The notes beneath the pieces were generated by a model. The model did not search any database and was not told the origin of the DNA. It worked only from the letters and a program-made list of their open reading frames with translations. Positions 1 to 64,000 of a DNA stretch of 64,000 nt are shown here, piece by piece. A program made the translations under genes and the position numbers. Source of the stretch: Nemertoderma westbladi (Eukaryota > Animalia > Xenacoelomorpha); assembly GCA_032718475.1 (NCBI GenBank), contig JAUCBJ010004254.1, positions 1 to 64,000 on the forward strand, given 5' to 3'. How positions within the stretch are numbered: the stretch's first letter is position 1; every line of letters starts with the position of its first letter.

Positions 1-1300
1 CAGCTTCGGCCGCCTTTGCCTCTGCCGCTGCCGCTTTTGCCTCGGCCGCTGCCTCTGCCGCTGCCGCTTTTCTTTCAGCTTCGGCTACTTTCCTTTCCGC
101 TTCGGCAGCTGCTACTGCTGCTTTCTTTCTGTCTTCTATACGTTTTTTCTTGACTTGTTCTTCTTGGACTCGTGTGATGCGGAGTTGTTCATCAAATTTA
201 GCCTGGTTCGCAGCCCTCATTTCCACATCGATGGCATCCAACACAAGCTTGGTTCCTTCACTATTAGGGCTAAGTCCCTCTAACCTTCTCCTCAACTCGT
301 CATCACCTAAAAAACGTTGATAGTCTGACAGATAGATGTCAATGGCATCCCTCTTATGCGGTTTCTCTGCCGTCGCTTCACTTTCCACTTGGGAAAAGGT
401 AGCGTCTGTTGATTCTCCATGGGTTGATCGCTCCTCCAGCTGAGCTTTCCACTGAGCTGTTCCTTGAACCTGGAGACTCACCCGTTGAAACCAAGTCTTT
501 ACGGCAACTTGCAACGACGTGTCTTGTCTTCGTTTAGAAGCCTCCTCAAAGGCTGATAAGATTAGCCTGATCCGCAGAACTCTTTCTCTAACTTGATAAA
601 GCAGCTGTCCCTGCTCTTGAGGTCCTTGAGGTTGTTGAAACAGTTGTCTTTCTACTCGCTCCATAGAGCTGAAGAATCCCTGTGCGTATCCGGCTGCGGA
701 CCTCTTCCATACAGCTGGATTGATGGTTTCCTTGGCTACTCCCATCCGGTGTATGTCTTCCCAGGCAGCTTCTGATAAATCGAACGGGAGTCCGGGTCCG
801 GGGAAGTTCCATTGCGACTCGACAATAGACTTCAGTTCTTCACTCGTGTATCCCGCGTAACTATCTCTAGTTGACCGTTGACTTCTCGCCCAATCGATCT
901 GGTGTTCTTCCACCGCGGTCAATAACGCAGCGAGCACGGCTGCAGGAAGGATGAGAAGGGGATCTGTATAAACCGCATCCGTCATCTCTGCTCCGCGCTC
1001 GGGTGTCAGCTCTACAGTATCCTCACTACTGGAGCTGCTGGGCCGCTGAGGAATAAGTTCTTGACTAGCGGGTTGTTGCTGTTCCGCTGCTTGTTGGTCC
1101 CGCTTGACCTGAGCTCGGGTGCCTATGATAGACCTACGATGTTGGACTAGCCTAGGTTCTGTTATTACTACTGGAGGGATGACCTTCCTCACAGTGGGAG
1201 GTGAACTGAACTTACGACCAGACGGTTGTACGTCTCGATCTGAGTTGCAGATAGTTACATCTAATAAACTGTCTGACAGGTTCTGCTTAGTATCAGACAT
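1..1300 (-). CDS. gag: BEL/Pao Gag N-terminal region (open frame running off the window)
   Basis: ATG at 1300 (MSDTKQNLSDSLLD...). It stays in frame across the point where copy 2 is frameshifted (QGPQEQGQLLYQVRER) and ends in Ala/Glu/Lys repeats (AEAAAEAKAAAAEAK). Confidence 0.8.
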   Translation of the reverse strand, partial: MSDTKQNLSDSLLDVTICNSDRDVQPSGRKFSSPPTVRKVIPPVVITEPRLVQHRRSIIGTRAQVKRDQQAAEQQQPASQELIPQRPSSSSSEDTVELTPERGAEMTDAVYTDPLLILPAAVLAALLTAVEEHQIDWARSQRSTRDSYAGYTSEELKSIVESQWNFPGPGLPFDLSEAAWEDIHRMGVAKETINPAVWKRSAAGYAQGFFSSMERVERQLFQQPQGPQEQGQLLYQVRERVLRIRLILSAFEEASKRRQDTSLQVAVKTWFQRVSLQVQGTAQWKAQLEERSTHGESTDATFSQVESEATAEKPHKRDAIDIYLSDYQRFLGDDELRRRLEGLSPNSEGTKLVLDAIDVEMRAANQAKFDEQLRITRVQEEQVKKKRIEDRKKAAVAAAEAERKVAEAERKAAAAEAAAEAKAAAAEAKAAEA

Positions 1301-2625
1301 GACTAGGTATGTACAGTTGAATGCCTACTGCTATATTACAGTCTAAGCAAGTCTAGTAACTCAGTATTAACTGCTAGCCTAGTAATTAATTACCGTTACT
1401 GCTACTCAGTGTAGCGTGATATATATATAATATATTAGAATACCGGTATACTTATAGTATATATAACTATATAAGTATTATTACAGACTAGGTTTATCAC
1501 AGAATACTGGTATAATTTTAGCACAAATATATATAAATATATAATAGGCCTATCGGGAATACCGGTATACAGTTTACAGTTTGTAGTATATATAATTCTG
1601 GACTAGAATTAATTATAAGTACCGGTATAATTTCAGCCTAGATTTATAGAAATAAAGATAATAGGCCTATCGTAAATACCGGTATATCAATTATTTCAAA
1701 TAATTGAATTTCTGTTACTTTAGGGTTACTTTGTTACTTTACTTACTTTTATTACCGTTATTTGAGCAGTAGTCCAACTGATATGGAGACCTAATTGTTA
1801 TATGGTAGGCCTACTATTTATAAATCGTTAGATTTGATTTATAATATATATATACCCGTTTTAATGGGTTTTGTCAATGTTGAAATAAATGTTATTATTT
1901 CTGGGGAGTAATCACTACACAAAGCGGTGCGCTTTCAGTGAAGTGTTACTTATAGGACACTAAAACAAATAATGCTAATTTACCTAAGTTACTTAATACT
2001 ACAAATTACGTACAATTCGGGTGAGATTACAATCTCTAAATAAACACAAATTTACAAAAACACAAATACGAATTTCTAGGGTAATTTTACAAGAAGTCTA
2101 CAAACCAGCCTAACAAAGGGTTAGAAAACCGGTTATTACAACGGACAGGGTACTACGGTATTTGAAATAATAAGTAGTAGTAAATACACTGCGTTGTCCA
2201 GATAGGAAAATACCACCGCCTGACGACCTATAGCCGTATCGCTATAGGTTCTACGTTATGTATCACGGAGTGTTCCTACCTAGAAGTTAATAGAGCTAAT
2301 CGAATGTGCCTATCAACCACTTTACAACACAGATATAATGTCTACAATAATTACTTCGGAAAGTACTGTACACTAAACCCTAAATTAGGTACGAGTACTT
2401 GTACAACAGATAATCAGTAGTTAAATATACTTGAACAGCTAAAAGAACCACGGCATCTGCTGGAGTGACCGATGCACAAAATCACCAGTCTTTACCTACG
2501 CCGAGCAGCCCGTGTAGTACCGGGGTTAATTTAACTATAGCGGTATGTATAACAAACACAATTACTGTAGGAACAAACTTGGGGAATGAATGTTGCGGAT
2601 AATCGCATAAACTCTGAATAATAAA

Positions 2626-3190
2626 TATTACGCTACGCGTACAAACTACTCAAACAAAATACAGACCGAACACTGACAGACTACTATCAAGCCTAAACAA
2701 ACTACGGTATATGCAGACTCCGAAATGATTAGGGAGTATGCGCTCTAACCCAGTAGTGCGACTTATTCTTTAGTTGGGGGTTTACCTTACAGCGTTCGCT
2801 GCCCCTACTGCCTAACCGTACTTAATCGGACAGATGATCTACACACGCGGCAATCCGCTCAGACCTAATAACAGCCAGACAACTATCCAGCCTACAAATT
2901 ATCTAAATAAAATTATACGCTACCCGTACAGACTTACACAAACAAAGTACAGACTAAACGATGGCAGACTACTCTCAAGCCTAAATAAACTACAGGACAT
3001 GCAGACTCCGAAATGATTAGGGAGTATGCGCTCTAACCCAGTAGTGCGACTTATTCTTTAGTTGGGGGTTTACCTTACAGCGTTCGCTGCCCCTACTTCC
3101 TAATCGTACTTAATCGGACAAGTGATCTACACACACTGCAATCCGTTCGGACTTAACAGCAATCAGACAACAGCTCAGCCTACAAATTGT
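2626..3190 (-). repeat. Tandem duplication (~285-bp unit x2) in the BEL leader
   Basis: The block gactccgaaatgattagggagtatgcgctctaacccagtagtgcgac occurs at ~2715 and ~3004; a homologous duplication lies at 36480-37040. Confidence 0.85.
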
Positions 3191-3523
3191 CTGTACAATC
3201 TGATCAGGCTTACACGCCTTCTGTTCAATACTGGCCTACAAACAAATAAAACTTGACAGAAATAAGTAAAATCTCAATAAAAAACCAGGGCGGCCGTTCC
3301 CTGATTAAATACTAAGACCTACCGGTATACAACAATCAAATCGAATAATACTAATGTACTTATACGGGAAGTACCGGTTAGGACAGTTAGGCCTACGGAC
3401 CTACAGAAGTACCGGTTCTAGCGGTTGGGCCTACTGACCTACAGATGTACCGATTCAGGTTTACCGGTTGACCAGTACTTTCAACTTTATTGCTTACTGC
3501 AACAAAGAAGCTATATCCTTTAA

Positions 3524-4706
3524 TGTTCGCGCTTTCAGACCTTTGGCAGTTTAACCCGCCAAATTAGGATGTCTTCTAGATATTAAATCGCTTTTTAGCC
3601 TATGACAAATATTTGATTCACTACACTAGTCGAAACCAATCTGTGCGCGATCATTCACCCGCTGGATATTCCCGGGAGATTGGGTTCAACGGTTTAATTT
3701 TATTGCTATGTAAGCCTAATGTATTATTCGACTGACAGTATTATATAATCTCTGACAATATTATTCACCTTCGGGGAATATTAACAGTTCCTTTAGGACG
3801 TGGCGCTTTATCTATATAAACAGAGTTATGACTTAAACTACTCACAACGATATGGCTTAATTATAATTCACATATATGGCGCATTCTTTAGGAATTGCTT
3901 CTTTAACAGACTCACTCATACACAATGCTGCACAATACTGCACACTAATCTGCCAATCTTCACTGATTTTAGTCACATATAAAAGGAACACAGACTGACT
4001 CATGTAGGGTCTACCAAATAACATTAGATTCACTTCAAACCACTTTAACATAAGTCACAATCGTTATTGGTAACCTTTCTCTCTTACCTTCGGTATATCA
4101 AGAATATTGGGTGTCGGGGGTTATTTCTCGTTATTCCAATATAATAATTCATCAACAAATATAATGAATAACCGACAACAAATAGCAGTATGCAGTATTC
4201 ACAGATCAATCGTGCCAGTTTGTTTTGAGTTAAGACAATCAGTCAGTCATCAGTTAAAGGATATATGTCCTTATGATTAAACCTACTAGTGTTGAGCTAA
4301 AAAGCAGAAAGCACAAAACACTAAAAAGCCGTTCTTTCGTGGCTTTGAAAAACTCGTGACTACTGCTCTATACGAGTATACCAACCACTCTTATTCCACG
4401 AAGCTCCCGTTCAACACAGAGAAAGAGCAGTGAGATAGGAAATTTTCAGTTCAGTACTCTGTGATAGGTCAAAATCAAGGCTAACTCAAATTCTATTGGG
4501 AGATACAAAAACAAGGCTATGACGCAACCTCCCTAGGCTTGTTGGCCGATTAAACAGAGCCCAGATGCCTGCGTACAGCAAATCAGCCAATAAGCTGGTA
4601 ACTTGCACTATTTTTAACTGTAGATCACTTTGAGAGTATTCTTAGCGACTGGGGGGGAACTGGCCAACAAGGCAAACGAATCAGTTATCCCACAAAAGCT
4701 TTTACA
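3524..4706 (-). repeat. 5' LTR of BEL/Pao copy 1 (1183 bp)
   Basis: Same termini (TGTTCGCGCTTTCAGACC ... AAAAGCTTTTACA) as the LTRs at 26002-27160 and 37382-38539. Confidence 0.88.
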
Positions 4707-5458
4707 AATGCAGAAGTAGTAGAAATCCGGCAACTACAGTCACAGACACAGACTTTGCGGATGACATCGCCCTGCTCTCTAATACGCTAGCAGATGCACA
4801 GCTTCTACTAAATAAAGTGGAGAGGGCTGCTAAGGAGGTTGGATTGCATATAAATGCTACAAACACCGAATTTATGACCTTTAATGTTGATGGAAACTTG
4901 ACAACCATTGATAATAATCAACTAAGGAAGGTCGATGACTTCCAGTACCTTGGATCATGGATAGAGAGTAGCAAAAAGGACATAGAAGTTAGGAAAGCAA
5001 AGGCTTGGGTAGCTCTATCAAAAATTGATACCATCTGGAAATCAGATCTCTCCAGGCACCTGAAGACTAAGTTCTTTCGAGCCACAGTGGAAAGTGTATT
5101 TTTATATGGGGGTGAGACCTGGACACTGACTAAATCACTTGAACAACAATTGATGGTTGCTACACAATACTACTAAGGGCAGCCCTAAACATCAGCTGGA
5201 GACAACACATGACAAACGCCGAGCTTTATGGTACAATACCACCTGTATCAACCATCCTCAGGTCATACCAGATCTACTTCTCTGGCAACCAACTCATGGA
5301 AAGCGTAGTCGTGGACGACCGGCCATAACATATATAGATCAACTTGAAAGGGATACTGAACTTGGGAGAAACGAAATTGCGACAACTATGGAGAATTGGG
5401 AAGCCTGTAAGGATCTCATTTCCACTGTCCGAGTTCGCTCGACCTAGTAGTAGTAGTA
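4707..5458 (+). mobile_element. RTE-clade LINE 3' fragment with (TAG)n tail
   Basis: DTDFADDIALL, FQYLGSWI and GKRSRGRP motifs; near-identical to 49975-50774; ends TAGTAGTAGTAGTA; has a small internal deletion near 5260. Confidence 0.9.
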
Positions 5459-5589
5459 CATTGGAGCTGAATATTGAGATGATATGTTGGCTTAATGAAA
5501 CATTTGTGCCACTACCATGCGAGCCACAATTTGCATACTGCAATGCCGCTTGAATTAAGAATGTTGTGCCGGCTTGTTGACATAATTGC

Positions 5590-5904
5590 GCGGCCATAAC
5601 TCCCTCACTAATAACTTTGCGAGATCAACCGCATCTTCAAGGCCAGTGTCCTTTAAGAGGCATATCAAGAAGTCATGGACTTTCCACCATGCTTATTCAC
5701 TCCATGAGGCCGCCAAAGCACAATATTATGCACTACTTGGTCTTCAAGGCTAAAGCAATGTCCTGCTAAGCGGAGGCGGTTCCGTTCAAGTGACAAGCTA
5801 GGGGAGACTAATGAGACACCTCCAATGTTATATAGTGTCTGGTTAGAGATGTGTACTTGACACCGTGAACCCGATGTAGCATTCTTGTGAATGTGCCATC
5901 CATA
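5590..5904 (-). mobile_element. Old RTE-clade LINE fragment, 3' part (5' part at 14757-14900)
   Basis: Encodes MDGTFTRML...RLRLAGHC...VLWRP...LLKDTG; the reading continues across the TA-flanked insertion from PIL.YGS...EDTKY at 14757-14830. Confidence 0.75.
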
Positions 5905-6278
5905 CACCATGACCTGGAATATAGTATCATTATTCAGGTACATGCCCCCCCCCCAAACTTTTCTACAAATCTTAATGAGATTGCATGAAATTTGAAACAG
6001 AGATAGTTTTACCTCCCTCCTTCTCCGTGGGTGAGCCAGAATTATTATTTTTGCTTTCAATCTTTAGCTACAAGTGTTTGAAAAATGTGTCTCCGACGAT
6101 ATTTCACAGGACACAGTGCAATCATTCTTCAACCTTATGGTGACCAATAGAAAGCTGCTCATGCAAGGATTCCAAATATGAAAAAATATTTGAATTTGGT
6201 TGGGAAACACCTGAGATATGGGCATTCGAATATTGCATGTATTTGCTTCCCCTGCAGGCCACTTATTCTATACATATA

Positions 6279-9033
6279 CACTAGAACAGCCAAGCTGAGT
6301 CAATTGACTCATTTGCATGTTTGAACCTCTCTCAACAAAAAAGTTTTGAACGTATCGATTTGAAATTTTTAGAGTTTTAATATTTAGATAGGTATCTAAA
6401 TACAAAATTTCAGCAAAAAAGGTGGTGCCCATCAGAAGATACGGATGAGTATACCTAGAACAGCCAAGCTGAGTCAATTGACTCATTTTGATATAAATGC
6501 GTTTTGATGAGAGTTTTTCAATAATTGAATCGTATAAAGATCGTACATTGTTTGTTATAGTTTCAAAACCTTCGACACATCTTAGACATATCATGAAACA
6601 TCAACATTATGATGCTGCATCAGGTAAATGATGCAGCGTCAAAGAATGAGATGAGATTATATAGATACCAAAATGAAGATTGGTGAAAAATCGAGAGAAA
6701 TATAGAACAAGATTATCATTTACAATATATAATAACTTTATATCATGATACGAAATGAAACATAATCACGCGAAATAATACATTGATGAATACTGATAAG
6801 CAAGATGTAAATGTTACGTAATATCAAAAACACTTATATCCACTAAATCATTCACACTTTTTACAAATCTTTGATAAACACTTTCGGCACACGAATAGAC
6901 CACATTTCAAACATGTTTCACTACTACGATTTCGCTTACAGTCCGATTGAATTTGACAGTTTTTTCGCTTGCGAGCAGATCCAGTTGCAGCTGTATTCAA
7001 ACGAGATTTCTCAGTCTTACGTTTTTCAATGGATATTTTTGTCAGTTCCCGAACTAATTCCAGAATGAAATTTCGACGACATACTTTTCTGCCTGTAACT
7101 TTTTTGTATATTATCAAGGCATTTATTGCAGCGAGATCCAAAATGTTACAAAAAACAGCGAAGGGCCATCTACGGCATCCAGGCTTTGTTGACATCTGCC
7201 TACACATTGAGTCAAGCATATCCACGCCACACTTATTCTTATTATAATATAGTATCGACTCCGGTTTATTTTTCGTCCCCTCGCAAAATGTCCCTTGATG
7301 CTGCATCGATAACATATTTACCATCTTATCTTTTTTCGCCTGATACCGCACAAGACTTATCGAACCATTTTTGAAAAAAGTAGCCTCGTGTTGTTGCATT
7401 TTTTTTACTGTAGGTACTTCCCGTCTGTTTCCACGAACCGTACCTACTATCGAAGTCCGTTTCTCTATGAGTTTGAGTGCGAGGTCACGCGAAGTGAAAT
7501 AGTTATCGGTAGTGACATTATAACCAAATCCAAAGTATGGCTTCATCAGTGTCATCACAACATGAGTTCCTAGCTGTTCAGTTCTCGTTTCATCTCGGCC
7601 AAGATACGGACGAATGTTCAGACAGTACTTTGAGTCTAATTCCGCCAATATCCAGAATTTTATCCCAAACTTATCAGGCTTATTTGGCATGTATTGAGTG
7701 AACCTGCAGCGCGCTTTAGTCGGAAACAGCTGCTCATCAATAGTGAGGGATTCATCTGGAAGATAAGTCTTTTGACTGTTTTCCACAAATCGATCCAACA
7801 TTTCGGAAGCAAGAGCAAATTTATCATCCTCTAAACGTATAGGTCTTGTAGATTTTCGATCAAACCGAAGAAATTTTTTTATTTCTCTAAAACGATTACG
7901 CGACATGGCATCTTTGAATATCTGAGAGCCCAGTTCATTTGACCAAAGTAAATCCAACGGAAAATTTCGCTGATTTGATAAGCCTCTCATGTATAATAAT
8001 CCAATAAAAGCATCAAGTTCATCTTCGGATACATTCCAGTCAACATTGAAAGTTTTTGCATATTCCTAGGTGCATTGAACTATATTGCGTAGTAATCCTT
8101 CATTGATCAAGAGTCGCCAGGCATCAATAGGCGTTTCTACATTTCTGCAGTAGGCAGTCACTCTTGATGCTCTTTTCAGCACATTTTGTTTTTGGAACTT
8201 TCCCGTCGATCCTGCTCTTAGTATTGTCCATTCTGTACCGTCACGACTTCTAATTTTTTGATATTCATTTGGGACAGCTTCATCTGATGAATCATTTTCT
8301 GATGAGTCGTTATCACTTGAATCGGACTCCAACTGCATCTCAGCATCAGCATCATCATCAACTTCACCATCACTTGCATCACTACCACTGTCCATATCAT
8401 CTAAATCTATTAGTTCTTGTAGCCTTCTCAAAGCTTGAGAAGAATTCATCCGTCGTCTTAGAAATGCCATGTTGACATGCAAGATTTCACAGATACTGAA
8501 ATAGCTACTGTATATTGCATTTAAAAAATAACTGTAGGCCTACAGTACCTACATATATTACAGTAGTAGAATTTATTTCAGTCCTAAATTCAGACATGAA
8601 AACCCTAAAACAGTGGGATATAGAATACTGCAACATCTTATATTGCTTCCTGTAATTAGTTATTTCCTAGGTATATTGAATATCAGAACCAATTTGAATT
8701 TCCCTCATCGTTTTATACATTTCTAAATTGATAATCCAATTAAATTTGTCCAAAAATAGAGGGAAACTTTAAACGCGATTATCTCAGAATCAGGTTTTGC
8801 GACATAAGGTCCCTTTTCTCGTGGCCAGCCACATCTTCATCATTGTGATGAGTCATCACATCAGTTAATATATACATATATCATAATGATTGCATAATAC
8901 ATGTGAACTATATTAAAGACATTTCAAGATGTAATTTTGGGTTTAAATACCAAAAAATAGCCTCAAAACTAAAATGAGTCAATTGACTCACTTTGGCTGT
9001 TCTAGGTATATAAAAATGCCGGCTGTTCTAGTG
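6279..9033 (-). mobile_element. piggyBac DNA transposon, full length
   Basis: 13-bp TIR CACTAGAACAGCC at both ends; TTAA on the right (TATA on the left); subterminal repeats with palindrome TGAGTCAATTGACTCA at ~6296, ~6469 and ~8975. Confidence 0.92.
6848..8470 (-). pseudogene. piggyBac (PGBD-like, DDE_Tnp_1_7) transposase with one in-frame stop at 8066-8068
   Basis: Acidic N-terminus, TIDEQL, YMPNKPDKFGIKFW, TTDNYFTS, GTVRGNR, YNKNKCGVDMLD, RRWP and a C-terminal Cys-rich domain. ORFs 8066-8482 and 6848-7990 share one frame. Confidence 0.92.
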
Positions 9034-11039
9034 TTAATTAATGTACCATATTCTAGAACATTTTGTTTATTCCATACGTAGAGGAGCAACGCAATAATGC
9101 AATACTTCTTTAATTATACTATTACGTAGCTATTCATAAATGATTGATTTAATTATATTATTATATTCCTATTTATTTAAAATTTATTTATTTATTTAAA
9201 ATAGCTAGCCACAACTATATTTTGCAGTAATGAATGGTTTTAAACCCAACCAGAAAGATCTAGATCTTGGTATTCCATTCCATTCTCCAAATCGTGGCGA
9301 TGTTGCCAGTGCACCACGCGGGGAGGCTGTAATAATAGGATATGTAGTTGCATCAAAGCCAAGAAGTCATGCAACCACTGCATTCTATGCAAAATTTTGG
9401 GCAAAAACCCAAAGAATTTGGGAACTGGTCAGATACACGAAACCGGTTCGGCTTTGGGGGTTGCAAAAGGTAACAATACAAACTCTCTGATTTTAGATGG
9501 TGATCTAGACCGTACACTTGTACCAGACGGCACTAACTATACGACAGATGCGGATTTGTCAATGGATACTTCGCTTCTTGATCGTTCACATGTGTCAGAT
9601 TAAACAGTTGATACTGACTTGTCACTGGATCTTACACTGATGCCCAGTCCAAGGGAAAATGAGGCACTTCCCCCTATCACTGGACCATCATTCTCCGAGC
9701 AGAATTTGCCTTTCTCTCCTGAGGAAAATCTCGAGTCAGCATTCGGCGGCGTTTGGGTAAATGCTACTGGCACCTCTACTGACCCTTTCTGGGCAGATTG
9801 CTACGAGCGTCTAACAAGGATTCCGAGTCGGCGGTACATTGTTCCAGAGGCAATGTTGGCCAGAAGGCTGCTGGTTTGTTCTCAGATAAGATCAGTTTGC
9901 TGAATAGAGGAATCCACCCATCGGAACATTTTCTTTGTTTTGCTGCCTCCATGTTTCAGCGAGATCCTGGGGTTTTCAAGGGGCCTGACATTCGGCGAAC
10001 TGTGCTGCGCCGCTTCGTAATGTGGGAGTGCGGTGAATACGAACAGCTGATTCGGGAGGCAGAGTGATGCAACTCTAACTGCACATCTTCGAAGGGACGC
10101 TCTAAGAAATCCACCACAGGTAATACCACCCGCATTTTCAACCGGAAGGTACTGGCGAGACAGAACCGGGCCGCACTCCGAGGGGTTACTGATAGGGATG
10201 GAGGAGGGGTCCTAGACCCCAACTCTCAGGCTGAGGGCTACTCCGATGGTGCGTAAGTTCGCCAGGTCCTGAATCAAAGCATCCTAACCCAACCTCACCT
10301 CCCCGAGATATCTTTATTACTCCAGAGGATGGACTCCCACCCTTTGAGGAAGTTGACATCACTGCTCAGGTCGTCCTCTCAAAGTTGCTCAGTCTCTTCA
10401 GGGTAGCGCCGGACCAGTGGGTGGTAATGTGGAGTTCTGGCATGCTTTGCTAACCCGCTACGATACCCACAGTAGTCGGCTTCAGGAGGCCTTCGTGGCC
10501 CTTGGTTGTCTTTTGGCGAATTCTGTAGTACCCTGGGGGGAGATTTGGGCCCTCCAAGCTTGTCGCCTCGTCGCTCTTGACAAGTACATGGGGTGCGACC
10601 CATAGGGATTGAGGAGGTCCCATATAGACATCTTGCTAACTGCATGGTGTCGGCCACCAAGTCCGATATAAGTCAGACGTGTGGAGTGGATCAGCTATGT
10701 ACAGTACTGGTATTAAGGTGGGAATAGAGGGGGCAGTACACTCGATGACAGAGCTATTCGACAATGAGGAGTCAGACTGTATATTGCTTGTTGATGCAAA
10801 AAATGCCTTCAACTCCATCAGCCGTTCAGCTTCATTGTGGAACTGCCGAGTGAACTGGCACAGGTGCTCCCGGTTCATGATCAACGCCTATAACGGCCAT
10901 GCAGCCCTCTATATCCATGGTTACAACCGACCCATATGGAGCAAAGAGGGCTACATCCAGGGTGATCCACTGGCAATGGGTGGATACAGGTGCACCACTC
11001 TACCACTGATTTGGGCCCTTCGTATTATGCCAGGCGATT

Positions 11040-11325
11040 CGACATTAGTTTCTGAAATGATTACTTCTACTCCGACATCTGTGACAATGCCGACGTCTTC
11101 CATTACATATCTAACTTCTACCCCAGCTCCACCAACTGCAACGACGCCGACTTCTACTCCAGCTCTGACATCTGTGATGCCGCAGACTTCTACTCCGGCT
11201 CTGACATCCATGACAACTTCTACTCTGGCTCTGAAAACCGAAACGACACTGACTTCTACTCTCGCTCCGACAACCGCAACAACGCTGACTTCTACACCAT
11301 CTCTGATATCTGCGCCGATGCCAAA
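11040..11325 (+). repeat. Coding minisatellite (21-36-bp units starting ACTTCTAC) giving a Thr/Ser/Pro-rich insert in the RT
   Basis: About 8 units with lengths in multiples of 3, in frame between QGDPLA and WYAD. Confidence 0.85.
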
Positions 11326-13112
11326 CTGCTGCCAGTGCTGGTATGCCGATCATGCGTCAGCAGTAGGCAGAATAGTGGCTGTACAATGTTGGTGGACGAA
11401 GCTTCAGCAGATAGGTCCATCCATTGGCTATTCACCCGAGCCAACCAAAAGTCAGCTCGTCATAAAGCATGGAATGGAAGACGCCGCTCAAGAGTTGTTT
11501 GGCTCCGACGGAGTCAGCATTGTTTATGGCCATCGCTTTCTTGGTGGCTATGTTGGTGATGCGCCGGTAAGAAGAAATTCGTCTCTGAAAAGGTGATGGG
11601 CTGGACAAACTCGATAGAGGTTCTTTCGAACGTTGCCACACAGTTTCCTCAGACTGCACACTTAGAAAGGAGTCGATGTTTGCAGGGTGAGTGGGACTAT
11701 GTCCTCCTTGTTTGTAACCAAGAAGAGGCCGAACTCATCCCTGTCCGGACAGCCATTGTCGACCTCTACTTACCAGCACTATTTGGGACTACTCCCGGAC
11801 CAACACTCGAGCCCCTTCTCCTTCTCCCAGTCCGTCAAGGCGGTGTGGGTATCCGGGATCCCATCACGCGATCTGGATCCGCCCACCTCACATCGATTTC
11901 CGGCACAGCGAAGGTAGTGGACGCTATTAAGACTGGATTCACGTTGCAGACCACGCTGCCTGCCTCAAGGCGGCCCTCACTGACTGCCGACAGGCACAAT
12001 ACATCACCTTCAAAGCCACCGTCGAGTCCTCCCTGGCTGCACTCCCTTCGGAACAGGGTCGAACTGTTAACCGGGCCTCACAGTATAAGACTGGTGGTTG
12101 GCTCTCGGCCCAACCATCACAAACAGACCACACCGACCTAGACCCGCAGTCATTCCATGATAACCTTGCCCTGCGGTATGGCCTCGCACCCCCTGACTGC
12201 TTCCCACTAACTGCGAGGGCTGTGGCGAGTCATTTGATACGGCACTCCCCCTCCCCCCCCCCCCCCCACCTCCCCACACAAACATACATGGTGTAATACT
12301 TAGAACTGGAAGGGAAGGCTATACAATTGCGGGTATGTTAGATAATTAACAATTAACATCATTTCATATAATTGCAATGCATTCCTATCACCCATTGCAA
12401 CAAGCTTATGCTATAATAACATTATAAGGTTTTATTCTTGTCATGGCGAAAACGAGCTGCGATAACTATATAATTGGATGTAATTGCAATGCAACTCAAT
12501 CCACGGTACCGTAACTACAGTAACAGTAACAGTATAGGGTTCTACTGCACCTGCACATTTAAACGTGGTCCAATCTCATTGGATAACGTGTTTATGGATA
12601 ACAAACCCACGTTGTGTTGGTATGAGGCCGCATTCTATTGGAGCAACCGTTTTAGTTTCAGAGGTGATGGCGTTAAATAATGTTGCATCATCATTTCGTT
12701 AGGATGCATTGACACAGACTATACAACACAACACATCTACAGTTCCCGACCAGCTATGGAAATTACATTTGATCTCTTTACCAAATTCAGTTTCTTTTTA
12801 AAAATGTTCAGTAATGTCAATATGAGTGGGACACGGCACTTTGGCATTTGTTCTAGAACAAATGCGATTACCAATCGCATTCTATGAATCAGTGTGTCAG
12901 GTTATGAATCTCACCACCAAGTTACGATTTTTAATTACAAATCTGAACATCGGTTTACGAATTCGTATTTAATTTTACGAATTGGAGTTTGGAGAATCGG
13001 GGGGCTGGTCATTAGTCATCACAATGAGATCCGGGACGTCTTCGGTGACCTACTGGTGGGGGCCTTTGGTTCAAACAATGTCGAAAGGGAGGTCCCCTGT
13101 CTGGAGGTCACC

Positions 13113-14165
13113 TGGACTCCCAGGGGCATGTGGTTGAGGGGGTGAGGGCTGATCTGGTCTCACGGGGTGTTTGGGCAAACCAGGCTGTGGCGTCTTTCGA
13201 CGTCTTGATTATAAATATTCATGCCACTTCCTACATTCTCTCCAACAGCTCCGCTGAGACTTTACTCGCCCAGAGGGAGCAGGTCAAACGCATCCACTAC
13301 CAGGAGGCCTGCAACACACGCAGGATGCACTTCACACCGCTCGTGTGTTCCACTGATGGAGTGTGGGGTGCGGAGGCGGCGGTCTTCATCCGGCACCTTG
13401 CTGAGACTCTGCAGTCTAAGCAGGTCGGGAAGAGGCAGCGTGGGTTGGAGGTGGTGCTTGGTGTGGTGAGGACGGCTGCAGTTCGGTCTCCTTTGGGCGA
13501 CCTCTCTGTGCCTGAGGGGTGGGAGGGGGCCTTGGCGTGATCTCGGGTTTGCGGATGGGGCGGGGATCCGGGGGATAGACCAGGACATGTACTAGGGGGG
13601 TGGGGGGGGGGGGGGGGGGGGTGGGGTTTGCTATTGTCTCCCGGTTTGCTGGACTCTCAGGGGCATGTGGTCGAGGGGGTGAGGGCTGATCTGGTCTCAT
13701 GGGGTGTTTGGGCAAACCAGGTTGTGGCGTCTTTCGACGTCTTGATTATAAATATTCATGCCACTTCCTACATTCGCTCCAACAGCTCCGCTGAGACTTT
13801 ACTCGCCCAGAGGGAGCAGGTCAAACGCATCCACTACCAGGAGGCCTGCAAAACACGCAGGATGCACTTCACACCGCTCGTGTGTTCCACTGATGGAGTG
13901 TGGGGTGCGGAGGCGGCGGTCTTCATCCGGCACCTTGCTGAGACTCTGCAGTCTAAGCAGGTCGGGAAGAGGCAGCGTGGGTTGGAGGTGGTGCTTGGTG
14001 TGGTGAGGACGGCTGCAGTTCGGTCTCCTTCGGGCGACCTCTCTGTGCCTGAGGGGTGGGAGGAGGCCTTGGCGTGATGTCGGGTTTGGGGATGGGGGCG
14101 GGGATCCGGGGGATAGACCAGGACATGTACTAGGGGGGGGGGGGGGGGGGGGGGGGTGCTATTGT
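13113..14165 (+). repeat. 537-bp tandem duplication of the CRE endonuclease/3' end, each unit followed by poly(G)
   Basis: ORFs 13221 and 13758 are near-identical and 537 bp apart; G-runs at ~13594-13626 and ~14133-14156. Confidence 0.9.
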
Positions 14166-15108
14166 TGTCGTTCTTCGGGGGGAATGGGCAAGACTATTAC
14201 TTAATATTGTATATGTATAACCCGGTTTACTTATTGGCAGTTACCGGTTGAGTTTGCTGAACTGTAGTTTTAAACGCTCAATTAATGTTAAAAAAAAAAT
14301 GTTAACTTAAAAAATAACAAGGCTATTCATAAATAAACAAAATGTTCTAGAATATGGTATTTTTATTTAATAGAATAAAATAGCCTTATGCAGATGCAAA
14401 ACCATGCAACATTTCAACGCTCAAATCTCAGATATTTCCCAACCAAATTCAGATTATGTTACATTTATGGAATCCTTACATGGTCAACTTTCCATCAGTA
14501 CCAACAAATAACTATAAGGTTGAATAATAACTGGAGAGTAACTGGTGAAATATCACCGGGGACACCTTTTTTAAACGCTTGTAGCTAAAGATTGAACGCA
14601 AAAATAAAAATTCTGGCTCACCCACGGAGGAGAAGGGAGGTGAAACTATCTCTGTTTCAAATTTCATGCAATCTCATTAAGATTTGTAGAAATTTTTTTT
14701 TTTTTTGGGGGGGGGGCATGTACCTGAATAACGACACTATGTTCCAGGACATGGTGTATATTTGGTGTCTTCAGCAGTTAGAGCGCTTCATGGACTCCCA
14801 TATAGGGGAGTATTGGTTCTACTCAATACTTTTTAGGGTATTTTTAAGATTAATATTTGAAATTTCTACAGCTTTTAGTCTGATTAGAGCCCGCGCCACA
14901 AACACTATTAACAAACAACTATTGTGTAAGCAGATCAAGCGCCGTATCCACTCGGACACTGCGACACTATATACTATATATTTAACAGGGAAATTAGTTC
15001 AAAAGTAAAAAGTCATGTAATCATCGATAGTTTAGCCAGGGAGAAAAATATGTCGAAATATTGTGAGATGTGACGTTTACGTTATTATTATCATGTACAT
15101 GATGTTCT

Positions 15109-15719
15109 GTGGGGCGAGACACGTAGTCGGCGAGCTTTGGCATACGGTTCATATAGGGCAAATGGGGCATGACCGTCTGTCCGTCCGTCCGTCTGTCTGG
15201 TAAATGTTTGAACACGAATTTCTCGGCATGGCTGCGGTTCGGGATTGAACCAAACTTAGTAGGTACGTAGTAGAGGGAAAGTTTAGAAAGTTTGTAAAGT
15301 TTGGTGAAAAATCATGCAGTCTGACGTCAGCTACGACAGATTATGTGGTTTTTAGAAAATGTTAAATTTCTCGGGAACGCCTCATTTTCCTGAGCTGAAA
15401 TTTTGGTGGCCTGTAGAGAATCATGAAGTCTATCTTTTACGAAATTGAAAAGTTAAGACATTTAATTGGGGATCCGCTAGAGACTCAGAAGTAATGACAT
15501 AGGCCTACCGGTACGGTACTGAGCTGTACTGTGCTGCACTGGTAAGTACGAAATTGCGGAATAACAATTTGACACCACCTAGCGGATTAACATATGATTG
15601 TATATCGAATCGAATACATTTATAGCATGGGATATGGGGTCCAAACTAGACATGCCCCATTTGCTCTATATGAACCGTATGCCAAGGCTTGCCGACTACG
15701 TGCTGCACGAAGTCCCCAC
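15109..15719. mobile_element. Helentron-associated (HINE/DINE-1-like) non-autonomous element
   Basis: ~60-bp inverted repeats (acgtagtcggc...catacggttcatatag..caaatggggcatg), immediately followed by a (GTCC/GTCT)n microsatellite and a core with aaactt.gt / gaaattttggt motifs. Confidence 0.6.
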
Positions 15720-16481
15720 GAACGTGTATAATACGTCCAAGAAAGAGCGCTCTTACAAAACCGATTGTGCGTGATGTAAAGTGCAGCACAAGCAGCATAT
15801 AAAGTAGAGTTATTAGGGAAAGAGAGAAATGCCATATAATAATCCGCGCTAATATAATAATAGCATGTTAAATCTCAATATTACTGAGTTTATATTTTAT
15901 CATATAATTCACATAAATCTAGCTGTTTAGGTACCAGAAATGTAGTTGTTATTGTTGATAAACCTTATTAAAATAAATGCAATCCGTCTCCAGAGTTGTA
16001 CTGAAAGGGAACGTAACAATGGTGGCAGTAACTACATGCTAGCTAACGTTTATTACGACCAGATGTGACTCATTCGAACAATAATGGTCGCTTGTATATA
16101 TCGATCTAATTTCTACACAATTTTACTCTCGTCGTTGGTAGAATGGGAACAGTCTGTGAGTCGTAAACCAAATAATTTGTTTATTGCTTTGCGGTTCTCA
16201 TAAATGTATTGTCATATTTATTTATAACTCTTTCTGAGATTTAACATTTCTAATGACTCATCATGACAATGCACATCAATTATTTTATTTTTTGAACCAT
16301 TTTATTCAGAAATTTAAATGTTATTCATAATTAATATTTTACCACACCACTTCAATATTAAAATTGATATTTAATACAATTATTCGTATTTTCTCTATTG
16401 TAATAAATATAATACAATAATATATTAAATTACAGTAAACTTGATTACATCTGCAGAATGTATCTCTAATAATACGTGAGT

Positions 16482-19400
16482 TAAGTTCAATAGGTTGACT
16501 TCAATAGGTTGAGTACAGTAGGTTGAGTTCAGTAGGTTGAGTCCAAGAGGTTGAGTTCAATTGGGTTCATTGGGTTGAGTTCAATAGGTTGAGTTCAATA
16601 GGTTGAGTTCAATAGGTTGAGTTCAATAGGTTGAGTTCATTGGGTTGAGTTCATTGGGTTGAGTTCAAAAGGTTGAGTTCAATAGGTTGAGTTCATTGGG
16701 TTGAGTTCAAAAGGTTGAGTTCAATAGGTTGAGTACATTGGGTTGAGTTCAATAGGTTGAGTTCAATAGGTTGAGTTCAATAGGTTGAGTTCATTGGGTT
16801 GAGTTCAAAATGTTGAGTTCTTGGGGTTGAGTTCATTGGGTTGAGTTCAATAGGTTGAGTTCAATAGGTTGAGTTCATTGGGTTGAGTTCATTGGGTTGA
16901 GTTCAATAGGTTGAGTTCATTGGGTTGAGTTCATTGGGTTGAGTTCAAAAGGTTGACTTCATGGGGTTGAGTTCATTGGGTTGAGTTCAATAGGTTGAGT
17001 TCATTGGGTTGAGTTCAATAGGTTGAGTTCATTGGGTTGAGTTCAAAAGGTTGACTTCATGGGGTTGAGTTCATTGGGTTGAGTTCAATAGGTTGAGTTC
17101 ATTGGGTTGAGTTCAATAGGTTGAGTTCAATAGGTTGAGTTCATTGGGTTGAGTTCAAAATGTTGAGTTCTTGGGGTTGAGTTCATTGGGTTGAGTTCAA
17201 TAGGTTGAGTTCAATAGGTTGAGTTCATTGGGTTGAGTTCATTGGGTTGAGTTCAATAGGTTGAGTTCAATAGGTTGAGTTCAATAGGTTGAGTTCAATA
17301 GGTTGAGTTCAATAGGTTGAGTTCATTGGGTTGAGTTCATTGGGTTGAGTTCAAAAGGTTGACTTCATGGGGTTGAGTTCATTGGGTTTAGTTCAATAGG
17401 TTGAGTTCAATAGGTTGAGTTCATTGGGTTGAGTTCAATAGGTTGAGTTCAATAGGTTGAGTTCATTGGGTTGAGTTCAAAATGTTGACTTCATGGGGTT
17501 GAGTTCAATAGGTTGACTTCATGGGGTTGAGTTCATTGGGTTGAGTTCATTAGGTTGAGTTCATTGGGTTGAGTTCAAAAGGTTGACTTCATGGGGTTGA
17601 GTTCATTGGGTTGAGTTCAATAGGTTGAGTTCATTGGGTTGAGTTCAATAGGTTGAGTTCAATAGGTTGAGTTCATTGGGTTGAGTTCAAAATGTTGAGT
17701 TCTTGGGGTTGAGTTCATTGGGTTGAGTTCAATAGGTTGAGTTCAATAGGTTGAGTTCATTGGGTTGAGTTCATTGGGTTGAGTTCAATAGGTTGAGTTC
17801 AATAGGTTGAGTTCAATAGGTTGAGTTCAATAGGTTGAGTTCAATAGGTTGAGTTCATTGGGTTGAGTTCATTGGGTTGAGTTCAAAAGGTTGACTTCAT
17901 GGGGTTGAGTTCATTGGGTTTAGTTCAATAGGTTGAGTTCAATAGGTTGAGTTCATTGGGTTGAGTTCAATAGGTTGAGTTCAATAGGTTGAGTTCATTG
18001 GGTTGAGTTCAAAATGTTGAGTTCTTGGGGTTGTGTTCATTGGGTTGAGTTCAATAGGTTGAGTTCAATAGGTTGAGTTCATTGGGTTGAGTTCAAAATG
18101 TTGAGTTCTTGGGGTTGAGTTCATTGGGTTGAGTTCAATAGGTTGAGTTCAATAGGTTGAGTTCATTGGGTTGAGTTCATTGGGTTGAGTTCAATAGGTT
18201 GAGTTCAATAGGTTGAGTTCAATAGGTTGAGTTCAATAGGTTGAGTTCAATAGGTTGAGTTCATTGGGTTGAGTTCATTGGGTTGAGTTCAAAAGGTTGA
18301 CTTCATGGGGTTGAGTTCATTGGGTTTAGTTCAATAGGTTGAGTTCAATAGGTTGAGTTCATTGGGTTGAGTTCAATAGGTTGAGTTCAATAGGTTGAGT
18401 TCATTGGGTTGAGTTCAAAATGTTGAGTTCTTGGGGTTGAGTTCATTGGGTTGAGTTCAATAGGTTGAGTTCAATAGGTTGAGTTCATTGGGTTGAGTTC
18501 ATTGGGTTGAGTTCAATAGGTTGAGTTCATTGGATTGAGTTCAAAAGGTTGAGTTCATTGGGTTGAGTTCATTGGGTTGAGTTCATTGGGTTGAGTTCAA
18601 AAGGTTGACTTCATGGGGTTGAGTTCAATAGGTTGACTTCATGGGGTTGAGTTCATGGGGTTGAGTTCAATAGGTTGAGTTCATTGGGTTGAGTTCAAAA
18701 GGTTGACTTCATGGGGTTGAGTTCATTGGGTTGAGTTCAATAGGTTGAGTTCATTGGGTTGAGTTCAATAGGTTGAGTTCAATAGGTTGAGTTCATTGGG
18801 TTGAGTTCAAAATGTTTAGTTCTTGGGGTTGAGTTCATTGGGTTGAGTTCAATAGGTTGAGTTCAATAGGTTGAGTTCATTGGGTTGAGTTCATTGGGTT
18901 GAGTTCAATAGGTTGAGTTCAATAGGTTGAGTTCAATAGGTTGAGTTCAATAGGTTGAGTTCATTGGGTTGAGTTCATTGGGTTGAGTTCAAAAGGTTGA
19001 CTTCATGGGGTTGAGTTCATTGGGTTGAGTTCAATAGGTTGAGTTCAATAGGTTGAGTTCATTGGGTTGAGTTCAATAGGTTGAGTTCAATAGGTTGAGT
19101 TCATTGGGTTGAGTTCAAAATGTTGAGTTCTTGGGGTTGAGTTCATTGGGTTGAGTTCAATAGGTTGAGTTCAATAGGTTGAGTTCATTGGGTTGAGTTC
19201 ATTGGGTTGAGTTCAATAGGTTGAGTTCATTGGGTTGAGTTCAAAAGGTTGAGTTCATTGGGTTGAGTTCATTGGGTTGAGTTCAATAGGTTGAGTTCAA
19301 TAGGTTGAGTCCAATAGGTTGAGTTCATTGGGTTGAGTTCATTGGGTTGAGTTCAAAAGGTTGAGTTCATTGGGTTGAGTTCAATAGGGTTGAAATCAGT

Positions 19401-19550
19401 GAGTTGAAATCAGTGTGTTGAGATCAATAGGTTGAGTTCAATGGGTTGAGTTCTGTGGATTGAGTTCAATGGGTTTTAATCAGTGAGTGGAAATCAGTTG
19501 ATTGAATTCAACGGGTTGAGTTCATTGGGTTGAAATCAGTGGTTTGAGTT
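16482..19550 (+). repeat. 14-bp satellite GGTTGAGTTC(AATA/ATTG/AAAA/ATGG/TTGG), ~3 kb, roughly 215-220 units
   Basis: Direct reading: strict 14-bp phase, degenerate at both edges. Confidence 0.97.
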
Positions 19551-19762
19551 AAGGACGTTTCTTTTAGTTTTATTTCTATAGTAATTGAGTTTATTGTATA
19601 TTTTTGAGGGAGTAGAGTAGGTAGTGTCTACTAGAGGTTCGAGTATCATAATAAGCGAGTAATTAAAACAATTAAAACAAATTAAAAATCAATATAATTA
19701 CTAAATATAACCCAAAGATAATGAAATTAATGAACCTCCTTGAGCAGCCCTAGCGGAGGAGC

Positions 19763-20638
19763 ATGAGATCCTCGAGTGTGGACCGTCGGTATATGGGTGC
19801 CGGTAGGGAACCTCGCTACTGGCAGACTGCTGAGTACCACAGAGACCGCAATGAACCCAGGAGCTCCAGTCTGGACAGCCAGACTGCCGCGTCCCGTAGC
19901 GACACGGTACCGGTACTGCAACCTCCGAGACGGTACCAGTCATCCACCGAGAGTCGGACCTCCCGGAGTGTCCGAGTTCGCTCCCCCCGGACGGAATCCG
20001 TCGCCAATAATCCTTCCTTCAGACCCTCCAGTCCCGTGATTCTCCTAAACCATGGCAACAACAACCAACCCGAAACCATTTTATCCAACGGTACGCAACT
20101 AACCATTATTCGATCACCTGTAGTTAAAAACATAGTTAGCAGGAAAATTCAGACAACCACTGCAAAACACACAATACCAATATCAAAGATTACAGATGCG
20201 ACAATAGACTCTCTGAAACATAATAACGGCGTGGCATTTAGTTCTCTTAACTGCGCAATAAACCAGCCACCGAAGTTGCAGATTCAGTTACCACCTGGAG
20301 TCAAACCGAAAGTAAATGTAGAACAGAAAATATATTTGAAAAACTTAGGAAACAATCCGAATTTCTCATCGAATAACGAATTTCTGAAAGTCAACTTGTC
20401 ACAAAGGAAAACAAACTATTCGAATGATCAAGACTTTAAATCCATTCATAGCAACAATAAGATTAACCATGGATCTACGTGTAATGATAACTCTGATCGA
20501 AGAAAAGATAAACGTAATCACTCGGATATGGACGATGTTGTTAAATTAGGTTTATTAATAAGCTTTGTAGTCGCTGTTATATTTCATTTTGAACTTTTCA
20601 AGAGTTTTGCCTGCATGGTGTTCAAGTTGTTCTTTTAA
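19763..20638 (+). CDS. Orphan 291-aa single-exon ORF, low-complexity Ser/Arg/Asn-rich with a C-terminal hydrophobic segment
   Basis: ATG-to-TAA open frame of 876 bp in AT-rich surroundings; TATAA-like sequence near 19706; C-terminal LGLLISFVVAVIFHFELF; no recognisable domain. Confidence 0.45.
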   Translation: MRSSSVDRRYMGAGREPRYWQTAEYHRDRNEPRSSSLDSQTAASRSDTVPVLQPPRRYQSSTESRTSRSVRVRSPRTESVANNPSFRPSSPVILLNHGNNNQPETILSNGTQLTIIRSPVVKNIVSRKIQTTTAKHTIPISKITDATIDSLKHNNGVAFSSLNCAINQPPKLQIQLPPGVKPKVNVEQKIYLKNLGNNPNFSSNNEFLKVNLSQRKTNYSNDQDFKSIHSNNKINHGSTCNDNSDRRKDKRNHSDMDDVVKLGLLISFVVAVIFHFELFKSFACMVFKLFF

Positions 20639-21002
20639 TTTTATATTGAATGTATTGAATACCTATAGGCTTCTGTCATTATTGTCCATCTCTTAGTGGT
20701 TGTTTTGATCTGTTGGTAAAAATTTTATTACAAATGAGTTGATAGTTATTAATAATTACTTTATATATATTGTATTGCATCATGTTTTGTAATATATGGG
20801 AATGCTTTCTGATACCAGGTTTTTAAAGGCTACCAATTAAAGTCATACAAAAATTGATAAAAATTTCACAAAAAAATTATACTACACTAATTTAACCCTT
20901 TAAACCCGGCGTGGGGTCAATATGACCCCCTCCCCGTGGTGTTTTTGATATAACTCTGAAACAAACGTAGTGGGGAATCTGAAATTTTCTGACTTTTCCT
21001 AA

Positions 21003-23173
21003 CATGAATTCCACGAAAATGTCAACCAAGGAACAAAAAAAGTAACTTTCTCTAATCCAATTCTTTTTCCCATTGGTCGAAACTGTAAACATTTAGGTTC
21101 TCAAAAATGGTTATATTACAGAAATTGTTTCATTGGGTGAATTTTTATAGCCTCTGAAACATTTGGCAAAATATTTCAAAATTTGCTACTTTCTATTTTA
21201 GATTATTTGGGAAGTTTATGTGTCTTTTTTCTCTTAATAATCACATGTCTAGGTCAATAGAACAGTAAAACATTTCTCTTTGGCCTTCCTACTCACGATT
21301 ACAAAGGTCACTTCATCTAATATCTTGTGATTTCTATATTTTTTTAAATTTCAAAAAAATAGATCCACCCTTGCGAATTTTGTAATTACGTTACGAAAAT
21401 GTTCTATTTTTCTTGGTATTACAAGTTCTACTACCATCAGATATTTAATGTTCAATAATATCTGCATTGGTTACCAGAGCTACCATTTCACCAAGCAGTG
21501 GAATATCTGCAACGTCACAGAAGGCTACAAACAGTGTAACGGAATTACATATTTTGGTAACGGAATTACACTGTGTAACGGAATTACTTATCCCATTGAT
21601 TAGTTATTTGAATATTGCGGGTTATTTAAATACAGACGGGGCCCTTGGATGTTCTGCATCACTACTGCATTAAGGTTAGACGTTGACATTAGGTCTTGCG
21701 AATTAGGTCCAGCGACCTTAGGTCCAATAGATGATAGGTCATGACGTGATGTTATGTTCAGACATTAGGCCCTGCGACGTTAGGTCCTGGTTCTGTAAAT
21801 ATCTAATGTCTCAAAGATATTTGGTTGAAAGATATTTCATGTAAAGTCTGACGAGATGTAATGGTAGGACTACGGTCAGCAGATAAAAAATCATCACTCT
21901 CCAGGGGAAATTGGACGCAAATAACAGTTGATTACTCTCAAAATTAAAACTGTAACCTGTTCTATTGTGTTAAGTTTATTGTTTTGGTAAAATAACGTTC
22001 CACTGTAACCTGCTCCTTTCCCTAAATTGAGAATTTAACATTGAGGCGGGATATTGATTGTGATTCACCAAGGCGGGTTTTGCGTCGAGTTCCCCCCCCC
22101 CCCCCCCCTGTCTCACGGTCCGACGGTATCAGTAACGTATTGTATATATGTATACATGTATACATATATACACGTATATATGTATATGTACGTATTGTAT
22201 ATATATGTATTGTATATGGTAGAAACTTTTGCACTGTAATTCCGAGATGTTTATTTAAGTTTGGTTTAGTATTTTGGTTACACTCAACCTCAATTAGTTA
22301 ATCCAATTAAAACTTCCAAACTGCCATGCTCAGGCAATGGTACAAGACATTATAGACATCCTAACAAAACTACCACAGCCAATCAATATCGTTAGTTCTT
22401 GAGATTTTAGGGCAAGGAGCAGGTTACAGTGACTTGTTATTATAACCAAAACAATAAACAAGAGTCAATAACTAGCATGGGTTATTGCACTATATTTTTG
22501 CTAGTAATCAAGTATTCAGCTGTAATTGGATGGTTACTGGGAGTTGTATCTCAGTTTTCCTAGGTTGTGGCAGGTCTGTTAAGCTGTCTTCAATGATTTC
22601 ATGTAATGGTAGATGGGTAGGCCTATGGCAACCCTACACAGCTACATACAGCCCTAACCCGAAGTTAGGCTGCTATAATCGAAGAAATTTTGCTCAAATT
22701 CGTAAATTAAAAGTTTTACAGTTTTGCAGTGTAAATTAGGTTAAAAATTCACACCGTAATTCCGTGACGTTTAGTTTTGTAATTACCGTTACGATCAGAA
22801 ACCTTTGAAACTAGAAATTGTTAAATTTATTAATTATAATAGTTTAATGAAAGTGAGCAGCAAATATTAGGAAGTACTACAAGTAAGTTTTACAACTCAA
22901 ATTTGCATACAATTCGCAGCAATTCTTGTTTACAAAACACCAGTTTTTTATTATTCGTTTTGCCGTGTAATTACCGTGACGATTTTTTAAACAACAAATA
23001 TACAGTAATGAAATTAAATTTTGACTAATTTTTTCGATTTCCATAACTAAATATAGAATTGTCTTTCCCCTCACACCAGTCGCATTGAATATACTTTTGA
23101 GGAAGATACATTTCCACCCTTGTGATTCTGAAAATTACTTGCGAAATGTAATTCCGTTATCGTGGAATTCATG
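21003..23173. mobile_element. Nested non-autonomous DNA transposon with 14-bp TIR and CTAA target duplication
   Basis: CTAA|CATGAATTCCACGA ... TCGTGGAATTCATG|CTAA; the empty site is visible in the sister copy near 47245; subterminal GTAACGGAATTAC repeats. Confidence 0.75.
21975..22458. mobile_element. Small MITE-like inverted-repeat element with an internal poly(C) and TA-rich microsatellite
   Basis: ~50-bp imperfect inverted repeat (ttattgttttggt...cactgtaacctgctcctt.ccctaaa). Confidence 0.5.
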
Positions 23174-24439
23174 CTAAAACTATATTGTCTTCCTAATAGT
23201 GAAACGGTTTTCAAAAATATTGGGAATTTTTCAAGTTATAGCACCAATTTTTAACCCTAATTTTGGCACTTTTTTTGAGGCGTGTTTTGAAAATTACATT
23301 TCATTAAATATGATTTGTAACATCTCTATTTTTGATTTACACCGGATTTTGGTGTTTATAATTAGATGGAATTCATATAAATAAATTTAGATTTTCAAAC
23401 TTGTTTTTTACGGCTGGTGCCAATTTTGGTGCCAGCACCAAATTTTAAAAAAATATGTCAATTTTGAAAATTGATTGTTTGAACCTGTTTTTTGCGCAAT
23501 ATGGATTTTTTGGGGTTCTGGTTTCGATGGAATATATACGAGTTGCATCAGGCGTATCAAACTTGTATTTTTCGGCGCTGTGTGCAAATTTTGGTGCCAG
23601 CACGAAATTTTGAAAATCCATTAGTACAATAGTTCAATGGCTTGTGAGAACTTACAGTATTTCTCGTGTTTTAGAGGTCTATGGCGGTTCTGAATTCAAT
23701 GGAATAAATAATTATCTAACTAGACATTTCAAACTTGAAATTTCTCGGAAGTGGGTGGAAACCCATCAAATATATCAATTGATTGTGTCAGCTTGTTTCT
23801 TGCGTTATACGGGTTTGTGAGGGTCCTGAATCTGATGGAATCAATAAAAACAGCACTGGATATCTCAAACTTGTACTTTTTGCTGATGGCTACGACATAC
23901 GTACGACATTTGACATATTACGCTGAAGAATACGAGTAGCAATGATCTGGCAAATTAGAAATGTATTCCATTAGGTGGTGCTGCAAAATAACCAACCCAG
24001 TACTTATTTCGGAAGTTTTGTTTTCGGTCGGATTCAGACTAGTGAAATCTACGTAAAAACAAAAAAATCACACCATTTCTTTAAAATTTAAGATTTTAGC
24101 GGGGGTTGGGGGGGGGGGTGTCAATATAACACCTCCCCGGTATTTGTACAACATTTTATAGCCCGGCACTAATAGGGTAAAATAATGTTACACCCAAAAT
24201 AAAAGCAAAATAAATAACATGCTCCCCAAAACCAATTATTCACACCATAATAAATTACAAAACCCACAAAATAAATACAAATTTTGTAAAATAAATATAT
24301 AATGAATGAATTTGTATAAATCAATTTTCTATAAAATATTTGGTGCTGGAAGAATTGTTTTTGTTGACAAGTTATTATTTTAGGGAGATTGAATAATAAT
24401 TGTTTTTGGGGTATGAAAAAATAAATTAAATACATTGTA

Positions 24440-25700
24440 TTTTTACATAATAAATCTACACAGGTTATAAGATAGAGAAATAAGCACTACAATACATTTT
24501 TAATAGTAAAATACAAAATCAATCTGTTCATAATATTACAATAATAAGAATAATGGGACATTTTATATAATTTAAATAAGTTTGTGTGGAGGTGGCGAGC
24601 AAGAAGGGCCTGCAGGACGATGCTACTCTAAAAAAATAAGTTATGGAGACAACAATACTAATTTTGATAAAATGTGATGATAAAAAAGGGAAAGGAATAA
24701 TAAAAAGCATCTATTCGTCGTGCAGGAGGTAATCACTATTAAAGTAGGAAAATCTCGTCTAGGTTTCTGTTAGAGGGGAAGGTGCCGAGGACTGCAGTAG
24801 CATTTCCTCTTACCACCGCCATGGATAGGCGTTGGTGGAGGAAAGCTGTGGACCGGGGTTCACCAGTGGTATGGGCGATACTCCTCCCTATCTCACGAAT
24901 GGTGCTGGTTGCTTCAGCACCGATGGGTCCGAGGGTCTCTGTAGCTATAGTCACAAAGTGGTAGTCATGGCACAGGTCGGCGTATTTGTGTGACTTTAAT
25001 CGCTCTGCTGCGGTTGCTGCTGCTCCGGCTGTCTGGGACGTCGTGGCGATGTAGGATGTCGCTAGGGTATCTCTACATGTATAGTCCCAAACAAGCATCC
25101 TGCCTTTTGACCAATTGTGAAAGAATCATTCCGTCGGGTTTTTTCCCATCTCTCGTCATGCCTCTTGGTTCTAGGGTGGATGGTATACCGGTTGAGTTAA
25201 GGGCGCGGTGGATGATGTCGTTCGCTTCAGCGTGTCGGGTGTATTTGCCATAGTTGTGGATGCAGCTTAGTCCGTGTACACCTGGGGTGTTTACTTGAGT
25301 ACCGCAGCTCCTACATCCATGCTCAGTGCAGATTGTAGTGCCTAGGCGGAGAGCTACTCCAATTCGTAGTTGGTCATCCTCGAGGCGGAGTCCCAGAGAA
25401 GATATTGGAAGGGCGTTTAGCCGGTCCCCAGAGTGATCTGCTCTGGCGGCTAACAGACGTGCCTTGCTGATGCTGAGGGGGGTGCTAGCGGCTGCTAGTA
25501 GTTCCTCAAACCGGATAACGCTCATGGGGTGGTCCCATGCTTTCTGTACAGAAGGGTTGGGTGGTGGACTTGTTCCTGGGGGGAGATGTGTCATAGCCAG
25601 GGTTATTGCTGGATCTGTATTGCCATCCGAGGAGGAAGGAGTGCTCGGAGTAGAGGAGTGCATCCGAAGACTGATGCCAAAAAGGCAAGTACTGAAACGT
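24440..25700 (-). mobile_element. CRE/Zenon-type RLE non-LTR retrotransposon 3' fragment
   Basis: LRIGVALRLG, CRSCG...HGLSC, RH...ND, EP...KPDG, LVWDYTC, K..KY, ETLG, QRLSMAVVRGN; frameshift near 25090. Confidence 0.85.
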
Positions 25701-25727
25701 CCCTCGTACTCCTAATACCCAACCCCC

Positions 25728-25982
25728 GAATGAAGAATTGTTTTTAGGGGAAAGAATAATTTTTTGGGTAATGAATAATTGTTTTGGGGGGATTAATAAT
25801 TGTTTTTGGGGGATTAATAATTGTTTTTGGGGGATGAATAATTGTTTTGGGGGGATTAATAATTGTTTTTGGGGGATTAATAATTGTTTTTGGGGGATGA
25901 ATAATTGTTTTTTTTTTGGAGGGGGGGGGGGGGGGGGGGGGGGTGAATAATTGTTTTTGGGGGGTGAATAATTGTTTTTGGT
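25728..25982 (+). repeat. 21-bp minisatellite (AATAATTGTTTTTGGGGGATT/G)
   Basis: About 10 units; degenerate related units in both orientations at 24190-24420. Confidence 0.85.
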
Positions 25983-26001
25983 GAGAGAGATATTCAAAAT
26001 T

Positions 26002-27160
26002 TGTTCGCGCTTTCAGACCTTTAGCAGTTTAACCTGCCAAATTTAGATGTCTTCTAGATTATAAATCGACTTTAGCCTATGACGAGTATTTGATACACTA
26101 CATTAGCCGAAGCCAGTCTATGCGCGACCATTCACCCGCTGGATATACCCGGGAGACTGGATTCGGAAGCTTTGACCTTATTGCGGTGTAGGCCTACTGT
26201 ATTATTCGACTGATCGTTAATATATAATTTCTGACAAATATTATTCACTTTCGGGAAATATTAACAGTTCCTTTAGGACGTGGCGCTCTAAATATGTAAA
26301 CAGAGTTATGACTTATACTAGACACAACGGGATGGCTATGGATTCACGTATAAAGCGCATTCTTTAGGAGATGCTTTGTTATCAGTCACAATCATGCACA
26401 CTACCGCACAATGCTGCACACCGATCTGCCGACCTTCACTAATTTTAGTCACATATAAAGAGAACAACAACCGACTCATGTAGTGCCTATGAAATAGCAT
26501 TAGATTCACTCCAAAACCACTTTAATGTAAGTCGCAATTGTTATATGTAACCGGTCTCTCTAACCTTCAGTATATCAAGAAGATTGGGGTTTCTGATTAT
26601 TGATCGATATTATCCAAATATAACAATATTCCATCAACTGATATAATTAATAACCGACAGTAAATAGCAGTAAAAATGCGGTGTTTGTAGTTGACAATAT
26701 GATTAGGTGAGATAACAGATATACGTTTCTATGACCAAAGCCTACTAATGTTTGGCTAAAGCCTGAAAACACAGAGGTTCCAAAGCCGGTCTTCTGGCTG
26801 TGGACAAAATACACATACTGACTCAATTCATGAGTTTCTGTATACAACCTCCAACACAGAGTCAAAAAACGCTCTGATTGGTCGACCGAACAAAGAGAGA
26901 ACAAAGAACAAATAAATGTTACACGTGGACATATCAGCTGTTAGATGTCGTCATGGTAACTACACTGTGTCAAGAGGATTTTAGCGTATTGCGACATAAA
27001 ATTGCTAGTTATGTCCGCTAAAGTACACATACAGAAGAAATGGCTTTTTATGTCCACTAAAACACCGGTACAGTAAGGAAACGGCTTTTTATGTCCGTTA
27101 AACCAACTACAGAGTACTTTGCGGGGAAAATAACCAGCTAATTCCGCAAAAGCTTTTACA
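26002..27160 (-). repeat. 3' LTR of BEL/Pao copy 2
   Basis: Direct repeat of 37382-38539 with about 7 differences by eye. Confidence 0.95.
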
Positions 27161-27237
27161 CCGCTCCCAGAAAATGGGATTTAATTCTATAAAATATAAA
27201 AATCACAGTTTCTAAAATATAAAAATACTCTAAACAG

Positions 27238-28601
27238 TTAGTTTTCCTTGCGCGGACGGCGTTTACGCAGTTTTTTGAGGCTAGCAAGAGTCCTTTTCTC
27301 TTTGGGGCGAGCCACTTTACTAGGAGGGCTGTAACTCCTGGGTGAAGGGTGCAATACAATTGCATCAGAAGGTTTAGGGTTACGGTCGATGTCTCGTCCA
27401 TTTCGATATGCTTCTCCTCGAGCTGATTTTCCTCTGCTTATCGTTGGATGCGTTCGTCCAAAACTCTTGCAGAGAATAGGGTTGTCCAAGTTCGATATCT
27501 TCTTAGAGATTCTGAATTTCCTGATCGAACTGAGATAAAGTTAATTCGTTTACCGCTTGGACTTGCTACTGCAATTTACGTTTCTCTAAACAATTGTAGG
27601 TTCATTTTCTGATCTTTTGACGAATAGTGTCCATATCTGTAGTTTCGTATAACTCTTTCCTCCGCCTCGGTGACAGGTTGTATCGGGTTAAACAGGGACG
27701 ATGGTACGGTTGAATGGCGATATTAGATGTCCACGTCCCAATCCGACTAAGTAAGATGGGTGAATATTTAAGGGAGCCCACAACCGGAGTGCCACCGACT
27801 AACTGTTCGGATAACACTAGATCTTTGAACAGTGAGTACAGTTCGGGAGGATCCGTGATACTATTAGGATCAAGAGTCTGAGGTCTAACTAGGGAATGAG
27901 GAGGTCTGACCGAGTATTCTGGAACTCTGATCATAGGTTTATTTAAGGATCGTTTGAATCAAACGAGCGTAGGTGATACATCGAACAAGTTTCGCTCGAA
28001 ACTTCCGTAAATATAGCGAGTAAAACCGTGTTCAAAGCAACGTCTCCACGGATGTTTATGTCTTTCCGTTTGTTGGTTGGGTCTTGGGCATTCATCGCAA
28101 TAATACCAAAGACGCACGTCTTGTAGGGGAAACGCGAGTGATATTTATTCGGTTTTACAACGTTTCTCTCAAGAACTCCAAATATACGTTGGAGTTACTG
28201 CGTTTATCCGGTTCTTTAACGTCTTCTCTTTTGAGTCGATTTCGAATAGAATTTTCGCATTCGATTTTCAGTTTATCGTTCCGAATCCACTGGGTAGGAT
28301 ACTCAAACAGTACCATTTCCCTTTCGGTGTCGACATCGTCCGTATCGTGTAAATCGATAGGATGACCAGTAGTTAAGAAGTCCATATGCGTACCATTACG
28401 ATGCGTATAGCGAGCAGTGAATTTTCAATAGTCCAATTCACGCGTAAGTTGCTCCTGGGACATCGGCGGTTCGATATAACGACCATCGTCCTCCGTAGTA
28501 GTCGGACTAGCGTCGCTGCGTATCAATCTATCAACAAACGCTTGTAAAGGTAGAGTATATCACTCCCTGATACCAAGATCATCTTCTATCAACTCAGTCA
28601 T
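27238..28601 (-). pseudogene. Degenerate additional ORF in the 3' region of the BEL element (unknown product)
   Basis: Same-strand ORF pieces (28601-28155, ~28120-27602, 27489-27238) separated by isolated stops and frameshifts; C-x2-C-x16-C-x2-H motif; basic C-terminus. Confidence 0.5.
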
Positions 28602-30214
28602 ATCTGCTATATGAGTTTATCAATATTATAATGAGTTTATATTTAGGCTAGCGGGCGTCGCTGCCTACCCCTCTCGGCCCCCGGACAGCGCAAGATCCTC
28701 AGCGCTGGTGTACTTTCGCCGATGTGCCTATCGCCAACGTCGTAGCTGCACAACGACCACAACAACCAGCGCGAGTCACTCCACCGTCCGTCCCAAAGGC
28801 TTAGATTTACTTCAGGTTCTTACTGGAGAGTTAGGGCTACTTTCACAATTGCGACTCGCTACTGTAAACACACTTTAGTAGTGACATTCACCTATAAACG
28901 CACAAATTCCACACAACTGTCACAAATCGCACACATTCGGGCCATTTGTCCGTTAGTCAGTGCCTTTCAGAATGCCACGTTATTATTGGGTATCCTGGGA
29001 TACTAGCAGTGTGCTATTTATTCCTTATGCTATTCAATGGGCAAGCTTTATTGTTCTTTTAACTCACTTCTAATTCTAGCGTGGTTGTTGCCATGGTGAC
29101 ATTATGGAAAGCTAGCGGTAGAATTAGGGTAATTCCCATGCATACAGATCTGGGATGCTATTTAATAGTAATTCTTTAATTGTCAATATCCCCTTTATAC
29201 ATGATTTTATGAATTTTATCGGCTATTGACTATATATTGGAGATTCTCGCACACTGATACACTTAATAGAGTGAATCTCCGCTCCCATGATCTATTAATT
29301 AATGGAATTTTGGGAATGTTATAAATTGTATAAAAATGACAATTTATCAAATTCATTAAAATATGAATTTAAATTTATTCCCGTAAATTTTATTATTTAA
29401 TATTAAATAGACACAATTTTATTCCAGAACATGTCTGGGGACTAGGATCCTTGATTCTAGGAAATTGGTCTTTTTAAGAATATCGGTAAGTGCTACGATA
29501 TCTTAATAGACTATAATTTTAAAGGATCTAAAATTTGACAGATTTTGTAAATATTAATAATTAATATTTAGGATGGGCACCAGTTTTATTCCAGAACTGG
29601 GGACGTTAACCACTGATTCTAGAATTTTGTCTTTCAAGTATATCGGTGGGTGCCGCGATATCTTAATCGACTAGAATTACAGATGGTCAAAGGGTTTAAC
29701 AGATTTATTTTTGCGTTTTACGCTACTGTTAAAGGGACATCACGCTACTATATGTATTATTTAATATACGGTATGAGAGCAATATCGCAAGAAGCAATGT
29801 CAGTGAGAAGAGGCAAGTCGTTTCCAAGGTCTACCCAGAGCTTGGTTTAGCCGAGACACGAGGATCTGAACTTTGCATTCCTAATACTCTACTTACCAAT
29901 AATACTTGAATATAGTAGGAGCTTTATTGTACTTTAATAAGTACGGACATTTCATCTTACTGTAGTCACATATTTATAATGTAATACGGGCAGTAAGGAA
30001 AGAGAAAAAGAATTATTTCTCGCCGTCGCACGAAATATATAATATATAAGTAATTAAGTAATTAACACTAATATATATTGCACTAATCTACTAAATAATC
30101 TCTAAAATAACATTCTACTAAATAAAATTAAAGAAAAATAATAATACATACATAAATATAAAATAATAAATACAAATATAAAATAATATAGTCACACACC
30201 CACACTAGACGCTG

Positions 30215-33200
30215 TTACGTTGGGGAGTCCCTAGATGTTTGTTGGATTAGGGAGGTGGTCGTGGGAAGAGTATCTTGCCTTCCATAGTTTCCGGACAGTT
30301 CTCGGTCTCGTTCCAGTAAACATAAACGACCAACTGGGCGATTGAGCTGCTGTGTCTCGAAGACAATTCCAGGTTTCCTCTTCGTCCTGGAATAGTGACG
30401 ATAGAAACATCGCTTCAGATACACGACGGCCTTACAAAGCCGATTCCAGGATCTATAGTGGTCCATCGCTCCCGGCAGGAGAGGTGAGAGTCCCTGCGAG
30501 ACGTCTGGTGTTCCAGATCTCCAGTCTCTCTCTCTGATCTCCACAACAGATCGGTTCGCGGTGGGGGAGTTTAGATCCACAGCGTCGTCCCTGGCAATGT
30601 GTAGTACAGACAGATCTATCATGGGTTTAAATAACCTTGATTTACTCGTCCGGGTTTTAGGTTTGACTTTCTCCGCTCCCTTGGCTTGTCTAATCTCAGC
30701 CGTGGTAAGATGGGGAGGCCATTCATCTCCTTTACTTAGGAAGTCGGGTCCACCTAACCAGTCTGGAGTATCTGTCAGTTCTTGAGGAGTTGCTCCTCTG
30801 GAAGCGATGTCGGCTAGATTAATCGTCTCGGGGCAATGTCTCCATTGATCTACATTGGAGTTAATATCGTCATTATCTGAGAAGCGCTTCATGCGCATTT
30901 TGGCCGATGAGTATTTGCACTCCAGGGTAATCTGTGTTGAATCTAGGTATATTAAGCTGCTGGGTGGAATCGTCCTCATCCCAGTTATAAGGTTCTACTT
31001 GGCTGGTAGCGAAGTTCTTTATCGCCACCATTTTTACTGACCTTATACTGTGTTCTCCTAGTTCATCCTGGGGGGTGGACAACGCACCTACATAATAATC
31101 TGCTATTACTGTAGATTTCCAAACCCGCATAATTCCTGACATGTTTAACTTAGTTCGGAACTTGGGTTGTCCAGCAAAGATGTCTTCGGCTAGTTCTTTG
31201 TCGATGAATGTTCCTGTGCTACCGGAGTCAAGGAGGGCGTTCACTATATAACTCCTTTTAGGTCCGTGGACCCTTAACTGCACTACGGGAAATTCTCGGA
31301 TTCCTACATTGGAAGTTGGTGCTTTCCAAGATGGTTGTCGGTCAGAAGTAGTTAGGGGAAGCTCGCTGTCGGTGTCCTTTTCATACGTAAGTGCTCGATA
31401 CACTGCGGTATTTATCAGGTAACAGGATTCGTTTTCGTCGGAGAATTCGTCCGTATAGAATCCTTCCATCTCAGAACTTTGGTCAGTGTCGTTCACATCA
31501 CTGAATTGGACATGTAGTTCGGACTCACTTACCTGACTCGGGCTGTTTCGTTCGAATTCAGTGTGCAACAAGATATGATGTTTTGCGCCGCACTTTGCAC
31601 ACCTTACGTCGGAGTAATAGGTTTGCCGTTGGTGTCCTCGTCTGAGGCAATTATAACACAACCGCTTATCCCACATGACTTCCCGTCTATCCTTTAATGA
31701 TTTCTTTAGGAATTCATCACACACATTCAAACGGTGGGTCCCGTCGCACAGCACACATTTTGGTTTGATGTTACTTACCTTACTCTGGGTAACGTTGTGC
31801 ACACTCATTCTTTCCTCGGGCTTTCTTACATGAATTCTCTTAGGAGACGTAGGAGGAGTTTTTCTTACCTGTTCTCTCCTGTCATGGGTTCGAGACCTAA
31901 ATTTACTTACGTCCTTAGGCGCTTTGTTGTCATAGTAAGATCTTTCAGTGTCTTTCCCGCTGTCTTCCTCTTGAGAAGCCTGGCTTTCGCCGTCGTCTGT
32001 ATAACACACTGGTATTACCTTTCTCCTAGAAACGGGTTTCTCACTTACCTTATTTTCCGGTGTCTTCTCCCTGGACTGCTTTAGGAGCTGTAATTTTCCC
32101 TCTCCATCTAAGAATGACATGAGATCAGCCATGGTTGGATCTCTTCGTTGTTGTTCCATCATATATAACACTTTCTTGTCCCAGCGTGTACCTACTCCAC
32201 CCTTTGGTAAAGTAGAGGCCACGGCTCCAATAACCATAGAACTCTGATATTCATGAGACTTACCTAGCCAATCTAATTGTCTACAGATTTCCTGAATCTC
32301 ATCGGAAAACTCTATAATCCCGCTGCTAATGAATTTTCGGGGCGCTACCAATTTTGCATACAAATACCTAGCTATGTTATTCCTATTACCATACCTGATG
32401 TTTAGGGTATCCAAACTTGTCTTAATTCTTCTGGATGTCCAATAAATTTTAACGCCATTAACTTGGGAGATCCTTCCAAGCACTCGATGAGGAATCTAAG
32501 TTTCTCTCCGTTAGATAGCACAGAGTTCTGTATGTTATCTTTGTAATATTCATTAAAAGGTAACCATTTCATCTCATCTCCGTTGAACTTGACGATCTCT
32601 CCCACCTTTACCGCTTGACGGGCTTCGGTTCTAGCCATTTGACGCGTAAAACTTTCTTGGGCCATCGTGTTATTTAATATCGAGTTATCAGTATATAAAT
32701 TTCTCGGATTATTATCAAGTCTATATGGAATATCATTGTCAACAGGTTTATAATTACCCTTAATAGGATTTACTATAGGAGTTTCCACTTCACTAGCAGT
32801 ATAGATGCGTGTAGGCTCCACACCTGGCGCATGAGATACTTCAGACCTAACAGGTTGACACACTGTTACCGGGGGTGGTGGTATACCTCTTTGGGTATTT
32901 ACTAATTTATCGCGTTCTAACGCGATACTTTGCTGCACTTCTTGTAACTCTAACCTACTTTCCCTTACTGTGCCCTTGAACTGCTGAACAGTCTCCTGCA
33001 TCTGCCCGAGCAGGAGATCCATCCCCCGCCGTCTCTCATCCACCCACTCGACCGCCGAAGCGGGAGCCGCCAACGTAGTAGCGGGTGGACGGGGGACAAC
33101 GGGCGACAAATCATTGATATTTCGCTCGGAGTCCAGAACAGGAACTGTCTCATGGGCTGTTCTGCTGGGCACAGGTAGCTTGGTGCTGTGCAAAGAGAAT

Positions 33201-35010
33201 TTAGAGGTAGGTTCTGGGAGAACAGGTGTCTCTATCACCGAAGGGGTGGCTTCGAGAACAGGCCTAATTATTTCAGGCTCATCTACTATAGTAGGGAGTC
33301 TTTCTATTTTAATTATTTGGTCTGTGGGTTCTGTACTACCTAAGTCCGTGCTAGCTAGTTGCCTTCTAACAGCTGGGGGCAAATCAGGCAATTTCTGATG
33401 GTGGGACATTCTTCTACTTAGAACTTCGCCTACTTCGCCTACTTAGACAAGATCTATCTCCTCCGCCTTCAGGATCGGTGGTATCGCCTTCATCAGAGGA
33501 TGTAAATCCCTGTCGTTTGGGAGTAGATCGACTCATCATCTGCATTTGACTAGCTGTTAACTGTTTGTTTATGCAGTCTTGATTCTCTTGAATATTTTCC
33601 AACTCTAGTTGGGCGATCTCTTCAGACGCTCTCCGTTCTGCTTCTGCCGCTGCCACTGTCGCTTTTCTTTCCACTTCGGCTGCTTTTCTTTCCGCTTCTA
33701 CCTCTGCCGCTGCCGCTGCCGCTGCCGCTTTTCTTTCCGCTTCTGCCTCTGCCGCTGCCGCTGCTGCATTTCTTTCCACTTCTACCGCCTTTCTTTCCGC
33801 TTCTGCCGCTGCCACTGCTGCTGCCACTGCCGCTGTCTTTCTGTCTTCTATACATTTTTTCTAGACTTGTTCTTCTTGGACCCTAGCGATGCGGAGCCTT
33901 TCATCAAATTTAGCTTGGTTTGCAGCTATCATATCCGCATCGATTGCGTCCAACACAAGCTTGGCTCCTTCACTATTAGGGCTAAGTCCATCCAGCCTTC
34001 TCCTCAACTCTTCATCACCTACAAAGCGTTGATAGTCTGACAGATAGATGTCAATAGCATCCCTCTTATGCGGTTTCTCTGCTGTCGCTTCGCTTTCCAC
34101 TTGGGTAAAGGTAGCGTCTGTTGATTCTCCATGGATTGAGTGCTCAGCCAGCTGAGATTTCCACTGGGCAGTTCCTTGAACTTGGAGACTCACTCGCTGA
34201 AACCAAGTCTTTACGGCAACTTGCAACGACGTGTCTTGTCTTCTTTTAGAAGCCTCCTCAAAGGCCGATAAGATTAGTCTGATTCGTAGAATTCTTTCTC
34301 TAACTTGATAAAGCAGCTCCCTGCTCTTGAGGTCCTTGGGGTTGTCGAAATAGTTGTTCCTTTAATCGCTCCATAGAGCTGAAGAATCCCTGTACGTATC
34401 CTGCTGCTGACCTCTTCCACACAGCTGGATCGCTGGTTTCTTTTGTCACTCCCATCCTGTGTATGTCTTCCCAGGCAGCTTCCGATAAATCAAACGGGAG
34501 TCCGGGTCCGGGGAAGTTCCATTGCGACTCGACAATAGACTTCAGTTCTTCCCTCATGTATCCCGCATAACTATCCTTAGTCGATCGCTTACTTCTCGCC
34601 CAATCAATCTGGTGTTCCTCCACCGCAATCAATACCCTAGTGAGTACGGCTGCAGGAAGGATGAGAAGGGGATCCGAATAAACCGCATCTGCCATCTTTG
34701 CTCCGCGCTCGGGTGTCAGCTCTACAGTATCCGCACTACTGGAGCTGTCGGGTTGCTGAGAAATAAGTTCTCGGCTCGAGTGTTGCTGCTGTTCCGCTGC
34801 TTCTTGGTCCCGCTTGACCTGAGCTCGAGTGCCTATGATAGACCTACTGTGTTGGACTAGCCTAGGGTCTGATACTACTACTGGAGGGATGATCTTTCTT
34901 ACAGTAGGAGGTGAGTTGAACTTTGGTCTCACACGTTCCACACTCCTGTCTGGGTCACAGATGGTTGTATCTAGGAGACTGTCTGACAGGTTTTGCTTTG
35001 TGTCAGACAT
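30215..35010 (-). pseudogene. gag-pol: BEL/Pao gag-protease plus RNase H tail, disrupted
   Basis: DUF1759-like KFNGDEMKWLPF...EKLRFLIECLEG; three knuckles CVLCDGTH..C / CYNC...GH / CAKC...HH.LLH; protease ALLDSGS; then a jump to WRHCP...NLADIASRG...WLGGPDFL. Lesions near 34320, 33861, 33414 and 32410. Confidence 0.9.
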
Positions 35011-37381
35011 GTTTGTTTGTACAGTTGAATGCCTACTGCTATATTACAGTTAAAGCAAGTCTAGTAATTCAGTATCAACTGTTAGCCTAGTAATTAATTA
35101 CCGATACTGCTACTCAGTGTAGCGTGATATATATATATATAATATATTAGAATACCAGTATGCTTATAGTATATATATAAGTATTATTACAGACTAGATT
35201 TGTCACAGAATACCGGTATGTAATTTCAGCGCAAATATATATAAATATATAATAGGCCTATCGTGAATACCGGTATACAGCTTACACTTATAGTATATAT
35301 AAGTATAATTATTACAAACTAGATTTGTCACAGAATACCGGTATATAATTTCAGCACAAATATATATAAATATATAACAGGCCTATCGTGAATACCGGTA
35401 TACAGCTTACACCTAATATATATAAGTATAATTATGGACTAGAATTAATTACAGAATACCAGTATAATTTCAGCCTAAATTTATTGAAATAAATATAATA
35501 AGCCTATTGTAAATACCGGTATGTCAATTATTTTAAAATAATTGAATTTCTGAATTTTAGGGGTTACTTGGTTACTTTACCTTACCTTATTACCGTTATT
35601 TAAGCAGTAGTCCAACTGATATTAAGACCTAATTGATGTATGACAGGCCTACTATTTTATAAATCGGTTTGAGTTGATTTATAATATATATACCCCTATA
35701 ATGGGTTTTGTCAATATTTGAAATAAATGTTATTATTTCTGGGAAGGAGTCACTACACAGAAGCTGTGCGCTCTCAGTGAAGTGCTACTTGTTGGACACT
35801 AAAACAAATAATTCTAATTTACCTAACTTACTTAATACTACAAATTACGTACAATTCAGGGTGAGATTACAATCTCTAAATAAACACAAAAATTACACGT
35901 ACGAATTTTTAGGGTAATTTAACAAGAAGTCTACAAACCAGCCTAACAAAGGGTTAGAAAATCTGGTTATTACAACGGACAGGGTACTACGGTATTTGAA
36001 AATAATAAAGCAGTAGTAAATATACTGCGTTGTCCAGATAGGAAAAATACCACCGTCTGATGACTTATAGCCGTATCGCTATAAGTACTACGTTATGTAT
36101 CACGGAGTGTTCCTACCTAGAAGTTAATTACCGCGGTCTACCAGAACCAACGTGCCTATTAACCACTTTACAACACAGATATACTGCCTACACACTAATT
36201 ACCTTCGGAAAGTATTGTACACTAAACCCTAAATTAGGTACAAGTACTTATATAACAAATAACTAGCAGTTAGAAATACTTGTACAGCTAAAAGAACTAC
36301 GGTATCTGCTGGAGTGACCGGGGCACAAAAATCACCAGTCTTTACCTACGCCACGCAGCCCTGATGTAGTACCAGGGTTAATTTAACTATAACGGTATGT
36401 ACAACAACCACAATTACTGTAGGAATTAACTTGGGGATTTGAATGTTGCGGATAATCGCATAAGCTCTGAATAATAAATATTACGCTACGCATACAGACT
36501 ACTCAAATAAAATACAGACCAAACGCTGGCAGACTACTATCAAGCCTAAACAAACTACAGTATATGCAGACTCCGAAATGGTTAGTTAGTATGCGTTCTA
36601 ACCGAGTAGTACGACTTATTCTTTCAAGGGGATTTACCTCACAGCACTGGAAGCCCCTACGTTCCTAACTAGTACTTTATCGGACATACACTCTACACAC
36701 ACCGCAATCTCTTCAGCAGCCAGACAACAATCCAGCCTACAAATTATCTAAATAAGAAATATTACGCTACCCGTACGGACTACACATACAAAATACAGAC
36801 CAAACGCTGGCAGACTACTATCAAGCCTAAACAAACTACAGTATATGCAGACTCCGAAATGGTTAGTTAGTATGCGTTCTAACCGAGTAGTACGACTTAT
36901 ACTTTCGAGGGGATTTACCTCACAGCACTGGAAGCCCCTACGTTCCTAACTGGTACTTTATCGGACATACACTCTACACACACTGCAATCTCTTCAGACT
37001 TAACAACAGTCAGACAACAGTCCAGCCTACAAATTATCTGTACAATCTGAGCAGGCTTACACGCCTTCTGCTCAATATTGGCCTACAAATAAATAAAACT
37101 GACAGAAATAAGTAAAATCCCAATAAAAACCAGGCGTCCCTGATTACTTATTAAGACCTACCGGTATATAATTATCAAAATCGAATAATACTGCTGTACC
37201 TGTACTGCTGTAAGTACCGGTCCGGGTGGTTAGGTAGTTAGGCCTACTGGGTACCGGTTGACCGGTACTTCAGCTTTATTGCCTACTGCAATACAGAAGC
37301 AATAACTGTTACTGTTCTTACCAGAACAATATTAAACTGTATTTATTGCCTACACTGCAATCAGAAGTTCATATCTGTTAT

Positions 37382-38539
37382 TGTTCGCGCTTTCAGACCT
37401 TTAGCAGTTTAACCTGCCAAATTTAGATGTCTTCTAGATTATAAATCGACTTTAGCCTATGACGAGTATTTGATACACTACATTAGCCGAAGCCAGTCTA
37501 TGCGCGACCATTCACCCGCTGGATATACCCGGGAGACTGGATTTGGAAGCTTTGACCTTATTGCGGTGTAGGCCTACTGTATTATTCGACTGATCGTTAA
37601 TATATAATTTCTGACAAATATTATTCACTTTCGGGAAATATTAACAGTTCCTTTAGGACGTGGCGCTCTAAATATGTAAACAGAGTTATGTCTTACACTA
37701 GACACAACGGGATGGCTATGGATTCACGTATAAAGCGCATTCTTTAGGAGATGCTTTGTTATCAGTCACAATCATGCACACTACCGCACAATGCTGCACA
37801 CCGATTTGCCGACCTTCACTAATTTTAGTCACATATAAAGAGAACAACAACCGACTCATGTAGTGCCTATGAAATAGCATTAGATTCACTCCAAACCACT
37901 TTAATGTAAGTCGCAATTGTTATATGTAACCGGTCTCTCTAACCTTCAGTATATCAAGAAGATTGGGGTTTCTGATTATTGATCGATATTATCCAAATAT
38001 AACAATATTCCATCAACTGATATAATTAATAACCGACAGTAAATAGCAGTAAAAATGCGGTGTTTGTAGTTGACAATATGATTAGGTGAGATAACAGATA
38101 TACGTTTCTATGACCAAAGCCTACTAATGTTTGGCTAAAGCCTGAAAACACAGAGGTTCCAAAGCCGGTCTTCTGGCTGTGGACAAAATACACATACTGA
38201 CTCAATTCATGAGTTTCTGTATACAACCTCCAACACAGAGTTAAAAAACGCTCTGATTGGTCGACCGAACAAAGAGAGAACAAAGAACAAAGAAATGTTA
38301 CACGTGGACATATCAGCTGTTAGATGTCGTCATGGTAACTACACTGTGTCAAGAGGATTTTAGCGTATTGCGACATAAAATTGCTAGTTATGTCCGCTAA
38401 AGTACACATACAGAAGAAATGGCTTTTTATGTCCACTAAAACACCGGTACAGTAAGGAAACGGCTTTTTATGTCCGTTAAACCAACTACAGAGTACTTTG
38501 CGGGGAAAATAACCAGCTAATTCCGCAAAAGCTTTTACA
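37382..38539 (-). repeat. 5' LTR of BEL/Pao copy 2
   Basis: TG...CA termini, followed by TSD AAATT. Confidence 0.95.
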
Positions 38540-38802
38540 AAATTGGTGCTACAAAAAAAATGTAAAACATAAAACATGTAAATTGGTGCTAAATAATTTT
38601 TGTTAGGTGTGAAATCATCTAATTTGTGGTGGTATTCAATTAGTGGCGGTTTATAAATATGGGTCTGTTACAACGTATTTTTGCTATTTTTTTCAGGGGA
38701 AACATGATTCCCACACAAATTGGCCTCGATTATTGATGTTAATTATCATATACTGTAAATATATTTATTTATTTAATACACCACACTGTTGGCTTAATTA
38801 CT

Positions 38803-38926
38803 CCGGAGATCCAAAAGGGACATTGTGATGTGAAATATTTATTAATCGCGCTAGATAATTATCTCTAGATAACAACTAGATAACACTAATAAAATATATT
38901 TCACATTGTCCCTTTAGGAGCTCCGT
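38803..38926. repeat. Small inverted-repeat (MITE-like) hairpin
   Basis: cggagatccaaaagggacat...gtgaaatattttatta pairs with taataaaatatatttcacattgtccctttaggagctccg. Confidence 0.55.
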
Positions 38927-39266
38927 AGATGGCACAATGAATAACTTATTAAAATATAAATAAATTTAAACCAATTCAGAGTGGGTGAGAAATTGAATAA
39001 AATATATCATAATCTGTTTAGGTAAGAACATTTGCCGACTGTTTGCTTAGTTGGATCGAAAACGTGGCGAACTTGATCGAACAGTGGACTAAACTGTACA
39101 GTCGAGTCGAGTGGATGGTAGAGCAGGAGACTAGCGCGAACGGGTCTTAAGCGTTAGAGCAAAGCAAACAGTTCCCGAAGCCGGAGGCAACCCGAAGGCT
39201 CCTCCATGAATAGCTGCTACCCTAAGTTACGGGTGGGCGGGCATAACTCCCATCCCTTGTTTTGTT

Positions 39267-39310
39267 CCATGCTGAATGAACCCTGCAGGACTAGAAACTA
39301 CAGTCAATAA
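39267..39310 (+). ncRNA. Degenerate type I hammerhead ribozyme motif in a retrozyme-like repeat
   Basis: CCATG-CTGAATGA-accctgcaggact-a-GAAA-CTACAG-TC; core boxes are present but stems I and II are mutated. Confidence 0.45.
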
Positions 39311-39425
39311 GATTGCAGACACACAGCGTTCAATCAACTGAATAGAGATGAGGAACAGCGATAACGTTTTTAATTTCATTATATCAGTATATTATTATAA
39401 TAAGTACAAACAGACAAATGTCAAA

Positions 39426-39466
39426 TGCAAACGTTTCGGAAGAAAACAACTACCATCTTCAGTGCA
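39426..39466 (-). ncRNA. Minimal type I hammerhead ribozyme (Penelope-like)
   Basis: The minus strand reads TGCA-CTGAAGA-TGGTAG...CTTCC-GAAACGTT-TGCA, with a palindromic stem III. Confidence 0.6.
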
Positions 39467-42400
39467 ATCAATAAGTAGCCAAAAATAAAATATAACAGAA
39501 ATTTGAAAAGACGGCCAAAATACAAAATATAATATACAGTAGTGCAGAAATAGGGCTTACCTAAGACGGGAGAGCAGTATAGTAATATAAAGTAAATACT
39601 TATCTGTCATTTGTACTGTAGGTTTATTAACTCTTGTGTATATTTGGTGTTATTATTGTAGTGGGGAAGCCCACATATTAGAGATATGGTGTAAACAAAT
39701 CGTATCAAATTGTGTATTTTTTTTGTATTTTTATGTATGAAAATTGTATATTTTTATTTATTTTGCGGCTTGCATGTCACATAAAGTTCCTCCAACCTTT
39801 AATAATACCGGTGACTATTTTTGAGAGGTGGTGTCATTCCCCGGGGTCGATTGCCAGGGTCATATCGGCGTCCATCTATGCGGAATCAGGATTGATGGCA
39901 ATACAGACAGGGTTTGGAGTTTCTCTATAAAATAATGACAAGTAATGACAAATCTTAAGGGAATATATAACGCAATGGTTGCATAAGCAGTTCCTTGAAA
40001 TCGGGGTTGAGTGACAGAACAAGTGAATTTACGTCTTATGAGAGCTCAAACAACTAAAATGAACCAAAATCTCTCATAAAGTAATGCTATTTAGTAACAC
40101 TGTCTCAGAATGCATGAATTTTTGGACAGTTTGTTCATGAATAATGACATCTCTGTGTTGCACACAGTTCCCCAAACAAATCTGGAACCAACTAATCCAA
40201 CAATGATAAACACAGTAAATTGCTCCTTGAATACTGAAGAAACATATCCTTTCTCGACCTCTACAGTAATAATAAATAACTAACTTCATTCTTCACTTAC
40301 TACCTTATTCTGCACGCATACCTTGGATCCAGTTACAGTAACAATCAGTACACACACAGCCCAATTCGATGTGCAGCGGATAAGTGCCTCTGTATTATAT
40401 TTTCGTTTGTTAGATGGTAAGTAATAGGGCGGAGTGAAAAATCAAAATTTTGGAATATCTATGCTCCCTATTTACGGAAAGACGCATTGGGCATAAAAAC
40501 CTCAAAAACAAAAGACAAAAAACATTTTTTGAGTCACCCCTTCCTTGGCCTCACAGCATTTAATCTTCTAGAATTTTTCCAAAAATAACTAACTTAATAA
40601 AATTTTTTCATTTATCATTGATAAAGCCCATAATTTCTAAGTGAAAATTTTGCGCTGATTCCAAATATATTATTAAATAATTCGCAGTACATACCGAAAA
40701 AAAATTTAATACAGTTTCCTATTTATAAATATTCTATAATTTTCTCAGACATCACGAGTCTACAACGTAAAATTTTTTACTCATCAAAAATCAAACCAAG
40801 CCATTCTTTTCTGATTTTCTGATTTGCCATTGTGATTCTAAATATTTACCTGATATTACTGTATGACATTAATCTCAATTACTGTGTGACATTAATCTCA
40901 ATTTTTCTGCAAACATAGGTAGGAAGGCTGACAATGAACTACATCAAACTACAAAGTTGTTCTTCATTTCAAAAACTGCCATTCTTCAGTATTTTGGATC
41001 ATACCATCCTTATTCCCTTCACCAATTACTCTATGGGAAATTTCGGAGACAATCTTCACTGTTCTTTCCAATGCTGCTATTTCGTACTTGCTATCCATTC
41101 ATCTATACTTTCAGAACACAACATACCCTATATTGCAGTCTTGGTTAAAGAGGTTGTAATTCGCTTTGATTCGGTTTACTCCAACCATTAGGTAGGTTTA
41201 ATTCTTGGGCTTCTAAGTTGATTGTCGGCACTCTAAATGATCTTATTGAACCCTTTGAAGTTGAGGGATAGAGCTCGATACTTTAATACTCTATGAAGAG
41301 CTAGTTTTCGAATTTTTATATCAGTGTCATGCATCGTAGCTAATAGACATTCTCCTCATGTCCATAGAATGCGTTACGTTGTACTACCTTGGTCGTAATA
41401 TCCCTTAACCCTATTAGTATCGGGCTATAAAATGCTGTACAAATACCGGGGGGGGGGGGGGGGTCATATTGACCCCTCCCTCTAAAATCTACAAATATTA
41501 ACGAAAACGTCTGATTTTTTGTTTGTACGTAGGTATCACTAGTCGGGATCCGACCGAAAAAAAAAAATTTCGAAAAAATGTACTGGGGTGGTAATATTGC
41601 AGCACCAAAATTACAAGTAGTGCACAATTTTCACAAAATTTAAAAGTTACATTTTTCGGCTAATTGTTTTTCAATACAGGTTTTCTGGGGCTCAAAATAC
41701 ATTGGAAAATATTTAAAAATGATATGATTACCATAAATGGCTGTTTAGTCCTCTATGCGTAAGAAAAAAATGAAAAAAAACAAGTAACCAGCACTTTTCA
41801 GTTAGAACACAAATTTTTTAATTCACTAATACGATGCTATAAATTCACATTTTCAGGTTTTCTAGGGCGCTGATTCTAATGGAATACATTTCAAATATGC
41901 CAGATCATTGCTACTTGTATTTTTCGGCGTAATTTGGTAAATTTTGGTGCTAGCACCAAATTTCGTATCCATCACCAAAAAGTACAAGTTTGCGATGTCC
42001 ATTGCTGTTTTTATTGATTCCATCGGATTCAGGACCCTCATAAACCCGTATAACGCAAGAAACAAGATTATACCATCTACTGATCAATTTACTCATTTTC
42101 AAAAATTTGGTGCTGGCGCAACAATTTTCACCCACCGGTGAAAAATACAAGTTTGAAAACTCTTATGAAATTTTTACTGATTCCATTGAATTCAGAACCA
42201 TAACAACCCGTATAACGCAAGAAACAAGATGACACAATCAATTGATATATTTGATGGTTTTCAAAATTTGGTGCTAGCACTGTAGTGGCCATATATATAT
42301 TAGGGGTCATCGAACCTGAATTGAACTAATACTGTTGTACCTTACTGCAGTATGCACCCATGACTGTGCACTGTATCAACTTTCAGTTTCATGAAAACTA

Positions 42401-42571
42401 TTGTTACAGTCAGACAGCAGTACCTAGTCATTACTAATACTGGTTTTACTTACTGCTGTACTGACTCATGTAGGGCCTAAATATTAAACGTTGAGAGACT
42501 ACGCTCTCCACATTGGTGACCCAGACTTGCGCGAACGGATTTCGCGTACAGGCGTAGCTCTGTAGCTACCG

Positions 42572-43261
42572 ATGGCTAACGACCTCAACGCGGTCGCCAT
42601 CAAACTGCCCCCGTTCTGGACGGAAAACCCATCCGTCTGGTTCGCGCAGGTGGAGGCCCAGTTCCAACTCCGGAGGATTGTCGACGACTCGACAAAGTAC
42701 TATCACGTCGTCGCCTCTCTCGACCAGCCGACCGCCGCTCGCCTCCTCGACACACTCACCGCTCCGCCTACAGATGGGAAGTACGAGGGACTGAAGGCGA
42801 GGCTCCTCGGGACTTTCGCCCTGAGTCGACGGGAGCGCGCTGCGAGACTCCTCCATATGCGTGGGCTGGGCGACCGCAAGCCGTCCGAACTCATGGACGA
42901 GATGCTGGGGCTCCTCACCGGGCACACGCCGTGTTTGCTGTTCGAGCAACTCTTCCTCGAACAGCTCCCCGAGGACATTCGGCTACAAATCTCCAACGAC
43001 TCTTTCGAGGACCCCCGCGCCCTGGCTGCGACCGCCGACGTTCTTTGGTTGGCCAAACGCCAGGGACAATCCCAACTGGCCGGCGTGAACAGGGGGATGA
43101 CAAACTCGCGTCGCCCCAGGGACTCCTCCACAAACTCCTCCGGCACTGCTCAGCCTGACACCAAAAGCGTGTGTTACTACCACGCTCGGTTCGGTAGCGC
43201 TGCCAAGCAGTGCAAGGCGCCGTGTTCCTTCCCGGGAAACGCCCCGACCAGCCGACGGTAG
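42572..43261 (+). CDS. gag: Gag (229 aa, CHCC motif)
   Basis: VAIKLPPFW...[27 protein letters not shown]...C..PC. Confidence 0.93.
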
Positions 43262-46200
43262 CCGCGGCGTCGACTGGTCGATACAAACAGCGGGATAACC
43301 TCCTCTACCTCTGGGACCGGAACTCCGGGCGCCACTTCCTCGTGGACACCGGCGCCCAGGTGAGTGTGTTCCCCGCCAGCGGATTCGACACCCGTTCCGG
43401 ACGTACTGGGCCGCCGCTCCGCGCCGTCAACGGATCATCGATTCGTTCCTACGGGACGCGCTCTATCCCCCTGCGGTTCAACGACCGGCGGACCCACTGG
43501 GACTTCGTCATCGCAGACGTCCCCCAACCGTTGCTTGGGGCTGATTTCCTCTGCGACCACGCCCTGATGGTTGACGTTAAGGGGCAGCAACTCATCGACA
43601 TGGAAACTTTCCAGCCGATCCCCCTCCGTTGCTCCTCCTCCACCATCCCGGGAACCCATCCTCACCTCGCGTCGACCTCCGTGGACCGAGTTTACTCCGA
43701 TCTCCTGGCGGAGTTCTCCTCCATCACAACGCCGACCTTCTCGGACTCGTCTACTCGCCACGGCGTGGAGCATTACATCCCGACCGCCGGTCGCCCCGTC
43801 CACGCCCGCGCTCGACGACTCCCGCCGGATAAACTCGAGATCGCGCGGGCGGAGTTCAGCAAGATGGAGGAGATGGGGATTATTCGCCGTTCGAATAGTC
43901 CCTGGTCGTCTCCCCTCCATATGGCGCCCAAGCCGGCCGGGGGTTGGCGCCCCTGCGGGGACTACCGTCTCCTCAACGACGCCACGACCCCCGATCGCTA
44001 CCCAGTCCCGCACATCCAGGACTTCTCGGCGCGTCTCGCCGGGGCCACGATCTTCTCTAAGGTCGACCTGGTGCGGGGCTACCACCAGATCCCCGTGGCC
44101 CCCGGCGACGTTCCCAAGACCGCCGTTATCACTCCGTTCGGACTCTTCGAGTTTGTCCGGATGCCGTTCGGCCTCAAGAACGCCGCCCAGGCCTTCCAGC
44201 GCCTGATGGACTCCGTCTGCGCTGGGTTGGACTTCCTCTTCGCGTACCTGGACGACATTCTCATCGCAAGCGCGACCCCCGAGGAACACCTCGTCCACCT
44301 CCGCCAACTCTTCCAACGACTCCAGGACAACGGCCTCGTCGTCAACCTGGCGAAGTGCGAGTTCGGGGAGGCGGAGATCCAGTTCCTCGGACACATCGTC
44401 AACGAGTCCGGAGTCCATCCGCTCCCGGACAAAGTGGAAGCCGTCCGCTCCTTCCCTCGTCCAACCACCACTAAAGGGTTGCGGGAATTTATCGGTATGG
44501 TAACGTTTTACCACCGATTTATTCCCGCAGCTGCTGCCACCATGCAGCCCCTTTATGCCGCCGTCGCCACCAAGGTTAAGGACGTCGACTGGACTCCCGA
44601 ACTCACCGCCGCTTTCGAGTCCTCCAAGCGGGCCCTCGCGGACGCCACCATGCTCGTCCACCCCCGCCACGACGCCCCAACCTCCATCACCACCGACGCC
44701 TCCGACTCCGCAGTCGGCGCGGCCCTCGAGCAGTGGTCCGATGGGAAGTGGCGGCCGCTCGCCTTCTTCAGCCGCCAACTCCGCCCTCCGGAACAGAAGT
44801 ACAGCGCCTACGACCGCGAACTCCTCGGCCTGTACCTCGCGGTCCGCCACTTCCGGTATTTCCTAGAGGGCCGTCCGTTTGTGGCCTATACGGACCACAA
44901 ACCGCTGACCCACGCGTTCGCCAAGGTCACTGACCCCTGGTCTCCCCGTCAACAGCGCCACCTGGCGTACATATCTGAGTTCACCACCAATGTACGTCAT
45001 GTTGACGGGAAGGACAACCAGGTCGCGGAGGCCCTCTCTCGCAGCTTCGTGGGCCATCTGTCGACCCAACTCGGGGTCGACTATAAGGCCATGTCGGCCG
45101 CCCAACGGGAGGACGACGAACTACAGGCCTTCCGGGCAAACCCTGGTAGCCTCGATCTACGTGACGTCACACTCGCGGACGATGACGTCACGCTCCTCTG
45201 TGACGTCTCTACGGGCCGACCTCGGCCGATAGTCCCCAGCACGTGGCGCCGCCACATGTTCGATGTGGTACATTTGCTGTCCCACCCATCAATCCGCTCC
45301 ACTAGGAAACTCCTCTCCGAGCGTTTCGTCTGGCACGGCCTGTCCAAACAAGTGACGAGCTGGGCCAAGGCTTGCGTCGCCTGCCAGACCTCTAAGGTTC
45401 AACGCCATATAAAGGCCCCCCTCGAGACATTCTCTGTTCCTCGACGCCGGTTCGACCATGTCAACGTCGACCTGGTAGGGCCCCTCCCTCCATCCAGAGG
45501 CTCCACCTACCTGTTTACGATCGTCGACCGGACTACTCGTTGGCCCGAGGCCATCCCGCTCGCCGACTCCACAACCGAGAGCTGCGCCCGCGCTCTCGTC
45601 GCCCACTGGATCGCCCGGTTCGGCGTACCGGTCGAACTATCCTCCGACCGCGGCAGTCAGTTCACCTCGGAGTTGTGGGCCGACGTCAACAGACTCTTCG
45701 GCACCAAATTCCACCGGACGACGGCCTACCATCCGCAGGCAAACGGCCTGGTGGAACGGTTCCACCGTTCCCTCAAGGCCTCCCTTAGAGCCCGACTAAC
45801 TGGACCAAACTGGGTCGACGAACTGCCATGGGCCCTTCTGGGCTACCGGACCGCCCCCAAAGAGGACCTCCACTGCTCGTCGGCCGAGCTGGTCTACGGC
45901 GAGCCACTGACGGTGCCTGGCGACTTCGTTGCCTCGCCAACCGACCCTCCGAACTCGACAGCTTTCCTCCCGGGCCTCCACAACCACGCACGGCAGTTCA
46001 TGCCCACACCAACCTCCCGTCATGGCCAACCCAACTCGTCAGTGCCGTCACAACTAACAACCAGTGACTATGTCTTTTTACGTACTGATGCTCACCGCGC
46101 TCCCTTACAGCGGCCCTACACCGGGCCGTACAAGGTCGTACAGCGCGGCTCAAAGACGTTCGTCATCGAGGTGGGCGGGCGTCAGGAGACCGTCTCCATC

Positions 46201-46473
46201 GACAGACTCAAACCGGCCCACCTCGCTATCGATGAACCCGTCATTGTGGCCATCCCACCGCGCCGTGGTCGACCACCTACAGTGACACCCCCGGACCTCC
46301 CTCCCCCCAGGCCCCAGTCTGCCAGTCCCTGCAATTCACCCGAACCACCGCAAACTACCATAGCAACTCGAAGTGGGCGGGCCATCCGGACTATTTTTAT
46401 TAATTCAGGTTCTGGGGGGAGCCATGTAGTGGCCATATATATATTAGGGGTCATCGAACCTGAATTGAACTAA
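43234..46473 (+). CDS. pol: Pol polyprotein (protease-RT-RNase H-integrase), entered by -1 frameshift
   Basis: [47 protein letters not shown]...[27 protein letters not shown]; slippery site GGGAAAC at 43234-43240. Confidence 0.95.
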
Positions 46474-47889
46474 TACTGTTGTACCTTACTGCAGTATGCA
46501 CCCATGACTGTGCACTGTATCAACTTTCAGTTTCATGAAAACTATTGTTACAGTCAGACAGCAGTACCTAGTCATTACTAATACTGGTTTTACTTACTGC
46601 TGTACTGACTCATGTAGGGCCTAAATATTAAACGTTGAGAGACTACGCTCTCCACAGCACCACATTTTGCACCCACTTCCGAAAAATACAAGTTTGAGAT
46701 GTCTAGTTCGATAATTATATATTCCATTGAATTCAGAACAGCCATAAACTTCTAAAATGCAAGAAATAAATTTTCACAAGCAATTTTATCTATTGAATGG
46801 ATTTTTAAAATTTCGTGCTAGCACCAAAATTTGCACACAGCACCGAAAAATACAAGTTTGATACGCTTGGTGCAACTCGTATATATTTTATCGAAACCAG
46901 AACACCAAAAAACCCCAATTGCGTAAAAAACAAGTTTCAAACAATCCAATTTACAAAATTGACATATTTTAAAATTTGGTGCTGGCACCAAAATTTGGCA
47001 CCCGCCGAAAAAAACAAGTTTGAAATTTCTAAGTCAATTTATATGAATTCCATCCAATTGCGAACACCAAAAAACCGGTGTAAATCAAAAATAGAGATGT
47101 TACAATTAATATTTAATGAAATGTAATTTTCAAAATACGTCTCAAAAAAGTGCCAAAAGTAGGGTTAAAAAATGGTGCTATAACTCGAAAATTACCCAAT
47201 ATTTTTATAACGGTTTTCACTACTAGGAAGACAATAGATTTTTAGGAAAAGTCATAAAATTTCAGATTCCCAACTGCGTTTGTTTCAGAATTATAATAAA
47301 AAAACCACGGGGGGGGGGGTCGTATTGACCCCCCCCCGGGTTTAATAGGGTTAAACCAGGACGTAAATAACTCGTGAGTTTGAACATTTTCAACAGGGCA
47401 ACTGTACCATTATTGCATTGTATGCATCTGGATTTGCCTTCACGTAAAAACCATACTGGCGCATACACTTAATAATGTATTCAGCAATAATTATCAGAAG
47501 CTCTGATGGTGAAGCCGAAGATACATATTATAGAGGCAAAATTCTACAAGCCACAGTTAGCCAATGGGAGTGGTTTATGGGACCAGGACAACGGTTTGCA
47601 AGGGATTACGAACATAATTATTGTCTAACAGCTGCACAAATATCACACAAGTAGTTTTGATCTGTGCTTGTTTTTAGATCCTTAAAAATCTTCTTAGAAA
47701 GCTTCTGGAAGTTCTGGCGAATCAATGACTCTGTAGTTACCTTTACGGTGAATACCGTAGGATAGAGGCCAAACAACCTATAAATTTATTAAAATGAACC
47801 CATCCATCCATGGAAGATTATATATAGAGTACACACAACAAAGTCAAATATGAATGTGTACACATTTATTTGGGTTACCATGTATAATA

Positions 47890-50774
47890 CCAACCAACGG
47901 CGACCTACTGCGAAGACGCTTGTAGGAGTTGCGACCACAAGCGGTTTACCCCCGCAACTGAAAGATATGAGTATGAGAACCCTCCAGGAGAAATACCGGC
48001 TCGGTCGTCGCCCGGGTCAACAAGGACCGCGTCCCTCAGTGGTACACCAGGCTGGGGTCGATAAATTGGCTACTGGAACAGAAGACAGAGAAGAAAGAAG
48101 AACCAACCTGTTGAAATGTAAAAAGACACTAAAGATTGCTACAATGAACGCACGCACGCTGAAAGCACAGAGCAAACAGGGTGACATGGTCGCTCTGGCA
48201 ATGTAATATAACATCGACATCATCTGCATCCAAGAACATCGGATTTGTCATGAAGACACTGCCATGAAGTACAATGACATTGGAAATGGATGGACGTTAG
48301 TAACAAGCTCAGCAGTAAGAAACTCGGCCAATGCATCAATTGGTGGAGTAGGAATTCTGCTAAGCCCATTTGCACTTAAGACCCTAAACAACATCGAATC
48401 TATAAATTCCAGGGTTATGATCGCAACATTTGATGGGAATCCCAAGACAACAGTTATATGTTGCTACAGTCCAACCAATGCATCAGATCCAGAACAAGCA
48501 GTCAAGTTTTATGAAGAACTGACTGGACTTATTAAGGACATCCCGAAACACAATGTTAAAGTCATTGCTGGTGACCTGAATGCGCAAATTGGCCCAGAAG
48601 ACATCAAGGGTTACACCTATAACACCAGTTCTAACAGAAATGGGTACTTACTCTTAGACCTAATGGAAGAATGTGAATTGATACCAACAAACAACACATT
48701 CGAAAAGAGTAAGGGGAAGCTATGGACCTTTCAATACCCTAATGGAACCAAAGCACAACTGGATTACATCCTTATAAACAAAAAGTGGAGAAATAGCATG
48801 ATCAACTGCGAGGCATACAGCTCGTTCAACCTAATTGGTTCGGACCACAGAATTGTGACTGCAGAGATCAGACTCAGTTTGAGAGCCAGCAAACCCAGGA
48901 CAAGCAAGCATATCAACTATGACTGGGAGAAACTCAGAACTGACAATGCTGTAAAGGATGCTTATACAGTAGAAGTTCAAAACCGCTTTGAAGCACTTCA
49001 GTCAATGGATGAAGACCAATCCACCGATTCAATATACCAGAATATAATAACAGCCCACAAGGAATCAGCTAAGAGGCATATCCCCCAGAAACCTAAACGA
49101 AAACAGTATGTGCCATGGCAAAACTCTGAGGTTACTTGTAAGAGAGAAGATCTTAAGAATACAAAGTTAAAACCGAACAACCAACAACCGAAAACATTAA
49201 CAAGGTTGAGAAAGCGAAGGACGATCTTAAATTGGCCTACAACATCAGCCAGGAAAAGTACATACAGGATAAAACTGAAGCAATTACAACAGCTCACATA
49301 CAGCAACAATCAAGACTTACCTGGCAAACTTAAAATGAGGTATCTGGTCGGAAAAGTTGTGCAAAGGGGCGCCTCAAAGCCGATAGTCCTGAAGAACGTG
49401 TTGGGAAGTGGAAAAATCACTTCAGCAACTTGCTTGGGCAGCCACCAAACATCGAGGTCAGCCCTACAAGGAAAATATATGACAAGACACTACCTATAGA
49501 AACAGGGGACTTCACACCTGCCGAACTCCAAAGAAGCATTAAAAGCATGTCCAATAATAAAGCGAGTGGATTAGATGAAATCCCAGCGGAGGTATGGAAA
49601 ACCGGAGTGCTAAATAGACCATTATTGAATGTTTGCAACCGGATGTTAAAAGGGGAAAAGCCACCACCAATTTGGACTAAAGGTCAACTAAAGCCTCTCC
49701 CCAAGAAAGGAGACCTCGGCATACCAACAAACTATCATTGGATCTGTCTGCTTGTGGTAGCTGCCAAAATATACAATAAAATGATTCTATATAGGATTAG
49801 GCCTCACATAGAGAAACTACTGCGTAAGAGCCAAAACGGCCAAAACTGAGTTTTTCTCAATCCTAGCTGGCGTACTGCAAGGTGACACATTAGCACCATT
49901 ACTATTTGTAATTGTGCTGGATTACGCAATGAGGACGGCCACAAAGGGTGAAGATCTGGGATTCACACTTCAAGAACGCAGAAGTAGTAGATATCCGGCA
50001 ACTACAATCACAGACACCGACTTTGCGGATGACATCGCCCTGCTCTCTAATACGCTAGCAGATGCACAGCTTCTACTAAATAAAGTGGAGAGGGCTGCTA
50101 AGGAGGTTGGATTGCATATAAAGGCTACCAAGACCGAATTCATGACCTTTAATGTTGATGGAAACTTGACAACCATTGATAATAATCAACTAAGGGAGGT
50201 AGATGACTTCCAGTACCTTGGATCGTGGATAGAGAGTAGCAAAAAGGACATAGAAGTTAGGAAAGCAAAGGCTTGGGTAGCTCTATCAAAAATGGATACC
50301 ATCTGGAAATCAGATCTCTCCAGGCACCTGAAGACCAAGTTCTTTCGAGCCACAGTGGAAAGTTTATTTTTATACGGGGGTGAGACCTGGACACTGACTA
50401 AATCACTTGAACAACGAATTGATGGTTGCTACACAAGACTACTAAGGGCAGCCCTAAACATCAGCTGGAGACAACACATGACAAACGCCGAGCTTTATGG
50501 TACAATACCACCTGTATCAACCACCCTCCGCGAACGCAGATTAAGATTCAGTGGGCACTGCTGGCGAAGTAAAGACGAGGTCATACCAGATCTACTTCTC
50601 TGGCAACCAACTTATGGAAAGCGTAGTCGTGGACGACCTGCCATAACATATATAGATCAACTTGAAAGGGATACTGAACTTGGGAGAAACGAAATTGCGA
50701 CAACTATGGAGAATCGGGAAGCCTGGAAGGATCTCATTTCCACTGTCCGAGTTCGCTCGACCTAGTAGTAGTAG
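47890..50774 (+). mobile_element. RTE-clade LINE, near full length, degenerate
   Basis: APE endonuclease (IATMNARTL, IQEHR, YSPT, GDLNA, QLDYIL, SDH); RT (QGDTLAP, DFADD, YLGS); (TAG)n tail; 14-bp TSD TACCATGTATAATA (47876-47889, 50775-50788); stops, frameshifts and an internal RT deletion near 49840. Confidence 0.93.
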
Positions 50775-51105
50775 TACCATGTATAATAATTTACCAATCA
50801 AGCAAACAGTCAGCCAAAGACGGTAGCGACCCTAAGGCTATACTCTTTCACAAGGCTATTACTATCCAAAGTTTTGCTAGTTTTTATTCAACTGGTCCTA
50901 TTTTATAATGTAATGATGTAATTTATTGACAAATGAGAAAGGGCCTCAAAGCTATAACCAACAGATTGTAAGCCTGACACTCAACCCAATCAAAATTATA
51001 TATGATACAGAAAATAATAAATATATAATAAAAGTATTATATAATGCAGTGCTAATATGTGCTTTGTGTATGTTATCTGTGATACAGAAATAAATAATGA
51101 TGGAT

Positions 51106-52020
51106 TTATATAGTCTTTGATTTAAATTTGACGTTAATCTGACTCTGACTTTTGTGTAACATTTGGGGTATTTGGGATAGTTTTCTCAGAATTACCTCCA
51201 GTGTCTCCCTATTCTGATTTTGGAAGGCTTGAATATCAGAACAGATACTGCTGATTCCAGTTTGCACTTCTTTAATATTTAATTGAATACCTATTAATAT
51301 TTTTTCAGTTTTATCCCAACCTGTATCTTTATGAGTTGGTGTTTTATTTAAATTCGGATCTAGAACTCTTTTTGACAAGGAATCAAAACGGGAAGATATT
51401 TTCTGAACCCTCGAGGTTCGACAACTTGTGGTGGAATTGGGGCTGGTAGTGAAGTTATTAGATCATCCAATTTTTCAGTAATTCCTAACAGCTGGTTTGA
51501 CAGATCACCGAAAAAACCAAACTCAGAATTAGTTCTTAAATATCCCATTTGTGTTTCAAATTCAAACATAGTCGTATCATAAACTCTACTTATGCTTGAA
51601 TCCTGCCATTGGTTTGTACTTTTCGTCTTTATTTGATATCAACTTCAGTTGTCGGTGTTTAATTATCCCGCATAATCGTAAAAAAGGGAGAATTAAACTC
51701 AATGGTGGGGCAAACAGAGGTTTTGAAAAATATTCTTCCATCAGATCATACCTTTGGAAGGACCAATACTCATCAGTATTGTCATTAATAGCATCAAATG
51801 TATGGCTGAACATTGCAATTAATAAATTCAGTAGTAGAACATTTCTCAATCGCAAATATACAGCTAAAAAAATTAGTGGCCAAAATTTTGATTGTGGGCA
51901 TCTCCGCATACCAGTTGCCATCGCTAATTCATAATTTGGCTCACAATTTACAGAATTATAATTGTCAAGAAATAAGGTGCCATAGACTTGGAAATAGGAA
52001 TGGTATAATAGAGATTCAGA
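51106..52020 (-). pseudogene. TRPM: TRPM channel C-terminal part (pore helix, S6, TRP box, coiled coil), frameshifted
   Basis: ESLLYHSYFQVYGTLFLD, Cys-containing pore loop, NVLLLNLLIAMFSHTF, YWSFQRYDLMEEY...PLFAPP; the tail is broken across three frames. Confidence 0.85.
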
Positions 52021-52070
52021 TAATTGGGTAGATAAAGGGTCTTCTTTCCTGCTAATTTAAATAAATGGTG

Positions 52071-52113
52071 ATTACTGATGCATTTCTCCCTTAACGGGCT
52101 TCTTCAGAGTAAT
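52071..52113 (-). ncRNA. Minimal type I hammerhead ribozyme (Penelope-like)
   Basis: The minus strand reads ATTACT-CTGAAGA-AGCCC-GTTAA-GGGA-GAAA-TGCA-TC-AGTAAT: 6-bp stem I, palindromic stem III (ATGCAT), UC cleavage site. Confidence 0.7.
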
Positions 52114-52136
52114 TTAAAATTTAAAATAATAACACA

Positions 52137-52222
52137 CAACCGCAACCGGTATCTAGCTACAACTAAATAAGTATTAATCCATTAATACTTATTTAGTTGT
52201 AGCTAGATACCGGTTGCGGTTG
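52137..52222. repeat. Perfect 42-bp-arm palindrome with a 2-nt spacer
   Basis: caaccgcaaccggtatctagctacaactaaataagtattaat-CC-reverse complement. Confidence 0.95.
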
Positions 52223-52229
52223 AAATTAA

Positions 52230-52560
52230 CGCTGTTGAATTAAGTCATTTATGTAGATCAAAAACATTAGCGGTCCTAAGATTGATACCTGGGGAATACC
52301 GCATAATATAGGCAACACATTAGATTTACAACCAGGAATGGAAACATACTGACTACGGTTTGTTAAGTAGTTGTAAAATAAATTGTGTGGAAAACCTCTT
52401 ATGCCATATAGTTCAAATTTTTTAATAAATTTTTATGATTGAGCGTATCAAACGCTTTCTTTAGATCTACAAAAATAACTATACTGGCATCTGAATTATC
52501 ATGCGCAACGCGTAAATTTTCAACCACATTTAATAGAGCATCTGCTGTTTTGAGACCTGA
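52230..52560 (-). mobile_element. L2/CR1-group LINE RT fragment
   Basis: Minus strand encodes FVDLKKAFDTLNH...LYGIRG...CGIPQVSILGPLMFLIYINDL. Confidence 0.75.
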
Positions 52561-52599
52561 AAATTTTAGTAAATATGATGTTAATAGGCCTATATTTGC

Positions 52600-53415
52600 G
52601 ATAACTTTATAACGTTAAATTTATAGTAAAAGAAACGTCACTTAACACACATAAACAATAAAACACTGTACGACAAACAAAAACTAACAGTGAGGTGGGG
52701 AGTGTGCATGTGCACGCATCGACTATGACGATTCCATCAATAAAAAAATAAAAACCAAATAAAACCTGAAAAAAACCAAATAAAACCTGAAAAAAAACAC
52801 TAAAGCAGAAAAACGTAAAAAAAAGAATATTTAAATCTAATTTCTCTAAAAGACTCGGAATGTACAGCAAAGGACTCTTTGATGCATGCAGCATTACCGA
52901 CCTGGATACAAACCCCTAAACGATGACGGAAATGTTCAATCGATTTTTTGTTGCCAGATACCTGCTGTACACAGTGCCCTAGCTCACGGAGGAATGCTAT
53001 CGTAGAGGTACCAAGACCCAGTGATTCGACAGCTACAGGTTGAATTATAAAATTATGTGAGAGTTCGCCGTATTTCATTTAGTTTCCTATCTTCAGCCAC
53101 GTCTGCTACATTAGGACCATCTTGGAGTGCTGTTTGGGAGTAGGAGGGAGCCTAGCGGTGGACGCAGGTAAAGTCCCAAATAAGAGGCTTGCCTCTCACC
53201 CATGGGAGCATTGTGGCCCCGTCTGGTCTCTTAACATCACATCTGCACATTCAGACAGGTTCTAAGGTGCTAGAAATCTCTGCAGACGCAAGTGCCTCAT
53301 GAATTGCATCATTCCCGAGCAGAACATTGGTGGCGGCTCTTAATGTGGTTGCAGGTGAAAGCATGTAGAGCTGATGAGCCTATGGCAGCGCCACACATGC
53401 AAGGTTGTGGGATAC
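52600..53415 (-). mobile_element. CRE/Zenon-type RLE non-LTR 3' fragment
   Basis: CMCG...[48 protein letters not shown]. Confidence 0.8.
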
Positions 53416-55335
53416 CAGCATGGACTCCCATAGAGGAGTACTGGAACTACTGCTGCTCTAAATAACCGGACCTTGAGTTTCCGATTAATTCTCGGTGACT
53501 TCAAAATCCTGGAAAGCTTATTCAAGGCTGCCCATGCCTTTCCCTTACGTATTCGAAGGTCCTCTCCTGACTTCCGGATCCATGATCCCAGGTAACAGAA
53601 GTCATCCACATGCTCAAGCATACCATCTTTTGAGCTTATGCTCATCTGATCAGAGACTTGCTGAGGACTTTCAAAGTTAACTGTCAAAATTTTGGTCTTT
53701 CTGGAGTTAATAAAAAGACCAACACTAGAAGCAGCATGTTCTAATGAGCTGAGGAGCCGTTGGGCTCCCTCTAGTGATTCTGAGAGTACTCCTAAGTCAT
53801 CAGCAAAGTCTAGATCAGTTAGGTACTTGGCAGGATTTCCTCGACTTCTGGAGCCAGTAGGTGGAGTTATCATCACCCCATTATCATTATGATGATTTAA
53901 GGACATACGTAGAACATAGTCAACAACAATTATGAACAAGAATGGTGCAAGTGTGTCTCCCTGGAGGACGCCCCATAATACTTCAAATGGTTCTGTGTCA
54001 CCGTCAACAGTAGACACAAATGTTATCGAGCCATCGTATACTGATCTGATTTCTGCAATAATTTCATCAGGAATCCCATATAATGAAAGTATGCTGAACA
54101 TACATGAGCGAGAGACTGAATCAAAGGCCTTGAAGAAGTCAACAAAGATAACAACTGTCTTTCTTTTTTGATAACTCTTCAATTATTCTTCTAAGTGCCA
54201 AAATGGGCTCCATGGTCCCACGACCTTTACGGAACCCATTCTGATTTCCATGGAACAGTCTCTCAATGGGATCCCTGATGCGATTTAATAGAATTATATT
54301 GCATAGCTTTGCAGCAATCGAGATCAATGAGATTCCCCGAAAAGAACCATAGAGTGTTAGGTTGCCCTTCTTGGAAACTGGCACCAACTTATTTGTTTTC
54401 ATTTCTTGTGGGACTCTTGTTGTACGGTACATGTCTACTATGATGGGATAGATGAGCTTTAAACACTCAGGTATTTTAAAGACCTCAGGGGGAACACCAT
54501 CTACTCCACTGGCACGATTGGTCTTAATGCTCTTTGCAACAGCCTTCACTTCTGCAAAGGACATATCACCAATGGGAATATCTGGGAGTACAGACTCAGA
54601 CACTTTTACTTCTATAAAGTTATCAGGCAATACCCTGTCATTATTGAGGAGCTTTTCAAAGTGGGCCTTCCAACCATTGAGGCGATCGGCTGGTGATTCA
54701 GCCTTAACCTTGGTGGTTGGTTGGCTTTTTCGAAAGGCAAGCAAGTTGATCGATCTCCATGCCTGGGATGATTGCCTGCTGTCGTCAGCGTCATTGATTT
54801 CATCAACCTGTTGGTTTATTAGCTCCTGTAAATTAACAGAGTACTGCCTGTTCAGGGACCTAGATGCAGCCTTAACTGCATTCTTGGCCGCTGTAGTCTG
54901 TTTGAGTCGGGACTCTTTCTGCGCCTTGTAGAGGTCATTTCGGCACTTCTGAATTTTGTTTTCAGTCCAGGGGGCCCGTTTCCTGTTTCGGGGGGATACA
55001 GGAACTGTTTCTGCAGCTGCTAACTTAACTGCCTCTGTGAAGGCAGTATAGCCCTCACAGTGATCTGCCGCCTCAGAGGCAAGAGCCTCATACCTGTTGC
55101 TCAGCTGTAGTGTGAAGCTGGATCTCACACTTGGCTGTTGCAACAGAGAGGACCAGTCATGCCGCGGCAAGGCAGATTTCGTTGTTCGGCTAGCACGCAG
55201 ACTAAGTCATACCATGGCCACAATAAGGCAGTGATCACTGGAGAAGGGTTGTAGTGTAAATGCATTACAGTCTTGTATAGAGCTCCTGTATTTCCTACGA
55301 AACAGAATATGGTCTATCTGGGACTTGATTAATTG
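53416..55335 (-). mobile_element. RTE-clade LINE internal fragment (end of endonuclease plus RT)
   Basis: SQIDHIL...SDH, QNGFRKGRGT, FVDFFKAFDS, GVLQGDTLAP, DLDFADD, YLGS; truncated at both ends; frameshift near 54170. Confidence 0.9.
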
Positions 55336-58237
55336 AATAAATTAATGACTTGACTAAATTATAGTTATCAAGAAATAGGTTGCCATAGACTTGGAAATAA
55401 GAATGGTATAAAATCGATTCGGCAGCAGCTCCAATATCAGTTTCATTAGGAAACATCAAAGAATGCACTGCAATTCCATACGAGAGAATGAATATTATTA
55501 TAATAACTATAAAGAATATAAGATCTTTCAACATTTTTTCTATCATGATCAATTTTGGACCAATTACACGATTTATTGTTCCAATATGCAGTGTTCGCAG
55601 ATAACAACCCCATAAAGCAATGGCATAAAACACTCTGGCTGAAAACAGCTGTCCTTCTATGTTTCTCAGTATTAAACCTGGAGCAATTGTTATTAAACAA
55701 AAAGTGTCCAACTTATTCCAAGTGCTTCTAATCCATGCAAGGACCTTCCTATGTAATGTTGGTATTCCACTATCATATATTTGTCTAGCCTCGTCCAGAT
55801 ACAGTGTTCCAAACCAGAACACGAGTATAATTTCCCAAATTGAAGCTGTTTCATGGAAATCCATCATTAATACATAACTGAACAGCAGTACTAATACCAT
55901 GTATAAATAGGAATGCTGCCAAAATACAACAATGGGTGCCCTCAAAAAACCAAATATCTTTCTGTAGTATGACAATTGTTTTAGTTGTTTTCTTTCCTTG
56001 TTAGTGGTACTTTTGTTAGAAATTGTATTCTCATTATTCATATCTATCATACTTGCAATATTGTCACATGTTCCAGATTTATCACCATCATCTTCTGAAA
56101 AAGATTTATCACCATAGAAATTTATAAGAAATGGAATAAGGAACGGGCATAATAGACACAATGATATGCGATGTAATCCTGTTGGCATCATCTCACCATA
56201 CCAAACACTAGAGAGGAATGCTTGACAACCACTTTGTGATGTGAAGTTAATACAATTTCCTGCTTGAGCAAGTTCCATGACTGTACTTCCACCAAACAAA
56301 GGTAACACTTGACAAAGAAGAATCTGGACCAGAAAAGAATCATCACAGTAGCACTCATTGGCCACATTTATCGCTAAATTCTCAAAGTATTGAGCAATTT
56401 CGTGGAGTCTAGCACAATATCGAGAATCAATGACAAAATGTGATTCAGCCATTGATTTCATTATTCTGACAGCTGTTAACGCTGCTGCACATTTATGATT
56501 TCCCTCTTCCCAGAAATATCTTGACATTTCTTCTCTGCCTAACAGAATGCAATATATAAACAATTCTCTGCTTGGATCATCAAATGTTTCAAAATCAGAT
56601 GTACAATGAGTGTCTCCCATATGGTTAGAAAGTAAATAAGCTGGTTCCTCTATATTTACAGTCAATACTTTAGCCTTTCCCACATCCCTGTTATATCGAG
56701 AATCATAGAGATAAATTGGATTATAATCAATGTCATTACCCATTAAATATTTTATAATCTTTCCAATATCCTGCAATGATATTATGGATTTATTTCCATT
56801 TTTTCGTTTTTGTGAGTTTAAAAAACAATACAATACCTGCTCATGTGAAATAATATTGTATAAATCTTTCAATCTTTTTACTGTGAGGAATGATTTCAAA
56901 TCAAAACCACTTTCTTGTATTAAATCAACAAATGATGTTTTATTATCAATTATAGCCTGTAACATATATGGCTGTAGGTCACTATCATCAAAAGATTTGT
57001 CACCTGTAAAAATATAATCTTTTGCAATGTCAGCCCGATCCCAGTCGAGGCATATCTGAAGCTGATCAAGTTGGTTATATGCATTTAGCTTCATCATTTC
57101 TTTAATCATTACAGTATCCATGCTCTTCTCACTCTTACTTACAACTATCAGTAGACTTTTGTCTAGAAGACATTCATAAAGCATCCGTATTACATTATTT
57201 ATATGATCTGTTCCCCAAACGCTAATAATTTTCTTTTGTACCAACTTAATGAACTCTCCGAGAAATTCATATTTATCAGTTGATTGACTATTATCTTCGG
57301 TTGACATCCTCATGTGTTCTGTTTGCACTAATAACCAAATAAAAAGATCTGCTAACCCACCTGATCCTTCTAGAATTATCAGTGGTGTTTTAAGTTTAAG
57401 TGATCCTTGAACTTCTTGCAATGTACTTCTATCTCCTCCAAGTAAAATGCTAAGTATTGGGATATTTTTTAGGACAGGATTACAATTCTCTGGATAGTCA
57501 ATATTCTGATTTCTCAATGCCTCCATAAAATTATTCCACAATCCCTCCTTGTCACCAAACTTTGCTGCTGTTCCATCATCAGAAAGAATAAAATGTGTAT
57601 GGTTAGAATCCAATGGTAGACTAAGAAGTCCATCTTCAAAGCAAACATCTTCTTTTCTGTATCCATATTCCATAGATGTTAGAATACCTTCATTAATGAG
57701 AGAAGATTTTCCAGCAACTGATCCCCATGATGTAAATCCGACAAGGAATACACTGCCAGCAGTACCTTTAACATTATTTCTAATTATATTTCCAACCTGT
57801 GCACTCAGACCACAACTTAATCCTTGAGTAAATACCCAGACATCAGAAATTTCAGCTATTTTCATTAGTGCCCTTTCAAAAACTTGCCTCACCTTTCCTC
57901 GCATCTGACTTCCTGTGAAGTTGTTCCCAAATATGGTGAGTACCATTGATGGAGGTGGAATATCCCAACATTCTTCAATGAGCTTCACAACATGCTCACC
58001 TTTTGAGTTGGAATCCATACGTATGTATTTTGTTGGAGACGTATCAGTTGCCTGTTGGCGACTGGGCAAGGTTACATTTCCAAATGCGTTAGTTGGTGTG
58101 AGATTTGTATTGAATGCTGTGGACCACGATCCATTGCCACTCATATCTCCATTCTTGATAGCCATTTCGGAATGTTCCATCACGTCTAGCCCACAATAGC
58201 ATTTTTGCGCTGATTTCGATGAAGTTGTAAAGGAATG
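55295..58237 (-). CDS. TRPM: TRPM (melastatin-type TRP channel), MHR1-4/SLOG to S5 and pore helix in one uninterrupted frame, truncated before S6
   Basis: KCYCG..EH, PTNAFG, KYIR, LDSNHTHFIL.DDG, EGSGGLAD, WDRADIA, WYGEM, RAPIVVFW, WNKLD, IGPKLIMIEKMLKDL, YFQVYG. The frame opens at a polypyrimidine-AG (ttgtcttttag|CAT) at 58237; TRPM homology ends near 55355. Confidence 0.92.
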   Translation of the reverse strand, partial: HSFTTSSKSAQKCYCGLDVMEHSEMAIKNGDMSGNGSWSTAFNTNLTPTNAFGNVTLPSRQQATDTSPTKYIRMDSNSKGEHVVKLIEECWDIPPPSMVLTIFGNNFTGSQMRGKVRQVFERALMKIAEISDVWVFTQGLSCGLSAQVGNIIRNNVKGTAGSVFLVGFTSWGSVAGKSSLINEGILTSMEYGYRKEDVCFEDGLLSLPLDSNHTHFILSDDGTAAKFGDKEGLWNNFMEALRNQNIDYPENCNPVLKNIPILSILLGGDRSTLQEVQGSLKLKTPLIILEGSGGLADLFIWLLVQTEHMRMSTEDNSQSTDKYEFLGEFIKLVQKKIISVWGTDHINNVIRMLYECLLDKSLLIVVSKSEKSMDTVMIKEMMKLNAYNQLDQLQICLDWDRADIAKDYIFTGDKSFDDSDLQPYMLQAIIDNKTSFVDLIQESGFDLKSFLTVKRLKDLYNIISHEQVLYCFLNSQKRKNGNKSIISLQDIGKIIKYLMGNDIDYNPIYLYDSRYNRDVGKAKVLTVNIEEPAYLLSNHMGDTHCTSDFETFDDPSRELFIYCILLGREEMSRYFWEEGNHKCAAALTAVRIMKSMAESHFVIDSRYCARLHEIAQYFENLAINVANECYCDDSFLVQILLCQVLPLFGGSTVMELAQAGNCINFTSQSGCQAFLSSVWYGEMMPTGLHRISLCLLCPFLIPFLINFYGDKSFSEDDGDKSGTCDNIASMIDMNNENTISNKSTTNKERKQLKQLSYYRKIFGFLRAPIVVFWQHSYLYMVLVLLFSYVLMMDFHETASIWEIILVFWFGTLYLDEARQIYDSGIPTLHRKVLAWIRSTWNKLDTFCLITIAPGLILRNIEGQLFSARVFYAIALWGCYLRTLHIGTINRVIGPKLIMIEKMLKDLIFFIVIIIIFILSYGIAVHSLMFPNETDIGAAAESILYHSYFQVYGNLFLDNYNLVKSLIYSINQVPDRPYSVS

Positions 58238-58949
58238 CTAAAAGACAATAATAGATCAGATATAAGTAATAAACATATTTTAAAACTAAACTTATATGTT
58301 GCATCCTGCATATTATGCTAAAAATTCCAGACCCATATGAAAAATACAGTAAAGGTTTATCTTATTAATCATTTTTAGAGTTAGTTAGCTAATTAATGGC
58401 ATCAACTACTCCAAACAAAATAGGAAAACTGCAAAGGGATGGAATGGAATTTATCTTTTCACTGGAGGAAATAGCCAAGAAGGATGGGAGAGCAGAGTAA
58501 AAGCTGAATCCCAAGCTGAGCACTTGGCTGGTTAGAAGGCTAACTTTAGGAAACTGTCGAACCATAAGAAATTGTTTCTGTCGGGCATTCTAGATATAAT
58601 TCTGGAACTTTGATGGATAATTGTGGAAATATCTACAAAAATTAAACTGCCTGTCTTCTCATTATTTTTGTAGATATTATAATGATATCGTACCGATATA
58701 TGAGTTTGAGTAAGAAATAATATAGTGTCGCATCTTGTATCGTATTATATTATTTCAATAAATGCTGACAAACTGACAAAGTAAGCTGGCTGGCATACCA
58801 GTCAGCCAGCAGGCCTACAGCAGTACAGCTGTCAGTATGTGGCTGCCAGGATGACAGCATAGGTATGCTGAATGATATATATCAGTAATCATGCACTGAA
58901 TAAAAATGTAAAATGCCACGAAGTTGGCGGAGCCTTAGCGAATTGACAC

Positions 58950-59735
58950 TGTTAGGGGGTGGGTCAATTTATGCAAATAGTTGTCGTTGTCGTCGTCGTT
59001 GTCGTCGTCGTCGTCGTTATGATTTTGACATGCTAATAACTTTGTCGGATTTAAAGCTGCCAAGTTGAAAATTTGTAGGTATCAATATGAGCAAAAGTTG
59101 AGATTTTTGAGAGACTTTCAGACACCATCAGTGCAATGGTCTCCCGCTAGAGGGCCACATGTCTAAACATTAAATGCCCTCCCATTTCTTTGCTTTTAAT
59201 CCGTTTAAGCTGAAACTTGGCAGATATGTATTAGACCATTAGCTGTGACTTTCAAAGGAGGCGAATCCATCTGCAGTTCTCCAGTCTGCCGCTAGAGGGC
59301 CAAAGGTCTGAAAGTGAAATCGTTGTCGTCGTTACGATTTTGACATGCTAATAACTTTGTCAGATTTAAAGCTGCCAAGTTGAAAATTTGTAGGTATCAA
59401 TATGAGCTAAAGTTGAGATTTTTGAGAGACTTTCAGATACCATCAGTGCAATGGTCTCCCGCTAGAGGGCCACATGTCTAAACATTAAATGCCCTCCCAT
59501 TTCTTTGCTTTTAATCCGTTTAAGCTGAAACTTGGCAGATATGTATTAGACCATTAGCTGTGACTTTCAAAGGAGGCGAATCCATCTGCAGTTCTCCAGT
59601 CTGCCGCTAGAGGGCCAAAGGTCTGAAAGTGAAATCGTTGTCGTCGTTACGATTTTGACATGCTAATAACTTTGTCGGATTTAAAGCTGCCAAGTTGAAA
59701 ATTTGTAGGTATCAATATGAGCTAAAGTTGAGATT
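58950..59735. repeat. Helentron/HINE-like element with a (GTC)n microsatellite and 315-bp tandem repeats (~2.3 units)
   Basis: Units start at 59021, 59336 and 59651; each full unit has two CCGCTAGAGGGCCA motifs. Confidence 0.8.
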
Positions 59736-60487
59736 AATCCCATCACCCTATATCCCATCTAATGTGCCAATCACTGATTGGCCATTACCTAGTAACGGCC
59801 CTAGAGTATGTACCTCTATATAACTAATGAATATCAATACAGATATCTTCAATCATAGGACTCCCATGTTTCCCCATACATCATTATGAAGCTAGGTTCC
59901 AAAAAAATTTCCAGAAAATGTTTTCTTCAACAGATGGTAATACAGACAGCTGTGAGTGTATAATGGTATTCAAAGTTTTACACCTGCTCCTATTATGGTT
60001 GACTATGATCTACAAATGATAATAATAAGAACATAATAACATAATAAGAATAGGGTGGAAATGTAGCCAGCCAATTGCAGTGGTGCAGTTATAGATGAAA
60101 GCCACCCATCATGCTAAGTGTCCATATTTATAGCCCTTTACGAAAAGTATCAGGGGAGAAACTCTTTTGCCAAACTTTTGAAAAATTTTCAAACAAACAC
60201 TGATGTACATAGGGAATAAATTCGGCTTTGTCTTACCCACCGGTGAATTAAGTCCACCACAGTTTAAAGCACAATATATGATAATTCAGCACTACAGCAT
60301 TATATAATAATAATAATAACTTGTATTTACTTAAAATCCGCCGGGTAAACCAATTGGAGGCAGCTTGCAAACAGACGTCACACAGGCTGATAGATATCAC
60401 ATTACCAAGTGATGCTACAAAATCCAGTGAAGTACAACAGAATACCGGTAGGCCTATATATAATTAAGGTAATTAAGGGGTGAGCCA

Positions 60488-60885
60488 TTTGTTTTCATTT
60501 CTTGTGGGACTCTTGTCTACTATGTACATGTCTACTATGATGGGATAGATGAGCTTTAAACACTCAGGTATTTTAAAGACCTTAGGGGGAACACCATCTA
60601 CTGCACTGGCACGATTGGTCTTAATGCTCTTTGCAGCAGCCTTCACTTCTGCAAAGAAGATATCGCCAATGGGTATATCTGGGAGTACAGACTCAGACAC
60701 TTTTACTTCTTATCAATTCAATCAATCTTATTATAAAGTTATCAGGCAATACCCTGTCATTATTGAGGAGCTTTTCAAAGTGGGCCTTCCAACCATTGAG
60801 GTGATCGGCTGGTGGTTCTGCCTTAATCATTTCGGCACTTCTGAATTTTGTGGTCAGTCCAGGGGGCCCTTTTCCTGTTTCGAGG
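60488..60885 (-). mobile_element. RTE fragment (same family as 53416-55335), resuming at 62677-62723
   Basis: Near copy of 54390-54995 with deletions; continues after the L2/CR1 insertion. Confidence 0.85.
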
Positions 60886-62676
60886 GCAAATAGGGTCCGA
60901 AACTCTAAATAATTTTTATTTAGAAAAGTTACAAAATTCAGAGAAGTTATTTTTAAAACCCGTTTCGGAGGATTTCGTTTTTCAAAATCTACTTAGCCTA
61001 TCAGCCTCAAAAAGTACCGGTCTAGACCTAATACCTGCCCGTTTTCTTAAGGATGGTGCTGAAGTACTTAAAGTGCCTATTACTTTTATTATTAATTACT
61101 CTATCGTACGTTATTAAATCTGATCTATGAACTTCAGTCCGGTTTTCGTAAATCATATTCCCTATACATACACCTGCCTTATTAACTTAACTGATACAAT
61201 TAGATGTAATAACGCAAAGGGTTTATATACTGGTATGGTAATGTTGGACCTACAAAAGGCTTTCGATACTGTAGATCACGAAATTCTGCTTGGTAAGTTA
61301 GGCCTGATGGGTGTAGGTTCTATAGACTGGTTCAAGTCCTACCTGTCAGACAGAGGTCAAACTGTAGTCATTAGCAAATCTCAGTCTACTGTACAAGAGA
61401 TTACCTGTGGTGTACCGCAATGTAGTATATTAGGTCCTCTGCTTTTTGTATGCTATGTAAATGATATGATAAGTAGTGTAGATCCCGATTTTAAACTCAT
61501 TTTATATGCCGACGACAGTGCTCTTATTTTCTCTCATAAAGATTCTATCCATATTTCCCAAAAGTTAAGTGCAGTTCTAGAATCATGTAATGAGTGGTTG
61601 GTTGATAATAAGCTATCCATTCACTACGGTAAGACTGAAAGTATTTTGTTTGGCTCCAAAAGAAAGTTAAAGAAGGTAACTAAGTTTGAAGTCACTAGTA
61701 ATGGACATAAGATTGAAAATAAAAAGGAAGTTAAATATTTAGGCACCACATTGTTACAGTGAAAAATATTTTCTCGAAAGTTAATAGTAGGCTTAGGTTT
61801 CTATACAGAAATAAAAATAGTTTGAACACCGACTCCCGCAAGTTACGTTGCCCTTCTTTAATAGTGTCACATGGACTATGCATGCCCTTCTTGGTATGAA
61901 GGCTTAACCAAACAGCTTAAATGTAAATTACAAGTAGCTCAGAATAAAGTAGTACGATTTATTAAAGACTACAAACCTAGGCACCACCTAACTCCAGATG
62001 ACTTTTCTGAATCTGGACTACTTAACTTAGATAGTAGAGTTAAGCAGCTACGCCTTAACCATGTGCATAAAGTGTATAATGGTAAATGTCCCAATTACCT
62101 AAAACAACAATTCAACAGAGTACGTGATACACACTCTTACAGTACCAGAGCTAGTGCTTCAAACTTCTACCTCCCGAATTGTAAATCCTTCGAATCTGAT
62201 ACTTTCTTTTTTAACGGCATTAAAAATTGGAACGCTCTGCCTAATGAAATTAAAAACCTAAATAATCAACATTCTTTTAAATCTGCAGTTAAATCTCATC
62301 TCCATGTGCAATGTAAAAATAGGTACAATAGTCCTACAGTAAGTTATTAGTTTATTAATTATTTACTATTTATACTGTAATTACGTTTTATAATAAATTG
62401 TTCTGTACATTACATCTTTATCGTTGAGTCGGACATTGTCACGCTCTCGGTAAAGTTGTACATGTACATAGTGTAATTACGTTTTATATTGGTTTTAGGT
62501 TAGCGTAGTGTAATATTGTATTTGTAACCCAGTAACATAAAGGACCCCCTTGGAAATAAGCTGCAAAGCTTTAGGGGTAATCCTATATGTTATGTTGGAC
62601 AATACCTTTATACCGGTACATTGTTTGGTGTATTTGTTATTGTTTTTACATAATGTATAAATAAATCTATCTATCT
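60886..62676 (+). mobile_element. L2/CR1-group (Crack-like) LINE, 5'-truncated
   Basis: LDLQKAFDTVDH, GVPQCSILGPLLF, LYADD, YLG, DYAC..WY, K.WNALP; 3' stem-loop GGACCCC...GGGGTAATCC; AATAAA then a (TCTA)n tail. Confidence 0.88.
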
Positions 62677-62723
62677 ATACAGGAACTGTTTCTGCAGCTG
62701 CTAACTTAACTGCTTCTGTGAAG

Positions 62724-63495
62724 ATCAATTCTATGCAGGTGGTTCAATGTTAAGTGAGGCCATATCAAAGCAAGATTATAGGTAAAAGTATTGAGGGAAT
62801 CTTTATGTTGAATATTTTCAGATGTTTTTAGTGACAAGGTTCTCGGATTTTTAATGCTGTTGCTGATGCTGATGACAGATCTGCAACAAACATTAATTAT
62901 TTGCGTGTTGAACGTTAGTGTGCTCTGGAATGTCACACCAAGATATATATAACTGTTTACAATTTTAAATATAGCATCATCATAACTAAATTTATCATTA
63001 TTGCACCTTCCACCATGGTGGAACTACATGATTGCTGTCTTTTTTAAGTTAACCTGGATATGATTTCCTTTTGCCCATAGTGACAAAGCATTGAGACTGG
63101 CTGGTATGGTTTCTTTTGATTCTGAATAAAATAAAATATCGTCTGCAAATAACAATATCAATAAGTTTTTTGTGGCATTTTTATTTCTTATCACTATGTC
63201 AGCAATATGAATGATGAACAGTAAAGGGCTCAAAGAATCTCCTTGCAATAAACCTCGAGTTTGGCTAATTGGATTTAATTTTCTCAGGCCATCAAATACT
63301 TGGACGTAGTTTGTGGACATCAGAAGATGTATAAACTGGAGCAGATGGCCCTTAACATTAAATTGATATTTTAGTTTGTCTAGGAGATTTCTTCTTGGAA
63401 TAGAATCAAATGCCTTTCTGAAATCGACGAAGCAAGTGTATATAGGCTTCTTAGTAGGGATGATTCAGTAATATTATTTAGGAGCTGTTGGATTG
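62724..63495 (-). mobile_element. LINE RT fragment (RTEX-like)
   Basis: FVDFRKAFDSI, GLLQGDSLSPLLF, LLFADD, YLGV. Confidence 0.75.
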
Positions 63496-63500
63496 GTTAA

Positions 63501-64000
63501 CCCTATTAGTACCGGGCTATAAAATGTTGTACAAATACCGGGGGGGGGGGGGGGGGTCATATTGACCCCCCCCCCCCCCCCTCTAAAATCTACAAATATT
63601 TACGAAAACGGCTGATTTTTTGTTTGTGCGTAGGTATCACTTGTCTGGATCCGACCGAAAAAAAAATTTTTCGAAAAAATGTACTGGGGTGGTTATATTG
63701 CAGCACCAAAATTACAAGTAGTGCACAATTTTCACAAAATTTGAAAGTTACATTTTCGGCTAATTATTTTTCAATACAGGTTTTCTGGGGTGCAAAATAC
63801 ATTGCAAAATATTAAAAAATGATATGATTACTATAAATGGCTGTTTAGTCCTCTCTGCGTAGGAAAAAAAATGAAAAAAACAAGTAACCAGCACTTTTCA
63901 GTTAGAACACAAAATTTTAATTCACTTATACGATGCTATAAATTCACATTTTCAGGTTTTCGAGGGCGCTGATTCTAATGGAATACATTTCTAATATGCC
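63501..64000. mobile_element. Non-autonomous TTAA-targeting element, family A (runs off the window)
   Basis: TTAA|CCCTATTAGT; near-identical to 41409-41900. Confidence 0.9.

Follow-up and report, generated by a model that had tools for sequence, protein, structure and literature searches.

The two related BEL/Pao retrotransposons carried by the stretch of Nemertoderma westbladi DNA analysed here (64,000 nucleotides, hereafter the window) probably prime minus-strand DNA synthesis with RNA derived from their own LTR. The kind of mechanism is established in a Gypsy group and has been predicted in a Copia lineage, and what is likely to be new is its occurrence in BEL/Pao elements, which are described as tRNA-primed. 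The preliminary description had already proposed that this lineage self-primes. A duplex with compensated changes and the same 11-nt rule in elements from other hosts argue for this proposal, which is still a reading of sequences; the transcription start that it placed at ~4265 and ~38102, with a U3 of ~440 nt, is unsupported.

Two related elements in the window

Both elements lie on the minus strand (Table 1) and, judged by their proteins, are BEL/Pao LTR retrotransposons. Copy 1 extends past the window edge. It is inserted beside or in a LINE-like sequence, positions 4707-5459 matching the RT-bearing region 49975-50777, and several contigs of run X5 stop at its LTR end (3524). Both ends of copy 2 are fixed by its 5-bp target-site duplication; TG...CA LTRs with such a short duplication are usual for BEL/Pao elements. 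No clear polypurine tract was found directly before the 3' LTR of copy 2 (27141-27170, minus strand).

Table 1. Features of the two BEL/Pao copies (positions in the window)
Feature	Position	Strand	Basis or remark
Copy 1 5' LTR	3524..4706	-	1,183 nt; TG...ACA termini; aligns with the LTR of copy 2
Copy 2 5' LTR	37382..38539	-	1,158 nt
Copy 2 3' LTR	26002..27160	-	7 differences from 5' LTR; same primer site at 26723-26712
Copy 2 target-site duplication, AATTT, 5 bp	38540..38544	-	second copy at 26001-25997
Copy 1 candidate PBS	3512..3523	-	directly after LTR terminal CA; no TGG
Copy 2 candidate PBS	37370..37381	-	directly after LTR terminal CA; no TGG
Copy 1 predicted self-primer site	4254..4265	-	core of 11 nt at 4264-4254, with one further pair
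Copy 2 predicted self-primer site	38091..38102	-	11-nt core 38101-38091; 12th pair G-U
T-rich tract ending in TTTAG, acceptor-like	4297..4318	-	32 nt upstream of primer site; copy 2 counterpart ends at 38135
Predicted hairpin near LTR 3' end	3542..3563	-	two-copy consensus fold; one-sided changes only
Copy 1 gag, 5' part	2..1324	-	ORF open to window edge; 85.6% DNA identity to copy 2 33711-35402
Copy 2 gag, 5' part	32402..35043	-	broken, in several frames
Copy 2 capsid portion of gag with three zinc knuckles, and aspartic protease	30873..32495	-	540-aa frame; profile positions 252-656
Copy 2 RNase H C-terminal/tether fragment	30215..30994	-	profile positions 1237-1349; tblastn

The gene content agrees with this assignment. 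Gag has a DUF1759 region as well as three zinc knuckles, with a protease after them, as in BEL/Pao elements: the 540-aa frame of copy 2 matches DUF1759 with an E-value of 3e-4, below the curated cut-off, has a protease motif after the knuckles, and all 13 of its homologues that were scanned carry DUF1759 or the Pao peptidase family (PF05380). On a profile of ten BEL/Pao polyproteins, the matches of copy 2 are confined to positions 149-243, 252-656 and 1237-1349, with nothing at 656-1237 or beyond 1349; it lacks the RT, most of the RNase H and the integrase. Hence, the BEL/Pao order of RT and integrase is represented in copy 2 only by the C-terminal fragment of RNase H, and the pol of copy 1 lies outside the window. 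The Ty3/Gypsy chromovirus Pol that characterizes the Tf1/sushi group is not found in these elements, whose proteins are of the BEL/Pao type. They share with Belpaoviridae the order of Gag capsid and nucleocapsid, protease and RNase H, and their LTRs fall within the 0.2-1.2 kb range of this family (PMC8742986).

Copy 2 is a young, non-autonomous BEL/Pao deletion derivative. Therefore, it needed cis signals only, and the duplex described below is intact in it. By its protein matches, the family of the window is divergent: no protein proved to be closely related, the search giving three matches (E-values of 4e-8 to 1e-6) and none for the RNase H fragment, and no homologue fell below 1e-30 among cluster representatives. 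A search with the DNA pattern of the LTR end gave one chance match in viral contigs and none in metagenomes, and no BEL/Pao locus was found in viral contigs.

The leader between the PBS and gag is unusually long, ~2.2-2.3 kb (1325-3511 in copy 1 and 35044-37369 in copy 2, minus strand), and contains tandem repeats of 281-288 bp and 125 bp. Three kilobases separate the RNase H fragment of copy 2 from its 3' LTR (27161-30214, minus strand). This region has frames of 83-118 aa near the LTR, gave no Pfam match in the three frames scanned, and is possibly a decayed extra gene. The window also carries a TRPM-like gene (55295-58237, minus strand; an uninterrupted 980-aa frame with SLOG and TRPM2-like domains), a Pol of 1,091 aa whose RT, RNase H and integrase follow the Ty3/Gypsy order (43198-46473, plus strand), an array of 214 copies of a 14-bp unit (16480-19475) and a transposase frame matching PF13843 (6848-8065, minus strand). 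Taken by itself, the TRPM-like gene would weakly suggest a chordate host, the taxa being drawn from few records.

Complementarity between the PBS and the LTR

Neither 5' LTR is followed by a TGG-type PBS, as the preliminary description had claimed. tRNAs end in CCA, and the lack of TGG therefore means that the primer is not a mature tRNA 3' end; ARAGORN detected no tRNA gene in the window or in the loci from other hosts presented below. The self-complementarity noted in the same description was recovered base for base. In copy 1, the 12 nt at 3523-3512 are exactly reverse-complementary to 4265-4254, a site 441 nt into the LTR; in copy 2, the 11 nt at 37381-37371 are complementary to 38101-38091, which lies 438 nt into the LTR, and the twelfth pair is G-U. 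The two LTR sites, each ~440 nt into the LTR, can be aligned, and in both copies the paired bases begin right after the terminal CA of the LTR. The claimed covariation holds as well: the two duplexes differ at three of 11 pairs, each change being matched on the other side, within a comparison that rests on two copies.

This PBS of about 11 nt that adjoins the LTR and is complementary to it is the Tf1-type arrangement. Each 11-mer is present in the window only at the LTR site or sites and, as its complement, at the PBS. The last 37 nt of the LTR before the PBS show just two differences between the copies, against three in 11 nt within the PBS. The cognate duplexes have predicted energies of -10.3 and -10.5 kcal/mol and the swapped pairs -2.3 and -4.0 kcal/mol, a loss of 6-8 kcal/mol.

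Both sites are A+T-rich and the copies are related, so that complementarity arising by chance has to be considered. With LTRs generated by a Markov model, the probability of such a match at offset 0 is 2.0-2.5e-4 for copy 1 and 1.4-3.3e-3 for copy 2. In the real window, a match within the preceding 1,180 nt occurs at 191 of 125,560 positions for 12 nt and at 313 of 125,560 for 11 nt. Moreover, three PBS changes at those three positions with the right bases would be expected with a chance of ~2e-4, simple independence being assumed. These statistics, the three matched changes and the contrast seen in other hosts (six of seven elements against none of 15, see below) largely refute a chance origin, whose remaining probability is negligible.

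Sequencing contigs aligned to 3300-4750 indicate a very diverse family at high depth (13,662 contigs of run X1 align). One diverged contig of run X5 has, among the differences listed, 21 at 4202-4250 and none at 4254-4265. No splice-type ends were found among the contig joints listed over 3300-4750.

BEL/Pao elements from other hosts

For comparison, 111 BEL/Pao loci were collected from two sources, metagenome contigs and contigs assigned to prokaryotic genome bins, all treated as animal DNA. Among them, 38 animal-type loci (L075-L112) lie in contigs of prokaryotic genome records, where they are probably host contamination. In 22 of the 111 loci, two LTR copies define where the LTR ends. A TGG tRNA site occurs within 8 nt of the LTR in 15 of these 22, none of which has a self-match to its LTR. 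The preliminary description had suggested that other BEL/Pao elements devoid of TGG be examined for PBS-LTR complementarity, and six of the seven such elements do match their LTR, across a predicted splice junction. In these six (L076, L086, L089, L092, L053 and L072), the LTR is followed, at 0-3 nt, by an 11-nt site with the reverse-complement sequence of a GT(A/G)AG..YAG junction inside that LTR, and the predicted LTR intron measures 76-697 nt. The seventh, L063, has neither a TGG site nor a self-match; its site resembles a mutated TGG site (cf. L060). Random 15-mers from the same loci pass the junction test in 5 of 11,000 cases. With offsets of 0-2, the junction count was 4 of 21; the offsets were widened to 0-3 after L053 and L032 had been seen, and L072 was added.

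Eight further elements of the junction type have inferred LTR ends (L020, L040, L055, L077, L079, L082, L032 and L003), and predicted introns range from 38 to 1,022 nt over the whole set. When all 111 loci were first scanned blind, with no known LTR end, junction matches were not in excess (four, against four and one in controls). Within the junction-type clade, a stricter blind scan gave 9 of 41 loci (controls: one and zero), and a scan with donor motifs that were relaxed after L053 and L032 had been seen gave 14 of 46 (controls: two and zero). The TGG-rich clade yielded 3 of 31 in a blind scan (controls: two and three).

Of the 16 duplexes measured across elements, 13 end at 11 Watson-Crick pairs and the remaining three extend to 12, 13 and 15. 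At its second position the PBS has a T in 16 of 17 sites, both window copies included. In 8 of 12 junction-type elements (L072 being outside this count), the primer is followed at a distance of 0-49 nt by a poly(A)-type hexamer; no such hexamer is common to both window LTRs.

Contiguous, that is unspliced, matches show no excess in the blind scans (1 of 46 against one and five in controls; 5 of 41 against five and eight). Therefore, the unspliced form seen in the window has a single candidate counterpart, L019. This locus carries a contiguous 11-nt self-match (L019:122-132 and 273-283), its LTR end is not fixed, and it is a close relative of L003, its tree neighbour, in which a junction-type site was read by eye. 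From this relationship, L019 may represent a possible case of intron loss. A spliced primer was also considered for the window copies and rejected, no AG being present in or directly before either 11-mer.

Trees were built from the 111 loci and the window without named BEL/Pao references, using one unbroken piece per locus and leaving out loci with less than 55% cover. In the RT-RNase H tree (78 rows), the 112-column fragment of the window groups with L032 and L051 (SH-aLRT 94), and this group lies inside a 49-row set (97) that also contains all five rows labelled at that stage as junction-type, together with two TGG rows. A junction match of 11 nt is present in L032 and one of 10 nt, read by eye, in L051. 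In the gag-protease tree (68 rows), the window row sits on a long branch with no resolved placement. That the window family is kin to the junction-type lineage is plausible.

These comparisons bear on two other explanations. According to the first, the PBS would bind a host tRNA fragment or another small RNA, the LTR match being secondary. Half-tRNA priming does occur in Copia lineages (available portion of PMC6317226), but between the sister families of the window three of the 11 bases are different, and the 17 sites are highly variable, each following its own LTR, which makes this explanation very improbable. According to the second, the duplex would be a conserved RNA structure acting in packaging, dimerisation, a translation switch or as a splicing sensor, and something else would prime. 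The long and highly structured R/U5 is in its favour, as is the ability of copy 2 to form an alternative helix, as a switch would. It is nevertheless improbable, although less so than the small-RNA explanation: the paired bases begin 0-3 nt from the LTR edge, which is the position of a primer, the self-match and the TGG site are mutually exclusive in 21 of 22 elements, and no other primer site is visible.

Predicted RNA structure

Folding of copy 1 from 4264 to 3380 gave pairing probabilities of 0.73-0.99 for 10 of the 11 primer bases. When copy 2 was folded alone from 38101, the probability of the PBS duplex was near 0, a competing helix with 37757-37763 being favoured; for a single sequence of 860 nt, a fold is unreliable whether it shows or lacks a given helix. 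The two-copy consensus fold contains the duplex, extended on the 5' side of the 12-mer by four pairs, of which two are compensated. It also pairs the LTR end with an LTR segment ~120 nt upstream, and the hairpin near the LTR end (Table 1) is predicted to be part of a conserved domain that would bring the LTR end beside the duplex. In the same fold, the sequence after the PBS forms a local hairpin and, in comparison with the Tf1 pretzel, does not pair with R/U5.

Pairing 5' of the primer was also examined across elements. With 20-nt flanks, the Fisher test gave p = 0.16 for 18 sites, including the mis-set L051. Flanks of 8-12 nt, picked after the 20-nt result, gave p = 0.02-0.03 for 17 sites and 0.06-0.07 once three near kin were removed, and flanks of 15 nt gave 0.24. 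Rfam returned no match over 3200-4800.

Position of the putative primer in the transcript

Self-priming could take the strict Tf1 form, with transcription starting at 4264-4265 and 38101-38102 and the first 11 nt of the RNA as primer. Several features would fit such a start: the 13 duplexes that stop at exactly 11 Watson-Crick pairs do so as in Tf1, a T|A step is present at 4265/4264 and 38102/38101, and the copies are 48-62% identical upstream of 4302 against 72-90% from 4113 to 3517, a contrast like that between U3 and R. However, inter-copy identity falls also just downstream of the primer (44%). The relatives, in which only 3-8 primer bases precede the intron, would need first exons of 3-8 nt, and a TATA box 25-35 nt upstream is missing at all 16 primer sites. 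In each window copy the site is preceded, 32-33 nt upstream, by an acceptor-like tract, and in the consensus fold the duplex reaches four pairs further upstream, with compensated changes in two. The strict Tf1 form is thus rather unlikely. The TTTAG tract is the top-ranked acceptor-like site of the copy 1 LTR and the joint fourth-best (10/15 pyrimidines) of the copy 2 LTR; no conserved strong donor was found upstream of it in the window LTRs.

An internal primer is slightly likelier, with close to an even chance, since in most of the relatives found the primer is predicted to arise from the joining of sequences on both sides of an LTR intron. In self-priming, the transcript would fold and bring the LTR site into pairing with the PBS, and the RNase H of the element (supplied in trans for copy 2) would cut where the paired site ends on its 3' side, as in Tf1. 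The new 3'-OH would then be extended from the terminal A of the LTR, and DNA synthesis would start at the LTR edge. The primer would not need to be the capped 5' end of the RNA; the cut would only have to lie upstream of the poly(A) site. Strand transfer requires a poly(A) site downstream of the primer. Judging from the standard LTR cycle, plus-strand synthesis would copy the primer, and the PBS would be re-templated from the LTR at each cycle; hence, matched changes could arise without stepwise compensation. The window family is best explained, on the comparisons above, as an intron-free version with an unusually long stretch from the primer to the LTR end (709-730 nt).

Comparison with known self-priming elements

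In Tf1, the RNA's initial 11 bases anneal to the PBS, and the RNase H cut falls between bases 11 and 12 (accessible part of PMC7175516). Self-priming is likewise described for Tf1/sushi and Tcn1 elements (Gypsy) and for Copia TAR elements in the available portion of PMC6317226. The window elements resemble Tf1/Tf2/Tj1, Tf1/sushi and Tcn1 in having a PBS that adjoins the LTR, an 11-nt complement in the LTR and no tRNA site (excerpts of PMC7175516, PMC4600332 and bioRxiv 10.1101/2022.12.06.519325). They differ from this group in several ways. They are BEL/Pao elements and not Ty3/Gypsy chromoviruses, their primer lies 709-730 nt from the LTR end, and they have relatives whose primer is split by a predicted intron. 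Whereas the Tf1 primer is the 5' end of the transcript, according to the partial texts cited, this is doubtful for the window elements. Furthermore, two additional duplexes flank the PBS of Tf1 in a three-duplex structure called the pretzel (bioRxiv 10.1101/2022.12.06.519325, in excerpt), and this structure is not clearly recovered in the modelled folds of the window copies.

In plant Ty1/Copia TAR elements (Houba, Osr-1), self-priming was predicted from a match of at least 10 nt between the sequence following the LTR and the LTR itself (PMC6317226, available portion); the window copies have such a match, in another superfamily and another host kingdom. The ICTV profile of Belpaoviridae describes tRNA-primed elements with an 18-nt PBS for tRNA-Arg or tRNA-Gly (PMC8742986), which both window copies lack. 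No report of BEL/Pao self-priming was found in the portions of the full-text literature covered, a scope outside which lie most subscription journals and Repbase reports (related works: PMC3601003, PMC12451622, PMC8220671, PMC6238403, PMC4558846, PMC6934838 and PMC5443660). The accessible parts of PMC554778 and PMC3118150 contain no mention of tRNA, PBS or priming; supplements of such surveys could hold PBS annotations.

Significance for BEL/Pao elements

Self-priming of the window elements yields predictions at single-base level, with an RNA end at 4253 and at 38090. If true, it would be present in all three LTR superfamilies and would account for BEL/Pao elements devoid of a PBS, which would escape tRNA-based annotation. 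An internal or spliced primer would, in addition, be a mechanism different from that of Tf1. More tentatively, and with a probability somewhat short of even, tRNA priming may have been replaced in a large, mostly marine BEL/Pao lineage by an internal self-primer, RNase H cutting inside the transcript. In most families of this lineage, the 11 pairing bases would come together only after the spliceosome has removed the LTR intron, which would gate reverse transcription, and the window family would represent the intron-free state.
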